Positions 1 through 64,000 of a stretch of DNA of 64,000 nt are shown piece after piece. The translations under genes and the position numbers were made by a program. The notes under the pieces were generated by a model, which was given only the letters and a program-made list of their open reading frames with translations, did not search any database and had not been told where the DNA came from. Origin of the DNA: Verrucomicrobia bacterium UBA2281 (GTDB taxonomy: Bacteria; Verrucomicrobiota; Kiritimatiellia; CAIQIC01; Lenti-01); the NCBI GenBank assembly GCA_002347655.1, contig DDWR01000024.1, forward strand, positions 140,971 to 204,970. The letters are read 5' to 3'. How positions within the stretch are numbered: the stretch's first letter is position 1; each line of letters begins with the position of its first letter.

Positions 1-715
1 CGAGCATGGCGCGCCCATCGATGCCCGCAACGCGACCGGCTGGACCCCGCTCATGGCCGTCGCCAACAAAGGCCATCTCGAACTCGTCCAGTACCTCGTC
101 GAAAAGGGCGCCGACATCGAAGCCAAGAACCAGCACGGCTGGACCCCGCTCCTCTGGGCCGCGCTGAAGGGCTTCACGGACGTCGTCCGGCATCTCGCCG
201 ACCACGGCGCCGACCTCGACGCGCGCGGCGACGACGGCAGTCCGCCCCTGCACATCGCCGCCAGCGGCGGCTTCCTCGACGTCGTCCGCCTGCTGCTCGA
301 GCGCGGCGTGCCCGTGGGCGAGCCGAACAAGCTCGGTCAGCTGCCCCTGACCCTGGCCGCCCGGCAGGGCCATCTCGACGTCGTCCGCTGCCTCCTGGAA
401 AAAGGCGCGGACCTGAACGCCTGCGGCGCCGAAGGCAATCCCCCCCTGCTGCAGGCCGCCATCGGCGGACACCTCGACATCGTCCGCCACTTCGCCGACC
501 AAGGCGCGCAGATCGACGCCCGGAGCAAAAAAGGCCTGACGCCTCTCATGGCGGCCGCCAAAGGCGGCAACCTGGAAATCGTCCGCTTCCTGCTCGAACG
601 CGGCGCCGACGTCAACGCCCGCAACGACTACGGCAAGACCGCCCTGCGCCTCGCCGCCCTCGACCACCGCGACGACGTCGTCGTCTACCTCCAGCAGTGC
701 GGCGGTACGACCTGA
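1..715 (+). CDS. Ankyrin-repeat protein (5' partial, continues upstream of the window)
   Basis: ORF 53..715 plus in-frame upstream codons (EHGAPIDARNATGWTPLMAVANKGHLELVQYLVEKGADIEAKN...) form consecutive 33-aa ANK repeats (G-TPL--AA--GH--VV--LL--GAD). Confidence 0.85.
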   Translation, partial: EHGAPIDARNATGWTPLMAVANKGHLELVQYLVEKGADIEAKNQHGWTPLLWAALKGFTDVVRHLADHGADLDARGDDGSPPLHIAASGGFLDVVRLLLERGVPVGEPNKLGQLPLTLAARQGHLDVVRCLLEKGADLNACGAEGNPPLLQAAIGGHLDIVRHFADQGAQIDARSKKGLTPLMAAAKGGNLEIVRFLLERGADVNARNDYGKTALRLAALDHRDDVVVYLQQCGGTT

Positions 716-1059
716 TTCCTCCTGCTTCGACAGGATGAACTGGATTCTTCAGGATTCACAGGATTCCTCCCCCGCCTGAGTCCCGATTTTTGCCCCCCCT
801 TATAACCTCAACTGTCTTCCCGGCCATTCTGCGGCGAGAGGCGCATCTGCGATTCGGTGCCCCATTGGGGTCATATTGAGCGAAGGCGCGCCGCGCCGGA
901 GTCGAAATATCTGGGCACAATCCCGATGGCCAGCCTATGGGAACGGGCTGAGAACCCTCGACCCTCCTTCGCGCAAGGCTCCGGCGGGCAGGCAAGGCTC
1001 GGGATGACAGCCATGAATGATTAGGGCTTTTTGCAGGCATGCACCGAATCGCAGATGCG

Positions 1060-1084
1060 CACTGCGGCGAGCGCAGCCTTTTTC
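1060..1084 (+). terminator. Rho-independent terminator-like hairpin (CTGCG-gcgag-CGCAG followed by CC TTTTT) at the left edge of the low-GC R-M island
   Basis: GC stem and T-tract read directly from the sequence. GC content drops immediately downstream. Confidence 0.4.
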
Positions 1085-1094
1085 AGACGTTGAG

Positions 1095-2042
1095 TTAACC
1101 TAGTGATATCTTAAGGCTTGGATCCGTCTCGCACTCCTCGACTATCCCATTGTACGCCTCAACTAGCCTCCCGAGCGATCCCGAACGATCTTGGTTCTGG
1201 AATCCAATCCACTCGTAAACGTTGGTTGCCAAAAACTGACTGATTTCCAGTACGTCGATACGTCCTGAAATTCCTTCATTGTCGGCCAGCGCCTTGACCC
1301 CGCCGGTTCCGGCTTCGGTCGTGACAATCAAAGGGCGTAGCCCCTCTTGAAGATTGCGCTTGCACTTCCGGATCAAGGCATCGCTTGGGGCAACCGTGAC
1401 GTGAATGGCCGTGTCGCCGATTAAGAAATCACCTTTTGCGTGCACGGATGCATCCGCGGCAGAAAAACACTTGTGCTCCACTTTCGCCCGTGGAAGCGCC
1501 AACGAAAGCTTTGCCCCCACAAGATGCTCCAACACGGCGCCGACCACCATTGTTCCGCCGCTCTTCCTTTGCCTATCCAAGGCCAGCCCCAAAAGGTCCG
1601 CGACGATTTGACGCAAAGATGCTGATACATCCGCCTTAACTTTTATAGGCTGAGCGGCAAAATATGCTTTTACTTGCTCGATCCACCAGAGCTCTATTGC
1701 CGCATAATCAATCTTCGCCTGGCGTGCTAATTGATTAAGAAATGAAACATAAGCCCGCATTAAAGCCATACTCCCTCGACTAGTGCGTCCGCCTTCTTCC
1801 GAAAGGACGCGCTCTATGCCGTGTTCTTTTAGGATTGACTTAATCGCAGCGCCGCTTAGCCCGGCAACCTGCCCTTTTTTCCCCGTTAAAAACGAATCAG
1901 GAGAAAGAGGCATTGAAAGTCTGGATGCCATTCGGGTCAGAATAATAACCGTTGAGAGCGGCCCCTTGCCTTTCACAAAGTTATCTTCAGCAAACTTCGC
2001 AAGTAACGAGATGAGTTTTTGATTAGACGGCATTAGGAACAC
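1095..2042 (-). CDS. Putative type II restriction endonuclease (R subunit of the C-M-R cassette)
   Basis: 315-aa ORF in low-GC DNA immediately downstream of, and co-oriented with, the C5 methyltransferase (9-nt gap). Contains D...E-H-K / GD...E-x-K-like segments (KVEHKCFSAADASVHAKGDFLIGD). No family recognised with certainty. Confidence 0.45.
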   Translation of the reverse strand: MFLMPSNQKLISLLAKFAEDNFVKGKGPLSTVIILTRMASRLSMPLSPDSFLTGKKGQVAGLSGAAIKSILKEHGIERVLSEEGGRTSRGSMALMRAYVSFLNQLARQAKIDYAAIELWWIEQVKAYFAAQPIKVKADVSASLRQIVADLLGLALDRQRKSGGTMVVGAVLEHLVGAKLSLALPRAKVEHKCFSAADASVHAKGDFLIGDTAIHVTVAPSDALIRKCKRNLQEGLRPLIVTTEAGTGGVKALADNEGISGRIDVLEISQFLATNVYEWIGFQNQDRSGSLGRLVEAYNGIVEECETDPSLKISLG

Positions 2043-2050
2043 CCTTCATT

Positions 2051-3196
2051 TTAAGAGCTCTCTTTGCTTGCGATCTCATGCGCCAATGGATTTAGATAGT
2101 TATCGGCAATCCAATTGATTACAGGGACACATACTGCATCGCCAAATCCATACAACGCCTTGTCCAGCGCCACCTCTTTTAGACTGAACTCATCGGCCCC
2201 CATGAGTCGGGCGCATTCGCGCGCCGTCAACAAGCGCACTTTGACTTGATTGAAGCCAGCCTGAATTAGAATTTGCTTTGCGCTCCCGCCCTTAGGTGTC
2301 CTTAAACACCCCGCGATCCCATCCGTGCGAAGTTCGGCTTGAGACTTTCCATTTCGCACGCGGCGGAAAGCAGTACCATAGGACCACTTTCTCTGTCCCA
2401 TCATGGCCTTAAGTGCGGCTGCGTGCTTAACGCTCATTTGACTTAATAGATAATTAGTGCGCTTCTCGTTCCACCATATGGATGAATCATGTGGAACCGG
2501 CTCAATAATATCCTTCAACGTCTTCTCGGATTTTATCGGCGGCTCAGGAGTGGTTCTTATATGCCAAGAGATTTCCGGGTGTGAATATATGAATTCTGCC
2601 AACGCCCTAGGCCGAAGAGGTCCCTCATAGAAAACGGGGGTTTCGCGCACGATTTCGCAATATGGCTTACTCGGCAACGAACCAATTACAAAGAGCCGCA
2701 CCCTGCTTTGCGGCACAAAACGCGCAGCATCAATGATAAGAGCATCAACTTCATAGCCCAGCTCGTTCAATGCGAGCAACGCAGATTGAAAGTCTTTTCC
2801 GCCCTTCGAGGTCATGAATCCAACAACATTTTCAAGCATTACCAGCTTAGGTCTTCTTGGGCCAAGAGCTTCAAGGACGCGAATGAACCCCCAATAAGCA
2901 GATGATTGCTTTCCGCTTAAACCCATTCGCATTCCCGCCAACGATAAATCCGTGCAAGGAAATGATGCCGTTGCCAGTGTGGCCGCGGGAATTTTACTCG
3001 CATCAATTTTGTGGATGTCGTCGCATACAAAATGGGAAACAGCATCGGCAAAATGCCCGTCGTATAGAGCCTTCTTCTCTTCAGATATGTCGTTGGCGAA
3101 TACAACTTTCCACCCCGATTTTTCTAGTCCAAGGCGGACAAGTCCAATCCCAGCAAAATACTCTGCAACAGTTTTTTGTGTTTGCTCAGAAGCCAT
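2051..3196 (-). CDS. DNA (cytosine-5)-methyltransferase (Dcm-family type II MTase)
   Basis: Motif I FAGIGL, motif IV ASFPCTDLSLAG (catalytic PC), motif VI ENVVGF, and a C-terminal TRD. Low GC. Its start codon is 1 nt after the C-protein stop. Confidence 0.9.
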   Translation of the reverse strand: MASEQTQKTVAEYFAGIGLVRLGLEKSGWKVVFANDISEEKKALYDGHFADAVSHFVCDDIHKIDASKIPAATLATASFPCTDLSLAGMRMGLSGKQSSAYWGFIRVLEALGPRRPKLVMLENVVGFMTSKGGKDFQSALLALNELGYEVDALIIDAARFVPQSRVRLFVIGSLPSKPYCEIVRETPVFYEGPLRPRALAEFIYSHPEISWHIRTTPEPPIKSEKTLKDIIEPVPHDSSIWWNEKRTNYLLSQMSVKHAAALKAMMGQRKWSYGTAFRRVRNGKSQAELRTDGIAGCLRTPKGGSAKQILIQAGFNQVKVRLLTARECARLMGADEFSLKEVALDKALYGFGDAVCVPVINWIADNYLNPLAHEIASKESS

Positions 3197-3197
3197 G

Positions 3198-3422
3198 TTA
3201 TCGGCTTTTCCTTTCGATCTTTGCTACGAGATCGGAAGCTTTCAGTCCAAGGGCGAGCGCAATCTTGAAAATGGCTTTCAAGGTCGGGCTTTTCTTCCCC
3301 CGTTCAAGCTGGCTGATGTAGGTGCGGTGGTAGCCGCTTTCGAAGCCCAATTTTTCCTGCGTCAGGCCGCTTTTCTCGCGGGCTTTTTGCAGTTCTTCCC
3401 CGAACGCTTTTTCCAAAGTCAT
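3198..3422 (-). CDS. Controller (C) protein, XRE-family HTH regulator of the R-M system
   Basis: 74 aa with HTH segment LTQEKLGFESGYHRTYISQLERGKKSPTLKAIFKIALALG. Sits immediately upstream of, and translationally coupled to, the MTase (TAA-c-ATG). RBS AGGAAT upstream. Confidence 0.8.
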   Translation of the reverse strand: MTLEKAFGEELQKAREKSGLTQEKLGFESGYHRTYISQLERGKKSPTLKAIFKIALALGLKASDLVAKIERKSR

Positions 3423-3514
3423 GGTGTATTCCTAGAGCGCTTATTAAACCGCGCTGAACACTATTGATCTACAGACCATAGTATTCATTTCGCCGCTGAG
3501 AGCCTCTATTCATG

Positions 3515-3540
3515 GACGATAAGTCCATGGACGATGAGTC
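3515..3540 (-). promoter_or_regulatory. Tandem C-box operator (GACTCATCGTC-catg-GACTTATCGTC on the C-gene strand)
   Basis: Two 11-bp GACT-N3-(A/C)GTC boxes separated by 4 bp, about 95 bp upstream of the C-protein start. Closely matches known C-box consensus sites (GACTnnnAGTC pairs). Confidence 0.6.
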
Positions 3541-3660
3541 AGGTCGTCGCCCCCATTCGCGCTATTCCCGCCACGGGCGGGTAAGCCTTCCATTCGTAGT
3601 TGGCGCCCGTCCCCGCCCCCATCCTGTCCATCCTGTAAATCCTGTCTATGCTCCCCCGGA

Positions 3661-4230
3661 TTGCCTTCCGGGGCGGGGCGTGCCAGAGTGGGGGCCATGT
3701 CGGCGCCGGTTTCATTCACGACCCGCTATATCCGCGACGAGGAGCACTATGCGGAGGTGCTGCTGCGCGCGCGGGAGGCGAAGAAAACGCTCTGGATCGG
3801 CACGGCGGACCTGAAGGACGTCTTCGTGATGCGCGGCAAGCGCGCGCGGCCGTTCCTCGGCGAGCTGGCCGAGCTGATCGAACGGGGCGTGAGCGTCCGC
3901 CTGATCCACGCCAAGGAGCCCGGGCCCAATTTCCGGCGGGATTTCGACCGCTACCCCATCCTCGCGAGGGGCCTGGAACGGGTGCTGTGTCCGCGGGTGC
4001 ACTTCAAGCTGCTGATCGTCGACTTGCAGGCGGCCTATATCGGCTCCGCGAACCTGACCGGCGCGGGCATCGGCATGAAGAGCGACGGCAAGCGCAATTT
4101 CGAGGCGGGGATCTGGACGAACGAGCCGCAGCTGGTGGCCGCAGCCGTGGCGCAGTTCGATGCGGTCTGGATGGGCGCGCCGTGCGACGGCTGCCGGCGG
4201 AAGGAATTTTGCCGCGACGGGATCGAGTAG
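3661..4230 (+). CDS. Phospholipase D/Nuc-family (HKD) nuclease-like protein
   Basis: HKD motif HFKLLIVD...GSANLTGAG. TTG start at 3661 or ATG at 3697. Host-like GC. Located next to the R-M island. Confidence 0.8.
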   Translation: MPSGAGRARVGAMSAPVSFTTRYIRDEEHYAEVLLRAREAKKTLWIGTADLKDVFVMRGKRARPFLGELAELIERGVSVRLIHAKEPGPNFRRDFDRYPILARGLERVLCPRVHFKLLIVDLQAAYIGSANLTGAGIGMKSDGKRNFEAGIWTNEPQLVAAAVAQFDAVWMGAPCDGCRRKEFCRDGIE

Positions 4231-4332
4231 CCGGAAACGGGAAAACAGCCCCGGCCCCAACGGGGCCGGCTACAGGAAATCCAAGGCGGTGGGGTCCGCC
4301 CGAACGAAATCCTCCGGAAATCCGAAACGGGC

Positions 4333-6651
4333 CTAGTAGGTGTAGCCGATGGTGAAGCTGAAGCGGCCGCTGTCGCCGAGGTAGTCGTCGGTGTTGATGG
4401 GCCAGGCGTAGTCGAGCTGGATGGGGAAACCGGGGAAGTCGAAGCGGACGCCAATGCCGTAGCCGTCGCAGTATTCGCCGTCGCCCGTCGCGGGATTCTC
4501 GAGGTCCTCCTCGAACACGTCCTGCCAGACGATGCCGCCGTCGTAGAAGACCGCGAGGCGGATCTTCTCGAACACGGGGATGGTGTATTCGGCGGTGAGG
4601 GTCGCGGCGGAGCGGCCGCCGAGGGCTTCGCGGTCTTCGTCCTTCGGGCCGACCTTGCGATATTTGAAGGCGCGCACGGTGCGGGGGCCGCCCATGAACA
4701 GGCGGTCGAAGATCGGCACGCGGTCGGAATCGCCGTATTCCTCGATCATCGATCCCCAGCCGCGCAGGCTCAGGACGTGGTCGAACCACAGCGGGAAATA
4801 CTGGGCGGCGCGGAGCTGGAACTGGTAGGTATCGGTATCGCCGGCGAACGGCCCGCCGGCGAGCGTGGCGGCGACGGACCCGCGGAACCCGCGGGTGGCG
4901 ACGAACGTGCTGTCGCGGGTGTCGCGGATGAGTTCGACGGTGCCGTAGCTCTTCAGGCGGCCGCCGCCTTCCATCTGGATCAGTTCGCTGGCGTTGGTCG
5001 AGACGTCGTTGATGTCGATGTTTTCCAGGCCGTAGATCCAGTTGATGCGGTTGAAGCTGCGCAGGGGCTTGCCGAGGGTCAGGGCGCCGCCGGTGGTCAG
5101 CTGGTCGTACTCGTCGCTGTAGTAGCGGGCGTCGCGGCGGAACAGGTCCAGCCCGAGGGAGAGCCGCCGGTTCAGGAACCACGGCTCGACCAAAGACAGT
5201 TCCAGGTCGGTGCGCGAGCTGCCGATCTGGGCGCGCAGGCGCAGTTTCTGGCCGCCGCCGACCGGCCGCGGCCAGCCGAACAGGTCGAAGTTGCCCTGCG
5301 AGAGCTCCACGTAGCCGATGACGTTGTCGATGCTCGACACGCCGACGCCGACCATGAACTGGCCGGTGCGCTGTTCTTCGAGGTCGAAGACGAGGTTGAA
5401 GCGGTTGGAGACGGCGGTGTCTTCCGGATAGGCGTTGACGTAGGAGAAATAGCCCAGGTTCTGCAGGCGCCGCTGGCTGGAGCGGACCTTGACTTCGTTG
5501 TAGATCTCGCCGGGCGCGACGCCGATTTCGCGCCGGACGACCTTGTCCTGGGTCTGGGCGTTGCCGCGGATGTCGACGTTCTGGATGTAGGCCAAGGCGC
5601 CTTCGCGGATATGGTAGGCCACGGCGGCGGTGGCCGCGTTCGTGTCCAGGACGACGCGCGGGGCGACGTCGGTCTTGATGTAGCCGCGCGAGCCGTAGAA
5701 ATCGCGGAGGTTCTGCGCGCCGCGGTCGAGGCCGGCGAGCGCGGCGACGGCGCCGACCGGCACGGCGACGGCGCGGGCCATTTCGTTCGTGGGGAACAGG
5801 GTCGCGCCGTCGATCCGCCAGGCGCCCAGCTTGTAGAGCGGACCTTCGGCGACCGCGAAGGTCACGTCGATCTTCTTGCGGCCGACGTAGGCGATCGTTG
5901 GCTCGCCGACGACGGCGCCGAGATAGCCTCTGTCCATGAACACCTTGCGGATGGCCTCGCGGTCGGCCGCCAGACGGCCGGGCTCGTACATGCCGTCGCT
6001 GGTGAAGATGGACAGCCAATTGGACTGCCGCTGCATCATGACCTTGCGCAAATCGCGCGCGGAGACGTGGCGGTTGCCCCGGAAGCGGATCTTGCGGACG
6101 ATGGCGGGCTTGCCTTCGTCCACGGCCAGATCGACGTCGGCGAACTCGGGCTGGTCCTCGACGGGCCGGATGGTCCAGGTCACCTGGGCGTCGGGATAGT
6201 ATTCCTTGCGGTAGTGCTCGCGGACTTTCTGGGCCTTGAGGCCGAGGAGGGCGTCGTCGACGCGGTCGCCCGAGCCGATTTCCATCAGGGTGCGCACCTT
6301 CTTGTTGCCGACATGGTCCGCGCCCGCCACGGCGAGGCGGCGGATCCTGGGTTTGCCGGCCACGTGGAAGACGAGGATGGCCCCGCCGTCCGCCGCCGGC
6401 TCCAGACGGGCCTCGGCATAGGCGTACATGCCCGATTTCTGCAGCGCGCGGATGTCTTCGGAGAGCGCCGGGCGGTCGAGTTCGCGGCCGACGCGGGCGC
6501 TGACCTGCGCGAGCACCTGCTCCGCGTTGATCGGCACGGGGCCGATCGGCACGACGCGGACGTCCCGGATCGGGGCGGCGGCGGCCGCCGCCGCCCACGC
6601 GCCGAACACGGCCGCTGCGCAAACCCGGCGAAACAGGCGAAACCGGCTCAT
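4333..6651 (-). CDS. bamA: Outer membrane protein assembly factor BamA
   Basis: Signal peptide [31 protein letters not shown]-like N-terminal region and a C-terminal Omp85 barrel ending ...FSFTIGYTY. The six-frame track fuses it with upstream junk; the true ATG at 6651 overlaps the dnaB stop (ATGA). Confidence 0.9.
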   Translation of the reverse strand: MSRFRLFRRVCAAAVFGAWAAAAAAAPIRDVRVVPIGPVPINAEQVLAQVSARVGRELDRPALSEDIRALQKSGMYAYAEARLEPAADGGAILVFHVAGKPRIRRLAVAGADHVGNKKVRTLMEIGSGDRVDDALLGLKAQKVREHYRKEYYPDAQVTWTIRPVEDQPEFADVDLAVDEGKPAIVRKIRFRGNRHVSARDLRKVMMQRQSNWLSIFTSDGMYEPGRLAADREAIRKVFMDRGYLGAVVGEPTIAYVGRKKIDVTFAVAEGPLYKLGAWRIDGATLFPTNEMARAVAVPVGAVAALAGLDRGAQNLRDFYGSRGYIKTDVAPRVVLDTNAATAAVAYHIREGALAYIQNVDIRGNAQTQDKVVRREIGVAPGEIYNEVKVRSSQRRLQNLGYFSYVNAYPEDTAVSNRFNLVFDLEEQRTGQFMVGVGVSSIDNVIGYVELSQGNFDLFGWPRPVGGGQKLRLRAQIGSSRTDLELSLVEPWFLNRRLSLGLDLFRRDARYYSDEYDQLTTGGALTLGKPLRSFNRINWIYGLENIDINDVSTNASELIQMEGGGRLKSYGTVELIRDTRDSTFVATRGFRGSVAATLAGGPFAGDTDTYQFQLRAAQYFPLWFDHVLSLRGWGSMIEEYGDSDRVPIFDRLFMGGPRTVRAFKYRKVGPKDEDREALGGRSAATLTAEYTIPVFEKIRLAVFYDGGIVWQDVFEEDLENPATGDGEYCDGYGIGVRFDFPGFPIQLDYAWPINTDDYLGDSGRFSFTIGYTY

Positions 6652-8057
6652 GTGTCCTCCCCATCGGAACCGCCCAGGCGGTTGGAAAACCGCGTGAAGC
6701 GGTCGTCGAAATCCAGGCGGACTTCGCCCGTCGGCCCGTTGCGGTGCTTGGCGATTTCCACGATCGCCAGCCGCAGGTCGCCCGACTCCTTGTCGGAGGG
6801 ATACTTGCAGGGCCGCCGCAGCAGCATCACGACGTCGGCGTCCTGCTCGATGGCGCCGGAGTCGCGCAGGTCGGACAGCTTGGGCACGGCGGTCTTTTCG
6901 CGCGTTTCCGGCGCGCGGCTCAGCTGGCTGAGCACGAGGACGGGCACCTTCAGCTCCTTGGCCATGCCCTTGAGGGCCTGGGAAATGGCCGCGGTCTCGC
7001 GCTGGCGGCCTTCGGCGGCGAACTTGGAGAAATTCATCAGCTGCAGATAGTCGACGACGATGAATTCGACGCCGTACTTGCGCTTGAGGCGGCGGGCGCG
7101 GGCCCGCAGATCCAGCGCTTCGAGGCCGGCCGTGTCGTCCACGTAGATGGGGGCCTTGGCGAGGACGTCCATCGCCCCCATCAGCAGGCCGTGTTCCTCC
7201 TTGCCCACGTTGCCCGTGGACAGGTTCTGCGCGGGCACGCCCGCGTGGCAGCACACCATGCGGCGGACCAGCGATTCGGCGGACATTTCCAAGCTGAACA
7301 CGGCCACCGCTTTCGGCGGCTGGTTGCGCGCGCCCAAGGCGACGTTTTCGGCGACGTTGAGCGCCAGGGAGGTCTTGCCCATCGAGGGCCGGGCGGCCAG
7401 GATGATCAGGTCGCCGCCCTGCATGCCCAGCAGCATCCGGTCGATGTCCACGAACCCCGTCGAGATCCCCGTGATCCCCTTCTTTTCCGTGATGAGCCGC
7501 TCGACTTCGACCGCTTCCTGGTCGATCAGCTGCTTCCAGGTGCGTTCGACGCCGACCTTGCGTTCGCTCAGGCCGAAGAACGTCGACTCGGCCTCGCTGA
7601 GGAGCGATTCGGCTTCGGCCTCGCCCTGGTAGCAATTTTCGGTCACCTCGCGGGCGGCGGCGATGATGCGCCGCAGCAAGTGGTTTTCGTAGACGCGCTG
7701 GAGGTAGTATTCGGCGTGGGCGGTGGTCGGCGTGCCGGAGATGAGGCGGGCGAGTTCGTCCTCGCCGCCGACGGTCTCGAGATAACCCGTCTCGCGCAGC
7801 CGTTCGGCCACGGTGACGAAATCGACGGGTTTGCGGGCCTCGTGCAGGGCCAGCATGGCCTCGTACAGCGCCTGGTGGCGCTGCACGTAGAACGACTCGG
7901 GCGAGATCTGCCGCTCGACGCACAGATCGAGGACGCGGGCGGCGTCCTGCAGGGCGCAGCCCAGCACGGCCCGTTCGGCCTCTTCGCTGTGCGGGGGGAC
8001 GCGGTCGCCGGGACGCGGCGTCCGGGCGCCCGCACCCGCCTCTCCCGCTCCAGCCAC
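6648..8057 (-). CDS. dnaB: Replicative DNA helicase DnaB
   Basis: N-terminal PHSEEAERAVLGCAL, Walker A GARPSMGKTSLALNVA, and IVVDYLQLM motifs. Confidence 0.95.
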   Translation of the reverse strand: MAGAGEAGAGARTPRPGDRVPPHSEEAERAVLGCALQDAARVLDLCVERQISPESFYVQRHQALYEAMLALHEARKPVDFVTVAERLRETGYLETVGGEDELARLISGTPTTAHAEYYLQRVYENHLLRRIIAAAREVTENCYQGEAEAESLLSEAESTFFGLSERKVGVERTWKQLIDQEAVEVERLITEKKGITGISTGFVDIDRMLLGMQGGDLIILAARPSMGKTSLALNVAENVALGARNQPPKAVAVFSLEMSAESLVRRMVCCHAGVPAQNLSTGNVGKEEHGLLMGAMDVLAKAPIYVDDTAGLEALDLRARARRLKRKYGVEFIVVDYLQLMNFSKFAAEGRQRETAAISQALKGMAKELKVPVLVLSQLSRAPETREKTAVPKLSDLRDSGAIEQDADVVMLLRRPCKYPSDKESGDLRLAIVEIAKHRNGPTGEVRLDFDDRFTRFSNRLGGSDGEDT

Positions 8058-8070
8058 GTTCCGGCCTCCG

Positions 8071-8556
8071 CTATTCCGCGGCCGCGGGGGCTTCGGGCGC
8101 CTTCTCGGCGACGACCTTCACCTTCAGCGCGCCGCGCACTTCGGGGTGCAGGTGCAGGGGCGCTTCGTGTTCGCCGAGCGCCTTGAAGGGTTCGTACATC
8201 GCCAGCTGCTTCTTGGCCAGGACGACGCCGGCTTCGGCCAGCTTCGCGAGCACGTCGGCCGGGCTGACGGAGCCGAACAGGCGGCCTTCGGCGTTCGCCT
8301 TGACGGCGCAGGTCACCGTCAGCTTCTCCAGCTTCTGGAGCAGGGCTTCGGCCTCTTCCTTTTCCTTCGCGAGGCGGACGACCGCTTCGGCGCGCTTCTT
8401 CTCGATGAGCCGCTTGGTGCCGGGCGTCAGCGTGACGGCGAGCTTCTGCGGAAAGAGAAAATTGCGGGCATAGCCCGAACGGACGCGGCACGCATCGCCG
8501 GAACGGCCCAGTTCCGGCACGTCGTCCAGCAAGATCACTTCAATGGATTTTCCCAT
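8071..8556 (-). CDS. rplI: 50S ribosomal protein L9
   Basis: MGKSIEVILLDDVPELGRSGD... Confidence 0.9.
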   Translation of the reverse strand: MGKSIEVILLDDVPELGRSGDACRVRSGYARNFLFPQKLAVTLTPGTKRLIEKKRAEAVVRLAKEKEEAEALLQKLEKLTVTCAVKANAEGRLFGSVSPADVLAKLAEAGVVLAKKQLAMYEPFKALGEHEAPLHLHPEVRGALKVKVVAEKAPEAPAAAE

Positions 8557-8578
8557 GGCCCAATGCCTTTCCGCCGCC

Positions 8579-8821
8579 TTACGGCAGCAATCCCATCACC
8601 CGCGCGCGCCGGATGGCGCGCTTGACCTGGCGCTGTTGCTTCGCGTTCGCGCCCGTGACGCGCGCCGGCACGATCTTGCCGCGTTCGGTCATGAATTTGC
8701 GCAGGAATTCGTAGTCGCGATAGTCCACCACCTGGTCGGCTTTCAGCAGGCGCACGCGCGTCCGCGTCGCGTCGTCTTGCTTGGCGCGCCGCCCGGGCCG
8801 TTTCTTGTTGTCTTTTTTCAT
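8579..8821 (-). CDS. rpsR: 30S ribosomal protein S18
   Basis: [24 protein letters not shown] motif. Confidence 0.9.
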
Positions 8822-8839
8822 GTCTTTTCCGCTCCGTGT

Positions 8840-9274
8840 TTAAAAGGGGATGTCTTCGTCGGCCGCCGGCTTGGCCAGCGGCTCTTCGTAGGCCGGCGCC
8901 GCAGCGGCGGGGGCCGTGTCGCGGCCGGCGCCGTCGCGGCGGGGGCCGCTGAGGAACTGGACGCGTTCCGCGCGCACCTTCAGGCGCGTGCGCTTCTGGC
9001 CGGTTTCCTTGTCGTCCCAGCTGTCCATCTGCAGGCGGCCTTCCACGAAAATGGGCGAGCCCTTGGACAGGTATTGCTGGCAGGTTTCGGCCTGGCGGTC
9101 CCAGACGTCGACGTCCAGGAACACGGTGCGCTCGACCTTCTCGCCGCTCTTGTTCTGGAACGACTCGTTGACGGCCATGCGCAGCGTGGAAACGGCCGTG
9201 CCCGACGGGGTCCGGCGCACTTCGGGATCCTGGGTGAGGTTCCCGATCAGCATCACTTTATTCAGCGCCGCCAT
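8840..9274 (-). CDS. ssb: Single-stranded DNA-binding protein
   Basis: MAALNKVMLIGNLTQDPEVRRTPSG... OB fold with acidic tail DEDIPF. Confidence 0.9.
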   Translation of the reverse strand: MAALNKVMLIGNLTQDPEVRRTPSGTAVSTLRMAVNESFQNKSGEKVERTVFLDVDVWDRQAETCQQYLSKGSPIFVEGRLQMDSWDDKETGQKRTRLKVRAERVQFLSGPRRDGAGRDTAPAAAAPAYEEPLAKPAADEDIPF

Positions 9275-9605
9275 CGTCCGCTTCCTTTCTGGACGGCGGC
9301 GCGACGACCGGGGCCGTCACCACCTGCACGCGGAAAATCCGCTCGTCGAGCTTCAGGCGCGCCTGCAGGGCCGCGACCTTGTCGCCCGCCAGCTGGAACG
9401 CGATCAAGCCGTAGTGGCCGCCTTGCCGCTTCTGCATGACCCGCGCGAATTCGCGCTTGCCCAGCCGCGTGCTGCTGGTCATCTTGCCGCCCTGTTTTTC
9501 GATTTCCGCGCGGACGGCATCGACCGCCCCGTCCCAGTCCGTTTCCTTCAGGGTCTCCTGAAAGATGATCATCGCCTCGTATTTGTTCACCTCATGCCTC
9601 CTCAA
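9258..9605 (-). CDS. rpsF: 30S ribosomal protein S6
   Basis: YEAMIIFQ... and acidic C-terminal tail. Sits in an rpsF-ssb-rpsR-rplI context. The exact start is uncertain (ATG at 9605 or an internal start). Confidence 0.8.
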   Translation of the reverse strand: MRRHEVNKYEAMIIFQETLKETDWDGAVDAVRAEIEKQGGKMTSSTRLGKREFARVMQKRQGGHYGLIAFQLAGDKVAALQARLKLDERIFRVQVVTAPVVAPPSRKEADDGGAE

Positions 9606-10165
9606 TTATACTCGTTCATCGCGCGGTCCGTTCCCTGGGCGAGGATGCACTCCACGGCGTCCGCCGCCCGCGCGGCGGCCTCCGCCAGCGCCCGGCGTTC
9701 CCCGGGATCCATCCGTTCCAGCACGTGATCCTTCAAATCCTTGCCTTCTTCCCGTTCTCCGACTCCGACGCGCACCCGGACGAACTCCTCCGTGCCGAGG
9801 CGCGCGATCACCGACTTCAGGCCGTTGTGGCCGCCCGCGCCGCCGCGGGCCCGGATCCGCAACTTGCCCAAGGGCAGGTTGACGTCGTCGGCCACGACGA
9901 TCAAGTCTTTTGCGGCCAGCCCCGCGGGGCGCATCAGCGCCGGCAGGACGTTCCCGCTCAAGTTCATGTACGTCAGCGGTTTCGCCAGCAGCAGGTTGCC
10001 GACGCCTTCCAGCGCGGTCTTGGCGGTCTGGACGGGCCGGCACCAGGAACGGCGGAACGCCGCTCCGCGGCGCCGCGCAACCTCGTCGAGGACCTGCCAC
10101 CCGGCGTTGTGCCGCGTGTGTTCGTAGGCCCGTCCGGGATTGCCCAACCCCACCACCAGTTTCAT
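9602..10165 (-). CDS. pth: Peptidyl-tRNA hydrolase
   Basis: MKLVVGLGNPGRAYEHTRHNAGW...GGHNGLKS motifs. ATG at 10165 (a GTG at 10192 is also in frame). Confidence 0.9.
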   Translation of the reverse strand: MKLVVGLGNPGRAYEHTRHNAGWQVLDEVARRRGAAFRRSWCRPVQTAKTALEGVGNLLLAKPLTYMNLSGNVLPALMRPAGLAAKDLIVVADDVNLPLGKLRIRARGGAGGHNGLKSVIARLGTEEFVRVRVGVGEREEGKDLKDHVLERMDPGERRALAEAAARAADAVECILAQGTDRAMNEYN

Positions 10166-10198
10166 GCGCGGAATCCGTCGGTCGCCCGCCACGGCGGG

Positions 10199-10915
10199 TT
10201 ACTTCTTCTCCTTCTTCTCGGCGGCCGGGGCCTTGGCGGCTTCCTTGCCCTTCTCCGCGCCCGCTTCGCCTTCCTCTTCCTTCTTCTCGGTCAACACTTC
10301 CGGCCCGGCGGCGGCTTCGGTCTCCGTCGCGGCCTTCTCTTCTTCTTCCGTGCGCGGCGCGGCGACGGCGGCGACCACCTGGTCGGGGTCGCTGAGCACC
10401 TTGTACTTGGCCGCATCGACCGGGACGTCCCGGACGCGCAGCGTCTTGCCGACGTGCAGGTCCGCCACGTTCAGTTCGAATTCCTCGACCATGTCGCCCG
10501 GCAAGCACTGCACCTCCAGCGTGCGCAGCACGTGCTCGAGAATGCCGCCTTCGTTCGCGACGCCCGTGGGGACGCCGACGAGCTTGACCGGCACTTCGAT
10601 CTCGATCTTGCGGGTCATGGACACTTCGTAGAAGTCCACGTGGATGACGCGGCCGGTCAGCGGATGGTGCTGCATGGCCTTGAGCATCGCCTTGAGGGGC
10701 TGCTCGCGGCCTTCCACCGCCAGATCCACGATCATGTTTTCGCTGCGGTGGGTCCGCAGCATCACCACGAAATCGTGCTCGTTGAGCTGGATGTCCAGGC
10801 CCGGGCGTCCCTCGCCGTAGACCACCGCCGGGAACCAACCCGTGCGGCGCAGGCGGCCGGCCGACGCGCTGCCCTTTTCCGCGCGCGTCTTGGCTGTCAG
10901 TTTCGTCTCTTTCAT
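10199..10915 (-). CDS. rplY: 50S ribosomal protein L25 / general stress protein Ctc
   Basis: 238 aa starting MKETKLTAKTRAEKGSASAGRLRRTG, with an acidic/lysine-rich tail. Start at 10915 verified in the sequence. The longer 656-aa frame in the ORF track is a GC-driven artefact. Confidence 0.85.
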   Translation of the reverse strand: MKETKLTAKTRAEKGSASAGRLRRTGWFPAVVYGEGRPGLDIQLNEHDFVVMLRTHRSENMIVDLAVEGREQPLKAMLKAMQHHPLTGRVIHVDFYEVSMTRKIEIEVPVKLVGVPTGVANEGGILEHVLRTLEVQCLPGDMVEEFELNVADLHVGKTLRVRDVPVDAAKYKVLSDPDQVVAAVAAPRTEEEEKAATETEAAAGPEVLTEKKEEEGEAGAEKGKEAAKAPAAEKKEKK

Positions 10916-11874
10916 TGCGTTCTCCCTTGATGAATCTCGAACAGCTTGGAGACCGATTCGTCTCCGTAGATCCGCTTGATCGCGTCGCCGAGCAGGTCCG
11001 CGACGGTCAACACGGTGATCGGGAACCCTTCCCAGCCCGGCTGGGGCGGGATGGTGTCGGTGGTGATGAGCTCCTCGATGGCCGAATCGCGCAGGCGCTG
11101 GATGCCCAGCGGGGTGATCGGGCAGTGGCTGACGACGGCGCGCACGGACTTCGCGCCCTGCTCCTGCGCCAGCTTGGCCGCCGCGCACAGGGTGCCGGCG
11201 GTGGTGGTCATGTCGTCGGTCAGGACGCAGTCCTTGCCCTTCACGTCGCCGACGAGCTCGATGGCCTCGACTTCGGTGGCGCTGGTGCGGTGCTTGCCGG
11301 CGAGGGCGAGGCCCGCGCCGAGGAGCTGGGCATAGGAATAGGCCATCTTCAGGCCGCCCGGATCGGGCGCGACCACCACGCGGTGGTCCGCGGGCAGCTT
11401 TTCGCGCAGGTAGCGCACCATCAGCGGCGCGGCGTAGAGGTGGTCCACCGGAATGTCGAAGAAGCCCTGGATCTGGGGCGAATGCAGATCGACGGTCAGC
11501 ACGCGGTCCACGCCGGCCGCGACGAGCAGGTTCGCCACCAGCTTCGCGGAAATCGGCACGCGAGAGCGGTCCTTGCGGTCCTGGCGCGCGTAGGCGTAGA
11601 ACGGCATCACCGCGGTGATGCGCTTGGCCGAGGCCCGGCGCGCGGCGTCGGCCATGATCAGCAGCTCCATCAGGTATTCGTTGGGCTGCATGCCGGTCGG
11701 CTGCACGATGAAAACGTCGCGCCCCCGCACGGTCTCTTCGTAGGTCACGGAAATCTCGCCGTCGGGAAAGCGCCCGATGCTGGCCACGCTCAAGGGAATG
11801 CCGACGCGCGCCGCGATCTTTTCCGCCAGCGGCCGGTTCGCATTTCCCGCGAAAATCTTGATGTGGTTTTCCAT
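10912..11874 (-). CDS. prs: Ribose-phosphate pyrophosphokinase (PRPP synthetase)
   Basis: MENHIKIFAGNANRPLAEKIA...DLHSPQIQGFFDIPVD. ATG at 11874 has better RBS spacing; 11880 is also possible. Confidence 0.9.
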   Translation of the reverse strand: MENHIKIFAGNANRPLAEKIAARVGIPLSVASIGRFPDGEISVTYEETVRGRDVFIVQPTGMQPNEYLMELLIMADAARRASAKRITAVMPFYAYARQDRKDRSRVPISAKLVANLLVAAGVDRVLTVDLHSPQIQGFFDIPVDHLYAAPLMVRYLREKLPADHRVVVAPDPGGLKMAYSYAQLLGAGLALAGKHRTSATEVEAIELVGDVKGKDCVLTDDMTTTAGTLCAAAKLAQEQGAKSVRAVVSHCPITPLGIQRLRDSAIEELITTDTIPPQPGWEGFPITVLTVADLLGDAIKRIYGDESVSKLFEIHQGRTQ

Positions 11875-11904
11875 GTCCATGTTTCCTGGTTCGGCCCGGC
11901 GCAA

Positions 11905-11978
11905 TGGTTGCCCGACTAGGATTTGAACCTAGACTCTGGCCTCCAAAGGGCCGTGTGCTGCCATTACACCATCGGGCA
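11905..11978 (-). tRNA. tRNA-Gln (anticodon UUG), CCA encoded
   Basis: Read by hand as TGCCCGATGGTGTAATGGCAGCACACGGCCCTTTGGAGGCCAGAGTCTAGGTTCAAATCCTAGTCGGGCAACCA. 7-bp acceptor stem, GGTGTAATGG D-loop, anticodon loop CTTTGGA, and a GGTTCAAATCC T-arm. Confidence 0.8.
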
Positions 11979-12245
11979 ATGCGAGCGATGGCATTCCTCG
12001 GCCGCGCGTCGGCGCCACCCGGCGCCGCGCCCGGCCGCGACAAAGAACCAATCCGGCTCCGCCCCGAGGCGGACCCGTTCAAAAACCCGCGCACCTTACC
12101 CAGCCCCTCCCGAAAAGTCAACCCCCCCCTTTTCCGCGCCCGGGCCGCGCCGGACCCAACGACATCCATTTTAACGCTTTGCGCCCGTTTTGCGCCGTGC
12201 TACCTTGCCTTCGCTGAACCACCCCATGTACGCAGCGAGGCCCTC

Positions 12246-14126
12246 ATGATGAATTTTGCGAAGCGGCTGTTTCCGGCCGCGGCGCTGGCGGGACTGCTCC
12301 TGCAGACCGCCGCCGCCGTCGAACGGGAAACCCACGGCGCCCTCAAGCTCTTCCCCCTCGTCTACCAGCGCGCCACCGAAGATTCCTACGACCTCGAAGC
12401 CCTTTTCGGCCTTGTCGGCGTCCATTCCCGGGGCGAGGAATATTCCCGCCGCGTCGGGCCGCTGTTCTGGGGCGACGACCATCTGCACCTCGCGCCCGTC
12501 TACTGGAATTGGGGCGACAACTGGCTCGTGCCCCCGCTGGCCTGGAACGTCCACGGCCACAAAGGCGTGGGCCCCGTCTGGTGGGGCGACGATTATTTCC
12601 ACGCCGCGCCGCTCTTCTGGAGCTGGAACGACAACTGGCTCCTGCCGCCCGTCGCCGGGCGCCTCCGCGGCACCACCGCCCTCGGCCCCGTCTGGTGGAA
12701 CGACCGCGGCGAATCCGGCCTGTTCCCGCTCTGGTGGAAGAATCCCGACGGCTGGACGCTCCTGCCGCTGGGCTATTCCCACCAAGGCGAAGGCATGTTC
12801 GGCCCCGTCGCGTGGGACGCGCAGCATCTCGACGTCTATCCGTTCTTCTTCAGCGGCGGCGGCGACTGGCTTCTGCTGCCCTTCGGCGGCAAGCTCGACG
12901 ACGACTATATCGCCGGCCCGCTCTGGTGGGGCACCGCCGAATCCGGCCAGCGCTACCTGCATCTGGCGCCGTTCTTCTGGAGCCGCGGCGACAGCTGGCT
13001 CGTGCCGCCGCTGGCGTGGCACGTCGGCGACCACGCGGGCGTCGGCCCCGTCTGGTGGGGGAAAGACTACGTCCACGTCGCCCCGCTCTACTGGAGCTGG
13101 CGGAACAACTGGCTGCTGTTCCCCCTCGCGTGGAACGTCGACGGCCACAAGGGCCTCGGACCGCTGTGGTGGAGCCGCGACTACTTCTGCCTGGCGCCGA
13201 TCTTCTGGAGCAGGCAGGACGACTGGCTGCTGTTCCCGCTGGCCTGGAATATCGGCGGCAACGGCGGCGTCGGCCCGATCTGGTGGGGCCACCGCTATTT
13301 CCATATTGCGCCGCTGCTGTGGACCTGGGAGGGCAACGCGGTGCTGTTTCCGCTGGCGTGGAGCATCGACGGCAACCGCGGCGTCGGGCCCGTCTGGTGG
13401 GGCCGGGACTACTTCCACGTCTTCCCGCTGTTCTGGAGTTCGGGCGGCGACTGGACGCTCCTGCCGCTGGCGTGGAACGGCGCGAACCACAACGGCTTCG
13501 GCCCGCTCTGGTGGGGCGAGGATTATTTCCACGTCGCCCCGCTCTACTGGAGCTGGGACGGCAACCAGCTGCTGCTGCCCCTGGCCTGGAACCTGAAGGG
13601 CAACAAAGGCGTCGGCCCCGTCTGGTGGGGCAAGAACCATTTCCACGTCGCCCCGCTCTTCTGGAGCTGGAACGAGGACTGGCTGCTGTTCCCGCTGGCC
13701 TGGAACCTCGACGGCCAAAAAGGCGTCGGCCCCGTGTTCTGGGGCAAGGATAAAAACGGCGAATCCTATCTCAACGTCTTTCCCCTGTGGATCCGCAAGG
13801 ACCGCACCACCTGGATTCCGCCGCTGCTGGGCTGGATGAACCGGCCCGAAGAAGGCGGCGTCGATTTCAAGCTGGGCCTGCGCCTGCTGCGGTGGGCTTC
13901 CGACGACAAGGGCTACACTTTCGAGCTCCAGCCGCTGCTCGACGTCTCGGGCGGCGACGTCCGCCACTTCTCGCTCGTCTGGCGCCTGTTCGAGTACCAC
14001 CGCGACGCGGACGAACGCTACTGGCGCGCGCTCTTCATCCCCCGCAAGTTCAAGCTGAAGCCCAAGCAAGCCGCCGCCCGCCCGCCCGCGGGCACCGTCG
14101 CCGACGCCTATCTCCCGCGGAATTGA
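12246..14126 (+). CDS. Secreted Trp-rich tandem-repeat protein (about 12 repeats of a 38-aa unit); function unknown
   Basis: Signal peptide MMNFAKRLFPAAALAGLLLQTAAA, followed by repeats of H-x-APL-F/Y-WSW-xx-NWLLFPLAWN-x-DG-x-KGVGPVWWG-x-DYF with a 12-13-aa PLxW periodicity. Start ATG at 12246 verified in frame. Confidence 0.75.
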   Translation: MMNFAKRLFPAAALAGLLLQTAAAVERETHGALKLFPLVYQRATEDSYDLEALFGLVGVHSRGEEYSRRVGPLFWGDDHLHLAPVYWNWGDNWLVPPLAWNVHGHKGVGPVWWGDDYFHAAPLFWSWNDNWLLPPVAGRLRGTTALGPVWWNDRGESGLFPLWWKNPDGWTLLPLGYSHQGEGMFGPVAWDAQHLDVYPFFFSGGGDWLLLPFGGKLDDDYIAGPLWWGTAESGQRYLHLAPFFWSRGDSWLVPPLAWHVGDHAGVGPVWWGKDYVHVAPLYWSWRNNWLLFPLAWNVDGHKGLGPLWWSRDYFCLAPIFWSRQDDWLLFPLAWNIGGNGGVGPIWWGHRYFHIAPLLWTWEGNAVLFPLAWSIDGNRGVGPVWWGRDYFHVFPLFWSSGGDWTLLPLAWNGANHNGFGPLWWGEDYFHVAPLYWSWDGNQLLLPLAWNLKGNKGVGPVWWGKNHFHVAPLFWSWNEDWLLFPLAWNLDGQKGVGPVFWGKDKNGESYLNVFPLWIRKDRTTWIPPLLGWMNRPEEGGVDFKLGLRLLRWASDDKGYTFELQPLLDVSGGDVRHFSLVWRLFEYHRDADERYWRALFIPRKFKLKPKQAAARPPAGTVADAYLPRN

Positions 14127-14481
14127 TGCCGCGCATCTCGGAGCGGCACCCTGGCGGCATTGCGGCTTTCATTTTTCTCTAGCTTGGCGGCCGGGTTTCT
14201 GCGATATATTCGGCAGTTCCGCGGCGATTCTCGGCTCGGACGTTGTTCTTTCCATTTTGCGTTTTGAAGTCTTCCCCGCGCGAGCGGGGAGTCGTTCTAA
14301 TCGAAAACCAGCAATTTTCTTATTCCAGAACGAGACTTGTGGACGCGCCCAACCCTGGGCGCGGCCCCTTGTCTTGTGTTCTGGAAAGGGGCTTGCTGGT
14401 CCCTCGATTAGGGCATGGGCCTGGGGTTCGCGCCTCTTTTCATTTCGTGCGGCACCGGGTCCATGCCACCCATTCGGGAGC

Positions 14482-17400
14482 ATGCCCATGAGAAATCCGA
14501 GGATGAAAAACAAGCCCGCCATCGGGATCGGAATCACTGCTGCCATCGCCGCGCTTGGGCTTGTGGCTTTGGCCTCGGATTCCGCCCGGACCGAAAAGCC
14601 GGCCGCCGTGGATGCCCAGGAATACGCCGATTTCATGGCGAACGAAGCGCTGGACGTGCAGGACCTGGCGGAAGGCGCGGAACTCCAGCGCCGGACGTTC
14701 AACCGCATGACGCCGCCGGGCCTTTCCTGGGTCCAGCCGATGTTTCCTCTCACGGTTCCGTTCGACGCCGCGAATTTCAACGAGAAGTTCCTCGACGAGC
14801 TGCTGGGCGAGGACCGGAACAGCGTGGCGGTCTATCCGCTGACCTTGGCGCTCGATCCCAAGACCCGCGAGACTTGGATCTATAACGCCGAGGGCAAACC
14901 GATCGCCGCGCTGCCGCCGGAAAAGATTTCCCGGGCGTGGCCCGAGGGTTCCGATCCAGCCCGGGTGGTCTTGCGGCTGGATCTGTTGCCCGCCGAGGAC
15001 GTGGAGCCGTACCTGTACGTGGAGGATCGCATGGCCGAAACCGTCTCCGCTTTTTCCGAAAAAGCGGCCAAGTCCGCGCGGAAAGAAGCCGTCGCCAAGA
15101 GCGGCCTGTCCGGCGGGCAGTTCGGATTTGCCGATGCCCGGAAACTGACCAACGGGAACTTCCGGCTGACGGTGACGAACGGGCCGGCTGCGGCGGAAAT
15201 CTTCTCCTACACGATCTGGCACACCTCGTCGGTGGTGGTCTCCACTTGGACCAACGACTTGGACGAGGTCGTCGTGAGCACGAATGTCGTCTGGACGCCC
15301 GTGTCCCCGCCGTATGCCGGGCTGGAAAGCGCATGGGAAGTCGAAACGACGAACTTGCTTCTGACCAACGGCGTGGGCATTTGGGAGGACGCAAGCGCCA
15401 CCGGCAGCGCCCGGGTGCGATTCTACGGGACCACCCAAAGGGCGGATTCCGACGAAGACGGCTTGACCGACGGCGCGGAAATCTTCCTGCACCGTACCGA
15501 TCCATCCTTGTCCGACACCGATGGCGACGGCATGCCCGACGGCTGGGAGGTGACTTACGGCTTGAATGCCCGTTCCGGCCTCGACGAATCCTTGGTCGGC
15601 TGGTGGAAGCTGGACGACGGCGCGGGCTCCAACGCCGTCAATTCCGCCCAGGACGCCTACCATGGTGAACTGGTGGGATTTTCCGGTTTGGGCGGCGGCT
15701 GGACGGGCGACGGGTGTTTAGGCGGCGCCCTGCGATTCGACGGCATCGACGACTGGGTGCGGATTGCGCAGGATCCGGCGATGCTGACGGGTGGTCCCTT
15801 CACCGTGAGCGCGCAGGTGTGGCTGGACCCGGATTGTGCCTCGGCTTGGCCCGAAGCGGTCGCCGATTACGAGGCCTCGACCTATAACGGCTATTGCCTC
15901 GGCTTCAACGAAAACCGCGCCTACGCCATGGTGGGGCCGTACGGCTGGCTCATGGACTCGAACGCGCTCGCGGGCCGGTGGGTCTGGACGGCGCTGGAAT
16001 ACGACGGCGCGCAGATGCGGCTCTATCTCGACGGCGTTTTGGCGGGAGCGACGCCCGTCGCGTTCGTACCAGCGACGAACGGATTTTTCGCCATCGGCAA
16101 CGGACAGGACGACAGCTTCGGCTCCGAATTCTGGAAAGGCCGGATCGACGACGTGCGCCTGTACCGGGCGGTCCTCGGCACGAACGGTCTCGCCGGCATG
16201 TACGACGCGCAGGCGGACCCGGACGGCGATGGCTGGCTCAACCTTCAAGAAAGCGCGCACGGCACCGATCCGTTCCGCGCGGACACGGATGAAGACGGCA
16301 TTTCCGACGGCGACGATCCCGAACCCCTCGTGGCCAATCAGGAACCGATCATGCGGTTCCGGCATCCGCTGGACGGCCAGACGTTCCTCGGCCCGGCCAA
16401 AATCGAACTGAGCAGCGAGTGGATCTACGGCACGCAACCGCCCTCGCAGGCGGTTTATCGGATCGAATCGCTGCTCGACGGCGCCACGAACGAGATCGCG
16501 GTCGCCGCCGGAAGCGATCAGAAAACGAACTGGTACGCGCCTCCGGGGGTCTTCCGCTTGACGGTCCGGGGTGTGGATGCGGGCGGACGGACGGGCGAAA
16601 CGCGCCGGGTGGACGTCGCCGTGGCGGAGAGCGGTTCGTTCGCGGCGCTGACGGCCGCCGAAAAACAAACCGTTCTGGAAAACGGGCCCCGGGCCGTCGA
16701 AGGAGTGGAAGAATGGACGTACGGATATTCTGGCGCGCGGACCGGCAGCCTGCCCGTCGCCGCGGCCGGCAGCCGCATCCTTGCGGGGTTTGCCCAAGCG
16801 ACCAATTTCACCGCCGTGCCGGTGAGCAACTCGTATCTGGACGTTGACTACCATGATCGCGACGCGACGTATGCGACGGTCGTGCCTGGCAACACGCCGA
16901 CGACGAACCTGTTCGCCACCTTGTACGGCGCGGCGCGCTGGGGCGCGCGCCTGGAGGCGAATCTGCCCCCGCCATCGTCTCCGCGCGGCTGGCCGGTGGC
17001 TTACGACTCGTTCTTGGTTTTCGACCAGAATGAACGCGGCGAATGGGTCGGGAAGGTTTATCCCAGTTTGAACAACCTGGCCACGAATGATCCGCATGCC
17101 CTGCTGCATATGGGCTACGGGGCGGAACGCGATGCTTTCTTCTATAGAAACGGAAGCTACCAAGTGCTTCTGGGACCGACGAATTTCAATGGAGAGTTCG
17201 ACTACCGATTGGTCTTCGGCCTGAACAACGCAGGTCTCGTTGTCGGGGCCGGCCTCGATTACGAAGCGCATGGCGGAGGGATGTATCTGGGCCTGGAGGA
17301 ATTTCGTCCCATCGTCTACGGAATCGGCCAAACCGGAACGGTACTGGCGGTCAGCACGCAGGCGATAGGCGGCGCGGCCTATGCGGTCAACGACAAGGGC

Positions 17401-19815
17401 GTCATCGTCGGCTGCGAGATCGCATCCAACGAAATGCCCCGCGCCGTCCGATGGGTGAATGGCCAGGTCGCCGCCGTGGGCGGCCTGACGGGGGCGACGC
17501 AAAGCGTCGCCTTCGATGTCGGCGAAGATGGAACCATCGCCGGCATGCAGAAAATCGGCGGTCAATGGCGACCGTTCCTGGCGGATGCCGCGAGCGGCGA
17601 CGCCTTTTCGCCCGCCATGCTTGGCGGCGTGGATTTCCGGGAATTCTGGCATGTCGGCAAGTTCGGCGCGTTGGGCTGGGGCGCCAGCAACGACGCCCAG
17701 CGCCTCTACTGGGTGTTCCCGGACGACGATCAGGACGGTTTTTCGGACGTCGTCGAGCAGGAGATCGTCGCTGCCGACCCGTTCGACACCCTGATCACCA
17801 TTGCGGGCGTGCTCGGAAGCGACGATTTCGACGGCGACGGGCTGACCAACGCTCAAGAGTGGGAAAAACAGAGCGATCCGGTGCTCAAAGACAGCGACGG
17901 CGACCGCCTTCCGGATGGGACCGATCCTTGGCCTTTGACCCGGCGGGACCGGGACGGCGACGGTTTGCCGGACGACTGGGAAACCCACCACGGCCTCAAC
18001 CCCTTGTCGGCGACGGGCGCGAATGGCGCTGCGGGCGACCCGGACGGCGATGGATTGGTCAATCGCCTGGAATTCGAACTGGATACCGTTCCGACCGGTC
18101 CAAATGGCCCGGCATTTCGGTTCCACCGGGATAAGCTCAATCAATTGCAGGTATCCATCGAAGACTCGCTGAATTGCCCGAACGGAACTCAGGATTCGCG
18201 GCAAATCGTCGAGCGCAGCATCCGGTTTGTAGAAATATTGGATACCAACTTGCCGCCGCTCGACATCAATTTCCTGGTGGGCGTCGCGGGACGGGTCGAA
18301 CGCCAGGATGCTGGTTATGACTTGGTCAGCGTCAACGGCGTTCGGGCCTTTGCCGGATCGAGCGAAGGCTTGGGCTGTGAAATGGCCGAAAAATCCGAAT
18401 GGGTTGTTGTGCCGGTGTCGGTGCCGCCGGGCGACCTCGTCTTGACTTACGATACATACGACGGTGCATTTCATACAGGGGCCTTTGCGAGAGTGACAGG
18501 AATCGCACTAACCCAGGCCGAGACGAACGTGCCTTCAGTGGAAGTCGCCGAGACCGAAATATTCGTCTGCGCGGGATGTACGAACGGTTGCACCGCGACA
18601 TTCCACTTGACGAACGGAAACCCCGTCGGTGTTTCTGCGGATTGGTACGGAGGACCCAGCAATGCCCTGCTCGGCACGGGTACGAGCGTGACCATCGACT
18701 ACACGGCATGGCCCCCCGCCAGCTACCGCATCGTCGCCTGCGCCACCGGCAACGTGGCCTATGCCGATGCCGCCGTGTTGCACGTACTTAAAGTGGAGAC
18801 CGCTTTCGCCGATCCGGACGACGCGAACTGGGCCGACCTGGCGGAAGAGAAAGTCATCCTCTCGGACAAGGACACCCGGATCAAGATCAAGGTCACGCCG
18901 CAACTGGCCGATTTGCAGACCATTTTCTATGCGATCGGCACGACCGTGAATATCAAAACTTCCGGGACCGCTCCGAACGGCCAGGACTTCACGATGACTT
19001 CGCAGAATACAACGCTGGTGCAGGAGAGCGGCTACTCCGAGTTGCGCGTTGCGCTGACGCGTAGCCAACTCATTTCCCTCGGCGTCTTGCCGAGTCAGGA
19101 GAGCGATTCCGTCACGGAGAAAGCTTGGTATGACACTGGTTTCGACACGGACGTGTCGTGGCCGAACCTTCTGGATGGCCACGCTTTCGACAATGGCATG
19201 TCTGCGGAAACGCGCGGGCAATGCACTCAGGCCATATATGGCGGGTTGGACAGCACGCCGCCCAACAGTCCGCTGGACAATTCCTTTTTCAAGGCCGGCG
19301 GGGTCGAAATCATCACGGCGGAATGCTGCTCGGGAGTGTCCGACAAACGCCAGCTCATGAACCAGGCGGATTATTTCTACTACTCCGGCCACGGGTGGAT
19401 CTTAACGGGCGCAGTCTATCCCGGCGGGCCATCTGATGTGAGCGGTTATTGGGACAAGGATTTGAATGTCATCATTTTTGCTGGATGTTCTGTTTTGGAC
19501 ATCAACGATTACAACGACAATACGAATGGTGCGGCCCATCTAGCTTCTCCAGGAAAACTGTGGGAGCCAATTGGCCCTGAATATTTTCTAGGCTATAACT
19601 GGAAAGCACCGACAGACCTGCAAAACTCAGATTCAATTATCTCAAGTTGGCTCTCAAATCGAGGGGCGCTTGGAAATATTGAGGCGTGGCGGGCGGCTAA
19701 CGACAACTCCAACGGACACAACGCCTGTGCAATCATTAAAAATACGAGCTACTTCTATTTTAGAAGAATACTGGGAATTCCCGTATGGACCGAAGTTCAA
19801 AAGGCGGATTGGTGA
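14482..19815 (+). CDS. Large secreted multidomain protein (about 1,777 aa) with TSP3-like Ca-binding repeats, a LamG domain, HAF-type repeats, and a foreign low-GC C-terminal module
   Basis: Signal peptide MKNKPAIGIGITAAIAALGLVALA. Several DxDxDG runs (DSDEDGLTDG, DTDGDGMPDGWE, DPDGDGWLNLQE, DTDEDGISDGDD, DSDGDRLPDG, DRDGDGLPDDWE, DPDGDGLVN). A LamG/ConA-like segment (GGALRFDGIDDWVRI...RLYLDGVLAG...GRIDDVRLYRAVL). A HAF-like segment (AAYAVNDKGVIVG...AVRWVNG). Alternative ATGs at 14488 and 14503. Confidence 0.85.
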   Translation: MPMRNPRMKNKPAIGIGITAAIAALGLVALASDSARTEKPAAVDAQEYADFMANEALDVQDLAEGAELQRRTFNRMTPPGLSWVQPMFPLTVPFDAANFNEKFLDELLGEDRNSVAVYPLTLALDPKTRETWIYNAEGKPIAALPPEKISRAWPEGSDPARVVLRLDLLPAEDVEPYLYVEDRMAETVSAFSEKAAKSARKEAVAKSGLSGGQFGFADARKLTNGNFRLTVTNGPAAAEIFSYTIWHTSSVVVSTWTNDLDEVVVSTNVVWTPVSPPYAGLESAWEVETTNLLLTNGVGIWEDASATGSARVRFYGTTQRADSDEDGLTDGAEIFLHRTDPSLSDTDGDGMPDGWEVTYGLNARSGLDESLVGWWKLDDGAGSNAVNSAQDAYHGELVGFSGLGGGWTGDGCLGGALRFDGIDDWVRIAQDPAMLTGGPFTVSAQVWLDPDCASAWPEAVADYEASTYNGYCLGFNENRAYAMVGPYGWLMDSNALAGRWVWTALEYDGAQMRLYLDGVLAGATPVAFVPATNGFFAIGNGQDDSFGSEFWKGRIDDVRLYRAVLGTNGLAGMYDAQADPDGDGWLNLQESAHGTDPFRADTDEDGISDGDDPEPLVANQEPIMRFRHPLDGQTFLGPAKIELSSEWIYGTQPPSQAVYRIESLLDGATNEIAVAAGSDQKTNWYAPPGVFRLTVRGVDAGGRTGETRRVDVAVAESGSFAALTAAEKQTVLENGPRAVEGVEEWTYGYSGARTGSLPVAAAGSRILAGFAQATNFTAVPVSNSYLDVDYHDRDATYATVVPGNTPTTNLFATLYGAARWGARLEANLPPPSSPRGWPVAYDSFLVFDQNERGEWVGKVYPSLNNLATNDPHALLHMGYGAERDAFFYRNGSYQVLLGPTNFNGEFDYRLVFGLNNAGLVVGAGLDYEAHGGGMYLGLEEFRPIVYGIGQTGTVLAVSTQAIGGAAYAVNDKGVIVGCEIASNEMPRAVRWVNGQVAAVGGLTGATQSVAFDVGEDGTIAGMQKIGGQWRPFLADAASGDAFSPAMLGGVDFREFWHVGKFGALGWGASNDAQRLYWVFPDDDQDGFSDVVEQEIVAADPFDTLITIAGVLGSDDFDGDGLTNAQEWEKQSDPVLKDSDGDRLPDGTDPWPLTRRDRDGDGLPDDWETHHGLNPLSATGANGAAGDPDGDGLVNRLEFELDTVPTGPNGPAFRFHRDKLNQLQVSIEDSLNCPNGTQDSRQIVERSIRFVEILDTNLPPLDINFLVGVAGRVERQDAGYDLVSVNGVRAFAGSSEGLGCEMAEKSEWVVVPVSVPPGDLVLTYDTYDGAFHTGAFARVTGIALTQAETNVPSVEVAETEIFVCAGCTNGCTATFHLTNGNPVGVSADWYGGPSNALLGTGTSVTIDYTAWPPASYRIVACATGNVAYADAAVLHVLKVETAFADPDDANWADLAEEKVILSDKDTRIKIKVTPQLADLQTIFYAIGTTVNIKTSGTAPNGQDFTMTSQNTTLVQESGYSELRVALTRSQLISLGVLPSQESDSVTEKAWYDTGFDTDVSWPNLLDGHAFDNGMSAETRGQCTQAIYGGLDSTPPNSPLDNSFFKAGGVEIITAECCSGVSDKRQLMNQADYFYYSGHGWILTGAVYPGGPSDVSGYWDKDLNVIIFAGCSVLDINDYNDNTNGAAHLASPGKLWEPIGPEYFLGYNWKAPTDLQNSDSIISSWLSNRGALGNIEAWRAANDNSNGHNACAIIKNTSYFYFRRILGIPVWTEVQKADW

Positions 19816-19819
19816 TCTT

Positions 19820-20512
19820 ATGAAAATGCACTATATATTTCTGTTGATTTTCCTGATGCTCGTCTCAATCGCGTTAGGACAACAGCCAGTCAAGATGGCC
19901 GATATTCTTAATACAGTTCGGCAGCAGGGCCATTTGAAAGATCCCGAAATTGCTATTTCCGCTGAAAAAATAATTGCGGGTTCTACTAACCTTGAAGAAG
20001 TGGGTGCGGCCAAGATGCTACTTGCGCAATCTCTGGCCGACTCTGGGAGCCATCGTTTGAATGCTGATGCTCTTGAAAGAGCAAGAACGCTTTGGGAAGA
20101 AGAGCTCCGCGACAGTCCGAGTTCTTGGGAAGGGCAGTTGGCTCGATTTAATCTGATCGCCGACCTCGGTACACAGGGGTCAAACTCGGCCATAATCGTT
20201 TCGGCTCAAGACGCCTTGAAAGACATGAACTTTGACATATTGGAAAATTCCTCTAGTCCTGTGTTGAAAACGCTTCGCCAGCTTTTTGGGGATCGGCCAA
20301 ACCTTTTCCGTGAAGGAATGAAGCTTGCCCTTGCAAACGCACTCTGCAATGAACTCCGCATTGCAGAAGCACGAAATGTTTTCGATACCATTACGGATCC
20401 TGAATACAAAAACATCATTCAATCCCGTATCGTTTTGGCGGAGAAGTCGCTGACCGAGAAAGAACATTTAGCCGCTGAACATCTGAAATCTGCCCCGGGT
20501 TCAGTTCCGTAG
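19820..20512 (+). CDS. Small secreted protein of unknown function (low-GC, candidate immunity/inhibitor partner of the upstream C-terminal module)
   Basis: 230 aa with an N-terminal signal/anchor MKMHYIFLLIFLMLVSIALGQQP. Start lies 4 nt after the upstream stop. GC about 46% against about 68% for the genome. Confidence 0.7.
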   Translation: MKMHYIFLLIFLMLVSIALGQQPVKMADILNTVRQQGHLKDPEIAISAEKIIAGSTNLEEVGAAKMLLAQSLADSGSHRLNADALERARTLWEEELRDSPSSWEGQLARFNLIADLGTQGSNSAIIVSAQDALKDMNFDILENSSSPVLKTLRQLFGDRPNLFREGMKLALANALCNELRIAEARNVFDTITDPEYKNIIQSRIVLAEKSLTEKEHLAAEHLKSAPGSVP

Positions 20513-21127
20513 TCTAGTGGTTTCTTGGAGGTCGGCGGGGTATTCCACGGTGTTGATAAATTCTTGGGGCGGTCGCCTCGCGTAAGCCGACCTTACACTC
20601 CGCTCGCTGCGCTCGCGGGTAGTAGGCGCGCCCAGGAGCCGCGCCAGCGCGGGGACGCGCTGTCACGTCTCCTGCGGGGCTGCGGGCGCGCCGCTGTCCC
20701 CCGTGCCGCTTCCCTTCGGGACGCGCGGCCCGTGGGTTTTGGCGCGGCGGGGAGGCGGTAGGCTGCGGTTTCCCCCGCCTTGGTTTTCCCCCCGGCGCCC
20801 CCCTTTCGGAGGCGCCCCCTTTCCGAGTGCGGATCATCGGCCGGGGGGCAAACCCATCCCCGTTCGGTCGCTTGCGCTCCCTCACTGGGGGCAACCGCAC
20901 GGCGGCCATTTTCGTTTATGGTGCCGCCGCCCTTCGGGTCCCCCCGCCGAAATCTCTCTGCCGCTTGCTGAACACCCCCATCCCCCCGCAGTCTTGCGGG
21001 GGCCGGTCGCGCGTACGCCGGCGGGACGCGTCCCGCACGGCTCCCGCGCTTCCACGGTCGCCGCCGACCCGCAACCAGTTTTCGCCGTCCTTGCCCTCGG
21101 GCGGGCGCTTGGGCTATCGTGCGCCCC

Positions 21128-22240
21128 ATGGACGTGTCCGTCATCCTGACCTACCGCTGCAACTCGCGTTGCTCGACGTGCCACGTCTGGCAGCACCCCA
21201 CCCTGCCCGCGGAAGAAGTGACCCTCGCCGTCCTCGCCAAGCTGCCGGGCGGGCTCGACCGGCTCGTGCTCACCGGCGGCGAGCCCACGCTCCGCGCCGA
21301 TCTCGGGGAAATCGTCGATTGCCTCCGCCCCAAGGCCCGCCAGCTCGAGATCTCCACCAACGGCCTGCAGGCCGACAAGCTCGAGCCGATCGCCGCGAAG
21401 CATCCCGACGTCCGGTTCCGCCTTTCCCTCGACGGCCTCGGCGCCCGCAACGATTCCATCCGCGGCGAGAAAAACGGGTTCGAGCGCAAAATGGCGACCC
21501 TGCGCCGGCTCGTCGCGGCCGGCGCGCGCGATCTGGGTTTCGCGGCCACGCTGCAGGACGAGAACGCCGACCAGCTGCTCGAACTCTACCGGCTCTGTTC
21601 CGATTTCGGCGGCGAGTTGGCCGTCGCCGCGCTGCACAACGGCTTCCTGTACCACAAGATCGACAACGAGTCCGCCAACCGCGTGCGTCTCGCGCGCGCC
21701 GTGCAGCCGCTGATCGCCGCGCGGCTCCGGTCCCGCCGGCCGCGGAACTGGTTCCGCGCCCATTCCGAACTCGGTCTGATGCGGAAAATCCTCGGCCAGC
21801 CGCGCGGTCGGCCCTGCACCGCCGGGCGCGACTGCGCCTGCGTCGATCCCTGGGGCCGCGTCTACGCCTGCCCGATCCGCCCCGACCTCGAGATCGGGGA
21901 TCTGGCCGCGCAGACCTGGCGAGAGATCCTTCGCGGCCCGCGCGCCGCCGAGGCCCGCACCCGCGTCGCCCGCTGCACCCACAACTGCTGGCCGGCCGGA
22001 ACCGCCGGGCGCCCCGGGCGGTTCCCCGGGCTCCGGCCGTTCGCGTGGATCGCGGCCCACCGGCTGCGCGGCGTGGGCGGCGGCCCCGTCGATTTCGACC
22101 GCGAAGTGGATTTCGCCGACGTCGCCCAGTCGCCCGTCGTGCCCCGCCGCGAAAGCTGGCTGGGCAAGCCGTTCCGGCCGGCCTTCCAGCGCAAGTCGGA
22201 ACGCCCGTACGGCGCGTTCAACAACGGCATGAACAGGTAG
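21128..22240 (+). CDS. Radical SAM protein with a C-terminal SPASM/twitch-like Cys cluster
   Basis: CNSRCSTC (CxxxCxxC) near the N-terminus. C-terminal CTAGRDCACVDPWGRVYACP...CTHNCW. An alternative GTG start lies at 21119. Confidence 0.85.
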   Translation: MDVSVILTYRCNSRCSTCHVWQHPTLPAEEVTLAVLAKLPGGLDRLVLTGGEPTLRADLGEIVDCLRPKARQLEISTNGLQADKLEPIAAKHPDVRFRLSLDGLGARNDSIRGEKNGFERKMATLRRLVAAGARDLGFAATLQDENADQLLELYRLCSDFGGELAVAALHNGFLYHKIDNESANRVRLARAVQPLIAARLRSRRPRNWFRAHSELGLMRKILGQPRGRPCTAGRDCACVDPWGRVYACPIRPDLEIGDLAAQTWREILRGPRAAEARTRVARCTHNCWPAGTAGRPGRFPGLRPFAWIAAHRLRGVGGGPVDFDREVDFADVAQSPVVPRRESWLGKPFRPAFQRKSERPYGAFNNGMNR

Positions 22241-22244
22241 CCCC

Positions 22245-23372
22245 ATGAAGATCGCCGTCCTCGGCAGCAAATCCCTCCCCGCCTTCGCCGGCGCCGACCG
22301 CGTCGCCGAAAACGTCGTGCAGCATCTGCCCGCCGACGGCGGCACCCGCTGCCACGTCTACGTCGTGCGCACGCCGGCCCAGCCGCGCGCCTTCGATTTC
22401 GCCCCGAACGTCCGCGTCATCCCCGTCCCGGCCTTGAGCGGCAAGCACAGCAAGGCCACCACGTTTTTCCTGCTCAGCGCGCTGCACTGCGCGCTCGTCC
22501 TGCGGCCCGACCTCGCCCACGTCCACGATTCCGCCTTCGGACCCTTCGCGTGGATCCTGCGCATCCTGCGGCCGGGGCTGCCGCTCCTCGGCACCTTCCA
22601 CGGCAACCCCTACGAAAGGGCCAAGTGGAGCCGCTTCGCCAAGGCGTTCCTGCGCTTCTCGGAAGCCGCCTTCGTCCGCGGTTGCCACGCCCTCACCACC
22701 GTGGCCCGCGCCAAGGTCGCCGAGGTCCAGGCGCGGGTCAAAACCCCCATCGAGTTCATTCCCAACGGCGTCGAGCCCGCCCCGGCGATTCCCGCCACCG
22801 GCCTCGCCGCGCGGCTCGGCCTGGTGCCCGGCCAATACCTCATGTTCGCCGCCGGCCGCATGGACCCCACCAAAGGGCTGCACCACCTGCTCGACGCCGT
22901 CGAGCAGCTCAAGCTCGACCTGCCGCTGCTCGTCGTCGGCGGCTTCGAAGGCCACAACCAGGACTATTCGGAGAAACTCCTCGCCCGCTGCCGCGCCGTC
23001 CCGCGCCTCGTGCTGGTTCCCCGGCTCCTGCCCCAGCCCGAACTCTTCGAGCTCGTCGCCGGCGCCCGGCTCTTCGTGTTCCCCTCCGAAATCGAAGCCA
23101 TGAGCATGATGCTGCTCGAAGTGATTTCCTGCGGCGTGCCCGTGCTGGCCTCCGACATCGCCGAAAACGTCGAAGTCGTCGGCGCGGATTATCCGTGGCT
23201 GTTCCGGAACGCCGACGCCGCCCACCTGGCCGAAAAGCTCGCCCGGTTCCTGGGCGCCGGCCCCGGCCCGGAAATCGCCGCCCTGCGCGAACGCTGCGCG
23301 CGCGAGTTCAACTGGACCGCCATCGCCGGGCGCTACCTCGCGCTGTACCGCCGCCTTGCCGGCGGCGTTTGA
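22245..23372 (+). CDS. Glycosyltransferase family 1 (GT4-like)
   Basis: C-terminal GT1 signature ...LFVFPSEIEAMSMMLLEVISCGVPVLASD. Starts 5 nt after the radical-SAM stop. Confidence 0.85.
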   Translation: MKIAVLGSKSLPAFAGADRVAENVVQHLPADGGTRCHVYVVRTPAQPRAFDFAPNVRVIPVPALSGKHSKATTFFLLSALHCALVLRPDLAHVHDSAFGPFAWILRILRPGLPLLGTFHGNPYERAKWSRFAKAFLRFSEAAFVRGCHALTTVARAKVAEVQARVKTPIEFIPNGVEPAPAIPATGLAARLGLVPGQYLMFAAGRMDPTKGLHHLLDAVEQLKLDLPLLVVGGFEGHNQDYSEKLLARCRAVPRLVLVPRLLPQPELFELVAGARLFVFPSEIEAMSMMLLEVISCGVPVLASDIAENVEVVGADYPWLFRNADAAHLAEKLARFLGAGPGPEIAALRERCAREFNWTAIAGRYLALYRRLAGGV

Positions 23373-23398
23373 CCGTCCGGGCCCCGCCGCGGCGGACG

Positions 23399-25135
23399 TC
23401 AGTCCTTGTTTTGCGCGGGACGGAAGTCCTGCAGATGCAGCTGGAGGTATTCCTGGCCGTTGTAGCGGTTGAGGATGAGGTTGAAGGCGACGTCGAGCGG
23501 GCCGTCGGGCACCTCGCGGTCGCCCATGCCGAACCCGATGGCCTCGCGCTGCTTGCCGCCCAGCGAGAAGATCAGCTTGAGATGCTTGCCGCCGATGACG
23601 CGCGCCGGAAACAGCGGGGTCACGTTGCGGAGGGCCCAGACCGGCAGCGGGTTCGAGTGGCCGAACGGCCGCAGGCGGTTCTGGTCGTGGTAGAGGGGAT
23701 CGCCGATGTCGCCGGGCGCGATCCAGGCGTCCACCATCAGCTGCCGCCGCTGGTCCACCTGGCTGAGGGTGGCCGCGCAGACTTCGTTGAACCGCGCGGC
23801 GAATTCGGGGATGCGGGCCTGGTCCACCTCGAGGCCGGCCGCCATCGCGTGGCCGCCGTAGCGGCGGAGCATCGCCGAGCATTGCTGGAGATGGCTGAGC
23901 AGGTCGAACCCGGGCACGCTGCGGCACGAGCCGCGCCCGACGCCGTCGTCGTCCATGCCGATGACCACGACGGGCCGGTTGTAGCGGCTGGCGATGCGCG
24001 AGGCCACGATGCCGATCACGCCGGCGTGCCAGTGCGGATGCGCCACGACGAGGCCGAAGTCCTTGTCCGCGTCGAACCGCGCGTCGAGGTCCGCGCAGGC
24101 TTCGCCCACGATGCGGTCTTCGATTTCCTGCCGCTTGCGGCTGGCGTCGTCGAGCTGCTGGGCCAGGATCTTCGCGCGCGGCTCCTGTTCGGTCATCACC
24201 AGCTCCAGCGCGGCGTCGGCGTTGCCGAGCCGCCCGGCGGCGTTGATGCGCGGGCCGATCATGAACCCGATGTGGTAGGTGTCCACCGGCCCGGTGATGC
24301 CGGCGGCCTCGATCAGCGTGCGCAGGCCCACGGACTTGGTTTTGTTCAGCAGCATCAGGCCGTGGTAGACGAGGATGCGGTTTTCCTTCAGCAGCGGCAC
24401 GATGTCCGCGACGGTGCCGACGGCCACCAGCTCCATGTAGGTCTTGAGGTCCAGCTTCTCGGCGGCTTCCAGCTTGCGCTGGCGCGCGGCCTTGACGAGC
24501 CCGTGGCACACCTTGAACGCCACGCCGACGCCCGCCAGCATGCGGATGTCTTCCGGGCAGTTGCCCAGCTTGGGGTTCACGATGGCGCAGGCCTCGGCGA
24601 CGCCTTCCGCGGCGGGCTCGTGGTGGTCGGTCACCACCACGTCGATGCCCAGCCGCGCGGCTTCGCGCACCGCCTCGACGGAGCTGGTACCGCAGTCGAC
24701 GGTGATGATGAGGCTGGGCCGGAACACCTCCACGCAGCGGTGCAGGGTCTCGACGCCCAGGCCGTAGCCGTCTTCGATGCGGTGCGGCAGGAAGGGCGCG
24801 GCGATCGCGCCCAGCTCGCTCAGCACCCGGATCATCAGCGCCGTGGCCGTCACGCCGTCCACGTCGTAGTCGCCGTAGACGAGGATCGAACTGCCCTGCT
24901 CGACGTGCTGGAGGATCAGATCCACCGCCTTGTCCATGCCCGGCAGCGCGAACGGATCGGTCAGGTCCGCCAGCCGCGGCTGGAGGAACCGCTCGATCTC
25001 GGCGGAATCCGTCAGGCCCCGCGCCACGAGGGCGCGGGCCATCGCGCGCGAAAAGCCGAACTCCGCGGCGATGCCCTCCGCCGTTTCGGGCGGGGCCGAC
25101 ACCATCGTCCAGCGCTTTTCGGAGCGAACCACCAT
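23399..25135 (-). CDS. recJ: Single-stranded-DNA-specific exonuclease RecJ
   Basis: DHH motifs (ILVYGDYDVDGVTAT, VVTDHH) and a DHHA1 domain. The start is probably MVVRSEKRW at 25135; the longer frame is Arg-rich junk. Confidence 0.85.
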   Translation of the reverse strand: MVVRSEKRWTMVSAPPETAEGIAAEFGFSRAMARALVARGLTDSAEIERFLQPRLADLTDPFALPGMDKAVDLILQHVEQGSSILVYGDYDVDGVTATALMIRVLSELGAIAAPFLPHRIEDGYGLGVETLHRCVEVFRPSLIITVDCGTSSVEAVREAARLGIDVVVTDHHEPAAEGVAEACAIVNPKLGNCPEDIRMLAGVGVAFKVCHGLVKAARQRKLEAAEKLDLKTYMELVAVGTVADIVPLLKENRILVYHGLMLLNKTKSVGLRTLIEAAGITGPVDTYHIGFMIGPRINAAGRLGNADAALELVMTEQEPRAKILAQQLDDASRKRQEIEDRIVGEACADLDARFDADKDFGLVVAHPHWHAGVIGIVASRIASRYNRPVVVIGMDDDGVGRGSCRSVPGFDLLSHLQQCSAMLRRYGGHAMAAGLEVDQARIPEFAARFNEVCAATLSQVDQRRQLMVDAWIAPGDIGDPLYHDQNRLRPFGHSNPLPVWALRNVTPLFPARVIGGKHLKLIFSLGGKQREAIGFGMGDREVPDGPLDVAFNLILNRYNGQEYLQLHLQDFRPAQNKD

Positions 25136-25139
25136 GGCG

Positions 25140-27560
25140 CTACTTCTTGGCCGGCTCGAGCGCGACCTTGGGCCGCACCGCCAGCATCGTCGGCGACGCG
25201 ATGAACGCCGAGGCGTAGGTGCCGGCAATCACGCCGACGAAGATCGCCAGCGCGAAGTCGAAGATGGCCCCGCCGCCGAACAGCATCAGCATGGCCACGC
25301 TCAGCAGCGTGGTCAGGGAGGTCAGCAACGTGCGCGCCAGCGTCGCGTTGATGCTCTCGTTGACCACGGCGGCGTCGAGCCGGCCGCCGCGCAGCTTGCG
25401 CGTTTCGCGGATGCGGTCGAACACCACGATCGTGTCGTTGACCGAATAGCCCAGCACGGTCAGCAGCGCGGCGATGCTGGTCATGGTCAGCTGCCGGCCC
25501 AGCAGGCAATAGATGCCCACGGTGATCAGCACGTTGTGCAGCAGGCCCACCACGGCGCCGACGGCGAACGAGAATTCGAAGCGGATCGTGATGTAGACGA
25601 TCATGCCGACGAGCGAGAGGCCGATGGCCAGCAGGCCGCTGCGCTGCAGCTCCTTGCCGACCTGCGGACCGACGGTGTCTTCCTGCACCAGCCTGAAGCC
25701 GTTGTCCGCGAACTGCTCGGCCAGCGCCGCCTGGGCGGCCGCGCCTTCTTCCGGATTGGCCACCTTGATGGCCAGCACTTCGTTCTGCGCTTCGCCCACG
25801 CCGCTGCGCTGGTACTGGATGCCGGCGCCGCGGGGCAGGGCCGCGCGCAGCGCGTCCACGTCCGCCTTCTGCGCGAAATCCAGCGTCAGCTGCTGGCCGC
25901 CCGTGAAGTCCACGCCGAAGTTCGCCGCGCCGCGCTGCCAGCCGACGAACGCCGACCCCGCGAGGAGGAGGACGGACGCGACCGCCGCGAATTTCCGCAG
26001 GCCCATGAAGTCGATCTTCGTTTCCCGGACCCACTGGGTCATCCCGAGACGGTGCAGCCAGCCGCGGTGCTCGAGGAACTCGAACACCATGCGCGTGCCG
26101 ACGATGGCCGTGTACATGCTCGCCACGATGCCGGCGGAGAGCGTGATGGCGAAGCCCTTGACGGGGCCCGAGCCCTGCCAGAACAGGATGACGGCCGTCA
26201 GCAGCGTCGTGACGTTCGCGTCGAAGATGGTGGAAAACGCCTTCTCGTAGCCGGCGGAAAGCGCGGCGCCGAAGCGCTTGCCCGTGCGCATTTCCTCGCG
26301 GATGCGCTCGAAAATCAGCACGTTGGCGTCCACCGCCATGCCGACCGTCAGCACGATGCCGGCGATGCCCGGCAGCGTCAGCACCGGCAGCGTCGTGGCG
26401 GACCCGCCCATGCCGGCCCCGCCCAGCAGGCCGAAGAAGCCGGCGACGACGATCATGCCCAGCGGCAGCAGCACCAGGTTCAGGAACAGCGCCAGCACGG
26501 CCACGAGGCCGGCGAAGTGGTAGTAGATCGCCATGAACACCGCCACGGCCCCGAAGCCGATCGCGGCCGCCCGCCAGCCGCTTTCGATGGAGTCCGTGCC
26601 CAGCGTCGGATCCACGGTGCGCTCTTCCAGCACGCGCAGCGGCGCCGGCAGCGCGCCCGCCCGCAGCACCAAGGCCAGGTCGTTCGCTTCATCCAGCGAG
26701 AAGGCGCCTTCGATGACCGCCTCGCCGCCGGGAATCGACGTGCGGATGAACGGCGCGGAATAGAGCGTGTTGTCCAGCACGATGCCCAGATAGTGCCGCC
26801 CGTTGGGATCGGGGTTCTTCGCTCCGCCCGGCGCGTGGTCGGCCGTCAGCTTGGCGAAGATCTTGCGGCCCTTGGCGTCGAACGAAATCTGCACGACCTT
26901 CTGGCCGAACTGCTGGTAGTCCACGCTGGCGGACTTGAGGCTGTCGCCGGTCAGTTCCGCCTTGCGGCTGACGTAGAAGGGCACGAAATAGTCCTTGTTC
27001 TGCACGGTGGTCTTTTCGAGCAGCAGGTCGTAGCCGGCCTTTTCTTCGAAGCGGCGCAGCGCGGCGCGCTCGGCCTCGGTGGGCGGCGGGCCCTTGCGGA
27101 CCCAGCAGTCGACGTTCGCGCGGCCGGGCAGCACGGCGACGTCGTAGCCGCCGGGCACCTTGCGGTCCGCGAACAGGTTCTTCACCAGCTCGTCGTTCTT
27201 GGGATGCACCATGCGGAATTCGAGGAACGCGGCCTTGCGGATGTTGGCCGAGGCGCGCTCGCGGTCCTCCGCCTTCATGCCGGGAATCTGCACCACGATG
27301 CGCTTTTCGCCGTCCGGATAGATCGTCGGTTCAGCCACGCCCATGGAGTCCACGCGGTTGCGGACGACTTCCAGCGCGCGGTCGCGCGCGTCCGCCACGG
27401 AGCCTTCCAGGCCCTGGCTGTCGTCGATTTCCAGCGTGTAGCTCGTGCCGCCCTGCAGGTCCAGGCCCAGCTTGATTTTTTCCTTCGGCGGAATCACCAG
27501 CGCGACGCTCCACGCGGTCGCCACCACCAAGATCAGCCATTTCCAGATCGATGCCTTCAT
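25140..27560 (-). CDS. secDF: Protein translocase subunit SecDF (fused)
   Basis: 806 aa. SecD-like N-terminus MKASIWKWLILVVATAWSVALV... and a SecF-like C-terminus with two sets of six transmembrane helices. Confidence 0.9.
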   Translation of the reverse strand: MKASIWKWLILVVATAWSVALVIPPKEKIKLGLDLQGGTSYTLEIDDSQGLEGSVADARDRALEVVRNRVDSMGVAEPTIYPDGEKRIVVQIPGMKAEDRERASANIRKAAFLEFRMVHPKNDELVKNLFADRKVPGGYDVAVLPGRANVDCWVRKGPPPTEAERAALRRFEEKAGYDLLLEKTTVQNKDYFVPFYVSRKAELTGDSLKSASVDYQQFGQKVVQISFDAKGRKIFAKLTADHAPGGAKNPDPNGRHYLGIVLDNTLYSAPFIRTSIPGGEAVIEGAFSLDEANDLALVLRAGALPAPLRVLEERTVDPTLGTDSIESGWRAAAIGFGAVAVFMAIYYHFAGLVAVLALFLNLVLLPLGMIVVAGFFGLLGGAGMGGSATTLPVLTLPGIAGIVLTVGMAVDANVLIFERIREEMRTGKRFGAALSAGYEKAFSTIFDANVTTLLTAVILFWQGSGPVKGFAITLSAGIVASMYTAIVGTRMVFEFLEHRGWLHRLGMTQWVRETKIDFMGLRKFAAVASVLLLAGSAFVGWQRGAANFGVDFTGGQQLTLDFAQKADVDALRAALPRGAGIQYQRSGVGEAQNEVLAIKVANPEEGAAAQAALAEQFADNGFRLVQEDTVGPQVGKELQRSGLLAIGLSLVGMIVYITIRFEFSFAVGAVVGLLHNVLITVGIYCLLGRQLTMTSIAALLTVLGYSVNDTIVVFDRIRETRKLRGGRLDAAVVNESINATLARTLLTSLTTLLSVAMLMLFGGGAIFDFALAIFVGVIAGTYASAFIASPTMLAVRPKVALEPAKK

Positions 27561-27623
27561 AGTTCTTGCTTCCCGTGTTGCCCGGCGGACCCCGCCGGAA
27601 AATTCCCTGGTTGCCCCGGCGGC

Positions 27624-27974
27624 CTAGGCCTTCGGCTCCGGCTCCGGCGCTTCGCCTTTGTCGAGCACCTGCGAGACCGCCCCGCGGACGATCTCCACCT
27701 TCACGCCGTCGGCGATCTTGACGATCAGCGTCTTCTCCTTGACGTTCGCCACCACGCCGAGGAACCCGCCGCCGAAGAGCACGCGGTCGCCCGTCTTCAC
27801 GGCGCCCAGCAGCGCCTGGCGCTCCTTCTCGCGCCGCTTCTGGGGGCGGATGAGCATGAAATAGAACAGCAGGACCATCAGGCCCAGCCACACGAACATG
27901 AACGCACCCGACTGCTGCGGCGCGCCTTCGGCCCCGGGGGCCGGCGCCATCGCCAAGATCGCCATTCCATTCAT
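27624..27974 (-). CDS. yajC: Preprotein translocase subunit YajC
   Basis: LLFYFMLIRPQKRREKERQALLGAVKTGDRV... Confidence 0.85.
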   Translation of the reverse strand: MNGMAILAMAPAPGAEGAPQQSGAFMFVWLGLMVLLFYFMLIRPQKRREKERQALLGAVKTGDRVLFGGGFLGVVANVKEKTLIVKIADGVKVEIVRGAVSQVLDKGEAPEPEPKA

Positions 27975-27994
27975 CGTCGTTTCCTCTCTTGCCG

Positions 27995-29146
27995 CTAGGC
28001 TCCGGCCGCGGCGCCGGGTCCCGCCGCGTGCGGCCCGTACGCCTGGGCCGTCTCCGCGCGGAACGCTTCGAACGTTCCCTCCCGGAGGCTCTGCCGCATC
28101 CGGGCGATGAAATCAAAATAACACTGCATGTTGTGCAGCGCCGTCAGGCGGACCCCGAGGATCTCGCCCACGTTCAGCAGGTGCCGCACGTAGCTCCGGC
28201 TGAACCGCCGGCACGCCGGGCAGGTGCACCCTTCCTCCAGCGGCCGGTCGTCCAGACGGTTGAACGCCGCCCGCACCGAATACCGGCCCGCGCGGGTGAA
28301 CACCGTCCCGTGCCGCGCCAGCCGCGTCGGCATCACGCAGTCGAACATGTCCACGCCCAGCGCCACCGACTCGGCCATCTGCCAGAACTGGCCGACGCCC
28401 ATCAGGTAGCGCGGACGCTCCCGCGGCAGCAGATCCGCCGTCATGCGCACGCCCGGCATGATCAGGTCCTCCGGCTCGCCGACGCTCACGCCGCCGATGG
28501 CAAAGCCGTCGAAGGCGCCGAGTTCCCGCAAGCCCTTGGCGCAACGCTCCCGCAATTCCGGGTACACGCCGCCCTGGACGATGCCGAACACCAGCTGTCC
28601 CGCCGCGCGGGGCTGCTGGGCACATTTGGCCGCCCACGATAGGGTCCGGTCCACCGCTTGGCAAGCGTATTCCGGGGTGCACGGACACGGCGGGCACTCG
28701 TCGAACGCCATCGCGATGTCGGACCCCAAGATCCGCTGGATCGCCATGCTTTCCTTCGGCCCCATGAACATCTTCGTGCCGTCCACGTGCGACTGGAACC
28801 AGACCCCGTCCGGGGTCATCTGCCGCAGATGCGTCAGGCTGAACACCTGGTAGCCGCCGCTGTCCGTCAGGATCGCCCGCTTCCAGTCCTGGAACCGGTG
28901 CAGGCCCCCCGCCTTCTCGATCACGTCCATCCCGGGGCGCACGTTGAGGTGGTAGGTGTTCCCCAGCAGGATTTCGCAGTTCAGCGCCTCCAACTCCCAC
29001 GGCGCCATGGATTTCACCGTCGCCTGGGTGCCCACCGGCATGAACACCGGCGTGTCCACCGGCCCGTGCGCCGTCCAGAGCCGCCCCAACCGCGCCTGGG
29101 ACCCGGAATCCTCCCGCAAAATCTCGAATGTGCCGGTTTCGGACAT
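27995..29146 (-). CDS. tgt: Queuine tRNA-ribosyltransferase
   Basis: MSETGTFEILREDSGSQARLGRLWTAHGPVDTPVFMPVGTQATVK...TDSGGYQ...CTCPACRRF zinc site. ATG at 29146 verified. Confidence 0.9.
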   Translation of the reverse strand: MSETGTFEILREDSGSQARLGRLWTAHGPVDTPVFMPVGTQATVKSMAPWELEALNCEILLGNTYHLNVRPGMDVIEKAGGLHRFQDWKRAILTDSGGYQVFSLTHLRQMTPDGVWFQSHVDGTKMFMGPKESMAIQRILGSDIAMAFDECPPCPCTPEYACQAVDRTLSWAAKCAQQPRAAGQLVFGIVQGGVYPELRERCAKGLRELGAFDGFAIGGVSVGEPEDLIMPGVRMTADLLPRERPRYLMGVGQFWQMAESVALGVDMFDCVMPTRLARHGTVFTRAGRYSVRAAFNRLDDRPLEEGCTCPACRRFSRSYVRHLLNVGEILGVRLTALHNMQCYFDFIARMRQSLREGTFEAFRAETAQAYGPHAAGPGAAAGA

Positions 29147-29331
29147 GAAGGGGGGCACTCTACCCTCCCCGCCCCCCCTTGTCGAGGCCCAGAAACCGCC
29201 TTTTCTCCAAAATTCCCAGCGATTTACATGACGTTTGCCCCGGCCTGTGCTAGATTGCGCCCATCGAAACGGCGGAAGCCCCGCGCTCTCCGCCGACAAA
29301 CCATGGAAACACAACGAAAGGACCCCATCCC

Positions 29332-29826
29332 ATGATCAGCAAGAAAATGGCCCAGGAAATCAACGCCCAGATCAACCGCGAATTCTTCTCGGCCTTCCTA
29401 TACCTCGCCATGGCTAACGACGCCGCCGACAAGGGTTTCCTCGGCACCTACAAATGGATGAGCATCCAGTTCAAGGAAGAGCAGGAGCACGCCCTCAAGT
29501 TCGCCAAGTACCTCCAGGACCAGGGCGAAAAGGTCGTCCTGAGCGCCATGGACGCCCCCCAGACCGAGTGGAAAGGCATCCTCGACATGTTCCAGGACGC
29601 CCTCCTGCACGAAAAGAAGGTCACGGCTTGGATCAACGACCTGAACACCCTCGCCCTCGCCGAAAAGGACTACGCCACCCAGAGCATGCTGCGCTGGTTC
29701 ATCGACGAACAGGTCGAGGAAGAAGCCAACTGCAACGAAGCCATCCAAGCCCTTTCGATGGTCGGCGCTTCCGCCAACGGCCTCTACATGATGGACCGCC
29801 AGCTCGGCAAGCGCGTCGCCGACTAG
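29332..29826 (+). CDS. ftn: Non-haem ferritin
   Basis: Ferritin-like di-iron residues (REFFSAFLYLAMA...EEQEHALKFAKYL...). RBS AAAGGA upstream. Confidence 0.9.
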   Translation: MISKKMAQEINAQINREFFSAFLYLAMANDAADKGFLGTYKWMSIQFKEEQEHALKFAKYLQDQGEKVVLSAMDAPQTEWKGILDMFQDALLHEKKVTAWINDLNTLALAEKDYATQSMLRWFIDEQVEEEANCNEAIQALSMVGASANGLYMMDRQLGKRVAD

Positions 29827-29846
29827 GCGTGCGGAGCGACGTCTCC

Positions 29847-29877
29847 GGCGGGCGGCCAAGGCCGCCCGCCTTTTTTT
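29847..29877 (+). terminator. Rho-independent terminator of ftn (CCGGCGGGCGGCC-aa-GGCCGCCCGCC then TTTTTTT)
   Basis: Perfect 11-bp GC stem followed by seven T. Confidence 0.8.
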
Positions 29878-29893
29878 GCCCCGCCGGGCGGGG

Positions 29894-30040
29894 TTTTACG
29901 TAGAACATAAAAAGTAGTTTTACGTGGAACGTAAAAACTTTCGCGCGGTTTTACGTGGAACGTAAAAACTTTCGCGCGGTTTTACGTGGAACGTAAAAAC
30001 TTTCGCGCGGTTTTACGTGGAACGTAAAAACTTTGCGGAC
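29894..30040. repeat. Tandem array of 31-bp units (TTTTACGTGGAACGTAAAAACTTTCGCGCGG), four full copies plus a degenerate leading copy. Each unit carries the 19-bp palindrome TTTTACGT-gga-ACGTAAAA.
   Basis: Read directly from the sequence. Units begin at 29918, 29949, 29980 and 30011; a degenerate copy sits at 29894. The array lies between the convergent ftn and potD terminators. Confidence 0.9.
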
Positions 30041-30052
30041 GGAATAAACGAC

Positions 30053-30079
30053 GCGGCCCGCCGGAGGCCGGCGGGCCGC
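30053..30079 (-). terminator. Terminator hairpin of potD (GCGGCCCGCCGG-agg-CCGGCGGGCCGC)
   Basis: Perfect 12-bp stem downstream of the potD stop. A T-rich run follows on the minus strand. Confidence 0.6.
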
Positions 30080-30100
30080 GCGGACCGTTTCCCGAAGCCG

Positions 30101-31138
30101 CTATTCGCCGGCTTTGATCTCGTCCCAGAGCTTGGTGTACTTGACGTTGTTCTCGCCGAGGTCGGCCAAGGTCTCGAGCTTGGCGACGACGTCCGCCGGC
30201 GGGAACAGGATGGGATCCTCCCGGATTTCCTCGGAGAGCAGCTCGTAGCTGGGCCGGTTCGGGCAGAGGAAGTAGATGAACTCGGTCAGCTCGGCGGCGG
30301 CCTGCGGCTCGAGGATGAAGTTGATCATCTTGTGGGCCAGCTCGGGCTGCGGCGCGCCGACGGGGATCACCATGTCGTCGAAGTTGATCTGCGAGCCTTC
30401 CTCGGGCACCGCGATCTGGATATCCTCGTTCTCGGCCTGCACGAGCATCAGGTCGCCGCTGTAGCCGTGGACGAGCAGGAATTCGCCGGAGGCGAGGCCG
30501 TTCTTGTATTGCTCGTTCTCGAACTTGGCGAGGTTCTTCTTCCAGCGCAGGACGACCTCCTTGGCCGCGGCCAGCTCGGCGTCGTCGATCGTGTTCAGGC
30601 TGTAGCCGAGGTGCTTGAGGGCGACGCCGATGACTTCGCGGTGGTCGTTGAGCATCGTCATGCGGCCCTTGAGGTCGGCGCGGTCGAGCATGGCCCAGGT
30701 GGGCTGGAAATCCTTCACCTTGCTGCCGAGATAGCCCAGGCAGGTGATCGTGACCGTGTAGGGCACGCTGTGGTCCATGGCCTGGTCGAACGCCAGCTTC
30801 ATGTAGTCCGGATCGATGTTCTTGCGGTTGGGGATCAGGTCCAGGTTCAGCTTCTGCAGCATGCCCTGGTCGTTCATGATCTTGACCATGTAGCTGCTCG
30901 GGAACAGCAGGTCGTAGCCCGTCGCGCCGGCCTTGAGCTTGGCGTACATTTCCTCGTTGGAGGCATAGGTGTCGACCACGACCCGGCAGTGGTTCTCGCG
31001 CTCGAACTGCTTCACGAGTTCGGGCTTGATGTAGTCCGACCAGGTGTAGACGTGCAGCGTCGGTTTCTTCTCCGCGCAGCCGGCCAGGGCCGCGACGGCC
31101 GCGGCCAGCGCCAGCGCCGTCCAGATGTTCTTCGTCAT
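30101..31138 (-). CDS. potD: Spermidine/putrescine ABC transporter substrate-binding lipoprotein PotD
   Basis: Lipoprotein signal MTKNIWTALALAAAVAALAGC. PotD-like periplasmic binding fold. Strong RBS AAGGAGGAAC before the ATG at 31138. Confidence 0.9.
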   Translation of the reverse strand: MTKNIWTALALAAAVAALAGCAEKKPTLHVYTWSDYIKPELVKQFERENHCRVVVDTYASNEEMYAKLKAGATGYDLLFPSSYMVKIMNDQGMLQKLNLDLIPNRKNIDPDYMKLAFDQAMDHSVPYTVTITCLGYLGSKVKDFQPTWAMLDRADLKGRMTMLNDHREVIGVALKHLGYSLNTIDDAELAAAKEVVLRWKKNLAKFENEQYKNGLASGEFLLVHGYSGDLMLVQAENEDIQIAVPEEGSQINFDDMVIPVGAPQPELAHKMINFILEPQAAAELTEFIYFLCPNRPSYELLSEEIREDPILFPPADVVAKLETLADLGENNVKYTKLWDEIKAGE

Positions 31139-31174
31139 GGTCCGTTCCTCCTTGGATGGTTTGTTCAAATCGGT

Positions 31175-31957
31175 TCAGGCCGCCGGCCGGCCGCGGTTGG
31201 ACAGGTACTGGCTGGCGATCACGCACAGGAAGGTGATGGCCAGCAGGATGGTCGAGAGCGCGTTGATCAGCGGCGGCGCGCCGTACTTGATCATGCTGTA
31301 GATCTTGATCGGCAGCGTCGTCGAGCCCGGCCCCGCCACGAAGAAGGAGATGACGAAGTCGTCGATGGAGAGCGTGAAGGCCAGCAGGCCGCCGGCGAGG
31401 ATGCCGGGCGCCAGCATGGGCAGCAGCACCTTCCAGACCGTGGTCCACCACCCCGCGCCGAGGTCCTGCGCGGCCTCGATGATCGCGAAATCGAAGTCCT
31501 GCAGCCGCGCCAGCACCGTCATGGCCACGTAGGACAGGCAGAAGGTCACGTGCGCGACGGCGATCGTCGCCAGCCCGAGCTGCACCTTCAGCGCCACGAA
31601 GAAGAGCAGCATGCTCAGGCCCATCAGGATTTCCGGCAGCACCAGCGGCGTGTAGATGATGCTGTAGTGCAGTTTCTGCAGCTTGCTGCCCGCGAACCGG
31701 TGCAGCGCGAACGCCGCCGACGTGCCCAGCACCATCGAGATCAGCGTCGCCGCCGTCGCGATGGCCAGCGTGTTGGTCAGCGCGTGCCAGATGCTCGGCT
31801 CGTTCATCAGGCGGACGTACCACTTCAGCGAGGTGGATTCCCACGAGCCGCCGAACCGCGACGAGTTGAAGGAGTTCGCCACCAGGATCACGATGGGCAC
31901 GTAGAAGAACGCGATCACCGCCCAGGTGACGATCAGGGGCAAGCGGCTGGGTTTCAT
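31175..31957 (-). CDS. potC: Spermidine/putrescine ABC transporter permease PotC
   Basis: Six transmembrane helices and the EAA loop IIEAAQDLGAGWWTTVWKVLLP. Confidence 0.9.
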   Translation of the reverse strand: MKPSRLPLIVTWAVIAFFYVPIVILVANSFNSSRFGGSWESTSLKWYVRLMNEPSIWHALTNTLAIATAATLISMVLGTSAAFALHRFAGSKLQKLHYSIIYTPLVLPEILMGLSMLLFFVALKVQLGLATIAVAHVTFCLSYVAMTVLARLQDFDFAIIEAAQDLGAGWWTTVWKVLLPMLAPGILAGGLLAFTLSIDDFVISFFVAGPGSTTLPIKIYSMIKYGAPPLINALSTILLAITFLCVIASQYLSNRGRPAA

Positions 31958-31961
31958 GGCC

Positions 31962-32840
31962 TCAGACCCCTTCTTCCCGCAAGGCGTCCTTGGGGCTTTC
32001 CTTCCGCCGCAGGGCGGTGATGGCCACCATCGGGATCAGCACCGCCACCGTCAGCAGGGCCGAGAGGCCCGCCGCGTGCGGCAGGTTGCGGTCCACGAAG
32101 GTCCGCTGCGCGATCTTGTTGCCGATCATCTCGCTGGTGGGCCCGCCGACGATGTCGGGAATCACGTAGGACCCCAGCGACGGGATGAACACCATCAGGA
32201 ACGCGGTCAGCAGCCCGACGCGGATGCCCGGCAGGAAGATCTTCCGGAAGGCCAGGAACGAGGTGGCGCCCAGGTCCTTCGCGGCCTCGATCAGCCGGAA
32301 GTCGAATTTTTCCGACGCGGCGTAGATCGGCAGGATGGCGAAGGGCAGCTCGGTGTAGACCATCACCAGCAGCACCGCGTAGGCGTTGTAGAGCAGCGAC
32401 GTCTCCGGCGCGATCAGGCCGAGCAAGACCAGCCCGTGCTTGAGCATCCCTTCCGGGTGCAGCAGGACTTTCCACGCGAAGATGCGCACGAGGAAGCTCG
32501 TCCAGAACGGCAGGATCACCAGCAGCAGCACCAGCCGCCGCCGCGCCGGGCTCACCCGCGCCATGTAGTAGCCCATCGGCGTCGCCAGCAGGATGCACAG
32601 GGCCGTCGCCGCCACGCTCAGCCAGAGCGTGCGCGCCACGATCGCCGGATAGTTCGGGTTGCCCAGCGTGCGCAGCGTGGCCAGCGTCCACCCTTCCCCG
32701 ATGCCGCCGTAGGGCGTCGCCGGCTTGAACATGATCGCGAACACCAGCGCCGTCGGCACCAGGAACAGCAGCAGCAGCCAGAGGAACGACGGCAGCGTGA
32801 CCAGCCACTCGGACAGCTTGCGGCGGCGCTCGGCCTTCAT
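31962..32840 (-). CDS. potB: Spermidine/putrescine ABC transporter permease PotB
   Basis: MKAERRRKLSEWLVTLPSFLWLLLLFLVP...IEAAKDLGATSFLAFRKIFLP. The ATG at 32840 overlaps the potA stop. Confidence 0.9.
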   Translation of the reverse strand: MKAERRRKLSEWLVTLPSFLWLLLLFLVPTALVFAIMFKPATPYGGIGEGWTLATLRTLGNPNYPAIVARTLWLSVAATALCILLATPMGYYMARVSPARRRLVLLLVILPFWTSFLVRIFAWKVLLHPEGMLKHGLVLLGLIAPETSLLYNAYAVLLVMVYTELPFAILPIYAASEKFDFRLIEAAKDLGATSFLAFRKIFLPGIRVGLLTAFLMVFIPSLGSYVIPDIVGGPTSEMIGNKIAQRTFVDRNLPHAAGLSALLTVAVLIPMVAITALRRKESPKDALREEGV

Positions 32841-34165
32841 CGCCCCGCGGCCCCCGCCGGGACCGCGCCGGCCGCCGGCGCGCGCACCAGGATCTGGTTG
32901 CTTTCGGTCGTCTCGCCGACTTCCTCGGGCGGCAGCTGGATGAGGTTTTCGTCCTGCTCGCTGTACTTCTCCAGCATGAACCCGTCGTCCGCGTGCCAAC
33001 TGACCCAGACCCGTTCCCCCCAGCGGATCGGTTTTTCGTCCAGCAGGAACCGGCTGTGCTGGCGGATCACCGAAATGCGGTAGTCGCCCGTCCGCACCCA
33101 GTATTTCGTCTGCGACCCGAGGTAGATCACGTCCTCCACCCGGCCTTCGATGACGTTCAGGTGGGGCCCGGGCTCCGGGCGCTCGCGCGAAATGCGCAGC
33201 TTTTCGGGCCGGATGCTCAGGAAGACGTGCTCGCCTTCCTTGATCTGCTTGTCGTTGAAGCATTCCAGGTCGGGGAAATCCTCGATCTTCAGGCGGCTGT
33301 AGTCCTTGTCCACCGCGACGGACAGGAAGCCGTCCAGCACGGAATTCTTCTCCAGCGGCTCCGCCACGGTGCCGTCGAAGAAATTCGTGTCGCCGATGAA
33401 GGCGGCGACGAAGCTGGACCGCGGCGCCTCGTAGATCTCCGCCGGCGTCCCCAGCTGCTCGATCTTGCCGAGCTTCATCACCGCGATGCGGTCGGAGAGG
33501 CTCATGGCCTCGCCCTGGTCGTGGGTGACGTAGAGGAAGGTGATGCCCACCTCGTCGTGGATGAGGTCCAGCTCGATCAGCATGCGCTGGCGCAGCTTGA
33601 GGTCCAGCGCGGCCAGCGGCTCGTCCAGCAGCAGGACGCGCGGCTTGTTCACCAGCGCGCGCGCGATCGCCACGCGCTGCTTCTGTCCGCCCGAGATCTG
33701 GTCGGGTTTCTTCCAGGCCTGGTCTTCCATCTGGATCAAGGTCAGCATCCGCGCGACCTCGTCCTTGATCTCCCGCTTCGGCCGCTTGGCCACCTTGAGG
33801 CCGAAGGCGATGTTGTCCCAGACGGACAGGTGCGGGAAGAGCGCGTAGCTCTGGAAAATGGTGTTGACCTTGCGCTCGTAGGGCGGCAGATCGGTCACGT
33901 CCTCGCCCCCCAGCAGCACGCGGCCGGTGTCCGGCTGCTCGAACCCGGCCAGGATGCGCAGCAACGTCGTCTTCCCGCAGCCGCTCGGCCCCAGCAGCGA
34001 GAAGAACTCGCCCTGCTTGACGGTCAACGACACGTGGTCGACCGCCTTCACCGCGCCGTAGTGCTTGGAAACGTCTTCGAATACCAGGAACTCGCTCACA
34101 GGCCTCTGCGTCCTCCGTTTTCGGACGCCGGAACCGCTGGTCTCCGCCGCCAGAATTTTTCGCAT
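32837..34165 (-). CDS. potA: Spermidine/putrescine ABC transporter ATPase PotA
   Basis: Walker A GPSGCGKTT, signature LSGGQKQRVAIARAL, Walker B LLLDEPL, and a C-terminal TOBE domain. ATG at 34165; an alternative GTG at 34099 carries a GGAGGA RBS. Confidence 0.85.
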   Translation of the reverse strand: MRKILAAETSGSGVRKRRTQRPVSEFLVFEDVSKHYGAVKAVDHVSLTVKQGEFFSLLGPSGCGKTTLLRILAGFEQPDTGRVLLGGEDVTDLPPYERKVNTIFQSYALFPHLSVWDNIAFGLKVAKRPKREIKDEVARMLTLIQMEDQAWKKPDQISGGQKQRVAIARALVNKPRVLLLDEPLAALDLKLRQRMLIELDLIHDEVGITFLYVTHDQGEAMSLSDRIAVMKLGKIEQLGTPAEIYEAPRSSFVAAFIGDTNFFDGTVAEPLEKNSVLDGFLSVAVDKDYSRLKIEDFPDLECFNDKQIKEGEHVFLSIRPEKLRISRERPEPGPHLNVIEGRVEDVIYLGSQTKYWVRTGDYRISVIRQHSRFLLDEKPIRWGERVWVSWHADDGFMLEKYSEQDENLIQLPPEEVGETTESNQILVRAPAAGAVPAGAAGR

Positions 34166-34308
34166 TATGAAACAGCCTCCCCCCAATTCAATCAAAACTT
34201 TCGCGGCGCGCTCGGCGTTTGACTTGGCGCCCCGGTTGCGCGATAAAAGGCACCGCGAAAGCCCTGGCCCGCACCGGGCGGATCCGGGGCCCGCGTGGAG
34301 TCCGAAAC

Positions 34309-35376
34309 ATGCACACATCGACCTCGTGGCTGGCCGCCTTCCTCTTTGTGGCCGGAACCCTGCCCGCCCTCCGGGCGGACGCGCCGCCGCTGTTTTCCCC
34401 GGACCCGCCCGAACCGGCCGCCGCCGCGCTCGTCGCCGCCTACCTGCCGCTGCTGGCGGCGGGCCAGTACGAACCGGCCCTCCAACTGGTCGATCTGCGC
34501 GGCATGCGGCAATATCTGCTCGACCGGCGCCTGGCCGACCTCCGGAAGAACAATCCGGAACTCACCGAGCCGGAACTCCAGGACATTTCCGCCCAGCTGC
34601 AAGTCGGCGACCTCAATCCCGTCCGGCTCCAAACCATCCTGACGGACATGCTCCGGGATGCCGCCTACGACGGCCTGACCTGGACCGTCGCCGGGTACGC
34701 CCCCGCTCCCACCGGCACCGGCTATCTCGTCCGCATCGATGGCCGCACGCCCGCGGGCCGGGAAAAACCCGTCCTGCTCGGCATCAAGAAACTGGGCGAG
34801 GACTGGCGCGTCGCCCCCGAAATCGTCGAGGAACTGGGCCGCAAGTCCGTCGTGGCCGCCACCCAGCCCGTGCCGCCGCCCCCGGCCGTGGCCGCCGCCG
34901 TGGACGCCTTCTGGACGCGGTGGCAAGCGGGCGATCTCGACGAAGCCTATGCCATGCACGGCCCCGAATACCGCCAGAAGGTGCCCCTGCTGGTCTTCCT
35001 GCAGCAAGCGCAGGAACTGACCGCCCAGATCGGCGCCCCGACCTCGTGGAGCATCGTCCAGTGCCGGCCCATCGCGCCCGCCACCCTCGGACTCGGCGTC
35101 GAGATCCAGGGAACGGCCGCCTCCCGGCCCACCATCATGATCTTCCGCAAACAAGGCGAAACCTGGGTGCTGGTGGACAGCCAAACCCGCATGCCGACGG
35201 CCGGCGACGCGCAACCGGCCGGATCCGCGGCGCCGGCCCGCCCCTTCCAAACCGATCTGCGGCCCGATCTGAAGCCCGCCCCCGCCGCCGCGGATTCCGC
35301 GCCGGCCCCGGCGCCGTCCGCCGCCCGCCCCGCGCCCGCCCAGCCGGACGCCCCCGTCGGCCCCGACGTCCCATGA
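34309..35376 (+). CDS. Secreted hypothetical protein with a Pro/Ala-rich C-terminal tail
   Basis: Signal peptide MHTSTSWLAAFLFVAGTLPALRA. No recognisable domain. The stop overlaps the next gene (ATGA). Confidence 0.65.
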   Translation: MHTSTSWLAAFLFVAGTLPALRADAPPLFSPDPPEPAAAALVAAYLPLLAAGQYEPALQLVDLRGMRQYLLDRRLADLRKNNPELTEPELQDISAQLQVGDLNPVRLQTILTDMLRDAAYDGLTWTVAGYAPAPTGTGYLVRIDGRTPAGREKPVLLGIKKLGEDWRVAPEIVEELGRKSVVAATQPVPPPPAVAAAVDAFWTRWQAGDLDEAYAMHGPEYRQKVPLLVFLQQAQELTAQIGAPTSWSIVQCRPIAPATLGLGVEIQGTAASRPTIMIFRKQGETWVLVDSQTRMPTAGDAQPAGSAAPARPFQTDLRPDLKPAPAAADSAPAPAPSAARPAPAQPDAPVGPDVP

Positions 35377-36875
35377 ACGCCGCCGCCGCCGAACCCGCCC
35401 GCCCCCCGTTTTCCGCCCACGGAAAGCGGCTGGGCGTGTTCGTCATCTCCTACAACGCCGAAAAGCTCATCCAGGACACCCTGCGGCGCATTCCGGACGA
35501 CGTCTGGCGCGCGGTGGAAGTCGTCTACGTCGTGGACGACTGCAGCATGGACGAAACCACCCGCCAGGCGCTGGACTATCCCGATCCCCACGGCAAGCTG
35601 AAAATCTTCCGCAACCGCGTCAACCGGCGCTACGGCGGCAACCAGAAATTCGGCTACCAGTACGCCATCGACCGCGGCCTCGACGCCGTCGTCATGCTCC
35701 ACGGCGACGGCCAGTACGCGCCGGAAATGCTGCCGGACCTGTTCGGCCCGCTGGTGGCGGGCGAAGCCGAGGTCGTCATCGGCTCGCGCATGATCCACCG
35801 CCGCGACGCGCTCCAAGGCGGCATGCCGAAATACAAGTTCGTCGCCAACATCTTCCTGACCTGGGCCGAAAACCTCCTCAGCGGCCTGCGCCTGTCCGAA
35901 TTCCATTCCGGCTACCGGGCCTATGCCACCGCCTTCCTGCGGCGCGTGCCGCTGTGGGACAACAGCGACGAATGGCACTTCGACACCCACATCCTCTTCC
36001 AGGCCCGCCAGGCCGGCGCCGCCATCCGCGAAATCCCCATTCCCACCCGCTACGGCGACGAGGTCTGCCACGTCAACGGCATCGCCTACGGCCTCAACTG
36101 CCTCCAAAGCGCCCTCCTCTTCCGTTTGCACCGCTGGGGCCTGATCCGCCTGAACCGCTACGACATCGCCCCGCGCGCGCTGGTCGAGGCCCGCAAGCTC
36201 GACGATCCCTATTCCTCCCACTCCATCATCCTGCGCCGCCTGCGCCGGATGAAGCTCGCCGGCGTCCAGGTGCTCGACCTCGGCTTCGGCTGCGCCGCCA
36301 TCGCTTCCGCGCTCCGGCCGGACGGCGCCGTCCTCGACGGCATCGAGCGCGATCCGCGGGCCGGCGCCGAATCCGGCGCCCTGTTCCGGCGGGTTTTCCC
36401 CAACGACCTGAACCGGCTGGACGACGTGCCCCTGGCCGGCAAATACGACGTCATTCTCGCCGCCGACGTCCTGCAGTTCCTGGTGGATCCCGCCGATTTC
36501 CTGTCCCGCCTGAAAAAGCACCTCGTCAAGGGCGGCCTGCTGGTCGTGGCCCTGCCCAACGTGGTCAACGTCCAGACCCGCCTGCGCGTGCTCTGCGGAC
36601 GCTTCCCGCTCCACCACCGCGGCATCCTGGAAGAACAGGCCCTGCATTTCTACACCCTCGACGGCATGCGCCGGCTGCTGGTCCGCGCCGGCTGGCAGGT
36701 GGAAGCGACGGACGTCACGTCCTTTCCCCTGACCTTGGTCTTTCCGTTCCTCCGCCGCCGGCGCTGGCGCCTGCCGCTGTGGATCTGCCGCGGCTTGACC
36801 CTCCTGTTCAAAGGCCTGTTCGCCTACCAGGGCGTGCTGTTCTGCAAGAACCCGAACGAAGCCGACCTGCTGTAA
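35373..36875 (+). CDS. Bifunctional glycosyltransferase family 2 / class I SAM-dependent methyltransferase fusion protein
   Basis: N-terminal GT2 (VFVISYNAEKLIQ...VVYVVDDCSMDET...LHGDGQY). C-terminal MTase-like motif (VLDLGFGCAAIASAL...DVILAADVLQFL). Confidence 0.75.
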   Translation: MNAAAAEPARPPFSAHGKRLGVFVISYNAEKLIQDTLRRIPDDVWRAVEVVYVVDDCSMDETTRQALDYPDPHGKLKIFRNRVNRRYGGNQKFGYQYAIDRGLDAVVMLHGDGQYAPEMLPDLFGPLVAGEAEVVIGSRMIHRRDALQGGMPKYKFVANIFLTWAENLLSGLRLSEFHSGYRAYATAFLRRVPLWDNSDEWHFDTHILFQARQAGAAIREIPIPTRYGDEVCHVNGIAYGLNCLQSALLFRLHRWGLIRLNRYDIAPRALVEARKLDDPYSSHSIILRRLRRMKLAGVQVLDLGFGCAAIASALRPDGAVLDGIERDPRAGAESGALFRRVFPNDLNRLDDVPLAGKYDVILAADVLQFLVDPADFLSRLKKHLVKGGLLVVALPNVVNVQTRLRVLCGRFPLHHRGILEEQALHFYTLDGMRRLLVRAGWQVEATDVTSFPLTLVFPFLRRRRWRLPLWICRGLTLLFKGLFAYQGVLFCKNPNEADLL

Positions 36876-36903
36876 ACGGCGGCGCGCCGCCCGCCGCGCG
36901 CAC

Positions 36904-37536
36904 TCAGGCGCCCGCGGCGCCCTGAAACGTCGGCTCAACCCCGAATTCGTCCGCGAGGACCTCCACCAGCTCCGTCAGCGGCAGCCCCACCACGTTGGTG
37001 TAGGAGCCGCGAATCTGCCGGATCATGTAGGCCGCCCGCCCCTGGATCGCGTAGGCCCCCGCCTTGTCCATCGGCTCGCCGCTGCGGATATAGGCGTCGA
37101 TCTCCGCGTCCGCCAGTTCCTTGAATTCCACGTCCGTGGAAACGGCTTGCGCGCGCACGGCCGGCGCGCCCGCGCGGTCCGGGCCCCGCACGCAAAAACC
37201 CGTGACGACTTGGTGGACCTGCCCGCTCAGGGATCGCAGCATTTCGTGCGCGTCGTTGGCGGACCGCGGCTTTTCCATGATCCGCCCGCGCAGCACCACG
37301 ACCGTGTCCGCCGCGATCACCACCGCGCCCGGCGCAACGCGCCCCGCGACGTCCGCGGACTTTTCCCGCGCGTTGCGCAGGACGTAGTCCGTCGGACCTT
37401 CCCCCGGCCGCGCCTTTTCTTCCGTGGCCGGCGTGACGACCTCGAAATGGTAGCCCAGCTGATGCAGGAATCCGCGCCGCCGGGGGCTGGCGCTCGCCAG
37501 CACCACAGACCGGGTTCCGCTGTTCGTCGTGTCCAT
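36904..37536 (-). CDS. maf: Maf-like nucleoside triphosphate pyrophosphatase
   Basis: VLASASPRRRGFL...IAADTVV...DKAGAYAIQG. Confidence 0.85.
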   Translation of the reverse strand: MDTTNSGTRSVVLASASPRRRGFLHQLGYHFEVVTPATEEKARPGEGPTDYVLRNAREKSADVAGRVAPGAVVIAADTVVVLRGRIMEKPRSANDAHEMLRSLSGQVHQVVTGFCVRGPDRAGAPAVRAQAVSTDVEFKELADAEIDAYIRSGEPMDKAGAYAIQGRAAYMIRQIRGSYTNVVGLPLTELVEVLADEFGVEPTFQGAAGA

Positions 37537-37570
37537 GCAAGTTCTCCGCTGTTCCGGCGCGGCGGCCGCG

Positions 37571-38785
37571 TCAGGCGTCGTCGCGCGGACAATTCCGCTT
37601 CTGGTCCCAGTAGGGCGACATGTTGCGCAGGTTCGCCACCACCTTGGGGAAAATTTCCGCGATCCGCTTCACTTCCGCTTCCGTCGTGTAGGCGCTGAAA
37701 CTCAGCCGCACGGACCCGTGCATGGCCGTGAACGGCACGCCCATCGCCTTCAAAACGTGGCTGGGCTCCAGCGAGCCGCTCGAACAGGCGCTGCCCGTGC
37801 TCGCGCAGACGCCGTAGCCGTTCAGTTCGTAGAGGATGCTTTCGCCCTCGATGAAATGGCACGCCATGTTCAGCGTGTTCGGCGTGCGCTCCGCGCCGCG
37901 GCCGTTGATCTCCACGTAAGGCACCGTCCGCAGGATTTCTTCCTCGAGCCAATCGCGCATTTTTCCGATCCGGAGCATGTCCGGCGCGTGTTCCCGCGCC
38001 AGTTCGCACGCGCGCGCCAAGCCCACGACGTAGGGCACGTTTTCGGTGCCGCCGCGCCGCCCGGCTTCCTGGTGCCCGCCGAGCAGGTACGGCCGCAGGG
38101 GCGTCCCGCGCCGGACGTACAGCGCGCCCACGCCCTTCGGCGCATGCATCTTGTGGCCCGAAAACGACAGCAAATCCACGTGCGCCAGCTCGCCGACGAG
38201 ATCCAGCGGCAACTTGCCCGCCGTCTGCGTCGCGTCCGTGTGGAACACGATGCCCGGATCGGTTTCCTTCGCGATCCGCGCCCACTCGCCCACGGGCCAA
38301 ACCACGCCGGTCTCGTTGTTCGCGTGCATCAACGTCACCAGCAGGGTATCCGGCCGCAACGCCCGCACGTAGTCGGCCACGGCGATTTGGCCCTGCCGGT
38401 CCACCGGCAGGATCGTCACCTCGTGGCCGCGGCGCTGCAGCTCGCGGCAGACTTCCAGCACCGCCGGATGCTCCACCGCGCTCGTCACGACGTGTTTCCG
38501 CTTCGGGTTCGCCGCCGCCACGCCGAAGATCGCCGCGTTGTTGCTCTCCGTCGCGCAGGAGGTGAACAGCACTTCCGAGGGCTCGACGCCGCCGAGAAAG
38601 GCCGCGACGGTCTTCCGCGCGGCCTTGAGCGCCCCGGCCACCTTCAGCGCCGGCTCGTACATGGAACTCGGATTGAAGAATTCCGGCCCGAAATAGGGTT
38701 GCATCGCGGCGACCACTTCCGGCGCCACGGGGGTCGTCGCGTTGTTGTCGGCGAAAATCAGCGGAGTATCGCTCATGGCGGCCAT
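37571..38785 (-). CDS. nifS: Cysteine desulfurase (NifS/IscS class)
   Basis: PLP-lysine motif SFSGHKMHAPKGVGALY and active-site Cys loop STGSACSSGS. Confidence 0.9.
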   Translation of the reverse strand: MAAMSDTPLIFADNNATTPVAPEVVAAMQPYFGPEFFNPSSMYEPALKVAGALKAARKTVAAFLGGVEPSEVLFTSCATESNNAAIFGVAAANPKRKHVVTSAVEHPAVLEVCRELQRRGHEVTILPVDRQGQIAVADYVRALRPDTLLVTLMHANNETGVVWPVGEWARIAKETDPGIVFHTDATQTAGKLPLDLVGELAHVDLLSFSGHKMHAPKGVGALYVRRGTPLRPYLLGGHQEAGRRGGTENVPYVVGLARACELAREHAPDMLRIGKMRDWLEEEILRTVPYVEINGRGAERTPNTLNMACHFIEGESILYELNGYGVCASTGSACSSGSLEPSHVLKAMGVPFTAMHGSVRLSFSAYTTEAEVKRIAEIFPKVVANLRNMSPYWDQKRNCPRDDA

Positions 38786-38789
38786 TCGA

Positions 38790-39728
38790 TCAGACGGGGA
38801 TCACCTGGATCCGCTCGTCCACCTGGTCCTTCAGCGTCCGCTCCACGATGAGCTGGAGCGTGCGGGACGCCCCCGCGCAGCCCGCGCACATCCCGCGCAG
38901 CGCGCAGTAGACCTTCCAGTCCTTGATGTCCACCAGTTCGATGTCGCCGCCGTCGCCCTTCAGCACCGGCCGCACCGTCTCGTCGATGATCTTCTCGATC
39001 TTGCGGTAGAGCTGGAACGGCGAAGGCCCGGCGGCCTCGACGGGTTCCGCGGCGACGGTCGTGGGCGCCGGCTCGCCGGTGCCCCAGGTCTCGTTGAGGA
39101 TGTCCTGCAGGCCGCCCGGCGCGTAGCGGCAGGCGCCGCACATGCCGCCGGCTTTCAGCGCCGAGACGATGTCGTCGATCGTCCGCAGGTTCAGTTCCTT
39201 GATCTTGCGCCGCAGGTAGGGTTCGGTGATGCCGAAGCATTTGCAGACCACGCGGCCATCGTCATCCGCCGTCTCGCCGGTGAGCTTCACGCCTTGCACC
39301 GCCAGATCCACGCCGCGCTTCTGGGCCCAATCCGCCACGGCCGCTTCGAGCGCCTCGGCGCCCATCACGGAACAATGGATCTTCTGCTGCGGCAGGCCTT
39401 CGAGGAAATCCACGATGTCCTTGTTCTGGATCTTCAGCGCCTGGATGGGCGTCAAGTTGTGGCCTTCGATCAGCGCGCACAGCGCTTCCGACGCCGCGAT
39501 GGCCGACGTGCAGCCGAACGTCAGGTATTTGGCCTCGACGATGACGTCCTTCAGCGGATCCGCGTTCTTCTCCACGCGGAAGGTGAACTTCAGCGCGTCG
39601 CCGCAGACGATCGACCCGTGCTGGCCCACGCCGTCGGCGTTTTCGATCTCGCCCAGATGCGTGCCGGGCTTGCCCTGCACCGCATCCATGAAAATCCGCT
39701 TCGTTTTTTCGCTGTATTCCCAAGCCAT
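38790..39728 (-). CDS. nifU: Fe-S cluster assembly scaffold NifU (three-domain)
   Basis: N-terminal IscU-like (GSIVCGDALKF...FGCTSAIAAS), central ferredoxin-like Cys cluster, and a C-terminal NifU domain. ATG at 39728 with RBS. Confidence 0.85.
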   Translation of the reverse strand: MAWEYSEKTKRIFMDAVQGKPGTHLGEIENADGVGQHGSIVCGDALKFTFRVEKNADPLKDVIVEAKYLTFGCTSAIAASEALCALIEGHNLTPIQALKIQNKDIVDFLEGLPQQKIHCSVMGAEALEAAVADWAQKRGVDLAVQGVKLTGETADDDGRVVCKCFGITEPYLRRKIKELNLRTIDDIVSALKAGGMCGACRYAPGGLQDILNETWGTGEPAPTTVAAEPVEAAGPSPFQLYRKIEKIIDETVRPVLKGDGGDIELVDIKDWKVYCALRGMCAGCAGASRTLQLIVERTLKDQVDERIQVIPV

Positions 39729-39817
39729 GCTTCCTTCTTTCCAGTCGGAGGAAGATACGCCCATTCGGCTAAAAATCAACTGCCGGAGCACTTTCCCCCA
39801 TCCGCCTGCCATTTTCC

Positions 39818-39845
39818 GACTTCATTGTTTACAAAACATGAAGTC
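39818..39845. promoter_or_regulatory. Candidate operator palindrome GACTTCAT-N12-ATGAAGTC in the divergent nifU/regulator intergenic region
   Basis: 8-bp perfect inverted repeat flanking TGTTTACAAAAC, read from the sequence. Confidence 0.4.
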
Positions 39846-39903
39846 AGTTGTTGTAACGATTGAAACCGTGCGATAGAAGTGGGTGCGGGAAAAGAGGCTC
39901 CGC

Positions 39904-40473
39904 ATGCAAAACCTGAACCCGACCCTTTGGCGCACCTGCAAAATGTTGGCGGGGCAAACGCGCATCCGACTGCTGAGGCAACTCTTCAGCCATCCGGGAG
40001 AATGCGTTTCCGCGCTGGGGAAACGGGCGGAAATCAAGGTGTCCGCCGCAAGCCAGGAGCTGCGCCGGATTCAATCGCGCGGCTTGCTGCAGGCGGAACG
40101 GCGGGGCGTTCATCTGATCTATCGCCTGGCCGCCGATCCGCAGGTGTCTTCCGCTGCCCCGCTTCTGAAAGCGATCCAAACGGCCTGCGCCACTCTTCCC
40201 CCGGAAAGAGACGGGGAAATGGCCGTCATTGCCGCCGGCTTGGCACATGAACGGCGCATCCGCATCGTCCGCGCTCTTCTGGGGGGAAGCCTTTCAAAGT
40301 CGGCCCTGCAATGCGCCGTGCGCATTCCCGACCATCCCTTCCACGCCCACGTGGACACGCTGCTGGAGAGCGGTTTCGTGATCCGCTCCCATAATCGCCT
40401 GCACGTCGCCGTTCCCGACCATCCTTTGGCCAAGGCTCTGGCCAAACTCCTCCGGCAAGGCGCGGCCCGTTGA
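39904..40473 (+). CDS. Transcriptional regulator with duplicated ArsR/SmtB-like winged-HTH domains
   Basis: Two wHTH-like halves (RIRLLRQLFSHPGECVSALGKRAEIKVSAASQELRRIQSRGLL and RIRIVRALLGGSLSKSALQCAVRIP...). Divergent from nifUS. Confidence 0.6.
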   Translation: MQNLNPTLWRTCKMLAGQTRIRLLRQLFSHPGECVSALGKRAEIKVSAASQELRRIQSRGLLQAERRGVHLIYRLAADPQVSSAAPLLKAIQTACATLPPERDGEMAVIAAGLAHERRIRIVRALLGGSLSKSALQCAVRIPDHPFHAHVDTLLESGFVIRSHNRLHVAVPDHPLAKALAKLLRQGAAR

Positions 40474-40474
40474 T

Positions 40475-41194
40475 TTACCCCTGGTCCTCCAGCCGCCGGC
40501 CATGGCGGAGGATTTTCCAGCCCTTGGCGACCAGCCGCTTGAAAAACGGCGGACAATCGCCCACGTGGCTGATCACCAGGGCCCGGTTCACGTACCGGAA
40601 GTCGCATTTCGCGCTCATCCGCTTCCAGAGGTCGTAGTCGTCGAAATAATCGGTCGGGTCCCAGCCCCCCACCTCTTCGATCAGCGACTTCTGGTGCACG
40701 ACGTTGGCCGTGTTGATGAAATTGTAGCGCAGCAGTTTTTCCCGGCTCCACCGGTGCAGCCACGGCTGGAAGGGATTCCCGAAAATGCGCCGGCCCGTCG
40801 CCTTGTCGCGGTACTGGCACCGGCAGTAGAACACCGGCTGCTCCGGATGCCGCGCAACTTCGCCCATCATGGCGCGCAGGAAGTCCGGATGGTACTCGTC
40901 GTCGTCGTCCAAGTAGGCGATGTACGGCGCCCGGGCCATCTGGAACACGCCGTGGTTCTTGGCGATCGCGCCGTGCGCGACCGGCGGCGACTTCTCGGGC
41001 AAATTGAAAAACCGCAGCCGCGGATCGCCGAACGACTTGACGACGGCTTCGCTGTCGTCGGGCGTGCAGTCGCCCACGATGCACATTTCCCAGGCGGAAA
41101 AATCCCGCTGGGCCAGGACGGACCGGATCGCGCGCGCCAGGACCGCCGAGCGGTTGTAGGTGCTCGTGACGATGCTGACCCGGGGCGCGTCCAC
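40475..41194 (-). CDS. Glycosyltransferase family 2
   Basis: VSIVTSTYNRSAVLARAIRSVLAQ...YIAYLDDDDEY (DxD). Confidence 0.85.
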   Translation of the reverse strand: MDAPRVSIVTSTYNRSAVLARAIRSVLAQRDFSAWEMCIVGDCTPDDSEAVVKSFGDPRLRFFNLPEKSPPVAHGAIAKNHGVFQMARAPYIAYLDDDDEYHPDFLRAMMGEVARHPEQPVFYCRCQYRDKATGRRIFGNPFQPWLHRWSREKLLRYNFINTANVVHQKSLIEEVGGWDPTDYFDDYDLWKRMSAKCDFRYVNRALVISHVGDCPPFFKRLVAKGWKILRHGRRLEDQG

Positions 41195-41207
41195 GTTCCC
41201 TCCGCCG

Positions 41208-41621
41208 CTACAGCGCCTGCAGGACCGCCAGGGCCGCGTCCACGTCCGACGGCACCAGCACCAGGCCTTTTTCGTTGCCCGGCCCGCCGGACGAATAGCC
41301 GTATTCGATGTTCAGGTTGTGCGCCGCCAGGGCTTCCAGCATCCGCGCCAGCTCGCCGGGCTCGTTGGCCACCTGGATCAGCAGCACGTCGCGCGCCGCC
41401 ACCAGTTCGCCCGAATCCTCCACCAGTTGCCGAGCCTTCTCGGTGTCGTCCACGATCAGCCGCGCGTAGCCGTGGCCTTCCGTGTCCGCCAGCGTCAGGC
41501 CGTAGATGTTGACGCCATGCTTGCCCAGGAACGTTGCCAGCGCGGAGAGCGTCCCCTTGCGGTTGTCGATGTACACCGTGAGCTGCGTGCCCTTGGCGAA
41601 AACGATTTTCGATCCAGCCAT
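41208..41621 (-). CDS. ACT-domain protein (tandem ACT)
   Basis: 137 aa with ACT-like bab folds (LTVYIDNRKGTLSALATFLGKHGVNI, LLIQVANEPGELARMLEALAAHNLNI). ATG at 41621 with a GAGGAGG RBS. The longer frame is an artefact. Confidence 0.7.
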   Translation of the reverse strand: MAGSKIVFAKGTQLTVYIDNRKGTLSALATFLGKHGVNIYGLTLADTEGHGYARLIVDDTEKARQLVEDSGELVAARDVLLIQVANEPGELARMLEALAAHNLNIEYGYSSGGPGNEKGLVLVPSDVDAALAVLQAL

Positions 41622-41631
41622 GCGCGCCTCC

Positions 41632-42894
41632 TCAGAAAACCAGGCCGGCTTGCGCCAGCCGGCGGCCCAGTTCTTCCAGCACGCGCGCGTCGTCCGCCCG
41701 CCCGGCCGACTCGAACGTCGCGCCGAAGCGCAGATAGGCGCCCGCATCGTCCCACGGCACCGTCGAGATGCAGTGCTCCTTGATCAGGAACTGCGAGGCT
41801 TCCTCCGCGTTGGCGAACGTCCGCCCGCCCGCGGCGCCCTTCGGCGCCGGCACGTAGAGGTAGAACGTCCCGCCCGGCATCTTCGCCTTGAAGCCCGCGC
41901 CCTTGAGCACCTTCACCAGCCCGCGCAGGCGCTTCTGGTAGTGCGCGCGGATCTTTTCGGACAGCCGGACGTCGGCGATGCCCGCGCAGGCCGCCATCTG
42001 GATGGCCTTGAACTGGCCGCTGTCGACGTTGTCCTTCACTTCGGCCACGGCGGCCACCGTCCGCACCGCGCCGGCCACGAAGCCCAGGCGCCAGCCGGTC
42101 ATGTTGTAGCTCTTGCTCATGGAGTGCAGCTCGATCGCCGCCTCCTTGCCGCCCAGCCGCGATAAAATCGACAGGCGCGGGCGCCCGTAGATCAGCGTCG
42201 CATAGGCCGCGTCCTGCACGATCAGGATGTTGTGCCGCTGCGCGAAAGCGATCAGCTCGTCGAAAAAGGCTTCCGTCGCCGCCGTGCCCGTCGGGTTGTT
42301 CGGATAGTTGACGTAGAACAGCTTGACCCGCGAGAGGTCCGTTTGCTCCAGCGCCTTCAGGTCCGGGAAAAAGCCGTTCTTCGCCAGCAGCGGCACCGGG
42401 ATCACCGTTCCGCCCAGATACTTCGTGTGCGTGGCCATGACCGGATAGCCCGGGATCGTCGCCAGCACCGCGTCGCCGGGATTCACGAAGCACAGCGGCA
42501 GCATCGCCAGCGCCGGCTTGGAGCCGATCGTGTGGTTGATTTCCGTCGCCGGGTCCAGGTCCGTCACCCCGAAGAAATCGGCCATGTACTTCGCCGCCGC
42601 CGCCTTGAATTCCGCGATGCCGTTGTCCGCGTAGCCGCGGTTCGCCGGATCGTCCACCGCCTTCTTCAGCGCCTGCCGGATCGCCCGGGGCGCCATCTGG
42701 TCCGGCTCGCCCACGCCGAAATCGAGCATTTCCACGTCCGGATGGGCTTCCTTGGCCGCCCGCTTGGCGCGCTTGATCTTCTCGAACTTGTAGATCGCCG
42801 TGCTCTGCCCGAACTGCGCCCCGCCGATCCGCTCCGCAAACAGTTTCTGGATGTCCATCGCTTCCTGCCTTTCGAAATCGCATGGATTATTCAT
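41632..42894 (-). CDS. dapL: LL-diaminopimelate aminotransferase (DapL, PLP aminotransferase class I)
   Basis: FGQSTAIYKFEKIKRAKR..., NPTGTAATEAFFDEL, and the PLP lysine in SMSKSYNMTGWRLGF. An alternative start lies at 42858. Confidence 0.75.
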   Translation of the reverse strand: MNNPCDFERQEAMDIQKLFAERIGGAQFGQSTAIYKFEKIKRAKRAAKEAHPDVEMLDFGVGEPDQMAPRAIRQALKKAVDDPANRGYADNGIAEFKAAAAKYMADFFGVTDLDPATEINHTIGSKPALAMLPLCFVNPGDAVLATIPGYPVMATHTKYLGGTVIPVPLLAKNGFFPDLKALEQTDLSRVKLFYVNYPNNPTGTAATEAFFDELIAFAQRHNILIVQDAAYATLIYGRPRLSILSRLGGKEAAIELHSMSKSYNMTGWRLGFVAGAVRTVAAVAEVKDNVDSGQFKAIQMAACAGIADVRLSEKIRAHYQKRLRGLVKVLKGAGFKAKMPGGTFYLYVPAPKGAAGGRTFANAEEASQFLIKEHCISTVPWDDAGAYLRFGATFESAGRADDARVLEELGRRLAQAGLVF

Positions 42895-43025
42895 GGCCCG
42901 CCTCGTTTGTCCAACGCTTTCCGCCGCGGTCGCCGTCCCGCCCGAATTTTAGCATTGTCTTCCCCCACCCTTTTGTGGCATCTACCAAGCCTTATTGTTC
43001 GTTTTCCCACCGATAGGAGCCCCGC

Positions 43026-43664
43026 ATGAATGTTTTGCACGTGATCGCCAACCCCCGCCCCGCGGAAACGTCTTCCTCCAAGAAGCTGGCCTTCGAGTTT
43101 TTCGCGGCCTTGACCGAGAAGAATCCCGACGTGGTGGTCAACAACGTCGATCTCTACCAGAACAAGCCCCCCTACGTGAGCGCCGAGGCCCTCAACTACT
43201 TCTGGGGCCCCGTCGCCAATCCCGCCTACATCCCCTCCAAAGCCGAGGAAACCGCCGCCAACTTCTCCAACAACAACGCCCAGGCCCTGATGGACGCCGA
43301 CGTCCTCGTGCTGACGATGCCCGTCTGGCTCAACAGCATGCCCGCCATCCTGAAGGCTTGGCTCGACCAGGTCCTCGTGCCCGGCAAGATGTTCGAGTTC
43401 GGCGCCGAAGGCCTCGTGCCCACCCACCACCTCCGCACCGTCGTCCTGCTCGTCTCCTCCGACCAGGTCTACAAGGAAGGCGACGTCCGCGACGGCCTCA
43501 CCCCCGCCCTCCGCGCCATCTTCGCCTATATCGGCGTCGAGGACCTCCAGATCGCCTGGGCCGACGGCCAGGACGCCTCCCGCCACTTCGATTCCGAGCA
43601 GCGCCGCGAAATGGCCGTCGAAGCCGCCAAGGAAATCGCCGAGGAAATCGCCGAAATGGCGTAG
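43026..43664 (+). CDS. FMN-dependent NADH-azoreductase / flavodoxin-like quinone reductase
   Basis: MNVLHVIANPRPAETSSSKKLAFEFF... flavodoxin_2 fold. Confidence 0.75.
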   Translation: MNVLHVIANPRPAETSSSKKLAFEFFAALTEKNPDVVVNNVDLYQNKPPYVSAEALNYFWGPVANPAYIPSKAEETAANFSNNNAQALMDADVLVLTMPVWLNSMPAILKAWLDQVLVPGKMFEFGAEGLVPTHHLRTVVLLVSSDQVYKEGDVRDGLTPALRAIFAYIGVEDLQIAWADGQDASRHFDSEQRREMAVEAAKEIAEEIAEMA

Positions 43665-43684
43665 CCCGCCCCCGCCCTCCCTCC

Positions 43685-43714
43685 GCTCCGCCGTTCCCGG
43701 CGGAGCGTTTTTTT
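43685..43714 (+). terminator. Rho-independent terminator (GCTCCGCCG-ttcc-CGGCGGAGC-g-TTTTTTT)
   Basis: Perfect 9-bp stem followed by seven T, after the azoreductase-like gene. Confidence 0.8.
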
Positions 43715-43740
43715 GTGCCCGCAGCCCCCCCGCGGGGCGG

Positions 43741-43790
43741 TTTTGCGTGCCACGTGATTTTCCGGCAAAGTTTTTACGTTCTACGTAAAA
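43741..43790. repeat. Second locus of the TTTTACGT-N3-ACGTAAAA palindrome family (TTTTTACGTTCTACGTAAAA plus a degenerate copy TTTTGCGTGCCACGTGATTTT)
   Basis: Same 8-bp arms as the 29.9-kb array. Again sits between a terminator and a convergent gene end. Confidence 0.8.
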
Positions 43791-43806
43791 GGCGCTTTCG
43801 GGGCCG

Positions 43807-46800
43807 TCAGGGCCCGGCCGGCGGCGGTTCGGCGGGGGCGCCGCGCCGCAGGACTGCGGCCACTTCGGCCTGCCCGGCGGCCACGGCCAGGTCCAGCGCG
43901 GTCTGGCCGGCGGCGTTCGTGGCGCCCTCGTCGACGTGCGCGTTCATCAGCACCTTCGCGCACTCGGCGTAGCCGTTGAGCGCGGCGTGGTGCAGCGGCG
44001 TCAGGCCGTCCGCATCCCGCCCATCGAGCGCGGCGCCGGCCTCGATCAGCAGCCGCGCCGACTTGGCGCACCAGGCTATGCGTTGCCGGCGGAAGCTCCG
44101 CATGCGGTCGTCCTCGCCGGGCTCGCGCCGGACGACGTCGAGCAAGAGCAGCGGGCTCCCGCCCTCTTCCGGCCGGACCGCCGCGCCCATCCGCAGCAAG
44201 TAGGGAATCTTCCAGCTCAGCCAATTGCTGGCGGCGCGGCGCAACGGCGTGTAGCCGTCGGCCCCGGGCGCGTTCAGGTCGGCGCCGTGCGCCAGCAAGA
44301 CCGGCACGACGTTGGTGGCCCATTGGTTCAGCGCCATTTCAAGCAGGCTCTCGTTGTCGGCATCGACGGCGCAGGGATCGGCCCCTTCCGCCAGTAGACT
44401 TTCCGCGGCTTCGGGATCGTCGGCGGCGACCGCCGCAAACAAGGCGGCTTCCTGGACGCACCGGCGCGAAACCTGGACGCGCACGTCGGTTTGCACGTCC
44501 CAGTCGTTCGTCAGGCACACGACCACGGGATCGTCCAGCCGCGAGACCGACGCAAAACGATAGCAGCCAGCCGTCTCCCCCCACATCCGGAACGAGCCGT
44601 CCGCCTCCGTCCGCACTTCCGCGTGCCCGCCCGCTTCGTTCATCCCGCTCGCCTGCCGCTGAACATGGAGAACGACGTCCCGCAACGGCGCGCCGTTTTC
44701 GTCCACGACGATCCCGCGGATCGTACCGCCGGGTTTGGGCGCGGTTAGCGTGCCCGGCGCACCCGCGGCGCGCAGCATCTTCGCCGCTTCCGGACGGTTT
44801 TCCCAAACGGCCTCGTCCAGCGGCGTCCGGCCCCAGCGGTTGGTTTGCGCCAGGTCGGCGCCGGCTTCGATCAGCTGCTTCACCGCGTTGCGGTTGCCGT
44901 TCTTGCAGGCCAGATGCAGCGCGGAACATCCGTCATCGTCGATCCGATCGACGTCCGCCCCGGCCTTCAGCAACAACCCGACGTTGCCGAACTGCCCTTT
45001 CTCGGCGGCGACCATCAGCGGCGTCCGGCCCCAGCGGTTCGTCGCATCGACCGGCGTGCCCGCGTCCAACTGTCGCTGCAAATTCCAGGGATGGTCCTCG
45101 GCGGCAGCTTCGTGCAGGGAGGGTTTTCCGTCCTGTTTCGAATCGCCGATGCTCGGCTTCCGGAAATCCACGTTCGCCACCGTTTCATCGCGATTGGAGA
45201 GCACGACCGTTTTTCGGTTTTCGGCGTCGAAGTCGATTTGGACTTCGTACATACCGAGCGGCAGCCGGCCGATGCGATAGCGACCGGCCCGGTCGGTCAT
45301 GTCGCCATAGCGGCTCTCGATTTCGTCGCCGACCAGCGCGCACAGCACCGACGCATGCGCGACGGGTGCGCCGGTTTCGTCCAGCACCGTGCCGCTCAAG
45401 GCGCCCATGGCCTTGGCTTCCGCCACGGAGCCCGGCGCCCCGTGCGCGCGGAGCAGTTGAGCCAACTCCGCGCGGCCTTCCCACACGGCGACGTCCAGCG
45501 GGGTGCGGCCGGCCCGGTTGGTCGCGGCCAGCTTCGCGCCGGCCGCGATCAGCCGCGCGGCGATATTCGTGTCGCCCCGCCGGCAAGCGAGGTGCAAGGC
45601 CGTCGCACCTTCCGGATCCGCCGCGTTCACCTCGGCGCCGGCGTCCAGCAGCGCCTGAACCGAGTCCGCGTATCCGTTTTCCGTGGCGATCATCAGCGCG
45701 GTCTGTCCGTGGGCATTGGTGCGGTTGGCATCGGCCCCGGCTTTCAGCACTTCCGCGACGTACGGCGAATCCACCTGGAGGTGAAGCCCTAGCGCGATAT
45801 CGACCGCCTCGGCGCGCGCGCACCGGAGCACCGCGTTCGTGACGGCGGAATCCGGTTCGGCCAGCGTCGCCGACAGCAGGATCCCGGTCGCGGAAATAAT
45901 CCGGACGTCGTACTCGCCGGGTTCCAGCCGGTCGAAACGGAAACTCCCGTCCGGTTCGGTGAACGCCAGGGGATCCAGCATTTTTGCTTCTTCACCGGCC
46001 GAGCATCGCAAGAAAATGCGCGGCAGCGGCCGGTCTTGCTCGTCCAGCAGGACGCCGCCGATCGTTCCGCGCGGCGGCGGCGCCAACGAACTCGGTTGGG
46101 CGCCCAGTTCCAGCAACAAGGCAATGGCATTGGTCTGGCCGCATTTCACAGCGAGATCCACGGCGGTGAATCCATCGGCGTCGGTTGCGCGCAAGTCGGC
46201 CCCGTTCTCCGCCAAAACCCGAACCAGATCTGCGTTGCCGAATTGGGCCTGTTTCATCAGGAGCGTCTGGCCGTACCTGTCGACGGCGTTCACGTCGGCA
46301 CCCTGCGCCACCAGTTCCGCGACGGTTTCCGCATCCAGCCGCCGGTACGGTTCCAGCATCTTCTGGGTCGGCACGACGCATTTTCCGATCCGCAGTAGCG
46401 GCATTTCCGCCTCGGGCGCTTCCGGCGTCAATTGCGCGACGAAGACGGGATTCGAGGCCATGCCGAGGATCGCGACGGCCAAGGGACAGGGCTCCACGGA
46501 AGGAAAGAAATAGACGCCATCCGCATCGGTTTTGGTCTGGCGATAGACTCGGCCGCGGGTGTCGTTCGACCACGTCAGCTCAACCGACAAATCCGGAACC
46601 GGCTGGTCGTTTTCATCCACGATCCGGCCGCGCACGGCCCCGGGCGGCGGCGCAAGCAGGTTGTTGGTCGATGCGCCGTGGGCGAGCAAATAGGCCGCCA
46701 TGTCCGGCAATCGGCGCCACAGGGCATGCTCATAGGGGGTCAGGGCGTCCTTGAACGGCGTGTCGGATATGCCGTGTTGATATCGCATGCGCCCAACGGC

Positions 46801-47379
46801 GTCCGGCGCCACGCAGACGTTTGCGCCGCCCTCGACCAGCGCCTGCACCATGTCCAAGCCGGAATTCGCCGCGGCCATCGTCAACAAAGACCCCGGCCAA
46901 GTTTCTTGATTGGGATCGGCGCCGGCCGCGATCCATTCCCGGACCTTGTCGACCCGATTTTCGCGAACCGCCCCTTGCAGCCGATCATTCAGATCCGCCT
47001 GGCGCGAGGTCGGCACCCGGAGATTTTCCAAGACCATCCGGTTTGCGTTGAGTTCGACCGCGAGCGGCGCGATCCCCTCGCCCATGCCGTGGAGTTCGTA
47101 GGCGCCCGCCGGAAGCCCGGAAAACTCGAAATCCAGGCCGGGATCCGCCGGCGGGACGTAGTTGGTGGATTCCGTCGAGCGCCAGTATGTTTCGCCGGTC
47201 AGCGCGATCCTCGCCTGCGCGAGGCGCTGCCCCTGTTCATCCACCGCGATGCCCCGGATGACGCCGGAGCCCTCTTCCGCGGCCCGCACCGGCCGTTCCA
47301 GCGCGAAAACGGCTAGTCCCAAGCTGAAAATCGGCAAGAAACGACGAAAAACGGCTGATTTTCCGGCAAAACGGCTCAT
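43807..47379 (-). CDS. Large secreted ankyrin-repeat protein (1,190 aa) with interspersed carboxypeptidase-regulatory-like beta-sandwich domains
   Basis: Signal peptide MSRFAGKSAVFRRFLPIFSLGLAVFALERPVRA. At least five ANK blocks (GQTALMIATENGYADSVQALLDAGAEVN...). About five CarboxypepD_reg-like segments (GVIRGIAVDEQGQRLAQARIALTG, RGRIVDENDQPVPDLSVELTW, GTIRGIVVDENGAPLRDVVLHV...). Confidence 0.85.
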   Translation of the reverse strand: MSRFAGKSAVFRRFLPIFSLGLAVFALERPVRAAEEGSGVIRGIAVDEQGQRLAQARIALTGETYWRSTESTNYVPPADPGLDFEFSGLPAGAYELHGMGEGIAPLAVELNANRMVLENLRVPTSRQADLNDRLQGAVRENRVDKVREWIAAGADPNQETWPGSLLTMAAANSGLDMVQALVEGGANVCVAPDAVGRMRYQHGISDTPFKDALTPYEHALWRRLPDMAAYLLAHGASTNNLLAPPPGAVRGRIVDENDQPVPDLSVELTWSNDTRGRVYRQTKTDADGVYFFPSVEPCPLAVAILGMASNPVFVAQLTPEAPEAEMPLLRIGKCVVPTQKMLEPYRRLDAETVAELVAQGADVNAVDRYGQTLLMKQAQFGNADLVRVLAENGADLRATDADGFTAVDLAVKCGQTNAIALLLELGAQPSSLAPPPRGTIGGVLLDEQDRPLPRIFLRCSAGEEAKMLDPLAFTEPDGSFRFDRLEPGEYDVRIISATGILLSATLAEPDSAVTNAVLRCARAEAVDIALGLHLQVDSPYVAEVLKAGADANRTNAHGQTALMIATENGYADSVQALLDAGAEVNAADPEGATALHLACRRGDTNIAARLIAAGAKLAATNRAGRTPLDVAVWEGRAELAQLLRAHGAPGSVAEAKAMGALSGTVLDETGAPVAHASVLCALVGDEIESRYGDMTDRAGRYRIGRLPLGMYEVQIDFDAENRKTVVLSNRDETVANVDFRKPSIGDSKQDGKPSLHEAAAEDHPWNLQRQLDAGTPVDATNRWGRTPLMVAAEKGQFGNVGLLLKAGADVDRIDDDGCSALHLACKNGNRNAVKQLIEAGADLAQTNRWGRTPLDEAVWENRPEAAKMLRAAGAPGTLTAPKPGGTIRGIVVDENGAPLRDVVLHVQRQASGMNEAGGHAEVRTEADGSFRMWGETAGCYRFASVSRLDDPVVVCLTNDWDVQTDVRVQVSRRCVQEAALFAAVAADDPEAAESLLAEGADPCAVDADNESLLEMALNQWATNVVPVLLAHGADLNAPGADGYTPLRRAASNWLSWKIPYLLRMGAAVRPEEGGSPLLLLDVVRREPGEDDRMRSFRRQRIAWCAKSARLLIEAGAALDGRDADGLTPLHHAALNGYAECAKVLMNAHVDEGATNAAGQTALDLAVAAGQAEVAAVLRRGAPAEPPPAGP

Positions 47380-47508
47380 GAACGACCTTTCGGGAGGCTA
47401 GGTTGACCGAGATTAGCCCGTTTTCGGGATTCGGGCCAATATTTTCTAATAAACCGGCCGGCCATCCGTTAACATGGCGAGGTCCGACATGCATCGCCCG
47501 AACTCCAA

Positions 47509-48033
47509 ATGAGCGCCAACCCGGAAAAACCGATGAAACCCGCCTCCTCCGAATGGATCGAAGCCCTCGTGGCGCGCTACGAGCGGCCGCTGTGCCAGTA
47601 CGCCTTTCGGCTGACCGGCAACTTCGACGCCGCCCGCGACGCCGTCCAGGACACGTTCCTGCGGCTGTGCCGCGCCGGCGTCCTGGAGGAAGCCCGCACC
47701 GCGCCGTGGCTGTTCCGGGTGTGCCGCAACCGCTGCATCGACCTCCTGCGAAAGGACCGCCCCATGCAACCGCTCACCGATGCCCAGGCCGCCGTCCTGC
47801 CCGCGCCCGGCCCCGACCCCGCGGAAGAAGCCGGCCGGCGCGAAAGCGCCTCGCTCCTCCTGCGAAAACTCGCGGAACTGCCCGCCCACCAAGCCGAGGT
47901 CATCCGCCTGAAGTTCCAGCACCAAATGAGCTATCGCGAGATCGCGGCCGTCACGTCGCTCAGCGAATCCAACGTCGGCTACCTCCTCCACGTCGGCATC
48001 CAAACCCTCCGCCAGCAGGCCGCCCAATTCTAG
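47509..48033 (+). CDS. ECF (sigma-70 family group IV) RNA polymerase sigma factor
   Basis: Region 2 FRLTGNFDAARDAVQDTFLRL and region 4 MSYREIAAVTSLSESNVGYLLHVGIQTLR. Confidence 0.85.
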   Translation: MSANPEKPMKPASSEWIEALVARYERPLCQYAFRLTGNFDAARDAVQDTFLRLCRAGVLEEARTAPWLFRVCRNRCIDLLRKDRPMQPLTDAQAAVLPAPGPDPAEEAGRRESASLLLRKLAELPAHQAEVIRLKFQHQMSYREIAAVTSLSESNVGYLLHVGIQTLRQQAAQF

Positions 48034-48043
48034 GAGACATTCC

Positions 48044-50164
48044 ATGAAGCCTCGCGATGAAGTTCAACTGACCGCCTACGCCCTCGGCGAAGGCTCCCCC
48101 GCCGAACGCGCCGCCGTCGAAGCCCGCCTCCGGAGCAATCCCGCCGCGCAAGCGGCCGTGGACGACGTCCGCGCCCTCGCCGCCCGGCTCGCAACGGAAC
48201 TGCAAGGCGAGCCCGACATCGGCCTGACCGATGACCAGCGCCGGAGCATCCGGCAGGCCGCCGCCCGCCCCGCCGGACGCCTCGTGCGCTTCCCGTGGCT
48301 GCGGCTCACCGGGTTCGCCGCCGTCGCCGCCGTCGTCACGCTCGTCTTCAGCGGCGCCCTGTGGAACGCGGCCCGGCATCTCCTCGACAGCCAGTTCGCC
48401 CGGTTGCAGGAATCCTCGATCAGCGTCGGCCTCGTCGAAGTCGACGAACAACAGCTCGATGAGCTCTTCGAAACCGTCGCCGCGCCGAAGGTCATGGAGA
48501 TGAAGCCGCCCGACCTGGACTGGAACATGGCGCCGCCCCCGGAAGTCCAGGATTTCTGCGCTGCGCCCGCGGAAAGCGTCGTGACGGAACTCCCCGTCGC
48601 GTCGGACGCCATCTCCCCCATCGTCATGAAGGGCTTGTCGCCGGGCGCGATGGCGAACCGGTCGGGCGCGGGCCGGGCCGCCAGCCTCGGCAGCTATGGC
48701 GGCCAATGGCATCCCTACCCATACCCCCCCCCGGCAAACACCGAGTCCTACGCCCCGATCCAAGGCAACACCTTCAAGCAGGTCGCGAACGAACCGCTTT
48801 CGACCTTCTCGATCGACGTGGACACGGCGTCGTACGCGAACGTCCGGCGGTTCCTGCGCGCCGGCCAGATGCCGCCCCCGGATGCCGTGCGCGTGGAGGA
48901 AATGGTCAACTACTTCCCCTACGACTACGCGCCGCCCAAGGGCAAAACGCCTTTCGCCGTCCACGTCGAATCGGCGGCGTGCCCCTGGGCCCCCGCCCAC
49001 GCGCTCGTGCGGATCGCCCTCAAGGGCAAGCCGCTCGACGCCGAACGGCGCCCGCCCTGCAACCTCGTCTTCCTGATCGACGTGTCCGGCTCCATGACGC
49101 CCGACAACAAACTGCCGCTGGTGAAGAAATCCATCAAACTTTTGGCCCGCCAGCTTGCGGCGCAGGATCGAGTGTCCCTGGTCGTCTACGCCAGCGCGAC
49201 CGGACTCGTTTTGCCCGCCACGCCCGCGAGCGACCTCGCGACGATCGACGCCGCCCTCGAGAGCCTCCAGGCCGGCGGCAGCACCGCCGGCGGCGCGGGC
49301 ATCCGCCTGGCCTACGACGAAGCGCGCCGGAATTTCCGGCGCGACGGCAACAACCGCGTCGTGCTGTGCACCGACGGCGATTTCAACGTCGGCATCGTAA
49401 ACTCGGAAGAACTGGCCGGGTTCATCGCCGAGCGCGCCAAGCAGGGCATTTTCCTCACCGTGCTCGGCTTCGGCATGGGCAACTACAAGGACGACCGCCT
49501 CGAAACGCTTTCCAACAAAGGCAACGGCAACTACGCCTACGTCGACAGCTTTTCCGAGGCGCGCAAGGTCCTCGCCGAACAGGCCGCCGGCACGCTCTTC
49601 GCCATCGCCAAGGACGTGAAGCTCCAGATCGAGTTCAATCCCGCCCAGGTTTCCGCCTACCGGCTGGTGGGGTATGAAAACCGCCTGCTGGCCAAGGAAG
49701 ATTTCAACGACGACAAGAAGGACGCCGGCGAACTCGGCGCCGGCCACGCCGTCACCGCTTTCTACGAGGTCGTGCCCGTCGGCGCCGAATCCGCCCCGGG
49801 CGTCGATCCGCTCAAATACCAGCCCGCCGCAGAGCGCACGCCGGTCGCGCGGAAACGCGCGAACGACAATCCCGAATGGCTGACCGTCAAACTGCGCTAC
49901 AAGCAGCCCCAGGCCGACACGAGCGCGAAGATCGAAGTGCCCTTCGTCGGTGCCGCCGTGCCCTTCGCCAACGCCTCCGCGGACTTCCGCTTCGCCGCGG
50001 GCGTGGCCACCGCCGGCTTGATGCTGCGCGGCGATCCGTCCGTCATGGATCTCGAATTCCCCGCCGTCGCCGCCTGGGTTTCCGCCGCGGTCGGCACCGA
50101 CCCCGGCGGCTACCGCCAGGAATTCCTCGGCCTGCTGCGCGACGCCGCCGCCCTCGCGCGCTGA
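48044..50164 (+). CDS. Anti-sigma factor with a periplasmic von Willebrand factor A domain
   Basis: N-terminal anti-sigma helix (VQLTAYALGEGSPAERAAVEARL), a transmembrane segment FAAVAAVVTLVFSGALW, a VWA MIDAS DVSGSMT, and a YfbK-like C-terminus. Starts 11 nt after the sigma gene. Confidence 0.8.
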   Translation: MKPRDEVQLTAYALGEGSPAERAAVEARLRSNPAAQAAVDDVRALAARLATELQGEPDIGLTDDQRRSIRQAAARPAGRLVRFPWLRLTGFAAVAAVVTLVFSGALWNAARHLLDSQFARLQESSISVGLVEVDEQQLDELFETVAAPKVMEMKPPDLDWNMAPPPEVQDFCAAPAESVVTELPVASDAISPIVMKGLSPGAMANRSGAGRAASLGSYGGQWHPYPYPPPANTESYAPIQGNTFKQVANEPLSTFSIDVDTASYANVRRFLRAGQMPPPDAVRVEEMVNYFPYDYAPPKGKTPFAVHVESAACPWAPAHALVRIALKGKPLDAERRPPCNLVFLIDVSGSMTPDNKLPLVKKSIKLLARQLAAQDRVSLVVYASATGLVLPATPASDLATIDAALESLQAGGSTAGGAGIRLAYDEARRNFRRDGNNRVVLCTDGDFNVGIVNSEELAGFIAERAKQGIFLTVLGFGMGNYKDDRLETLSNKGNGNYAYVDSFSEARKVLAEQAAGTLFAIAKDVKLQIEFNPAQVSAYRLVGYENRLLAKEDFNDDKKDAGELGAGHAVTAFYEVVPVGAESAPGVDPLKYQPAAERTPVARKRANDNPEWLTVKLRYKQPQADTSAKIEVPFVGAAVPFANASADFRFAAGVATAGLMLRGDPSVMDLEFPAVAAWVSAAVGTDPGGYRQEFLGLLRDAAALAR

Positions 50165-50243
50165 GCCCGGGATGCGTTTCGGGCTTCTTGACGATCCGGC
50201 CCGCGCGGCATAGGGTTGGGTTCCGAAAGGAAACTTGCCCCGC

Positions 50244-50642
50244 ATGAAAACCATCCTGTCGCCGATCGTCCGTTGGGTACTGTGTGCGTGCGCGGGCGCC
50301 GTTCTGGCCGGCTGCGGCGGCGACGACGGGGGCGGAGCCGACGCGGACTACGCGGGCGTTTGGCAGGGCCGCACCTCCAACGGCGGCAGCATCGTTTTCA
50401 CCGTGGAGGGCCGCTTGGTCGTTTCGCTGCGGTTGTCCGATCCCGGCGGGGAAATCTGGTTCCCGCAGCCGACGGACATCCGCGGCGATTCCTTTTCCGC
50501 CGAATACGCCACCGACACCGCCGCGACCGACGACGTGTCCCTCCAGGGCACCTTCGTTTCGGATTCCGACGCGACCGGCCGCTATGCGATGCGCAAGGGC
50601 GGCAACGTCCTGAACGGCACCTTCGCGGCCCAGCGGCCATAG
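50244..50642 (+). CDS. Small lipoprotein of unknown function
   Basis: Lipobox MKTILSPIVRWVLCACAGAVLAGCGGDDGG. RBS AAAGGAAA upstream. Confidence 0.65.
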   Translation: MKTILSPIVRWVLCACAGAVLAGCGGDDGGGADADYAGVWQGRTSNGGSIVFTVEGRLVVSLRLSDPGGEIWFPQPTDIRGDSFSAEYATDTAATDDVSLQGTFVSDSDATGRYAMRKGGNVLNGTFAAQRP

Positions 50643-50653
50643 GCCGGACGGCG

Positions 50654-51571
50654 ATGAGGTCCACCCGGCCAGGCGGCGATCCGCGCAGCGTGCGCGTACT
50701 GGTGAACCCCAAATCGGGACTGGGAACGTCGTTCGATGCGTTCTGGGGCGCGGTCGAAACCCATTTCGGCCGCACGGCCGACGTCGCCTACCAGTTCAGC
50801 CGCGACGTCGCCGACGGCCGCCGCAAGGCCGAACGCGCCGTGCGCGACGGCGTGGACGTCGTGCTCGTTGCGGGCGGCGACGGCATGGTCAACAGCATCG
50901 GCGGCGTGCTCGTCGGCACCGGCGTCGCCCTCGGCGTGATCCCCACGGGCAGCGGCAACGGCTTCGCCCGCCATTTCGGCATTCCGCTCGACGTCCCCGG
51001 CGCCGTCGCGGCGCTGGCCCGCGCCCACCGCCGCGCCATCGACGTCGGCACCGCCAACGGCCGGCCGTTTTTCGTCACCTGCAGCCTCGCCTGGGACGCG
51101 GCCATCGCCCAGCGGTTCGCCGCGTTTCCGTTCCGCGGCATCGCGCCCTACGTCTTCGCCGCGGCCGCTGAATTGATCACCTATGCGCCGCAGACCATCC
51201 ACGCCGTCCTCGACGGGGCACCCGCGCAGGTTTTTCCGGAGCCCATTTTGTTCACCGTCGCCAACCTCACCCAGTACGGCGGCGGCGCCCAGATCGCCCC
51301 CAAGGCCCGGCCCGACGACGGCCTGATGGAACTCGTCGTCGTCCTCCGCCCCGACCTGCCGCTGTTGCTCATGAACGTCGCCCGCCTGTTCAACGGCACG
51401 CTCGACGAACTGCCCCAGGTCGCCACGCGCCGGTTCCGGCAGCTGGATCTCCACCGCGCGAAAGCCACCCCCCTCCAGCTCGACGGCGAACTCGTGGAGG
51501 CCGGCCGGGACGTCCAGATCCGCCTGCTGCCCCAGGCGCTCGCCGTGCTGGTGCCCGCGGAAAAGCGCTGA
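50654..51571 (+). CDS. Diacylglycerol/lipid kinase catalytic-domain protein (YegS/BmrU family)
   Basis: VRVLVNPKSGLG...DVVLVAGGDGMVNS...GVIPTGSGNGFAR. Confidence 0.8.
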   Translation: MRSTRPGGDPRSVRVLVNPKSGLGTSFDAFWGAVETHFGRTADVAYQFSRDVADGRRKAERAVRDGVDVVLVAGGDGMVNSIGGVLVGTGVALGVIPTGSGNGFARHFGIPLDVPGAVAALARAHRRAIDVGTANGRPFFVTCSLAWDAAIAQRFAAFPFRGIAPYVFAAAAELITYAPQTIHAVLDGAPAQVFPEPILFTVANLTQYGGGAQIAPKARPDDGLMELVVVLRPDLPLLLMNVARLFNGTLDELPQVATRRFRQLDLHRAKATPLQLDGELVEAGRDVQIRLLPQALAVLVPAEKR

Positions 51572-51637
51572 CCGCGCGCTCTGTTCGTGCATTTTTTCCC
51601 GGGCCGTGGTAGGTTGGGGGCCAGGTAATCAGGACCG

Positions 51638-52195
51638 ATGAATTCGTATCTCGTCCGCAAAACCTCTTTCGGCCCCGTCGCCCTCGCCTGGCGTCCGACG
51701 CCGCGGGGCGCCGTGGTGTGCCAGGTCTTCCTGTCGGATTCCGCATCTCCGGCCGACGACAAGTTGCGCCACGCCTATCCGGACGCGGTCGTGGCGGCTT
51801 GTCCGGACGTCCGCGCCATCGGCGCCGGCATCCGCGCGCTGCTGGCGGGCGCGAACGTGGAATTCGACCTCGATCTCGTCGATCTGGACGCCTGCCCGCC
51901 GTTCCAGCGGGCCGTGCTGCGCGCCACCCACCGGATTCCCCGCGGGCGCGTCAGCGCCTACGGACTCGTCGCCGCGCAGCTGGACAAGCCCGGCGCCGCG
52001 CGCGCCGTCGGCAACGCGCTGGCGGACAACCCGTTTCCCCTCCTGATCCCCTGCCACCGCGTCGTGCGCTCCGACGGCGAACTCGGCGGGTTCGGCGGCG
52101 GGCCGTTCCTCAAAAGCGCCCTGCTCGCCCTTGAAGGCGTCGCCGCCGACGATTCCGGCCAGATCCGCCGCGCCCGTTTCCACTACGCCGGCTGA
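51638..52195 (+). CDS. ogt: Methylated-DNA--protein-cysteine methyltransferase
   Basis: Active-site PCHRVV with the conserved RAVGNALADNP upstream. Confidence 0.85.
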   Translation: MNSYLVRKTSFGPVALAWRPTPRGAVVCQVFLSDSASPADDKLRHAYPDAVVAACPDVRAIGAGIRALLAGANVEFDLDLVDLDACPPFQRAVLRATHRIPRGRVSAYGLVAAQLDKPGAARAVGNALADNPFPLLIPCHRVVRSDGELGGFGGGPFLKSALLALEGVAADDSGQIRRARFHYAG

Positions 52196-52267
52196 GCGCC
52201 GCACCCCCGATACGCCGAAACGGCATCCGCTTCCGGATGCCGTTTCGCGCAGGGACTGGAAAGAAAA

Positions 52268-52747
52268 CTACTTCTTCTCGTCGTCCTTCTTGGCCTTCTT
52301 GGCCGCGGGCTTCTTGGCGGGCTTTTCGGCCTTCTTCTCGGCCTTGGGCGCGGCTTCGGCCTTTTCGGCCTTGGCTTTGGGGGCCTTGGGAACGAAATCC
52401 ACCCACTCGAGGAGGCACATTTCGCTGCTGTCGCTGATGCGCTTGCCCAGCTTGACGATGCGGGTGTAGCCGCCGGCGCGGTCCTTCATGGCCGGGGCGA
52501 CGGCCGCGAACAGTTCCGCGACGGCCTTGTCCTGCTTGAGCCGGGAAAGGGCCAGGCGGCGGGCCGCCAGCGTGCCCTGCTTGCCCACGGTGACCATCTT
52601 GTCGGCCATGCGCTTGGCGGCGCGGGCCTTGGGCAGCGTCGTCTTGATGCGCTTGGCGAGGATGAGGTTGCTGACCAGACTCGCGAAGAGCGCCTCGCGC
52701 TGCGAGGACGTGCGGCCCAGTTTGACGGTGTTCTTGCGATGACGCAT
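52268..52747 (-). CDS. rplQ: 50S ribosomal protein L17
   Basis: MRHRKNTVKLGRTSSQREALF... with a Lys/Ala-rich C-terminal extension. Confidence 0.9.
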   Translation of the reverse strand: MRHRKNTVKLGRTSSQREALFASLVSNLILAKRIKTTLPKARAAKRMADKMVTVGKQGTLAARRLALSRLKQDKAVAELFAAVAPAMKDRAGGYTRIVKLGKRISDSSEMCLLEWVDFVPKAPKAKAEKAEAAPKAEKKAEKPAKKPAAKKAKKDDEKK

Positions 52748-52762
52748 GGAAAGTCTCCTGTG

Positions 52763-53770
52763 TTATTCTTCGGCGGCCTTGGGCGACTTCAGCAGGTCGG
52801 CTTCGAACGTCATGCCCAGCGCCAGGCCCAGTTCCGCCAGCTTCTGCTTGATTTCGTTCAGCGACTTCTTGCCGAAATTGCGGTACTTGAGCATCTCGGC
52901 CTCGGTCTTCTGCGCCAGTTCGCCCACGGTGGTGATGTTGGCGTTGTTGAGGCAGTTGGCCGCGCGCACGCTCAGCTCGATCTCGTTGACGCTGATGCCC
53001 AGCTTCTTGGCCAGCTCTTCGCGCGCCGGATCCACGGCCTTCTCGCTCTCCTGGAACTCGACGATGTCCTTGTCGTAGTTCACGAAGACGTCGAGATGGT
53101 GGCGCAGGATGGCGGCGGACAGCGTCAACGCCTCGTCGGGGTTGATGCGGCCGTCGGTCCAGACCTCCAGCAGAAGCTTGTCGTAGTCGGTGCGTCGGCC
53201 GACGCGGGTGTTGTCCACGGCGTACTTGACGCGGCGCACGGGGGAGAACAGCGAATCGATCGGAATCAGGCCGATTTCCTGGTCGGGCTTCTTGTTCCAT
53301 TCGGCGGGGCAGTAGCCGCGGCCGATCTTGACTTCGACTTCGGCGTCGAAAACGCCATCGACGTCCAGCGTGCAGATGTGCTGGTCGGGATTGAGCACCT
53401 CGACGGAAGCGTCGAGCTGGATGTCGGCGGCGGTGACGTCGCCCGGGCCCTTGACCTTGATGCGCAGCATCTTCGGCGTGCGGACGTACATCTTGAAGAG
53501 GACCTTCTTGAGGTTGAGGACGATGTCGGTCACGTCTTCGACGCACCCCTTCAGGTGGCAGAACTCATGTTCGGCGCCCTGGATGCGCACGGAGGCGATC
53601 GCGGCGCCTTCCAGCGACGACAGCAGCACGCGGCGCAGGGAATTGCCGATCGTGCGGCCGTAGCCGGCCTCGAAGGGCTCGGCGGTGAACTGGGCGTAGG
53701 TCGGGGTGGCCGTTTTTTCGTCCTTGACGACGAATTTGGGCATCTCGAACCGGTTGAGACGGGTACTCAT
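52763..53770 (-). CDS. rpoA: DNA-directed RNA polymerase subunit alpha
   Basis: N-terminal domain (...EPFEAGYGRTIGNSLRRVLLSSLEGAA) and alpha-CTD (...VNEIELSVRAANCLNNANITTVGEL). Confidence 0.95.
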   Translation of the reverse strand: MSTRLNRFEMPKFVVKDEKTATPTYAQFTAEPFEAGYGRTIGNSLRRVLLSSLEGAAIASVRIQGAEHEFCHLKGCVEDVTDIVLNLKKVLFKMYVRTPKMLRIKVKGPGDVTAADIQLDASVEVLNPDQHICTLDVDGVFDAEVEVKIGRGYCPAEWNKKPDQEIGLIPIDSLFSPVRRVKYAVDNTRVGRRTDYDKLLLEVWTDGRINPDEALTLSAAILRHHLDVFVNYDKDIVEFQESEKAVDPAREELAKKLGISVNEIELSVRAANCLNNANITTVGELAQKTEAEMLKYRNFGKKSLNEIKQKLAELGLALGMTFEADLLKSPKAAEE

Positions 53771-53834
53771 GGGCTTCTCCTTCCAGTTCCGGGCGTTGGC
53801 CGGAACGTATGGCGGGGGTGGGGTTGTGCGGATC

Positions 53835-54461
53835 TTACTTCGAATACAGTTCGACGATCAGCTGTTCGTTGACGACCGGCGCGATTTCCTCGCGGGTCGG
53901 CACGTGGTCGATGACCGCCTTGTGCTCGGCCTTGTCCACGCTCATCCAGACGGGCCAGCCGCGGCTTTCGGCCGCGTCGAGGTGCGCCTTGGAGTAGTCG
54001 CGGCTGCGCTTGACGTCGCGGGCCTGCACCACGTCGCCGGGCTTCGTCTTGTAGGACGGCACGTTGACCTTGATGCCGTTGACGCGCACGTGGCCGTGCA
54101 GGACGAACTGGCGGGCGGAGCGGCGCGAGGGCGCGAGGCCCATGCGGTAGACGACGTTGTCGAGGCGCATCTCGAGCGCCTGCAGCAGCAGTTCGCCGGT
54201 GACGCCGCGGGCGCGCAGGGCGCGCTGGAAGAACAGGCGGAACTGGCCTTCCTGCATGCCGTACATGTTGCGCAGGCGCTGTTTTTCCTGCAGCTGGATG
54301 CCGTAGTCCTTCAGGCGCGGGCGGCGGCCGCCGTGCACGCCCGGAATGGAGTGGCCCTGTTCGATCGGGCACTTGGCCATGTAGCACCGGTCGCCCTTCA
54401 GAAAGAGCTTCATTCCCTGACGGCGGCAGCGCTTGCACGCCGGTCCAATGTATCTGCCCAT
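53835..54461 (-). CDS. rpsD: 30S ribosomal protein S4
   Basis: MGRYIGPACKRCRRQGMKLFLKGDRCYMAKCP... ATG at 54461 verified. The longer frame is an artefact. Confidence 0.9.
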   Translation of the reverse strand: MGRYIGPACKRCRRQGMKLFLKGDRCYMAKCPIEQGHSIPGVHGGRRPRLKDYGIQLQEKQRLRNMYGMQEGQFRLFFQRALRARGVTGELLLQALEMRLDNVVYRMGLAPSRRSARQFVLHGHVRVNGIKVNVPSYKTKPGDVVQARDVKRSRDYSKAHLDAAESRGWPVWMSVDKAEHKAVIDHVPTREEIAPVVNEQLIVELYSK

Positions 54462-54486
54462 GAGTGGTTCCTTCCTCTTGAATCGG

Positions 54487-54969
54487 TTAGACGCGGCGGC
54501 GCTTGCGGGCGCGGCAGCCGTTGTGCGGCACCGGCGTGATGTCCCGGATGCCCGTGATGCCGAGCCCCGCCGCCTGGACGGCGCGGATGGCGGACTCGCG
54601 GCCGGAGCCGGGGCCCTGGACCAGAATCTCGACCTCGTGCAGGCCGTGGCCCAGCGCCACCTTGCAGGCTTCCTGCGTGACGATGGTGCCGGCATAGGCC
54701 GTGCTCTTGCGCGAGCCCTTGAAGCCGCAGCGGCCGCCGCTGCTCCAGGAAATCACGTTGCCGCGCGGATCGGTGATGCTGACGGTGGTGTTGTTGAACG
54801 AAGCCAGGATGTGGACCACGCCCACGGGAACGTTCTTGGAGCCCTTGGCGCGGCGGCGCACGACCTTGCCCTCGCCTTCGGCGGCGGGCGTTTCGGCGGG
54901 CGCGGGAGCGCCTTCGGCGGCGGCCGGCGCGGGCGCGGCTTTCACGTCTTCTTTTTTCTCTTCAGCCAT
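54487..54969 (-). CDS. rpsK: 30S ribosomal protein S11
   Basis: [23 protein letters not shown]... Confidence 0.9.
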
Positions 54970-54984
54970 GTCGGTTTTCCTTGA

Positions 54985-55398
54985 TTACTTGCTGGCGGGG
55001 GCGGCGCTCTTGGCGGCCGAACGGGCTTCCTTGCCGCGCACGGCGCCGACGGTCTTGCGCGGGCCCTTGCGGGTGCGCGCGTTGGTGCTGGTGCGCTGGC
55101 CGCGGACCGGCAGGCCCTTGCGGTGGCGGATGCCCCGGTAGCAGTTCACGGCGATCAGGCGGCGGATGTTGCCGGACACCTCGCGGCGCAGGTCGCCTTC
55201 CACCACGTACTCTTCCTGGAGCATCTTCGACAGCGCGGCGATTTCTTCGCCGGAGAGGTCGTCCGCCTTCTTGGCCGGATCGATCTTCAGCCGCTCGACC
55301 AGCTCCTCCGCGCGGGCCGGGCCCACGCCATAGATGTACCGCAGCGCGTACGCGACGCGCTTCTTCCCCGGAATATCGACACCAATCACTCTGGGCAT
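54985..55398 (-). CDS. rpsM: 30S ribosomal protein S13
   Basis: MPRVIGVDIPGKKRVAYALRYIYGVGP... Confidence 0.9.
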   Translation of the reverse strand: MPRVIGVDIPGKKRVAYALRYIYGVGPARAEELVERLKIDPAKKADDLSGEEIAALSKMLQEEYVVEGDLRREVSGNIRRLIAVNCYRGIRHRKGLPVRGQRTSTNARTRKGPRKTVGAVRGKEARSAAKSAAPASK

Positions 55399-55417
55399 TG
55401 CTTTGCTTCTCCTGACC

Positions 55418-55531
55418 TTATCCCTGGCGCTGCTTGTGACGCAGATTGGTGCAGATGACCCGCACCACGCCCTTGCGACGCACGATTTTGCAGCGCTCGC
55501 AAATCCGTTTCACCGACGTTCTGACTTTCAT
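55418..55531 (-). CDS. rpmJ: 50S ribosomal protein L36
   Basis: [40 protein letters not shown] overlaps the infA stop (ATGA). Confidence 0.9.
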
Positions 55532-55764
55532 GTTCCAACCTCTTCTTCCAAGATTTTTACGATTTCTCCGCGCGACAGGTCGAACGGCGACAGGGCCACG
55601 CGCACGCGCGCGCCCGGAGCGCAAGCCGCCCCGGACGCGGGAGTTTTCTCCCGCGGCACGAACGCCGTAAACTCGTGTCCGTTGCCCAGTCGGGCACGGA
55701 AAGCGCGAAGTTCTAGCACACCGACCACGACCGCGTCCAGCTCAATTATTTCTTTTCCGCGCAC
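55528..55764 (-). CDS. infA: Translation initiation factor IF-1 (divergent central segment)
   Basis: Hand-translated (M)[78 protein letters not shown]- and C-terminal parts match the IF-1 S1-fold; the middle does not. GTG start overlaps the map 3' end by 19 nt. Confidence 0.6.
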
Positions 55765-56504
55765 GTCAGGATCTCCGCCGGTCCGTCCGGCACCACCAGC
55801 ACCGTGTGCTCGAAGTGGGCGGACCGCTTCCGGTCGCAGGTCCGCACCGTCCAGCGGTTCGGCAGAACCTCCACCCGGTGCGTGCCCTGGTTGATCATCG
55901 GCTCGATCGCCAACGTCATGCCCGGCCGCAGGACGGGGCCCTTGCCGGGCAACCCGTAATTCGGGATCTGCGGATCCTCGTGGAGCTTGCGCCCCACCCC
56001 GTGCCCGCAGTAGTCCCGCACCACGGAAAATCCGGCGGCCTCGGCGACCGTCTGCACCGCGTGGCCGACGTCGCTCAGGCGGCGGCCCGCCCGGGCGGCG
56101 GCGATGCCCGCCGCCAGCGCCGCCGCGGTCACCTCGCACAGCCGCGCCGACTCGGCGTCCACCGCGCCCACGCGCACCGTCGTCGCGTTGTCGCCGATGA
56201 ATCCGTCGGCCACCACGCCGAGATCCACGCTGACGAGGTCGCCCGCGTTGATCGCCCGCGGCCCGGGAATGCCGTGCACCACCTCTTCGTTGAGGGAAAT
56301 GCACGTGTGGCCCGGAAATCCGCCATATCCAAAGAACGCGCTCTTGATCCCGAGTTCCCGCATCTGCGCGGCCGCGAACGCGTCGAGTTCCCCGGTGGTC
56401 GTGCCCGGCCGCACCTGCGCCGCGACTTCCGCCAGGAGCTGCGCGGAGAGGCGGCAGGCGACCCGCATGCGCTCCACCTCCGCCGCCGTCTTGATCGGAA
56501 TCAT
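55746..56504 (-). CDS. map: Methionine aminopeptidase type I
   Basis: MIPIKTAAEVERMRVACRL..., metal ligands in GHGVGRKLHE. Confidence 0.9.
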   Translation of the reverse strand: MIPIKTAAEVERMRVACRLSAQLLAEVAAQVRPGTTTGELDAFAAAQMRELGIKSAFFGYGGFPGHTCISLNEEVVHGIPGPRAINAGDLVSVDLGVVADGFIGDNATTVRVGAVDAESARLCEVTAAALAAGIAAARAGRRLSDVGHAVQTVAEAAGFSVVRDYCGHGVGRKLHEDPQIPNYGLPGKGPVLRPGMTLAIEPMINQGTHRVEVLPNRWTVRTCDRKRSAHFEHTVLVVPDGPAEILTCAEKK

Positions 56505-56517
56505 CGGCCGGGCCGGC

Positions 56518-57162
56518 TCAAGCCAGCTTGGAAAGCAATTCGGCCGTGGCCGCCTGCGGATTCGTCCCGGCGTCCACGCGGACCAGCACGCCCTTCCGTT
56601 CGTAGAAATCGACGAGGCTGGCCGTCTGGCGCTCGTACACTTCCAGGCGGTTCAGGACGGTGGCCTCGCTGTCGTCGGGCCGCTGGTAGAGCGGACCGCC
56701 GCACTGGTCGCAGACGCCCTCCACCTTGGAGGGGATGTTCGTCACGTGGTAGACCGCGCCGCAGCTCTTGCAGATCCGCCGGCCGCTCAGGCGGCTGACG
56801 ATCGTGGCGGTAGGCACTTCGAGCAAGAAGACCTGGTCGACGGCGCCGCCGAGCTGCGCCAGGACGGCGTCGAGCTGCCGGGCCTGCTCCAGCGTGCGCG
56901 GAAAGCCGTCGAACATGTACTGGTCGTCCGGCCGGCCCTGGGCCAGCCGCTCGCCGACGATGCGCAGGATGACGTCGTCCGGGACGAGTTCGCCCTTTTC
57001 CATGAACGCCTTCGCCTCGAGGCCCGTCGGGCTGCCGGCCTTGATCGCCGCGCGCAGCATGTCGCCGGTGGAGACGTGGAGGTACGCGGTGGCGTTCTTG
57101 ACGCCTTCGGCCAGGGTGCCTTTGCCCGCGCCGGGCGCGCCGAGGAGGATGATGGCTTTCAT
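56518..57162 (-). CDS. adk: Adenylate kinase
   Basis: MKAIILLGAPGAGKGTLAE P-loop. Zn-lid CKSCGAVYH...CDQCGG. Confidence 0.95.
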   Translation of the reverse strand: MKAIILLGAPGAGKGTLAEGVKNATAYLHVSTGDMLRAAIKAGSPTGLEAKAFMEKGELVPDDVILRIVGERLAQGRPDDQYMFDGFPRTLEQARQLDAVLAQLGGAVDQVFLLEVPTATIVSRLSGRRICKSCGAVYHVTNIPSKVEGVCDQCGGPLYQRPDDSEATVLNRLEVYERQTASLVDFYERKGVLVRVDAGTNPQAATAELLSKLA

Positions 57163-57186
57163 GCGTGCTCTCCCGTGTTCGCCGGC

Positions 57187-58539
57187 CTAGCGGCGGCCGC
57201 GCAGATGGCCCTTGCGGAGGAACCCGTCGTAGTGGCGGGTGACCAGGTGCGATTCCACCTGCCGCATGGTGTCGAGCATGACGCCCACGATGATCAGCAA
57301 GCTCGTCCCGCCGAAGAACTGCGCCACCATGCCCGGAATGTGGAAGGAACTGGCCAGGATCATCGGCAGCACCGCGATGCCCGTCAGGAACACCGCGCCG
57401 GCCAGCGTGATGCGCGTCATCACCCGGTCGAGGAATTCCGCCGTCGGCTTGCCGGGGCGGATGCCGGGCACGTAGCCGCCGTATTTCTTCAGATCGTCGG
57501 CGATCTGCACCGGGTGGAACTGGGTCGCGACCCAGAAGTAGGAGAAGAAGAGGATCATCAGCGAATAGAGGATGACGTAGACCGGCCCGCCGTAGCGCAG
57601 GTAGATCTGCGCGAAGGCCTTGACCGCGTCGATCGGCACCATCATCAGGATGCGCTCGGGGAACATCAGGATGGCCTGGGCGAAGATGATGGGCATGACG
57701 CCGGAGTAGTTCACGCGCAGCGGCATGTAGGTGCTCTGGCCGCCGTAGGTCTTGCGGCCCACCACGCGCTTGGCGTACTGCACCGGGATCTTGCGCTGCG
57801 CCTGCGTCACCGCGATCACGCCGCCGATCACCAGGAACGCCAGCACCAGCATCGCCACCAGCATGAAGATATTGGCCGAGCCGCCGCGGAACATGTTGAC
57901 CGTCTGCTGGATCGCGCCCGGCAACCGGCTGACGATGCTGATCGTGATGATCAGCGAAATGCCGTTGCCGATGCCGCGGGCGGTGATCTGCTCGCCCAGC
58001 CACATCAGCATCATCGTGCCCGTCGTCATGGTCAGGATGGCCAGCATCAGGAAGGGCACGCGGGACATCGTCACGATCGTCTCGCCGTCCAGCACCTGCA
58101 GGCCGAGCGCCTCGGGGCGCAGCAGGACCGAGGCCATCGCGTAGCCCTGCACGACGCACAGCGCCACCGTCAGGTAGCGGCCGTACTGGATGATCTGCTG
58201 GCGGCCGGAATCGCCTTCGCGCGCCAGCTTCTCCAGCGACGGGATCACCGCCGTCAGCAGCTGCAGGATGATCGAGGCGCTGATGCTGGGCATGATGCCC
58301 AGCGCGCCGATCGCCGCCTGCGTCAAGGCGCCGCCGCTGAACAGGTCCAGCAGCCCCATGAAGCCGATGTCGCCGCCCTGCGCCGCCATCCGGTCCATGA
58401 TGGCCCGCAGCGCGTCCGCGTCCACGCCCGGCACCGGAATCACGGAAATCAGGCGGCAGACGAAAATCAGCGCCGCCGTGAAGAAGATGCGCTGGCGCAG
58501 CTCCGGGATTTTAAGGCTGTTGGTGAAGGCGGAAAGCAT
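57187..58539 (-). CDS. secY: Protein translocase subunit SecY
   Basis: 10-transmembrane SecY with ...IPELRQRIFFTAALIFVCRL... Confidence 0.95.
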   Translation of the reverse strand: MLSAFTNSLKIPELRQRIFFTAALIFVCRLISVIPVPGVDADALRAIMDRMAAQGGDIGFMGLLDLFSGGALTQAAIGALGIMPSISASIILQLLTAVIPSLEKLAREGDSGRQQIIQYGRYLTVALCVVQGYAMASVLLRPEALGLQVLDGETIVTMSRVPFLMLAILTMTTGTMMLMWLGEQITARGIGNGISLIITISIVSRLPGAIQQTVNMFRGGSANIFMLVAMLVLAFLVIGGVIAVTQAQRKIPVQYAKRVVGRKTYGGQSTYMPLRVNYSGVMPIIFAQAILMFPERILMMVPIDAVKAFAQIYLRYGGPVYVILYSLMILFFSYFWVATQFHPVQIADDLKKYGGYVPGIRPGKPTAEFLDRVMTRITLAGAVFLTGIAVLPMILASSFHIPGMVAQFFGGTSLLIIVGVMLDTMRQVESHLVTRHYDGFLRKGHLRGRR

Positions 58540-58566
58540 CGGAAGACCCCTTTCGGTTCAGGTCGG

Positions 58567-59004
58567 TCAGGAAAGCGTTTCGCAGGACCCGCCGGCCTGC
58601 TCGATCTTGGCCTTGGCCGTCGCGCTGAACGCATGGGCCGCGACTTTCCGCGCGCCGGCGACCTCGCCGCCGCCGAGAACCTTGATGAGGCTCTTGGGGC
58701 CCACGCGGCCGGCCGCGACCAGGGCCTCCGGCGTGATGTCGCCCGGCAGGATCTTGGCCAGCTCGCCGATGTTCAGCGCCGCGTATTCCACGCGGTTCGG
58801 GCTCGTGAAGCCGCGTTTCGGGATCCGGCGGATCAGCTTCATCTGGCCGCCTTCGAACAGGGGCTTGTGCTTGTGGCCGGTGCGGCTCATCTGGCCCTTG
58901 TTGCCCTTGCCGGAAGTCCGGCCCTTGCCCGAGGACTCGCCCCGGCCGACGCGCATGCGGCGCTTCTTCGCGCCGCGGACGTTTTTCAGCGAATGCAGAT
59001 TCAT
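58567..59004 (-). CDS. rplO: 50S ribosomal protein L15
   Basis: MNLHSLKNVRGAKKRRMRVGRGESSGKGRTSG... Confidence 0.9.
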   Translation of the reverse strand: MNLHSLKNVRGAKKRRMRVGRGESSGKGRTSGKGNKGQMSRTGHKHKPLFEGGQMKLIRRIPKRGFTSPNRVEYAALNIGELAKILPGDITPEALVAAGRVGPKSLIKVLGGGEVAGARKVAAHAFSATAKAKIEQAGGSCETLS

Positions 59005-59025
59005 GATCGAATGCCCTTTCCGGTT

Positions 59026-59523
59026 CTATTGGCGCAGCGCGGCGATTTCCTCGCGGGAGCGCAGCTGCAGCAGGCCGTCCATGGTGGCCTTGACGACGTT
59101 GAGCGCGCTGGACGCGCCGAGCGACTTGGCCAGCACGTCGCGGACGCCGGCGAGATCCAGCACCGCGCGCGCGCCGCCGCCGGCGATGACGCCCGTGCCC
59201 TTCGAGGCGGGCTTGAGCATCACGCGCGACGCGCCGCAACGGCCGATCACCTCGTGCGGGAGGGTCCGTTCGTTCATCGTCACCTTGATCATGCTGCGGC
59301 GCGCCATCTCGGTGGCCTTGCGGATGGCGTCGGCGTTTTCGCGGGCCTTGCCCAGCGCGTAGCCCACCTGCCCGTTGCGGTCGCCCACGACCACGAGGGC
59401 CGAGAAGCTGAAGCGCCGGCCGCCCTTGACGACCTTCGCGCAGCGGTTCACTTCGACCACGCGCTCCATCGCCTCGCCGGGGCTCTTGGATTCTTCGTTC
59501 TTCTTGAATTCGCGTTTCATCAT
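59026..59523 (-). CDS. rpsE: 30S ribosomal protein S5
   Basis: [36 protein letters not shown]. Directly followed by rplO; no rpmD lies between them. Confidence 0.9.
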
Positions 59524-59547
59524 CCGTTTTCCTCGGGTTGGGAAGCT

Positions 59548-59904
59548 CTAGAACTGCAGGCCGCCGGCGCGGGCGGCGTCGGCCAGCGCGCGCAGGCGCC
59601 CGCCGAAGGCGAACCCGCCGCGGTCGAACACCACCGCGACGATGCCTTTTTCCTTCGCGGCCTGGGCGGCCAGCTCCCCGAGCTGCTTCGCCGTGGCGAC
59701 GTTCAGCGGCTGGCCCTTGAGGGGCCCGGCCACCGTGGACACCGCCGCCAGCGTCTTGGCCGCGGCGTCGTCCACGAACTGGACGTAGAGATGCTGGTTG
59801 GACACGAACACGCTCATGCGCGGCCGCGCGGCCGTGCCTTGCACCTTCCGGCGCAGGCGCAGGTGCCGGCGGACTCGATAATCTTTCAGGTTCTTCATTT
59901 TCAT
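59548..59904 (-). CDS. rplR: 50S ribosomal protein L18
   Basis: RLRRKVQGTAARPRMSVFVSNQHLYVQFVDD. Confidence 0.9.
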   Translation of the reverse strand: MKMKNLKDYRVRRHLRLRRKVQGTAARPRMSVFVSNQHLYVQFVDDAAAKTLAAVSTVAGPLKGQPLNVATAKQLGELAAQAAKEKGIVAVVFDRGGFAFGGRLRALADAARAGGLQF

Positions 59905-59906
59905 GG

Positions 59907-60443
59907 TTACGCCACCGTTTTGCCCGCTTTCCGACGCACGCGTTCGTCCTTGTAGCGCACGCCCTTGCCCTTGTAGGGCTCCGGCGGACGGAAGGAACGG
60001 ATGCGGGCGCTCACTTGCCCCACCAGCTGTTTGTCGATCCCGCTGACCTTGATGTTCGTGCCGTCGGTCACCGCCACGGCGATGCCCGCGGGCACCGCGT
60101 ATTCGACCGGGTGGGAATAGCCCACGTTCAGCGTCAGCTTGTCGCCCGCGATGCTGGCCTTGAAGCCGACGCCCTGGATTTCCAGTTCGCGGACGTAGCC
60201 GTCCTTGACGCCGACGACCATGTTCTGCAGCAGCGCCCGGGTCGTGCCGTGGTCCGCGCGGCTCTGCTTGTCGTCGCCCGTCCGGGCCACGGTCAGCTGG
60301 GAACCTTCGACGGCCACCGCCACGGTTTCCGGAACCCGCAGGACCAGTTCGCCCTTGGGGCCTTTCAAGGCCACGGCCCCGTCCGCCACTTGGGCGGTGA
60401 CGCCGGCGGGCAGCGCCACCGGCTGTTTGCCAATTCTCGACAT
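59907..60443 (-). CDS. rplF: 50S ribosomal protein L6
   Basis: MSRIGKQPVALPAGVTAQV.... ATG at 60443 verified. Confidence 0.9.
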   Translation of the reverse strand: MSRIGKQPVALPAGVTAQVADGAVALKGPKGELVLRVPETVAVAVEGSQLTVARTGDDKQSRADHGTTRALLQNMVVGVKDGYVRELEIQGVGFKASIAGDKLTLNVGYSHPVEYAVPAGIAVAVTDGTNIKVSGIDKQLVGQVSARIRSFRPPEPYKGKGVRYKDERVRRKAGKTVA

Positions 60444-60463
60444 GATGTTTCCTCGCCTCCCGA

Positions 60464-60862
60464 TTACCATATCTGGCAGAGCACTTCGCCGCCCACGTGG
60501 GCCGCGCGGGCTTCGCGGTCGCTCATGATGCCCCGGCTGGTGCTCAGGACCGCGGTGCCCAGACCGCCCCGCACGCGCGGGACCTCGGCCGCCGCCACGT
60601 AGCGGCGCAGGCCGGGCCGGCTCACGCGGCGGATCTGCTGGATGATGGGCTTCTCGTTGTAGTCGTACTTCAGGACCACGCGCAGCAATTTCTTGCCGGC
60701 GTCGTCGCTTTCGGCCACGTCGGCGACGTAGCCTTCCTTCTTGAGGATCCGGGCGATTTCCGCCTTGAGGCGGGAATGGCCCATTTCGGCGGCCGGCAAG
60801 CCGGCGCGGCTGGCGTTGCGGATGCGGGTCAGCATGTCCGCGATGGGATCAGAACAGCTCAT
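60464..60862 (-). CDS. rpsH: 30S ribosomal protein S8
   Basis: SDPIADMLTRIRNASRAG... Confidence 0.9.
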   Translation of the reverse strand: MSCSDPIADMLTRIRNASRAGLPAAEMGHSRLKAEIARILKKEGYVADVAESDDAGKKLLRVVLKYDYNEKPIIQQIRRVSRPGLRRYVAAAEVPRVRGGLGTAVLSTSRGIMSDREARAAHVGGEVLCQIW

Positions 60863-60877
60863 GGTTTTCCTCTCGTC

Positions 60878-61063
60878 CTACCAGCTGGCCTTCACGACGC
60901 CGGGGATCTTGCCCTCCGACGCCAGCTCGCGGAAGCAAATGCGGCAGAGCTGGAACTTCCGAATATAGGCGCGCGAACGCCCGCACCGCCGGCACCGGCG
61001 GTAGCCGCGCACGGCGAACTTGGGTTCGCGCGACGCCTTCACCATCCATGAAATCTTAGCCAA
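60878..61063 (-). CDS. rpsN: 30S ribosomal protein S14 type Z (61 aa, zinc ribbon)
   Basis: (M)[63 protein letters not shown] start at 61063 preceded by AGGAGGAAG; an alternative ATG lies at 61045. Confidence 0.85.
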
Positions 61064-61085
61064 GGTCTTCCTCCTGTTCCAAACG

Positions 61086-61625
<540 letters not shown>

Positions 61626-61628
61626 GGC

Positions 61629-61895
61629 CTATTCCTTCTCCGTCTTCTTTTCGGCGCGGGTGACCACCGCCAGCTTGGAAGCGGCCAAGGGCGCCTCTTT
61701 CTCGACGATGCCGCCGTTGGGATTGTCCTGCGACTTGCGCAGATGCTTCTTCACGAAGTTGAACCCTTCGACCAGCGCGCGGCCGGTCCGGGGGTACACC
61801 TTCAGGACCTTGCCGGTCTTGCCGCCGGCGGCGTCCTCGCCCGAAATCGCCCGGACGACGTCGCCGCGGCGCACGTGCAGCTTGGTTTTGTTCAT
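61629..61895 (-). CDS. rplX: 50S ribosomal protein L24
   Basis: [36 protein letters not shown] at 61895 verified. The track fuses it with an upstream artefact. Confidence 0.9.
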   Translation of the reverse strand: MNKTKLHVRRGDVVRAISGEDAAGGKTGKVLKVYPRTGRALVEGFNFVKKHLRKSQDNPNGGIVEKEAPLAASKLAVVTRAEKKTEKE

Positions 61896-62260
61896 CACAG
61901 CACCTCGGGGGCCAGGGAAATGACCTTCATGTAGTTCATCTCGCGCAGTTCGCGGGCCACGGGGCCGAAGATGCGGCTGCCGCGCGGGTTCTTCTGGTCG
62001 TCGATCAGGATCACGGCGTTGTGGTCGAAGGAGAGCGTCGAGCCGTCCTTGCGGCGGATCGGCGCGGCGGTGCGCACGATCAGCGCGCGGGCCACTTCGC
62101 CCTTCTTGACCATGCCGAGCGGCTGCGCTTCGCGAATGGACACCCGGATGATGTCCCCGACGTGCGCGACCGTCTTGCGCTGGCCGAGCACCTTGATGCA
62201 CTTGGCCAGGCGGGCGCCGGTGTTGTCGGCGACCGGCAGTTCGGTTTCCATCTGGATCAT
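61895..62260 (-). CDS. rplN: 50S ribosomal protein L14
   Basis: [26 protein letters not shown]. Confidence 0.95.
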
Positions 62261-62261
62261 G

Positions 62262-62537
62262 CTACACCTCGTTCCCGCCGGCGCGGATGGCGATCTCCAC
62301 CAGCCGCCAGCGCTTGGTCTTGCTCAACGGGCGCGTCTCGGCGATCACCACGCGATCGCCCTTCTTCGCCTCGTTCTTCGCGTCGTGCGCGTAGTACTTC
62401 TTGCTGTGCCGCAGCACCTTGCCGTAGACGGGGTGCACGTAGCGCTGTTCGGCCTGCACCACCACCGTCTTGTCCATCGCGTCGCTGACCACGACGCCCG
62501 TGCGCTCCTTGCGCGTATTTCGCTTTTCCGTCGCCAT
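62262..62537 (-). CDS. rpsQ: 30S ribosomal protein S17
   Basis: [27 protein letters not shown]... ATG at 62537 verified. Confidence 0.9.
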
Positions 62538-62542
62538 TTCGC

Positions 62543-62737
62543 TTACCTCGCGGCTTTCGCCTGGTTCATGACCGTCTTGACGCGCGCGATTTCCCGCCGG
62601 ACCGCGCGCAGGCGGTCGGGCTTCTCCAGCTGGCCGGCGGTCTGCTGGATGCGCAGGTCGAACAGTTCCTTTTCCAATTCCGCCAGCTTGGCCCCCTGCT
62701 CGTCGGGCGTCAGGTCGCGGACGTCTCTTGCCTTCAT
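62543..62737 (-). CDS. rpmC: 50S ribosomal protein L29
   Basis: [31 protein letters not shown]. Confidence 0.9.
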
Positions 62738-62755
62738 GTGGTCGCTCTCCTCGGG

Positions 62756-63175
62756 CTACAGGGTGACGCCGCGCCGCACGAACACGGTGCGGATCGGCAA
62801 CTTGGTCGCGGCCAGGCGCAGGCATTCCATCGCCATCTTCTCGGGAATGCCGTCCATTTCGAACAGGATGCGGCCGGGGCGGACCACGGCCACCCAGCCT
62901 TCGATCGCGCCCTTGCCCTTGCCCATGCGGACTTCGAGGGGCTTCTTCGAATAGGACTTGTCGGGGAACACGCGGATCCACAGCTTGCCCTTGCGCTTCA
63001 TCTCGCGGTTCATCGCCACGCGGCAGGCTTCGATCTGGATGTTGGTCATCCAGAAGCGCTCCATCGCGCGCAGGCCGTATTCGCCGAACGCCAAGGCATT
63101 GCCCGACTGGGCCATGCCCTTGCGCGAGCCGCGCTGGCTTTGGCGGTACTTCACCCGTTTAGGCATGAGGGGCAT
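62756..63175 (-). CDS. rplP: 50S ribosomal protein L16
   Basis: [46 protein letters not shown] before the ATG at 63175. Confidence 0.9.
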
Positions 63176-63827
63176 ACGACTTCTCCTTTCCCGAAGCCTT
63201 GGCTTCTTCGGGTTTCTGGCAGATCCAGCACTTGATGCCGATCTTGCCGGCCATCGTGTTCGCCTCGGCGAACCCGTACTGCACGTCCGCCCGCAGCGTC
63301 TGCAGCGGCACCTTGCCGACCATGTAGTGCTCCACGCGGGCCAGCTCCGCGCCGCCGAGGCGGCCGCAGGCCTGCACGCGGATGCCCAGCGCGCCCATGT
63401 CCATCGTCAGCTGCAGCGCGCGCTTCATCGCGCGGCGGAAGGCCACGCGCCGCTCCAGCTGCAGGGCGATGCTTTCCGCCACCAGCTGCGCGTTCGTGTC
63501 CGGGCTGCGGACTTCCTTGATCTCCACGTAGATTTCCTTGCCGGTCTTGGCGCTGAGCTCCTCGCGGAGCTTGTCGATGCCTTCGCCCTTGCGGCCGATC
63601 ACCACGCCCGGCCGGGCCGTGTAGACCGTCACGCGGGCGCGCTGCGCGTACCGCTCGATCACGACGTCGGCGAGGGCCGCGTCCTTCAGCTTGGCCTGCA
63701 CCATCTCGCGGATCAGCAGATCCTCGTTCAGCAGGTCGCCGAACTCTTTTCTCTCCGCGAACCAGCGGCTCTTCCACTGCTTGTGGACCGCCATGCGGAA
63801 CCCGATCGGATTGACTTTCTGGCCCAA
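63159..63827 (-). CDS. rpsC: 30S ribosomal protein S3
   Basis: (M)[30 protein letters not shown].... TTG start at 63827 with a GGAGG RBS. Confidence 0.9.
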
Positions 63828-63861
63828 AACGTGCCTCCTTCTTTCTCTCTACGTCCCGCCG

Positions 63862-64000
63862 CTATTTCCGCCGCGGCTTTTCGTCCGTCAACGTGATGCG
63901 GACGTGGGCCGTCTTCTTGCGGATCGGCGCCGCCGAGCCGCGCGCCCGCGGCCAGTACCGGGGAATCGTCGGTCCGTTCTCGATCACCGCTTTCGCCACG
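63862..64000 (-). CDS. rplV: 50S ribosomal protein L22 (3' portion; the 5' end lies beyond the window)
   Basis: C-terminal residues ...KKTAHVRITLTDEKPRRK* translated from the minus strand. Confidence 0.75.
   Translation of the reverse strand, partial: VAKAVIENGPTIPRYWPRARGSAAPIRKKTAHVRITLTDEKPRRK

Follow-up and report, generated by a model that had tools for sequence, protein, structure and literature searches.

A putative three-gene type II restriction-modification operon with an R.PluTI family endonuclease in a variable chromosomal slot of a Kiritimatiellia-like bacterium

Introduction

Which genes are carried by a short island of low GC content in the GC-rich chromosome of an uncultured Kiritimatiellia-like bacterium, and how did they come to lie there? 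The original prediction read the island as a horizontally acquired restriction-modification (R-M) cassette of type II, encoding a controller (C), a C5-cytosine DNA methyltransferase (M) and an endonuclease (R) of a possibly new fold. In the present analysis, the whole 64-kb stretch of DNA around the island (the window) was compared with protein families, solved structures and related loci. Judged from its sequence, with a probability of about 0.85, the region is an intact type II R-M operon of the three genes C, M and R, transcribed in this order from the minus strand, which consists of foreign DNA in a variable slot and is kept by purifying selection.

Composition and gene content of the cassette

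The GC content of the cassette (1062–3545, ~2.5 kb) was determined to be 0.498, compared with 0.665 in the remaining window. In 300-nt windows, the values fell from 0.64–0.74 to 0.46–0.55 between ~1050 and ~3550 and then returned to 0.68. With respect to the 1-kb windows outside the cassette (mean 0.664, sd 0.035), the GC content of the cassette was lower by ~4–5 sd. The following features were predicted in the cassette and at its borders.

731–764, minus strand: inverted copy of the ATCCTGTNN array, on the ankyrin-gene side of the variable slot
839–1061, no strand: 224-nt MITE-like insert between the R and ankyrin genes, outside the R-M system
1095–2033, minus strand: R gene, R.PluTI family endonuclease (Pfam DUF4928), 312 aa
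2051–3196, minus strand: M gene, C5-cytosine DNA methyltransferase, 381 aa
3198–3422, minus strand: C gene, 74-aa HTH controller protein, TAA stop 1 nt ahead of the M start codon
3455–3494, minus strand: 100% conserved block of 40 nt, between the C-box and the C gene
3515–3540, minus strand: double C-box, putative operators OL and OR, GACTcatCGTCcatgGACTtatCGTC
3621–3653, plus strand: 9-nt repeats ATCCTGTNN in an array that borders the variable slot on the side of the PLD gene
3661–4230, plus strand: flanking PLD-like nuclease gene (PLDc_2) of host GC content (PF13091, E 1.8e-12)

The intergenic gaps were 1 nt between C and M and 17 nt between M and R, and the C-M junction was read as TAA-c-ATG with the C stop at 3200–3198 and the M ATG at 3196–3194. 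The GC drop, this junction and the three minus-strand open reading frames (ORFs), with their coordinates, had all been described in the original prediction and were found again. Its reading of the region as a C-M-R type II cassette of foreign composition is supported by the GC content and by the family matches of all three genes. As to the 315-aa endonuclease ORF, the frame exists from GTG 2042, but ATG 2033 is the most probable start codon, which gives a protein of 312 aa. This length was found in the homologues and in the public gene calls, and ATG 2033 follows the M stop at a distance of 17 nt and a Shine-Dalgarno-like motif, GAAGGG, at a distance of 8 nt.

Methyltransferase and endonuclease

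The M protein matched PF00145 with an E value of 6.3e-46 and TIGR00675 with an E value of 1.6e-48, both above the cut-offs. The catalytic motifs I, IV (PC), VI (ENV), VIII (QxRxR), IX and X were checked and all of them were present (FAGIG at 14, SFPCTD, ENV at 122, QSRVR at 163, TARECA at 324 and GDAV at 352). The earlier assignment of the gene is upheld by these results, and M is confidently predicted to be a complete m5C methyltransferase. The protein shared 40% identity with M.PluTI over 367 aa (E 8e-89), and the target-recognition region was ~30% identical in a collinear alignment with few gaps.

The R protein had been described as matching no family. In contrast, the Pfam profile search returned PF16280 (DUF4928) with an E value of 2.9e-59 and 201 bits (cut-off 25), covering positions 22–305 of the 306 of the profile, and PADLOC REase_II was matched with an E value of 1.5e-41. 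The lead to a characterised enzyme was given by the UniRef name "Type IIF restriction enzyme" of a Xenorhabdus homologue. R.PluTI (plu0599) of Photorhabdus luminescens TT01 is a tetrameric type IIF endonuclease which cuts GGCGC^C, the DNA being protected by M.PluTI (plu0600) (Khan et al. 2010, PMC2875022). R was 32% identical over 287 aa (E 2e-47) to the Photorhabdus protein P0432, which was recognised as R.PluTI by its genomic context (DapB / M / R / OLD-like / helicase / LytB), its organism and its residue numbering, with EGGRTSRG at 87–94 and D211/H220/T222 numbered as in PMC2875022.

The conserved residues named by Khan et al. are EGGRTSRG, D211, H220, T222, Y303, N304 and E311 (PMC2875022). 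In R, they were found as EGGRTSRG 81–88, D202, H211, T213, Y294, N295 and E302 (312-aa numbering), and these signature positions were at least 90% conserved among 68 diverse DUF4928 members. The prediction that the third gene encodes the endonuclease is borne out by the DUF4928 and R.PluTI family match, and R is, by homology to R.PluTI, an endonuclease of a known family.

The R.PluTI family comprises 956 clusters at 50% identity from many phyla; a search of the phage collection gave no homologue. Only a passing mention of DUF4928 or PF16280 was met in the literature. The Pfam label is still DUF4928 despite the characterisation in 2010, and thousands of "DUF4928 family proteins" can be read as type II endonucleases. 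To this family, the window adds a diverged member under predicted C control from an uncultured bacterium of Kiritimatiellia-like affiliation, which is of little importance in itself.

The operons of other DUF4928 proteins were surveyed in 80 other genomes of many phyla, 78 of which were informative for the upstream gene. A same-strand m5C methyltransferase gene was located upstream in all 78 loci and was directly adjacent in 69. The usual layout is M-R-Vsr, with the Vsr gene right after R in 67 of the 80 loci. The M-R core is shared with the window, where no Vsr gene was detected over the 64 kb and an upstream C module is present instead. Two other roles of DUF4928 were considered and ruled out, PluTI being biochemically characterised. 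The first was that of a Vsr analogue; Vsr itself is encoded 3' of DUF4928 in the mentioned 67 loci. The second was a mere accessory role, raised by five loci in which M and DUF4928 are separated by another REase-like gene (PADLOC PDLC03501); these loci hold two endonuclease genes.

R could also be inactive or domesticated, leaving an orphan methyltransferase with a regulator. Such a state might be suspected from the missing Vsr gene and from the distant locus L033, where an open DUF4928 ORF stands beside a truncated methyltransferase gene, which shows that an R gene can persist, perhaps in an inactive form, without an intact partner. However, R of the window is full length, every family-invariant residue is kept, and its dN/dS in comparison with two relatives (dS ~0.57) was 0.07–0.12. 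Inactivity of R is thereby considered to be very improbable. The dN/dS of M was 0.08–0.09, and the values for C, M and R together ranged from 0.07 to 0.14, which corresponds to purifying selection on the entire operon.

Fold of the endonuclease

The sequences of PDB were searched with the R protein and with the 68-member profile and no match was obtained. The AlphaFold model of R had a pLDDT of 93.7. The sole significant PDB neighbour of the full-length model was DNA-bound R.EcoT38I (PDB 7EDB), a type IIP endonuclease, with a Foldseek E value of 5.9e-5 and a probability of 1.0; the sequence identity was 11% and the TM-score 0.35–0.38. A sequence-profile match between R and R.EcoT38I was absent. 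The C-terminal half of the model alone had no significant PDB neighbour (none better than E 0.08), and the matches to endonuclease I-like and MmcB-like proteins in a viral structure library were not significant. The link between the R family and R.EcoT38I is therefore tentative, and it may rest on the N-terminal half.

In the model of R, the secondary-structure order alpha-beta-beta-alpha-beta with GD202 and H211-x-T213 may be compatible with a degenerate PD-(D/E)XK motif in the putative catalytic half, as likewise noted for R.PluTI by Khan et al. (PMC2875022). The same authors had already asked whether the fold might be an unrecognised one (PMC2875022). Since the R.PluTI family is known and the neighbour of the model is itself a restriction enzyme, the suggestion of a new REase fold was not sustained. 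The model tentatively ties the R.PluTI family, the fold of which was unassigned in 2010, to the solved structure of R.EcoT38I. The EcoT38I system has also a REBASE-listed C protein (PMC2632904).

Comparison with PluTI and the recognition site

The window and the PluTI system share the endonuclease family with the signature EGGRTSRG, GD...HxT and YN, and a homologous M. In both, M precedes R in a tight operon of the same orientation and the operon occupies a variable chromosomal slot. The two systems differ in C, which comes with its C-box in the window and is missing from PluTI. They also differ in their surroundings: an OLD-like nuclease/helicase pair and remnants of IS elements are linked to PluTI, and the operon of the window has no such neighbours.

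By analogy with PluTI, M would methylate the host genome at a specific sequence and R would cut this sequence when it is unmethylated, probably needing two sites at once. The specificity of PluTI and its tetrameric type IIF kinetics cannot be assumed for the enzymes of the window because the identities are too low (32% for R, 40% for M and ~30% for the target-recognition region). An isoschizomer of PluTI, recognising GGCGCC and cutting GGCGC^C, is accordingly a possible but rather unlikely reading; GGCGCC is a guess, and the sole informed one. This reading is suggested by R.PluTI being the only characterised homologue and by the collinearity of M with M.PluTI through the target-recognition region. 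The low identities of R and of this region speak against it, as does the grouping of the methyltransferases: those partnered with DUF4928 fell into at least two similarity groups in comparison with M of the window (E ~1e-150 and ~1e-60), and the PluTI-type M belongs to the distant one. The observed-to-expected ratio of GGCGCC in the host was 1.02, which gives no avoidance signal in favour of this site and is by itself uninformative.

Over the 61 kb of the window that lie outside the cassette, Markov observed-to-expected ratios were determined for every palindrome of 4 or 6 nt. Low values were obtained for GTCGAC, ACGCGT and GAGCTC, which were rejected as site candidates since they had the same densities in sister genomes without the system. 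No palindrome gave an avoidance signal that differed from these sister genomes, and site avoidance was of no use for a prediction of the site.

Controller protein and its operator

The C protein matched HTH_3 (E 5.8e-16) and PADLOC Control_protein (E 1.5e-17). Its closest solved relatives in the PDB search were C.BclI, C.AhdI and C.Esp1396I with the E values of 5e-12, 4.5e-9 and 7e-7, respectively. Together with the C-box of its own, these matches confirm the predicted 74-aa controller and place C with confidence among the controller-family HTH proteins. An AGGAA Shine-Dalgarno-like motif is located 5' of the C gene at 3429–3433.

In the C-box, 14 of the 16 symmetry positions match the PvuII-type consensus GACT-N3-AGTC-N4-GACT-N3-AGTC (PMC2175313). 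The box occurs once in the 64-kb window, with 0.1 occurrences expected by chance, and it is kept in five related loci (L004, L005, L007, L176 and L177). In the relatives, CGTA or CGTG stands in the central spacer, which reads CATG here. The 40-nt block at 3455–3494 is invariant in the window, L004, L005, L007 and L176, compared with differences of 14–18% in the coding DNA there. An imperfect palindrome, GAATACTAT-N13-ATAGTGTTC, was found in it at 3456–3486. The block may serve as core promoter, as leader or as second operator. It had no match in Rfam, and the promoter and terminator scan gave no convincing sigma-70-type promoter near the C-box.

With the PvuII-type circuits of C.PvuII, C.BclI, C.AhdI and C.Esp1396I, the C protein of the window has in common the small HTH form and the HRTYISxxERG recognition region. 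The operator is also of the same double form, GACT-N3-(A/C)GTC-N4-GACT-N3-(A/C)GTC, placed 5' of its own gene. The inner half-sites are AGTC in the PvuII-type C-box and CGTC here. The arrangement in PvuII is leaderless, whereas the C gene of the window has a Shine-Dalgarno-led start 90 nt downstream of the C-box. The classic order is C-R with a separately transcribed M, whereas M is located here between C and R. The window thus departs from the arrangement with C directly 5' of R and a separate M, and L176 has the same C-M-R layout as the window.

C would bind both operators and thereby first activate and then repress the transcription of the operon, as the PvuII-type circuits suggest. The genes are separated by no more than 1 and 17 nt, and C therefore probably controls all three of them and not R alone. 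The usual rationale of C control is that the methyltransferase is produced first and the endonuclease later. This rationale is not supported by the gene order of the window because M lies between C and R.

Relatives of the cassette and history of the slot

The slot lies between the PLD-like nuclease gene and an ankyrin-repeat gene of a Kiritimatiellia-like chromosome. The homology of the cassette to L004 stops at 3541, exactly at the C-box, and the junction on the R side is located between 771 and 1062, where the MITE-like insert sits. The low-GC edges at 1085 and 3540 are near these homology edges. The core homology to L176, L177 and L178 ends at 3621 and that to L176 resumes at 771. The inverted ATCCTGTNN arrays were the only repeats recognised at the edges of the slot; in sister genomes, the array on the side of the PLD gene belongs to a tandem repeat of 128 nt.

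The same cassette was found in the same place in L004 and L007. Its divergence from these relatives (85–86%) equals that of the flanking genes (85–90%), and the cassette thus predates the split from the L004 and L007 lineages. In L176 and L177, the cores of which are ~90% identical, other cargo occupies the slot. An empty site was not met: a metagenome scan with the PLD-like protein yielded 80 loci, none of them syntenic, and the DnaB-cluster look-ups returned replaced sites and no truly empty one.

The MITE-like insert has perfect 20-nt terminal inverted repeats (841–860 and 1041–1060), is flanked by the 10-nt direct repeat CTGCGGCGAG (829–838 and 1062–1071) and is missing from the same spot in L007 and L004. 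From this comparison it is regarded as a later, independent insertion.

The sharp GC drop, the variable slot, the adjoining MITE-like insert and the inverted repeat arrays at both slot edges would be accounted for by a self-mobile island of the transposon-like or integrative kind which was acquired recently. However, no integrase, transposase or recombinase gene was detected between 772 and 3620, there is no adjacent tRNA (the nearest at 11905), the MITE-like insert came later and independently, and the cassette has diverged in step with its flanks. A self-mobile island is accordingly considered to be highly unlikely. The claimed horizontal acquisition is supported as to the foreign origin, given the composition and the variable slot. 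The cassette contains no mobility gene, and its arrival at this place was not recent.

The C module may have a history of its own. L176, with a core identity of 90.4%, encodes a C protein of 86% identity, and both the C-box and the invariant 40-nt block of the window are present there. The genes behind C are an unrelated pair, a 543-aa m5C methyltransferase and a MvaI/BcnI-family endonuclease, and the homology to the window breaks off at ~3210, 10 nt from the C stop. The L177 locus has a Schlafen-group-3 helicase gene, preceded by the gene of a C-like protein of 68% identity. None of the 80 other genomes with a DUF4928 system had a C homologue beside it, in line with their usual M-R-Vsr layout. 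These observations argue for separate histories of the C module and the M-R pair, in which C and C-box, a portable regulatory front end common to a family of cassettes in this slot, were joined to the pair by recombination at the 3' end of C and the three genes did not arrive together. On the other side, the GC content of C (0.51) is as low as that of M and R, L176 has diverged further in the C region (82%) than in the core (90%), and neither a recombination intermediate nor a donor was found. Because of the higher divergence of the L176 C region, whole C-containing cassettes could as well come from a common pool, C being their most conserved part. Separate histories are estimated to have somewhat less than an even chance.

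The locus is a natural example of one controller module ahead of different cargo in sister genomes and could serve the study of C specificity and cassette replacement. As a speculation of low probability, the slot between the PLD-like and ankyrin genes might be a dedicated exchange site of defence cargo, bounded by the inverted ATCCTGTNN arrays, with C and C-box as the common regulated front end behind which the cargos are swapped. The cargos behind C would then be the PluTI-type R-M pair, the MvaI/BcnI-type R-M pair and the Schlafen-like helicase, with the junction at most 10 nt from the C stop. The persistent unit would be the controller module and not the R-M pair, and through the shared C specificity, incoming cassettes would replace the resident ones and not coexist with them.

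The PLD-like gene at the edge of the slot, with a start at 3697 in the public gene calls, was ~90% identical at the nucleotide level across the sister genomes and gave weak PADLOC matches to MkoB and DrmC.

Composition and gene content of the cassette

In 300-nt windows the GC content falls from 0.64-0.74 to 0.46-0.55 across approximately 1050-3550 and returns to 0.68 after it, as the original prediction had described. The GC content of the cassette (1062-3545) is 0.498 versus 0.665 in the remainder of the window, where 1-kb windows gave a mean of 0.664 with the sd of 0.035. The three predicted minus-strand ORFs (1095-2042, 2051-3196, 3198-3422) are present and occupy the low-GC stretch, and the C stop and M start have the proposed TAA-c-ATG arrangement, with one nucleotide between them. 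The endonuclease frame is open over 1095-2042; its start was revised. The third gene most likely begins at ATG 2033, giving a product of 312 aa, because this start is used in all the homologues and also in the public annotation of the same contig. The codon lies 17 nt past the M stop and is preceded by a GAAGGG motif. A JGI metagenome contig, L092, matches the window at 100% identity. In the 90% cluster to which the DnaB of the window belongs, the proteins carry Kiritimatiellia names and one a Spartobacteria name, which places the host in the PVC group.

Genes of the cassette
1095-2033, minus strand: R gene, DUF4928/R.PluTI family, predicted 312 aa
2051-3196, minus strand: M gene, predicted m5C methyltransferase, PF00145
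3198-3422, minus strand: C gene, predicted 74-aa HTH_3 controller

In profile searches M matched PF00145 with an E value of 6.3e-46 and also TIGR00675. The catalytic motifs I, IV (FPC), VI (ENV), VIII (QSRVR), IX and X were all found, which agrees with the m5C methyltransferase assignment. The 74-aa C protein matched HTH_3, and of all the solved structures the R-M controllers C.BclI (5e-12), C.AhdI (4.5e-9) and C.Esp1396I matched it best. PADLOC classified it as a control protein (E 1.5e-17), and the controller assignment was retained.

Selection and age of the cassette

The dN/dS values were determined against the cassettes of two comparison loci, L004 and L007, which are 85-87% identical to that of the window. 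C gave 0.14, M 0.08-0.09 and R 0.07-0.12, with dS of 0.28-0.69; all three genes are kept by selection. The proposed C-M-R type II cassette was borne out: the stretch is very probably a genuine and complete type II R-M cassette under C control, with a foreign composition.

In L004 and L007 the homologous cassette occupies the same position beside the same ankyrin-repeat gene, and in L007 also beside the same PLD-like gene. Since the place is shared and the divergence of the cassette (85-86% identity) equals that of the flanks (85-90%), the cassette is older than the split from the L004/L007 lineages. The predicted horizontal acquisition agrees with the foreign composition, but the cassette is not a recent arrival. 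No integrase or transposase was found in the cassette, nor a tRNA adjacent to it.

The endonuclease and its family

R matched Pfam DUF4928 over the full length (E 2.9e-59) and, in PADLOC, a model named "Type II restriction enzyme" (E 1.5e-41). The search with an Enterobacter homologue resulted in a Xenorhabdus protein with the UniRef name "Type IIF restriction enzyme" and the Photorhabdus protein P0432. The neighbourhood of P0432 consists of DapB, a m5C methyltransferase (379 aa), P0432 (331 aa), an OLD-like ATPase-TOPRIM, a helicase and LytB, which is the order reported for plu0602 to plu0594 by Khan et al. 2010 (PMC2875022). Its residues EGGRTSRG (87-94), D211, H220 and T222 follow the numbering of the same study (PMC2875022). 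Because both the gene context and the numbering agree, P0432 is R.PluTI.

Over 287 aa the R protein of the window and R.PluTI share 32% identity (E 2e-47), and the window protein contains all the signature residues: EGGRTSRG, D202, H211, T213, Y294-N295 and E302. M and M.PluTI share 40% identity and align collinearly through the target-recognition region. R belongs to the already characterised R.PluTI family, and the earlier statement that the endonuclease matched no nameable family was incorrect, while its assignment as an endonuclease was corroborated by the PADLOC model and the R.PluTI homology. Purified R.PluTI cleaves GGCGC^C, shows two-site (type IIF) behaviour and is blocked by M.PluTI (Khan et al. 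2010, PMC2875022). The PluTI system is the only characterised relative, but its identity to the window system is low. At least two similarity groups can be distinguished among the methyltransferases paired with DUF4928, and site-avoidance analyses for the recognition sequence of the cassette gave no usable signal.

A new REase fold had been proposed for R. The idea itself is not new: according to Khan et al., no known nuclease fold could be assigned to the R.PluTI family, with a possible degenerate PD-(D/E)XK pattern, GD...Hx(T/S) (PMC2875022). The AlphaFold model of R (pLDDT 93.7, pTM 0.85) had a single significant PDB neighbour, DNA-bound R.EcoT38I (7EDB; E 5.9e-5, probability 1.0, TM 0.35-0.38), and the subsequent matches were noise. 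For the separately modelled C-terminal half (pLDDT 94), no PDB neighbour reached an E value below 0.08. The sequence-profile search of R against PDB gave no match and the structure search of a viral library no significant one. Judged by the model, R probably has a relative among the solved restriction enzymes; the new fold was not confirmed.

DUF4928 comprises more than 2000 matches in a 90%-clustered collection and 956 clusters at 50% identity. In a sample of 80 genomes from many phyla, each encoding a DUF4928 member, a m5C methyltransferase ORF was located directly upstream on the same strand in 69 and within 1.5 kb in a further 9. The linkage was therefore found in 78/78 informative loci; the other two contigs stop just ahead of the gene. 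A Vsr mismatch-endonuclease gene directly follows DUF4928 in 67 of the 80 loci, whereas none is present anywhere in the 64-kb window despite the m5C methyltransferase encoded there. The same M-DUF4928 pair was also detected on plasmids of Pseudomonas, Achromobacter, Burkholderia and Enterobacter.

Variants of the operon were observed. In some Acetobacteraceae and Rhizobiales (L045, L051, L052, L053, L061; for example, L052 2936-6334) the order is M, an extra 283-287-aa gene, DUF4928 and Vsr. The extra gene matches PDLC03501 (E 5.6e-118), another of the PADLOC models for type II endonucleases, and therefore two endonuclease-like genes accompany a single methyltransferase. At the L033 locus (3441-6438) the methyltransferase is reduced to 141 aa by a Mrr-like 331-aa gene. 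The DUF4928 ORF there remains open, carries about 10 inserted residues and is followed by Vsr; the locus has the appearance of a copy that is decaying or has been remodelled.

Regulatory region upstream of C

A double C-box, GACTcatCGTCcatgGACTtatCGTC, is located on the minus strand at 3540-3515. It agrees in 14 of 16 symmetry positions with the PvuII-type consensus GACT-N3-AGTC-N4-GACT-N3-AGTC (PMC2175313), and the 64 kb contain a single instance of the pattern, where 0.1 would be expected. The C-box is kept in L004, L005, L007, L176 and L177; the central spacer in the relatives is CGTA or CGTG, thus the conserved central GT is retained there. Between the C-box and the C start, a 40-nt block (3455-3494) is invariant in five loci, whereas the coding DNA shows 14-18% difference. 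An imperfect palindrome, GAATACTAT-N13-ATAGTGTTC, lies inside the block, for which a promoter scan and an Rfam search found no role. In contrast to the classic controller layout of C-R plus separate M, the window has C-M-R with near-zero gaps.

A 14-codon ORF (MNRGSQRRNEYYGL; 3471-3514, minus strand) starts with ATG just past the C-box and ends within the invariant block. It has the same length and frame in L004 and L176, which may be a coincidence.

The variable slot and its cargo

The most interesting by-product of the analysis was the variable slot between the PLD-like nuclease gene and the ankyrin-repeat gene, with its shared controller module. Two contigs from sister genomes, L176 and L177, share the core (DnaB-BamA-PLD) with the window at 90.4% identity and hold different cargo in the same slot. 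In L176 (15177-18232) the C-box and the invariant block recur together with a C protein 86% identical to that of the window; behind it lie the genes for a 543-aa m5C methyltransferase and a MvaI/BcnI-family endonuclease. The homology to the window breaks off near 3210, at a distance of 10 nt from the C stop, and picks up again at 771. In L177 (10587-12833) a C-like HTH protein (68% identical) precedes a Schlafen-group-3 helicase, and L007 carries an AbiEi/AbiEii pair (973-2309) besides its C-M-R cassette. These cargos are likewise low-GC. The histories of the C module and of the M-R pair may be separate, since a C homologue stands beside the DUF4928 system in none of the 80 other genomes.

Arrays of the 9-nt repeat ATCCTGTNN lie in inverted orientation exactly at both slot edges:
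731-764, minus strand: ATCCTGTNN array, ankyrin-side edge
3621-3653, plus strand: ATCCTGTNN array, PLD-side edge

In L176 (14435-14974; 4.2 copies, 92% match) and L177 (8796-9214) the PLD-side array is expanded into a tandem repeat of four or five 128-nt units, each containing a GC-rich hairpin.

A 224-nt MITE-like element (839-1061) is situated between the R and ankyrin genes. Its 20-nt terminal inverted repeats (GCGCATCTGCGATTCGGTGC; 841-860 and 1041-1060) are perfect, and a 10-nt direct repeat, CTGCGGCGAG, flanks it. Neither L007 nor L004 has the element at this position, and the 64 kb contain no second copy. The PLD-like nuclease gene (PLDc_2; 3661-4230, plus strand) has host GC and faces the C gene. 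Its product gave weak PADLOC matches to MkoB and DrmC, and the homologues are plentiful in rumen and other metagenomes in non-syntenic contexts. A second low-GC stretch of the window (0.44-0.53; about 19250-20550) spans a 280-aa ORF without a Pfam match (19670-20512) and the 3' end of a 1852-aa ORF (14257-19815) with Laminin_G_3 and TSP3 repeats.

What the first reader, a model, noticed from the sequence alone, without database searches (positions are those of the whole stretch)
12246..14126. Secreted protein built from about 12 tandem 38-aa Trp-rich repeats of no recognised family
After a signal peptide the protein is almost entirely repeats of H-x-APL-(F/Y)-WSW-xx-NWLL-FPLAWN-x-DG-x-KGVGPVWWG-x-DYF. 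That is three PLxW-type submotifs per unit, a period of about 12-13 aa, and 4-5 Trp per 38 residues. The DNA is a near-perfect 114-bp tandem array. I cannot match it to choline-binding, MORN, WD or other known Trp repeats. It sits directly upstream of, and co-oriented with, the large LamG/TSP3 protein. That position suggests a partner role such as a scaffold, chaperone, carbohydrate binder or beta-solenoid.
Basis: seen in the sequence. Interest (0 to 1): 0.65.

Follow-up and report, generated by a model that had tools for sequence, protein, structure and literature searches.

The report
Exported Trp-rich beta-repeat protein, uncurated family
This is a real, conserved gene for a secreted protein built from twelve tryptophan-rich 38-residue beta units; it belongs to a widespread bacterial family that nobody has curated or studied, and the large neighbouring gene is a recent insertion rather than its partner.

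Summary
The ORF at 12246-14126 (+) is real. It encodes 626 aa with 9.7% Trp, has a Sec-type signal peptide, and shows dN/dS of 0.19-0.37 against three orthologues.

It has an N-cap, 12 units of 38-43 aa and a conserved ~95-aa C-cap. Each unit holds three P-phi-x-W submotifs. The DNA array is not near-perfect: units are 70% identical on average.

Pfam, NCBIfam and PDB sequence searches give nothing. Profile searches place it in an uncurated superfamily of at least 282 exported proteins, many with a lipobox-like N-terminus, from Kiritimatiellia, Lentisphaerae, Planctomycetota and Myxococcota (hhalign probability 99.9%).

AlphaFold2 predicts an all-beta protein with about four strands per unit, but confidence is low (pLDDT 60). 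Foldseek finds only propeller-like local similarity (TM about 0.1). The fold is unresolved.

The partner idea fails. In four related genomes the 7-kb segment carrying the LamG/TSP3 gene (14119-21127) is absent. In three of them the repeat gene is followed 14-17 nt later by the radical SAM/SPASM gene that lies at 21119 here. More distant relatives have unrelated neighbours.

My best reading is a non-catalytic, aromatic-rich beta-repeat scaffold in the cell envelope, probably ligand- or glycan-binding. That function is inferred, not shown.

The parts
12246..14126 (+). Coding sequence of the 626-aa Trp-rich repeat protein, including the stop codon
   Evidence: ORF and translation. GC3 is 0.86. 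dN/dS against L001, L002 and L003 is 0.19-0.37.
12246..12317 (+). Signal peptide, residues 1-24, Sec type I, no lipobox Cys
   Evidence: Read from the sequence. It is conserved in the orthologues L001-L003. Many members of the wider family carry a lipobox-like motif instead (87 of 183 retrieved proteins).
12318..12455 (+). N-terminal cap, residues 25-70 (KLFPLVYQ...EALFGLVG.HS...RRV)
   Evidence: Conserved in subfamily alignments A1 and A2. It aligns to the N-terminal 'RVNLWPLAY' module of the wider family. AlphaFold2 pLDDT is 70-85 here.
12456..13769 (+). Twelve repeat units, residues 71-508. Each is 38-43 aa with three P-phi-x-W submotifs. Units 3-5 are degenerate.
   Evidence: Anchor spacing is 38, 38, 39, 38, 43, then 38 six times. 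Submotif list. The model predicts about 4 beta-strands per unit.
12960..13757 (+). The seven most regular tandem 38-aa (114-bp) units, residues 239-504
   Evidence: Tandem Repeats Finder: period 114, 6.9 copies, 72% matches over 12969-13750. Unit table. Unit identities.
13770..14054 (+). Conserved C-terminal cap, residues 509-603 (VFPLW..IPPLLGW..GYTFELQPLL..GG..HFSLVWRLFEYHRD..YWRALFIP)
   Evidence: It holds most of the invariant columns in A1 and A5. AlphaFold2 pLDDT is about 90. It aligns to an internal module of the ~800-aa Planctomycete-type lipoproteins.
14055..14123 (+). Pro/Ala/Lys-rich C-terminal tail, residues 604-626
   Evidence: Low pLDDT. It varies among subfamily members.
11905..11978 (-). 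tRNA-Gln(UUG). It bounds the upstream intergenic region and excludes the longer ORF start.
   Evidence: ARAGORN; Rfam hit of 59.9 bits.
14119..21127 (+). Lineage-specific 7.0-kb insertion, not part of the repeat-protein unit. It carries the large LamG/TSP3 ORF (about 14479-19815), a small ORF (19820-20512) and about 600 bp of non-coding DNA.
   Evidence: Absent from L001-L004, which are otherwise collinear. GC falls to 0.47-0.58 over 18000-20600. Pfam domains.
21119..22240 (+). Radical SAM/SPASM gene, the neighbour of the repeat gene in all four close relatives
   Evidence: Pfam Radical_SAM plus SPASM. In L001, L002 and L004 it starts 14-17 nt after the repeat gene's stop. The closest solved relative is SkfB at E 4e-14.
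22245..23372 (+). GT4 glycosyltransferase, last gene of the same co-oriented cluster
   Evidence: Pfam Glycos_transf_1 and Glyco_transf_4. It starts 4 nt after the radical SAM stop. It is collinear in L001 and L004. L002 and L003 have a second radical SAM gene and a glycosyltransferase-like ORF (judged from its sequence; no domain search was run) in this position.

Best explanation
The gene encodes a Sec-exported, non-enzymatic, all-beta repeat protein.

Architecture:
- signal peptide
- N-terminal cap
- twelve units of about 38 residues
- conserved C-terminal cap

Each unit is a triplet of a 12-13-residue aromatic submotif (phi-phi-x-phi-x-P-phi-phi-W-x-x-D/N/G). It is predicted to form about four antiparallel strands: two long and two short.

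The protein is the Trp-richest, most regular branch of a large uncurated superfamily of exported proteins, many of them apparent lipoproteins, in the PVC group and some other phyla. It corresponds to the N-terminal half of the ~800-aa forms.

My proposal is that the units pack into a rigid, aromatic-rich beta scaffold in the periplasm or cell envelope and that this scaffold binds a ligand rather than catalysing a reaction. Envelope or substrate glycan is the likeliest ligand.

The unit number is held at 12 in several lineages, even where the units have been homogenised. I therefore favour a closed or length-constrained arrangement with propeller-like blades over a freely extensible solenoid.

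The gene is not functionally tied to the LamG/TSP3 gene. In its closest relatives it sits next to a radical SAM/SPASM gene and a glycosyltransferase.

Shown: the gene, purifying selection, the repeat architecture, superfamily membership, absence of a curated family and the insertion. Inferred: export, the fold class, and any binding or envelope role.
For: The gene is real and constrained.

Architecture and unit count:
- 12 units in the window and in L001-L003.
- Also 12 in L016, and 11 counted in L014, where a twelfth anchor (AFPVFWG, 38 aa upstream) can be read in the sequence but falls outside the regex. These share 51-56% identity with the window over the C-cap.
- L016 units are up to 97% identical to each other, and L003 units 8 and 9 are 82% identical. 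Homogenisation has occurred while the count stayed the same.

Family placement:
- No curated family or solved homologue.
- Superfamily: 88 and then at least 282 proteins in iterative profile searches, all 'hypothetical' with no Pfam domain.
- hhalign of the subfamily against the Planctomycete-type group: probability 99.9%, E 1e-32, covering N-cap, repeats and C-cap.
- 87 of 183 retrieved proteins have a lipobox-like motif.

Structure:
- All-beta prediction with two long and two short strands per unit.
- pLDDT is 70-85 at the N-terminus and about 90 in the C-cap.
- The best Foldseek local matches are all beta-propellers, including tandem WD40 propellers and the six-bladed Kelch domain.
- Runs such as W-L-L-F-P-L-A-W are hydrophobic on both faces, as expected for strands buried between sheets (read from sequence).

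Context:
- There is no catalytic motif or domain.
- Glycan-synthesis genes lie nearby in the window lineage (radical SAM and GT4).
- In Victivallis the homologue follows Wzm/Wzt, PMT_2, Bac_transf and GT4 directly.
- A Bac_transf gene lies 4 kb upstream of P0018.
Against: Structure:
- The fold is not established. Overall pLDDT is 44.6 and then 59.9, pTM is 0.39, and residues 148-368 of the second model are below 50.
- Foldseek TM-scores are about 0.1 with rmsd about 30 A, so there is no real structural neighbour.
- Shorter family members have 5 units (P0001) or about 6-7 (P0003). The wider family uses 26-27-aa units. Both fit an open-ended repeat as well as a closed one.

Function:
- No ligand, localisation or expression data exist.
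- The association with glycan genes holds in only about 3 of 13 contexts examined. The others are unrelated housekeeping genes.
- The signal peptide was judged by eye only.
Confidence: 0.45

Rival explanations
1. An open-ended beta-solenoid or hairpin stack. Each 12-13-aa submotif would be one rung or hairpin, and the protein would form an elongated fibre- or adhesin-like rod. Its length would be tuned by unit number and exposed Trp ladders would bind polysaccharide, as in choline-binding or glucan-binding repeats.
For: - The N-cap / repeats / C-cap layout is typical of solenoids.
- Unit number differs across the subfamily: 5 in P0001, about 6-7 in P0003, 12 elsewhere.
- The wider family uses two-submotif (26-27 aa) units instead of three.
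- A conserved Pro sits in the middle of every submotif and could mark a corner.
- Some units in the model show 3-4-residue strands with a period of about 6 residues.
Against: - The count is fixed at 12 in at least four divergent lineages despite unit homogenisation.
- The better-predicted units show 9-11-residue strands joined by 2-residue turns. These are hairpins, not rungs.
- A 13-residue rung cannot enclose a Trp/Phe/Leu core (my inference).
- No sequence match to CW_binding or other solenoid families.
Confidence: 0.25
2. The repeat protein is a substrate of the adjacent radical SAM/SPASM enzyme or enzymes and the GT4. For example, repeated W-W-G-K or F-W-S-W-N motifs would be cross-linked or glycosylated in the cytoplasm before Sec export, much as anaerobic sulfatase-maturating enzymes act on whole exported proteins.
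For: - In L001, L002 and L004 the radical SAM/SPASM gene starts 14-17 nt after the repeat gene's stop. It is followed directly by a second radical SAM gene and/or a glycosyltransferase.
- The closest solved relatives of the radical SAM are peptide-modifying enzymes: SkfB at 4e-14 and PqqE.
- Its NCBIfam hits include weak, generic matches to WgkB and DynA among the listed families.
- A B12-radical SAM gene follows the Kiritimatiellaeota homologue P0007.
- The units contain W-G-K and W-x-W-N motifs that resemble Trp-cross-linked RiPP cores. That resemblance is from my memory and was not tested.
Against: - All radical SAM family hits are far below cut-off, so the similarity is generic.
- Subfamily members at 51-56% identity (L013-L016), P0003, and the Victivallis and Planctomycete homologues have no radical SAM neighbour.
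- The window lineage tolerates a 7-kb insertion between the two genes.
- A 626-aa folded beta protein with a signal peptide is unlike any known RiPP precursor.
Confidence: 0.05
3. One reading: a dedicated partner (scaffold, chaperone or secretion helper) of the downstream LamG/TSP3 giant protein.
For: In this window the two genes are adjacent and co-oriented. One distant relative, L015, also has a different giant Big_9/cadherin/PKD protein about 875 nt downstream.
Against: - The LamG/TSP3 gene is absent next to the orthologue in all four close relatives.
- It lies on a 7-kb insertion whose 3' part has a lower GC content.
- No other homologue context shows such a pairing.
Confidence: 0.03
4. 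An outer-membrane beta-barrel whose long hairpins are transmembrane strands.
For: The protein is exported. It has many consecutive ~10-residue strands joined by tight turns and abundant aromatic residues. The wider family ends in '...LFIPWG', close to the C-terminus.
Against: - The strands have contiguous rather than alternating hydrophobic residues, for example WLLFPLAW.
- There is a conserved mid-strand Pro.
- The window protein ends in a polar 23-residue tail (...AYLPRN) with no terminal aromatic beta-signal.
- Many relatives have a lipobox-like N-terminus and some have helical inserts.
- No OMP family hit.
Confidence: 0.05

Closest known systems
Uncurated superfamily of exported proteins with 'G-x-F-P-L-x-W / A-G-P-V-W-W' repeats (e.g. 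Victivallis vadensis HF882_18725; Planctomycetota MAG proteins L0323_00080 and P1V81_04950; Kiritimatiellaeota FWG50_05330)
   Same: - N-terminal export signal.
- N-cap motif (V/L-N/K-L-W/F-P-L-x-Y).
- 12-13-aa P-phi-x-W hairpin submotifs.
- A 'phi-S-phi-phi-W-R/P-L-F-E-x-x-R' closing module.
- hhalign probability 99.9%, E 1e-32.
- All are annotated as hypothetical, with no Pfam domain.
   Different: - The window protein has a type-I signal peptide rather than the lipobox-like motif seen in many relatives.
- It uses a three-submotif 38-aa unit instead of 26-27 aa.
- It is richer in Trp: 9.7% against 4-6%.
- It corresponds only to the N-terminal half of the ~800-aa forms and lacks their helical middle and second C-terminal module.
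NCBIfam NF047486, LA_1737_Cterm (Leptospira LA_1737 family protein, function unknown)
   Same: Nine of 22 superfamily relatives give sub-threshold matches of 17-39 bits (best E 7.8e-10). These fall in the module that aligns with the window protein's C-cap.
   Different: The window protein itself gives no hit even at E<=10. All relatives score below the 60-bit cut-off. The family has no known function, so membership would explain nothing.
Beta-propeller repeat proteins with small blades (WD40, Kelch, tectonin-type lectins)
   Same: - Unit length of about 38 aa.
- About four antiparallel strands per unit.
- A fixed unit number of 12.
- The best Foldseek 3Di matches are tandem WD40 propellers and the six-bladed Kelch domain, with E down to 6.5e-5.
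   Different: - No sequence match to any propeller family.
- TM-scores are about 0.1, so there is no superposition.
- AlphaFold2 did not produce a confident closed ring.
- The three-fold internal submotif symmetry within a unit is not a propeller feature.
Aromatic beta-hairpin solenoids that bind cell-wall polymers (choline-binding CW_binding_1 repeats, clostridial/streptococcal glucan-binding repeats)
   Same: Tandem short aromatic-rich beta-hairpin repeats in exported proteins, acting as a non-catalytic binding module. This is a comparison of concept, from my own knowledge.
   Different: The period (12-13 or 38 aa against about 20) and the motif both differ. There is no Pfam hit. The protein has N- and C-caps and comes from a diderm PVC host.

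Membership tests
Any curated Pfam-A / NCBIfam repeat family (CW_binding, MORN, WD40, Kelch, PQQ, Tectonin/Hyd_WA, etc.) | HMM match at or above the family's gathering or curated score | tested here: not met
   0 families at E<=10 in Pfam and NCBIfam for the window protein. 22 relatives give no credible Pfam family: only two single-member chance matches at E 0.003 and 0.03.
NCBIfam NF047486 LA_1737_Cterm | Score of at least 60 bits against the model | tested here: not met
   No hit for the window protein. Relatives score 16.8-38.9 bits.
Uncurated PVC-type P-phi-x-W hairpin-repeat protein superfamily (defined here) | Significant profile-profile alignment covering N-cap, repeats and closing module | tested here: met
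   hhalign probability 99.9%, E 1e-32, 297 aligned columns. Profile searches recover each group from the other.
Uncurated PVC-type P-phi-x-W hairpin-repeat protein superfamily (defined here) | N-terminal export signal (lipobox-like in many members) | tested here: inconclusive
   The window protein has a signal-peptide-like N-terminus without a Cys. 87 of 183 retrieved proteins have a lipobox-like motif. No signal-peptide predictor was available.
Beta-propeller | Four-stranded antiparallel blades arranged in a closed ring, with a structural match to known propellers | tested here: inconclusive
   About 4 strands per 38-aa unit and a fixed count of 12. Foldseek hits are propellers, but TM is about 0.1 and the model pTM is 0.39.
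Open beta-solenoid | One rung per repeat with parallel stacking, and a freely variable repeat number | tested here: inconclusive
   Repeat number varies from 5 to 12 across the subfamily but is fixed at 12 in most lineages. The model is not confident enough to show stacking.
RiPP-like or protein substrate of a radical SAM/SPASM maturase | Conserved co-occurrence of the substrate gene with the maturase gene across the family | tested here: not met
   The genes are adjacent only in relatives with at least 73% identity. The radical SAM is absent next to L013-L016, P0003, P0029, P0049, P0073, P0125 and P0048.
RiPP-like or protein substrate of a radical SAM/SPASM maturase | Chemical modification of the repeat residues | not testable with these tools
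   Needs mass spectrometry of the native or co-expressed protein.
Dedicated partner of the LamG/TSP3 giant protein | Conserved adjacency of the two genes in related genomes | tested here: not met
   The LamG/TSP3 segment 14119-21127 is absent in L001-L004.
Outer-membrane beta-barrel | Alternating hydrophobic strands and a C-terminal aromatic beta-signal | tested here: not met
   Read from the sequence: hydrophobic runs are contiguous, and the C-terminus is a polar tail ending ...AYLPRN. No OMP family hit.

The most novel reading that the evidence does not exclude
The 38-aa Trp-rich unit and its 12-13-aa P-phi-x-W building block may define a new beta-repeat fold class with its own N- and C-caps. 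It would be used by a phylum-spanning, entirely unstudied family of envelope proteins (Kiritimatiellia, Lentisphaerae, Planctomycetota, Myxococcota, perhaps Leptospira) as a glycan- or envelope-binding scaffold. In this lineage it could additionally be matured by the co-operonic radical SAM/SPASM and glycosyltransferase enzymes.
Probability: 0.2. Interest if true: 0.6.

Novelty: new variant of a known kind. Interest (0 to 1): 0.4.

Why it matters
At least 282 proteins from several phyla share this architecture, and none has a Pfam domain, a solved relative or a known function. That makes the family a sizeable blind spot in annotation of the PVC cell envelope.

The branch in this window is the most regular member. 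A structure or localisation for it would annotate the whole family. The cultured Victivallis vadensis homologue HF882_18725 would serve the same purpose.

The practical result here is corrective. The suggestive pairing with the LamG/TSP3 giant is an artefact of a recent 7-kb insertion. The DNA repeat is old and diverged, not a hypervariable array.

No mechanism of broad significance is yet testable from the sequence alone.

Tried and rejected
Searches that gave nothing useful:
- Pfam, NCBIfam and PDB sequence searches with the protein, the family profile and a 38-column unit profile. The only hits were chance matches, for example to the ETV6 SAM domain.
- Literature searches for LA_1737 and for Trp-rich repeats returned nothing relevant.
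- Promoter and terminator scans gave nothing above background.
- Rfam found only the tRNA.

Structure attempts:
- The first AlphaFold2 run with 17 sequences gave pLDDT 44.6 and was unusable.
- The second run with 82 sequences gave pLDDT 59.9.
- Foldseek against the PDB returned only propellers at TM about 0.1, so I do not count it as a fold assignment.

Context and fusions:
- The search for related loci with alignment A1 failed because it had no conserved stretch. The single protein and a C-cap alignment worked instead.
- No target-site duplication or mobile-element signature was found at the insertion ends.
- A search for informative domain fusions in large relatives found only one weak case, fused to a PilY1 propeller.

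Explanations considered and rejected:
- Partner of the LamG protein: contradicted by synteny.
- Outer-membrane barrel: wrong sequence pattern and C-terminus.
- Contingency-type hypervariable repeat: the count is stable and the units have diverged.
- Spurious high-GC ORF: excluded by dN/dS and GC3.
Full report
THE OBSERVATION

An ORF of 626 codons lies at window 12246-14126 on the + strand. A longer reading from the ATG at 11904 would run through a tRNA-Gln gene on the opposite strand (11905-11978). The start at 12246 is therefore the credible one, and it has a GAGG five bases upstream.

The N-terminus, MMNFAKRLFPAAALAGLLLQTAAA|VE, has the form of a type-I signal peptide with no lipobox cysteine. 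This is read from the sequence, because no predictor was available.

The protein is 9.7% Trp, 13% Leu, 12% Gly and 8% Pro. It contains about 31 P-phi-x-W submotifs at a 12-13-residue period. Three submotifs make one 38-residue unit.

Anchoring on the G-P-x-W-W submotif gives twelve units at residues 71, 109, 147, 186, 224, 267, 305 ... 495. The spacings are 38, 38, 39, 38, 43 and then 38 six times. Units 3-5 are degenerate.

The claim of a 'near-perfect 114-bp tandem array' does not hold:
- Tandem Repeats Finder gives 6.9 copies with 72% matches.
- The regular units are on average 70% identical in DNA (maximum 79%) and 56% identical in protein.

The gene is genuine:
- GC3 is 0.86 in a 66% GC window.
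- dN/dS against three orthologues is 0.19, 0.24 and 0.37.

WHAT IT BELONGS TO

Curated libraries give nothing:
- Pfam and NCBIfam report no family even at E<=10.
- The PDB has no sequence relative for the protein, the subfamily profile or a 38-column unit profile.

Close relatives are rare. A full HMMER pass over 1.84 billion representatives found 48 proteins at E<=0.001, most of them fragments.

Iterated profile searches widen the picture:
- They reach 88 and then at least 282 proteins.
- The source labels name Victivallis vadensis, Kiritimatiellaeota, Planctomycetota and Myxococcota.
- All are called 'hypothetical' and none has a Pfam domain.

hhalign of the close subfamily against the ~800-aa Planctomycete-type group gives probability 99.9% and E 1e-32. 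The alignment covers the N-cap, the repeats and the C-cap. It places the window protein as the equivalent of the N-terminal half of the larger lipoproteins.

The only curated model touched is NCBIfam NF047486 (LA_1737_Cterm, a Leptospira family of unknown function):
- Nine of 22 relatives score 17-39 bits against a 60-bit cut-off.
- The window protein itself does not score at all.

STRUCTURE

Two AlphaFold2 runs were possible.
- With 17 sequences the model was unusable, with pLDDT 44.6.
- With 82 sequences the mean pLDDT was 59.9 and pTM 0.39.
- In the second model the N-cap plus the first units scored 70-85 and the C-cap about 90. Residues 148-368 of the model were below 50.

Both models are entirely beta. 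In the better-predicted units each 38 residues gives two short strands (3-4 residues) and two long strands (9-11 residues) joined by a two-residue turn. That is an antiparallel four-strand element.

The unit counts bear on closed versus open architecture:
- 12 units in the window protein and in its orthologues L001-L003 (73-92% identical to the window protein).
- Also 12 in L016, and 11 counted in L014. In L014 a twelfth anchor (AFPVFWG, 38 aa upstream of the first counted one) can be read in the sequence, but it falls outside the regex used. Both proteins are only 51-56% identical to the window protein in the C-cap.
- L016 has homogenised its units to as much as 97% identity yet still has 12.
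- In L003, adjacent units 8 and 9 are 82% identical to each other, again without a change in number.
- Shorter members exist: P0001 with 5 units and P0003 with about 6-7.

I read this as a constraint on number that fits a closed or length-defined assembly better than a freely extensible solenoid. It is not proof.

GENOMIC CONTEXT

A scan of 185,579 species genomes found four loci with orthologues, labelled Kiritimatiellia, 'Verrucomicrobia' or 'Opitutia' MAGs. All four are collinear with window 8000-14118 and then jump directly to window 21128.

The 7.0-kb segment 14119-21127 is therefore absent in every relative. It holds the LamG/TSP3 ORF, a small ORF with no family hit, and about 600 bp of non-coding DNA. 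Its 3' part drops to 47-58% GC. It is an insertion in this lineage.

In L001, L002 and L004 the repeat gene's stop codon lies 14-17 nt from the ATG of a radical SAM/SPASM gene. That gene is followed by a GT4 glycosyltransferase (collinear in L001 and L004). In L002 and L003 it is followed by a second radical SAM gene and then a glycosyltransferase-like ORF, judged from its sequence only.

The pairing with the radical SAM gene does not extend further:
- Subfamily members at 51-56% identity have DUF4143/AlbA_2, a Big_9/cadherin giant, ThiG or FeoAB as neighbours.
- P0003 lies among GH43, methylase and phosphatase genes.
- The Victivallis homologue follows a Wzm/Wzt, PMT_2, Bac_transf and GT4 cluster.
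- Three Planctomycete homologues sit among housekeeping genes.

There is no conserved partner. There is only a mild recurrence of envelope-glycan synthesis genes nearby.

MECHANISM

I commit to the following model. The protein is a Sec-exported, non-catalytic, aromatic-rich beta-repeat scaffold of the cell envelope. Its capped array of twelve four-strand units forms a rigid, probably closed, propeller-like assembly. That assembly presents or buries many Trp residues and binds a ligand, most plausibly a glycan.

Shown:
- the gene and its constraint
- the repeat architecture
- family membership
- absence of enzyme motifs and of any curated family
- the insertion

Inferred:
- export
- fold class
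- binding
- the nature of the ligand

Confidence in the whole statement is about 0.45. It is much higher for the architecture and family part, and low for the ligand.

RIVALS
- An open solenoid or hairpin rod (0.25).
- A protein substrate of the neighbouring radical SAM and glycosyltransferase enzymes (0.05). This is intriguing because the radical SAM's closest solved relatives are the peptide maturases SkfB and PqqE. However, the adjacency is not conserved across the family.
- An outer-membrane barrel (0.05).

NOVELTY AND SCORE

The protein is not a member of any described family. It is, however, one more exported aromatic beta-repeat protein, a known general kind. I rate it 'new variant of a known kind' with interest 0.4.

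The family's breadth, together with the complete absence of annotation or structure, makes it a reasonable target for structure determination. Nothing here yet points to a surprising mechanism.

Noticed in passing
window 14119-21127: A 7.0-kb segment is absent from four otherwise collinear relatives (L001-L004), so it is a lineage-specific insertion exactly between the repeat gene's stop and the radical SAM start. No flanking direct repeats or mobile-element genes were found.
   Followed up: yes
window 18000-20600: GC falls from about 0.66 to 0.47-0.58 over the 3' end of the LamG/TSP3 ORF and the small downstream ORF 19820-20512. That ORF encodes 230 aa with a hydrophobic N-terminus and has no Pfam or NCBIfam hit. 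The arrangement looks like a swapped C-terminal module plus a small partner gene.
   Followed up: partly
window ~19300-19560 (C-terminal region of the large ORF): The C-terminal domain contains '...YYSGHG...' and '...IIFAGCS...'. This looks like a caspase/clostripain-type His-Cys dyad, judged from memory only. A phmmer search of PDB sequences with the last 420 aa found nothing, and no Pfam domain was reported there.
   Followed up: partly
L001 6764-6790; L002 11873-11900; L004 853-880; window 21119-23372: In the close relatives the repeat gene, a radical SAM/SPASM gene, (in L002 and L003) a second radical SAM gene, and a glycosyltransferase form a tightly spaced co-oriented cluster. The gap after the repeat gene is 14-17 nt. 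The radical SAM matches no NCBIfam equivalog, and its best solved relative is SkfB.
   Followed up: partly
window 20513-21118: About 600 bp of GC-rich sequence with no credible ORF lies at the right end of the insertion, just upstream of the radical SAM gene. Rfam finds no family there.
   Followed up: partly
L016 4483-6309; L003 1441-3315: Unit homogenisation without a change in number. L016 has units up to 97% identical to each other, and L003 units 8 and 9 are 82% identical. Both proteins still have 12 units.
   Followed up: yes
L005 1-7962 (Victivallis vadensis JABAEW010000052.1): The Victivallis homologue (P0029, a lipoprotein) is the last gene of a co-oriented PMT_2, Bac_transf, GT4 run, 52 nt after the GT4 gene. 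Divergent Wzm/Wzt ABC-transporter genes lie upstream. This is a second lineage in which the family sits next to envelope-glycan genes.
   Followed up: partly
P0114 (2683 aa, metagenomic): A giant protein combines a weak match to the Trp-rich repeats (residues 627-834, E 1.4e-5) with a PilY1 beta-propeller domain at 2126-2487.
   Followed up: no
L015 1836-4883: One distant subfamily member also has a giant surface-type protein (Big_9, cadherin-like and PKD domains) about 875 nt downstream. It is unrelated to the LamG/TSP3 protein of the window.
   Followed up: partly

Follow-up and report, generated by a model that had tools for sequence, protein, structure and literature searches.

In the 64-kb window that we analyzed (the whole stretch of 64,000 nucleotides), a gene for a large, modular protein with a predicted signal peptide is followed by a small partner gene on the same strand (Table 1). 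The likely start of the large protein is the ATG at 14488 (MRNPRMKNK...), as its homologues align from MRNPRM; other candidate starts are 14503, the JGI call (1770 aa), and an in-frame ATG at 14482, and at locus L175 a 1-nt indel throws the 14482-type ATG out of frame. The constant N-terminal domain shows 52-90% identity among proteins that end in many different C-terminal tips and has no match in Pfam, NCBIfam, PDB or PHROG. Bacterial TSP3 calcium-binding repeats (PF18884, E=6.7e-15) flank the Laminin_G_3 domain, and the pre-domain precedes the predicted peptidase in nearly all family members, with 34-79% identity across loci (BLAST). In passing, we also found a conserved structured leader in the same transcription unit as the large gene: 96.6% of its cells are paired versus 39-44% with the partners slid, it contains 19 compensatory pairs versus 2-4, and the observed values were reached in 0 of 500 shuffles. 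The Shine-Dalgarno sequence GGGAG (14474-14478) lies within the 3' strand of the leader's outer helix, and no Rfam family matched the leader.

Table 1. Coordinates of the features of the large gene and its partner in the window.
Feature	Position	Strand	Basis or description
Conserved structured 5' leader of the large gene, ~290 nt	14194..14487	+	Alignments A8 and A9, RNAalifold
Large exported multidomain protein, ~1775 aa	14488..19815	+	ORF and translation
Predicted Sec signal peptide, MRNPRMKNKPAIGIGITAAIAALGLVALA followed by SD	14488..14574	+	Inferred by reading the sequence directly
Constant N-terminal domain, ~360 aa, up to the first TSP3 repeat	14488..15561	+	Homologue comparison
Laminin_G_3 (concanavalin-like) domain	15739..16176	+	Pfam PF13385, E=3.8e-18
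Conserved beta-rich pre-domain (VLKVETAFADPDD...KIKVTPQL...)	18784..19110	+	Alignment A1
Predicted clan-CD (caspase-haemoglobinase fold) cysteine peptidase domain, 234 aa	19111..19812	+	Extreme C-terminus; conserved final Trp
Candidate catalytic His (His94 of the domain), motif NQADYFYYSGHG	19390..19392	+	After model beta-strand 88-92 (YFYYS-G-H-G)
Candidate catalytic Cys (Cys126 of the domain), motif IIFAGCSVLDINDYN	19486..19488	+	After model beta-strand 120-124 (VIIFA-G-C)
Low-GC3 cassette	19429..20512	+	Post-His two-thirds of the peptidase domain and the entire partner gene; GC3 change point
Partner gene, 230 aa, N-terminus MKMHYIFLLIFLMLVSIALGQQ	19820..20512	+	ORF; partner family A; putative immunity or inhibitor protein

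The earlier note on this DNA had read a clan-CD-like His/Cys dyad near the end of the large protein, and this reading held. The motifs NQADYFYYSGHGW and NVIIFAGCSVLD lie in its C-terminal part with 32 residues from His to Cys. Each of the two residues stands behind a hydrophobic strand, and their conservation extends over 75 relatives; the Cys is invariant in alignments A1 and A2, as is the His in A1, with conservation of the His in A2 at 90% or more. Structure prediction, which the earlier note had proposed for the tip, gave a confident alpha/beta caspase-haemoglobinase fold with the gingipains as closest folds; this fold, and a His followed by a Cys, each behind a hydrophobic beta-strand, are the marks of clan CD. 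As modeled, the tip resembles gingipains and CHAT proteases in fold and would be a clan-CD endopeptidase with a Cys/His dyad and a putative proteolytic activity. Its nearest curated sequence family is probably DUF6345 (PF19872), which has no function on record: weak matches were obtained in 48 of the 75 relatives (best E 4.4e-5) and none at E<=1 in the window copy, which suggests a distant relationship, probably at superfamily level. Peptidase_C25 (PF01364) matched weakly in 6 of the 75 relatives (best 2.5e-4). Membership in MEROPS C25, which calls for a PF01364 match and for the gingipain order of prodomain, IgSF domain and T9SS CTD, was rejected for the window copy, which has no PF01364 match at E<=1 and whose domain is the last in the protein, hence without a CTD. 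Assignment to the MARTX/TcdA-type CPD (MEROPS C80) was rejected as well, the combination of the CPD fold with an internal position upstream of released cargo being absent here.

With the gingipains RgpB and Kgp (MEROPS C25, clan CD), which are secreted proteases of anaerobes, the domain has in common the His and then the Cys, each after a hydrophobic strand. However, sequence identity is 9-10%, the T9SS C-terminal domain and the N-terminal prodomain are absent here, and the catalytic domain ends the protein, with the partner encoded separately. The CHAT proteases (TPR-CHAT Csx29, SAVED-CHAT) offer a further likeness, a protease associated with TPR-type helical repeats; in TPR-CHAT, however, the repeats form an N-terminal fusion and the system works in the cytoplasm, linked to CRISPR or CBASS, whereas in the window the TPR-like protein is separate and exported. 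The window peptidase domain did not match Pfam CHAT.

That the partner is tightly coupled and exported, as had been proposed, agrees with its position and its conservation. Its ATG lies 4 nt past the TGA of the large gene (19813-19815), and the encoded protein begins with a signal peptide or anchor, up to about residue 21, followed by predicted all-alpha TPR-like repeats. Within the Planctomycetes-Verrucomicrobia-Chlamydiae (PVC) group, the same domain stands at the extreme C-terminus in about 60 loci of Kiritimatiellia, Lentisphaerae and Verrucomicrobia and is followed there by a translationally coupled gene for a signal-peptide protein of 160-240 aa, at an offset of -6 to +23 nt. The partners at these loci belong to families A, B or C, and each domain has the same partner family as its nearest neighbour (57/57); the loop after the catalytic Cys comprises 36-41 residues with family-B partners versus mostly 28-30 otherwise. 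Within family A, partner identity is 11-26%, whereas the domains are 40-80% identical. Furthermore, the domains of L021 and L024 are 88% identical while their partners give no BLAST match to each other, and in L030 and L031, from the same MAG, 85% identity between domains stands against 23% between partners; such near-identical domains with very different partners fit a strict lock-and-key immunity model poorly. The partner fold is, moreover, a generic TPR-like scaffold that matched no known immunity or inhibitor family, which we count against a toxin reading.

The earlier note had also described the tip and the downstream gene as a low-GC module. In 300-nt windows, GC falls from 0.59-0.70 to 0.44-0.50 between about 19300 and 20500, regains 0.70 at 20513 and is 0.70-0.74 beyond about 20500; the lowest-GC 1-kb windows of the whole 64-kb sequence (mean GC 0.658) start at 19401-19601, and the sole region of comparable GC is a restriction-modification island at 1100-3200. 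GC3 in the large ORF drops from 0.78 upstream to 0.46 downstream of 19429 (maximum-likelihood change point; log-likelihood ratio 27) and is 0.47 in the partner ORF, and because the drop sits in third codon positions an effect of amino-acid composition is excluded. The low GC therefore stood, but its coincidence with a protein domain did not: the break lies 13 codons past the candidate His, within the peptidase domain and right after the His motif, and not at the beginning of the domain (~19111) or of the pre-domain (~18784). Comparable profiles are found elsewhere, GC3 being lower than in the N-terminal part of the large gene in the tip at 47 of 51 loci and in the partner at all 51, and the drop was likewise present at all alternative-tip loci examined (7/7). 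The abrupt change at both ends, 19429 and 20513, might also be expected of an assembly chimera or of a pseudogenised remnant in which the downstream ORF is no real gene. However, several samples, assembled independently, yield the same junctions, ORFs and GC profile (nucleotide identities of 96%, 82% and 74%), neither reading frame is interrupted, the proteins form a conserved family with a confident fold, and partner homologues occupy the same position in dozens of genomes; we regard this explanation as scarcely credible and, effectively, as already refuted.

The survey of relatives points to a cassette. Counterparts of the N-terminal ~360 residues were found in 69 cluster representatives, only two of which carry this protease tip, and the 55 longest representatives comprise 38 C-terminal tip clusters, so that one and the same C-terminus everywhere is excluded. 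The different small genes that the earlier note expected behind alternative tips were present in all seven loci examined, each with its own, unrelated, coupled signal-peptide gene downstream. P0088 matches the window protein at 87% identity over 596 aa, after which it has a different tip, and the protein encoded behind it has a signal peptide and ankyrin repeats; L087 shows 63% identity over 612 aa and no relationship beyond, and a HEAT-repeat signal-peptide protein follows; the coupled signal-peptide partners of the five other loci are mutually unrelated. L031 and L040, which are 89% identical over 952 N-terminal residues, differ in their domains (53%) and have partners of different families. 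Several other tips contain HExxH motifs near the C-terminus, one matches Ntox44, and DUF6345 is the tip of one further protein built on this N-terminal scaffold. An alpha-amylase with CBM48, a beta-helix, a PAD (protein-arginine deiminase) and an M7 peptidase are found on this scaffold as well, and such ordinary exoenzyme-like modules suggest that the scaffold, for which the adhesin role named in the earlier note is putative, may serve for display or secretion in general. Relatives with 82% nucleotide identity agree with the window in tip, partner and declining GC; the swap is not recent in the window's lineage, in which we saw no sign of a recent swap.

Orphan tip/partner units, by which polymorphic toxin systems are recognized, occur at L177, L041, L068, L070 and L179; none was found in the window's own lineage or in the 64-kb window, which, like the missing sign of a recent swap there, weighs against a toxin reading. 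L177 comprises a main gene with an A partner, a 573-aa orphan with a B partner and the beginning of a third fragment. Over ~300 aa, up to the His motif, its main protein and its orphan do not differ (100% identity); immediately beyond the motif their sequences part, a junction as in the window. A 300-nt exact DNA repeat was confirmed at this locus. In L041, an orphan consisting of pre-domain, peptidase domain and B partner lies behind a scaffold with a different tip and partner. Truncated toxin remnants adjoin intact partners in L068 and L070, the latter of the same junction class as the window and L177, and L179 has a second partner gene without a toxin.

These observations bear on two other functional readings. 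Since the domain invariably closes the protein, its last residue being a conserved Trp, it might be a cis-acting processing or sorting device rather than cargo, either autoprocessing like the MARTX/TcdA CPD or catalysing transpeptidation as do the GPI transamidase and PorU; an N-terminal passenger would then be released or anchored and the partner would be an acceptor, anchor or activator; according to Zhang et al. (PMC3482391), most caspase-like domains in polymorphic toxins are indeed releasing peptidases. However, the scaffold occurs with at least 38 alternative tips, this domain among them, and so does not need it for trafficking, no part of the protein lies downstream of it to be released, and orphan copies with private partners are unlike a housekeeping sorting role. 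We consider this reading improbable.

The second reading, which we find possible though rather unlikely, takes the tip as an extracellular protease for nutrition or matrix processing, of gingipain-like use, on a general surface scaffold of gut and digester polymer degraders; the partner would act in the periplasm as its dedicated inhibitor or steric chaperone, keeping the enzyme silent or folding it during export, and interbacterial antagonism would play no part. It is favored by the gingipains as closest folds, by the hosts, MAGs of Kiritimatiellia, Lentisphaerae and Verrucomicrobia that come from gut, rumen and digesters, and by the exoenzyme-like modules of the scaffold. In addition, no delivery machinery is encoded beside any locus examined, where the neighbours vary from locus to locus and are unrelated housekeeping genes; this weighs against the toxin-like reading, in which a Sec-exported protein would have to reach the periplasm of a target cell. 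The step in which the partner blocks the protease in the periplasm is common to this reading and to the one we prefer. Against it stand the decayed protease remnants beside intact partners and the stand-alone extra partner, as a partner kept without its enzyme (L068, L070, L179) is hard to explain by a chaperone role and is expected of retained immunity. The main-plus-orphan array with identical 5' homology (L177), the private partner of each tip examined among at least 38 types, the Ntox44 match and the fast evolution of the partners relative to the domains argue in the same direction.

Taken together, we favor, as the reasonably likely reading, that tip and partner are a polymorphic toxin-like effector, Sec-dependent, and its periplasmic immunity or inhibitor protein, in which toxicity, binding and delivery are putative. 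The earlier note had called the pair undescribed. This does not apply to the type of tip, as caspase-like C-terminal tips (Tox-Caspase) figure in the 2012 catalogue of Zhang, de Souza, Anantharaman, Iyer and Aravind (PMC3482391) and weak DUF6345 matches exist; the family itself is uncharacterised, and the PVC phyla are not listed in the Tox-Caspase table of that work. Set beside the published description of Sec/T2SS-dependent polymorphic toxins with Tox-Caspase, the proteins studied here similarly have a constant N-terminal region, a repeat stalk, hypervariable C-terminal tips and a caspase-fold H...C domain in the C-terminal-most position, with a tip-specific gene immediately downstream and orphan cassettes with 5' homology to the main gene. 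The helical-repeat partners of sister tips, ankyrin and HEAT, are recognised immunity classes (PMC3482391). In contrast to the described systems, the N-terminal ~360-aa domain matches no described trafficking domain (RHS, FilH, LXG, MafB-N and PAAR are absent), the stalk combines lamin tail domain (LTD) modules with TSP3 and LamG, a signal peptide is present in every partner examined, and recombination junctions can fall within the toxin domain itself, where its His motif lies. Neither a recognised trafficking domain nor a linked secretion system was found, the signal peptide alone being recognisable.

By analogy, the L177 array would resemble CDI (cdiA-CT/cdiI) and Rhs arrays, with a main gene followed by orphans that retain a stretch of the constant region, an abrupt divergence at a conserved motif and an immunity gene that travels with the variable part. 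However, no TpsB/CdiB partner, VENN or PxxxxDPxGL motif or Rhs core is present here, and the junction motif is the putative toxin's own catalytic His motif, NQADxFYYSGHG. In systems such as staphopain/staphostatin, the gene for the cysteine protease precedes a small one for a specific blocker that protects the producer, and staphostatins are cytoplasmic beta-barrels for papain-like enzymes; the partner described here is, in contrast, exported, alpha-helical and paired with a predicted clan-CD enzyme in a recombining cassette.

Under the toxin-like reading, the large gene would give a Sec-exported modular protein composed of signal peptide, constant domain, TSP3/LamG and other stalk modules, pre-domain and effector tip, with a putative outer-membrane route, a putative target and a putative interbacterial or other toxic use. 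The partner would most likely bind the peptidase in the producer's periplasm and block its activity as an immunity protein or cognate inhibitor, probably through contacts in the post-His part of the domain, which includes the catalytic Cys loop. This post-His part and the partner gene behave as an exchangeable low-GC cassette, which would be swapped by homologous recombination at conserved upstream sequence, for which the His motif, the domain start or the pre-domain start are possible crossover sites. The logic would then be that of polymorphic toxin/immunity systems with orphan cassettes.

Between ~19300 and ~20500, GC measured in 300-nt windows lies at 0.44-0.50, from 0.59-0.70 before, and at 20500 it rises abruptly to 0.70-0.74. 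Within the large protein, the third-codon-position GC (GC3) changes at codon 1649 (nucleotide 19429) from 0.78 to 0.46 (log-likelihood ratio 27), and the partner ORF has a GC3 of 0.47. The low-GC tip end and downstream gene described in the earlier note are thus present, as are the 32-residue spacing between the candidate catalytic His and Cys and the 4 nt that separate the stop codon of the large gene from the partner ATG. One correction applies: the break in composition is not at a domain border, falling instead 13 codons past the His. The cassette region comprises the lowest-GC kilobases within the window, its nearest rival being an unrelated island at 1095-3223 on the minus strand (GC 0.49-0.52), which holds genes for a DUF4928 protein (E 3e-59) and for a C-5 cytosine DNA methyltransferase (E 6e-46) and is probably a horizontally acquired restriction-modification pair. 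Within the window, paralogues of tip or partner were sought and none was found; neither a promoter between the large gene and the partner gene nor a terminator past the partner was detected. Further upstream, a tRNA gene (11908-11978, minus strand; Rfam 59.9 bits) overlaps the start of a 740-aa ORF (11904..14126, plus strand) that is without Pfam match and whose start, or reality, is uncertain.

Features of the putative effector-partner locus, in window coordinates
Feature	Position	Strand	Remark
Structured 5' leader of large gene	14194-14487	+	~290 nt; nucleotide-level conservation upstream of N-domain genes
Large ORF, stop to stop	14059-19815	+	
Candidate catalytic His codon	19390-19392	+	
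Candidate catalytic Cys codon	19486-19488	+	
Downstream partner ORF	19820-20512	+	

The last 254 residues of the large protein matched no Pfam or NCBIfam model, and scans of Pfam, NCBIfam and PHROG gave nothing for the window tip, the partner or the N-terminal domain. A homologue search with the tip retrieved 74 metagenomic proteins, all unannotated. The tip alignment shows the conserved blocks NQADxFYYSGHG, AGCSVLDINDYN and SPGxxWExxGP..LGYNxxAP together with a C-terminal Trp; across the tip relatives the Cys never varies and the His hardly does. In the AlphaFold2 model of the 19111-19812 product (mean pLDDT 95.4), the His comes after strand 88-92 and the Cys after strand 120-124. On account of these conserved His/Cys blocks and the position of each residue behind a strand in the model, the tip has a clan-CD fold with a conserved His/Cys dyad, and the assignment made from the sequence in the earlier note was correct. 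We infer that it is an active endopeptidase. The nearest curated sequence family is DUF6345, with weak matches in 48 of the 75 tip relatives (best 4.4e-5), followed by Peptidase_C25, weakly matched in six of the 75; unlike some of these relatives, the window copy matches neither. A PDB sequence search with the CD-family profile found no relative.

Word-based homologue searches with the partner gave only three proteins (single sequence) or 12 (profile), and its family was therefore assembled via synteny; the structure model of the partner was built from 12 sequences. The synteny scan, performed on one genome per species, yielded 78 loci with the tip domain, chiefly in Kiritimatiellia, Lentisphaerae and Verrucomicrobia MAGs from gut, rumen and digesters. 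The locus nearest to the window is that of Verrucomicrobia bacterium ADurb.Bin018 (79% identity), and more distant tip relatives occur in Armatimonadota, Chloroflexota and Fervidibacter. Five contigs (L023, L045, L065, L067 and L068) were binned as Faecalibacterium, Limosilactobacillus, Bifidobacterium, Methylotenera or Paludibacteraceae, but it seems more probable that PVC contigs were misassigned during binning than that the module was truly transferred. In essentially all PVC loci, the tip domain forms the final ~235 residues of a 600-2100-aa protein and the next ORF downstream, at -6 to +23 nt, encodes a signal-peptide protein of 160-240 aa. The partners fall into family A (41 members, the window's included, with an invariant Trp), family B (18 members) and a small third family, and the partner family agrees between each tip domain and its nearest sequence neighbour in 57 of 57 cases. 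The partner is a coupled, exported, TPR-like protein that co-varies with the tip domain. Since the loop right behind the catalytic Cys is longer in domains paired with B-type partners, sequence comparison suggests that the partner touches this region.

Both orphan arrays and intragenic junctions occur in the family. In the homologous locus L177, (i) the main gene carries a type-A CD tip and is accompanied by a family-A partner, (ii) downstream of it come an ORF of 573 aa that ends in a CD tip of type B, a family-B partner and the first part of a third fragment, (iii) the main and the orphan protein show 100% identity over ~300 residues, ~90% up to NQADxFYxSGHG and only ~45% beyond, and (iv) this point of divergence coincides with the GC3 break of the window, right behind the His motif. 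At L041, an orphan pre-domain, CD domain and B partner stand behind a scaffold with a different tip and partner; at L068 and L070, peptidase remnants, 5'-truncated or decayed, lie beside intact partners; and L179 has an additional family-A partner gene without a toxin. We take this layout to be that of the orphan arrays in CDI and Rhs systems. An assembly artefact as the source of the low-GC junctions is excluded because independent assemblies have identical junctions.

Across the family, GC3 is lower in the tip domain than in the N-terminal part of the same gene in 47 of 51 loci, and the partner lies below the N-terminal part of the large gene in all 51. Well-supported GC3 change points form three clusters, located where the peptidase domain begins (~86 codons ahead of the His), where the pre-domain begins (~190 codons ahead of it) and directly behind the His, the window belonging to the last. 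Mosaicism is widespread and runs in both directions: L031 and L040 are 89% identical over their N-terminal 952 residues, with domains at 53% and partners of different families, and the window and L003 share 88% identity in the domain and 70% in the partner with 40% in the N-terminal region. A recent strain-level swap in the window's lineage was considered and rejected, as tip, partner and GC gradient are common to relatives at 82% nucleotide identity (L003), with no identity step at 19429; the cassette in this lineage is consequently old. Compared with L003-L008, the cassette (19429-20512) has kept its low GC3 over ~18% nucleotide divergence with no sign of amelioration, and low GC3 is universal for tips and partners throughout the family. 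Two reasons are possible: accessory genes that seldom recombine may be AT-rich in general or drift towards AT, or cassettes of low GC may have converted the region repeatedly.

The scaffold itself carries many other tips. HMMER, run exhaustively against 1.84 billion cluster representatives with the first 373 residues of the large protein as query, found 69 representatives with the same N-terminal domain (52-90% identity), only two of which end in the CD domain. Clustering on the last 300 residues resolved 38 tip clusters among the 55 near-full-length proteins, whose colinearity with the window protein ends at ~residue 360 or ~residue 600-620. The protein P0088 shares 87% identity with the window protein across 596 residues and has a different tip, and 17 nt downstream is the gene for a signal-peptide protein of 197 aa with ankyrin repeats; L087 shares 63% identity across 612 residues and no similarity beyond, the next gene encoding a HEAT-repeat signal-peptide protein. 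P0090, P0092, P0096, P0136 and the L041 scaffold have one coupled signal-peptide partner each, mutually unrelated, and in all alternative-tip loci examined GC3 declines from constant region to tip to partner. A constant N-terminal region is thus combined with many alternative tips, and every one examined has a secreted partner of its own; the earlier note had proposed to survey orthologues for just such differing tips and small downstream genes. That the tip is a cis-acting sorting or autoprocessing domain is unlikely, given that the CD domain is merely one among many alternative tips and that no protein segment lies beyond it to be released.

Pfam matches in the N-domain proteins include TSP3, LTD, LamG, beta-helix, PAD, DUF6345, Peptidase_M7, Ntox44 and, in one protein, alpha-amylase with CBM48; a search for GH13 motifs failed to pick out this last protein. 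Several alternative tips have HExxH motifs 50-110 residues from the C-terminus, and zincin-like motifs of this type were seen in P0090, P0093, P0128, P0136 and P0156. Ntox44 and PAD were each matched by one alternative tip, and the tip of the L105 protein (L105:328-3927) shows, as judged by eye, the trypsin-like motifs SPRHVLFVAHF...DSGNPCF. At L041, the gene order is scaffold (L041:23-4507, tip motifs HES...GWGIAQID...LYNGAG), 378-aa signal-peptide gene (L041:4504-5640), orphan CD cassette and type I restriction-modification genes. We would guess this L041 tip to be lytic-transglycosylase-like; databases gave no match backing such an identity, and a PDB sequence search was empty. The constant domain (window 14488-15561; P0088-P0156), with at least 69 representatives, has no Pfam, NCBIfam, PDB or PHROG match, TSP3-like repeats being all that a PDB search with its profile returned, and may be a PVC domain for export or anchoring that has yet to be described. 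In a metagenome scan with the N-terminal region, TSP3 repeats likewise accounted for most matches, and only L087, L088, L090 and L105 were informative.

Genes with this domain that bear the 5' leader lie in differing genomic contexts and have differing tips. The leader was also seen at L009, L088, L172, L173 and L175, with shorter versions at L087 and L174. It is non-coding, as evidenced by one-nucleotide indels among relatives. RNAalifold, with only six sequences, predicted 90 pairs, and compensatory double changes occur in 19, versus 2-4 in controls; 96.6% of cells are paired versus 39-44% with partners slid, and none of 500 shuffles attained the observed values. The Shine-Dalgarno sequence GGGAG, which the likely start codon (ATG 14488) closely follows, lies within the outer helix, in its 3' strand. 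An invariant upstream hairpin motif, CTGC-N9-GCAGTTCCG, is also present. No Rfam family matches the leader, which looks like an undescribed cis-regulatory element and is possibly a new riboregulator of the effector family.

In the mechanism that we favor, the tip would act as an endopeptidase effector at the end of the exported scaffold protein, and the partner would bind it and block the peptidase within the periplasm of the producing cell; the pair would be used antagonistically. The principal rival holds that the tip is a digestive, surface-displayed protease and the partner a periplasmic inhibitor or chaperone. It includes the same bind-and-block step, and several observations weaken the effector reading: ordinary exoenzyme-like modules are present on some proteins with the same scaffold, the partner fold is of a generic type, and some locus pairs have similar tip domains with very different partners. 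No linked delivery machinery was found near the loci examined (the window and the alternative-tip loci). Orphan partners and decayed toxin remnants, however, are less well explained by a digestive protease. It is possible, if rather doubtful when taken as a whole, that effector, partner and leader belong to an undescribed large PVC-specific polymorphic effector system, with (i) its own ~360-aa N-terminal export/delivery domain, (ii) dozens of periplasm-acting tips, clan-CD and zincin-type peptidases included, each with a secreted immunity protein, (iii) crossover inside the catalytic domain at the His motif, giving chimeric active sites with immunity specificity in the Cys half, and (iv) expression gated by a new ~290-nt structured leader RNA that sequesters the ribosome-binding site.

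Polymorphic toxin-like effectors that combine a caspase-fold tip with an immunity gene next to it are, as a general kind, already familiar from comparative genomics: Zhang et al. 2012 (PMC3482391) list a caspase-fold 'Tox-Caspase' domain as a C-terminal toxin and ankyrin and HEAT repeat proteins as immunity classes. Literature searches gave nothing specific; the scaffold and its N-terminal domain, the CD subfamily, the partner families, the intradomain junction at the His motif and the phyla involved appear undescribed.

If the tips were digestive enzymes instead, the family would represent a general modular surface-display platform with zymogen control encoded in trans. If the effector reading is true, this would be the first clan-CD protease toxin with a secreted TPR-like inhibitor, usable as a specific protease/inhibitor pair, and a natural case of recombination inside a catalytic domain that places the immunity determinant in the Cys half; a candidate new cis-regulatory RNA would be gained as well. 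Guts, rumens and digesters harbour large numbers of Kiritimatiellia, Lentisphaerae and Verrucomicrobia, which are difficult to culture, and to our knowledge almost nothing has been learned of how they compete. Under the effector reading, these bacteria would possess an arsenal, in multiple copies, of exported effectors whose tips can be exchanged and have antidotes of their own; its scaffold and N-terminal domain are described in no database.
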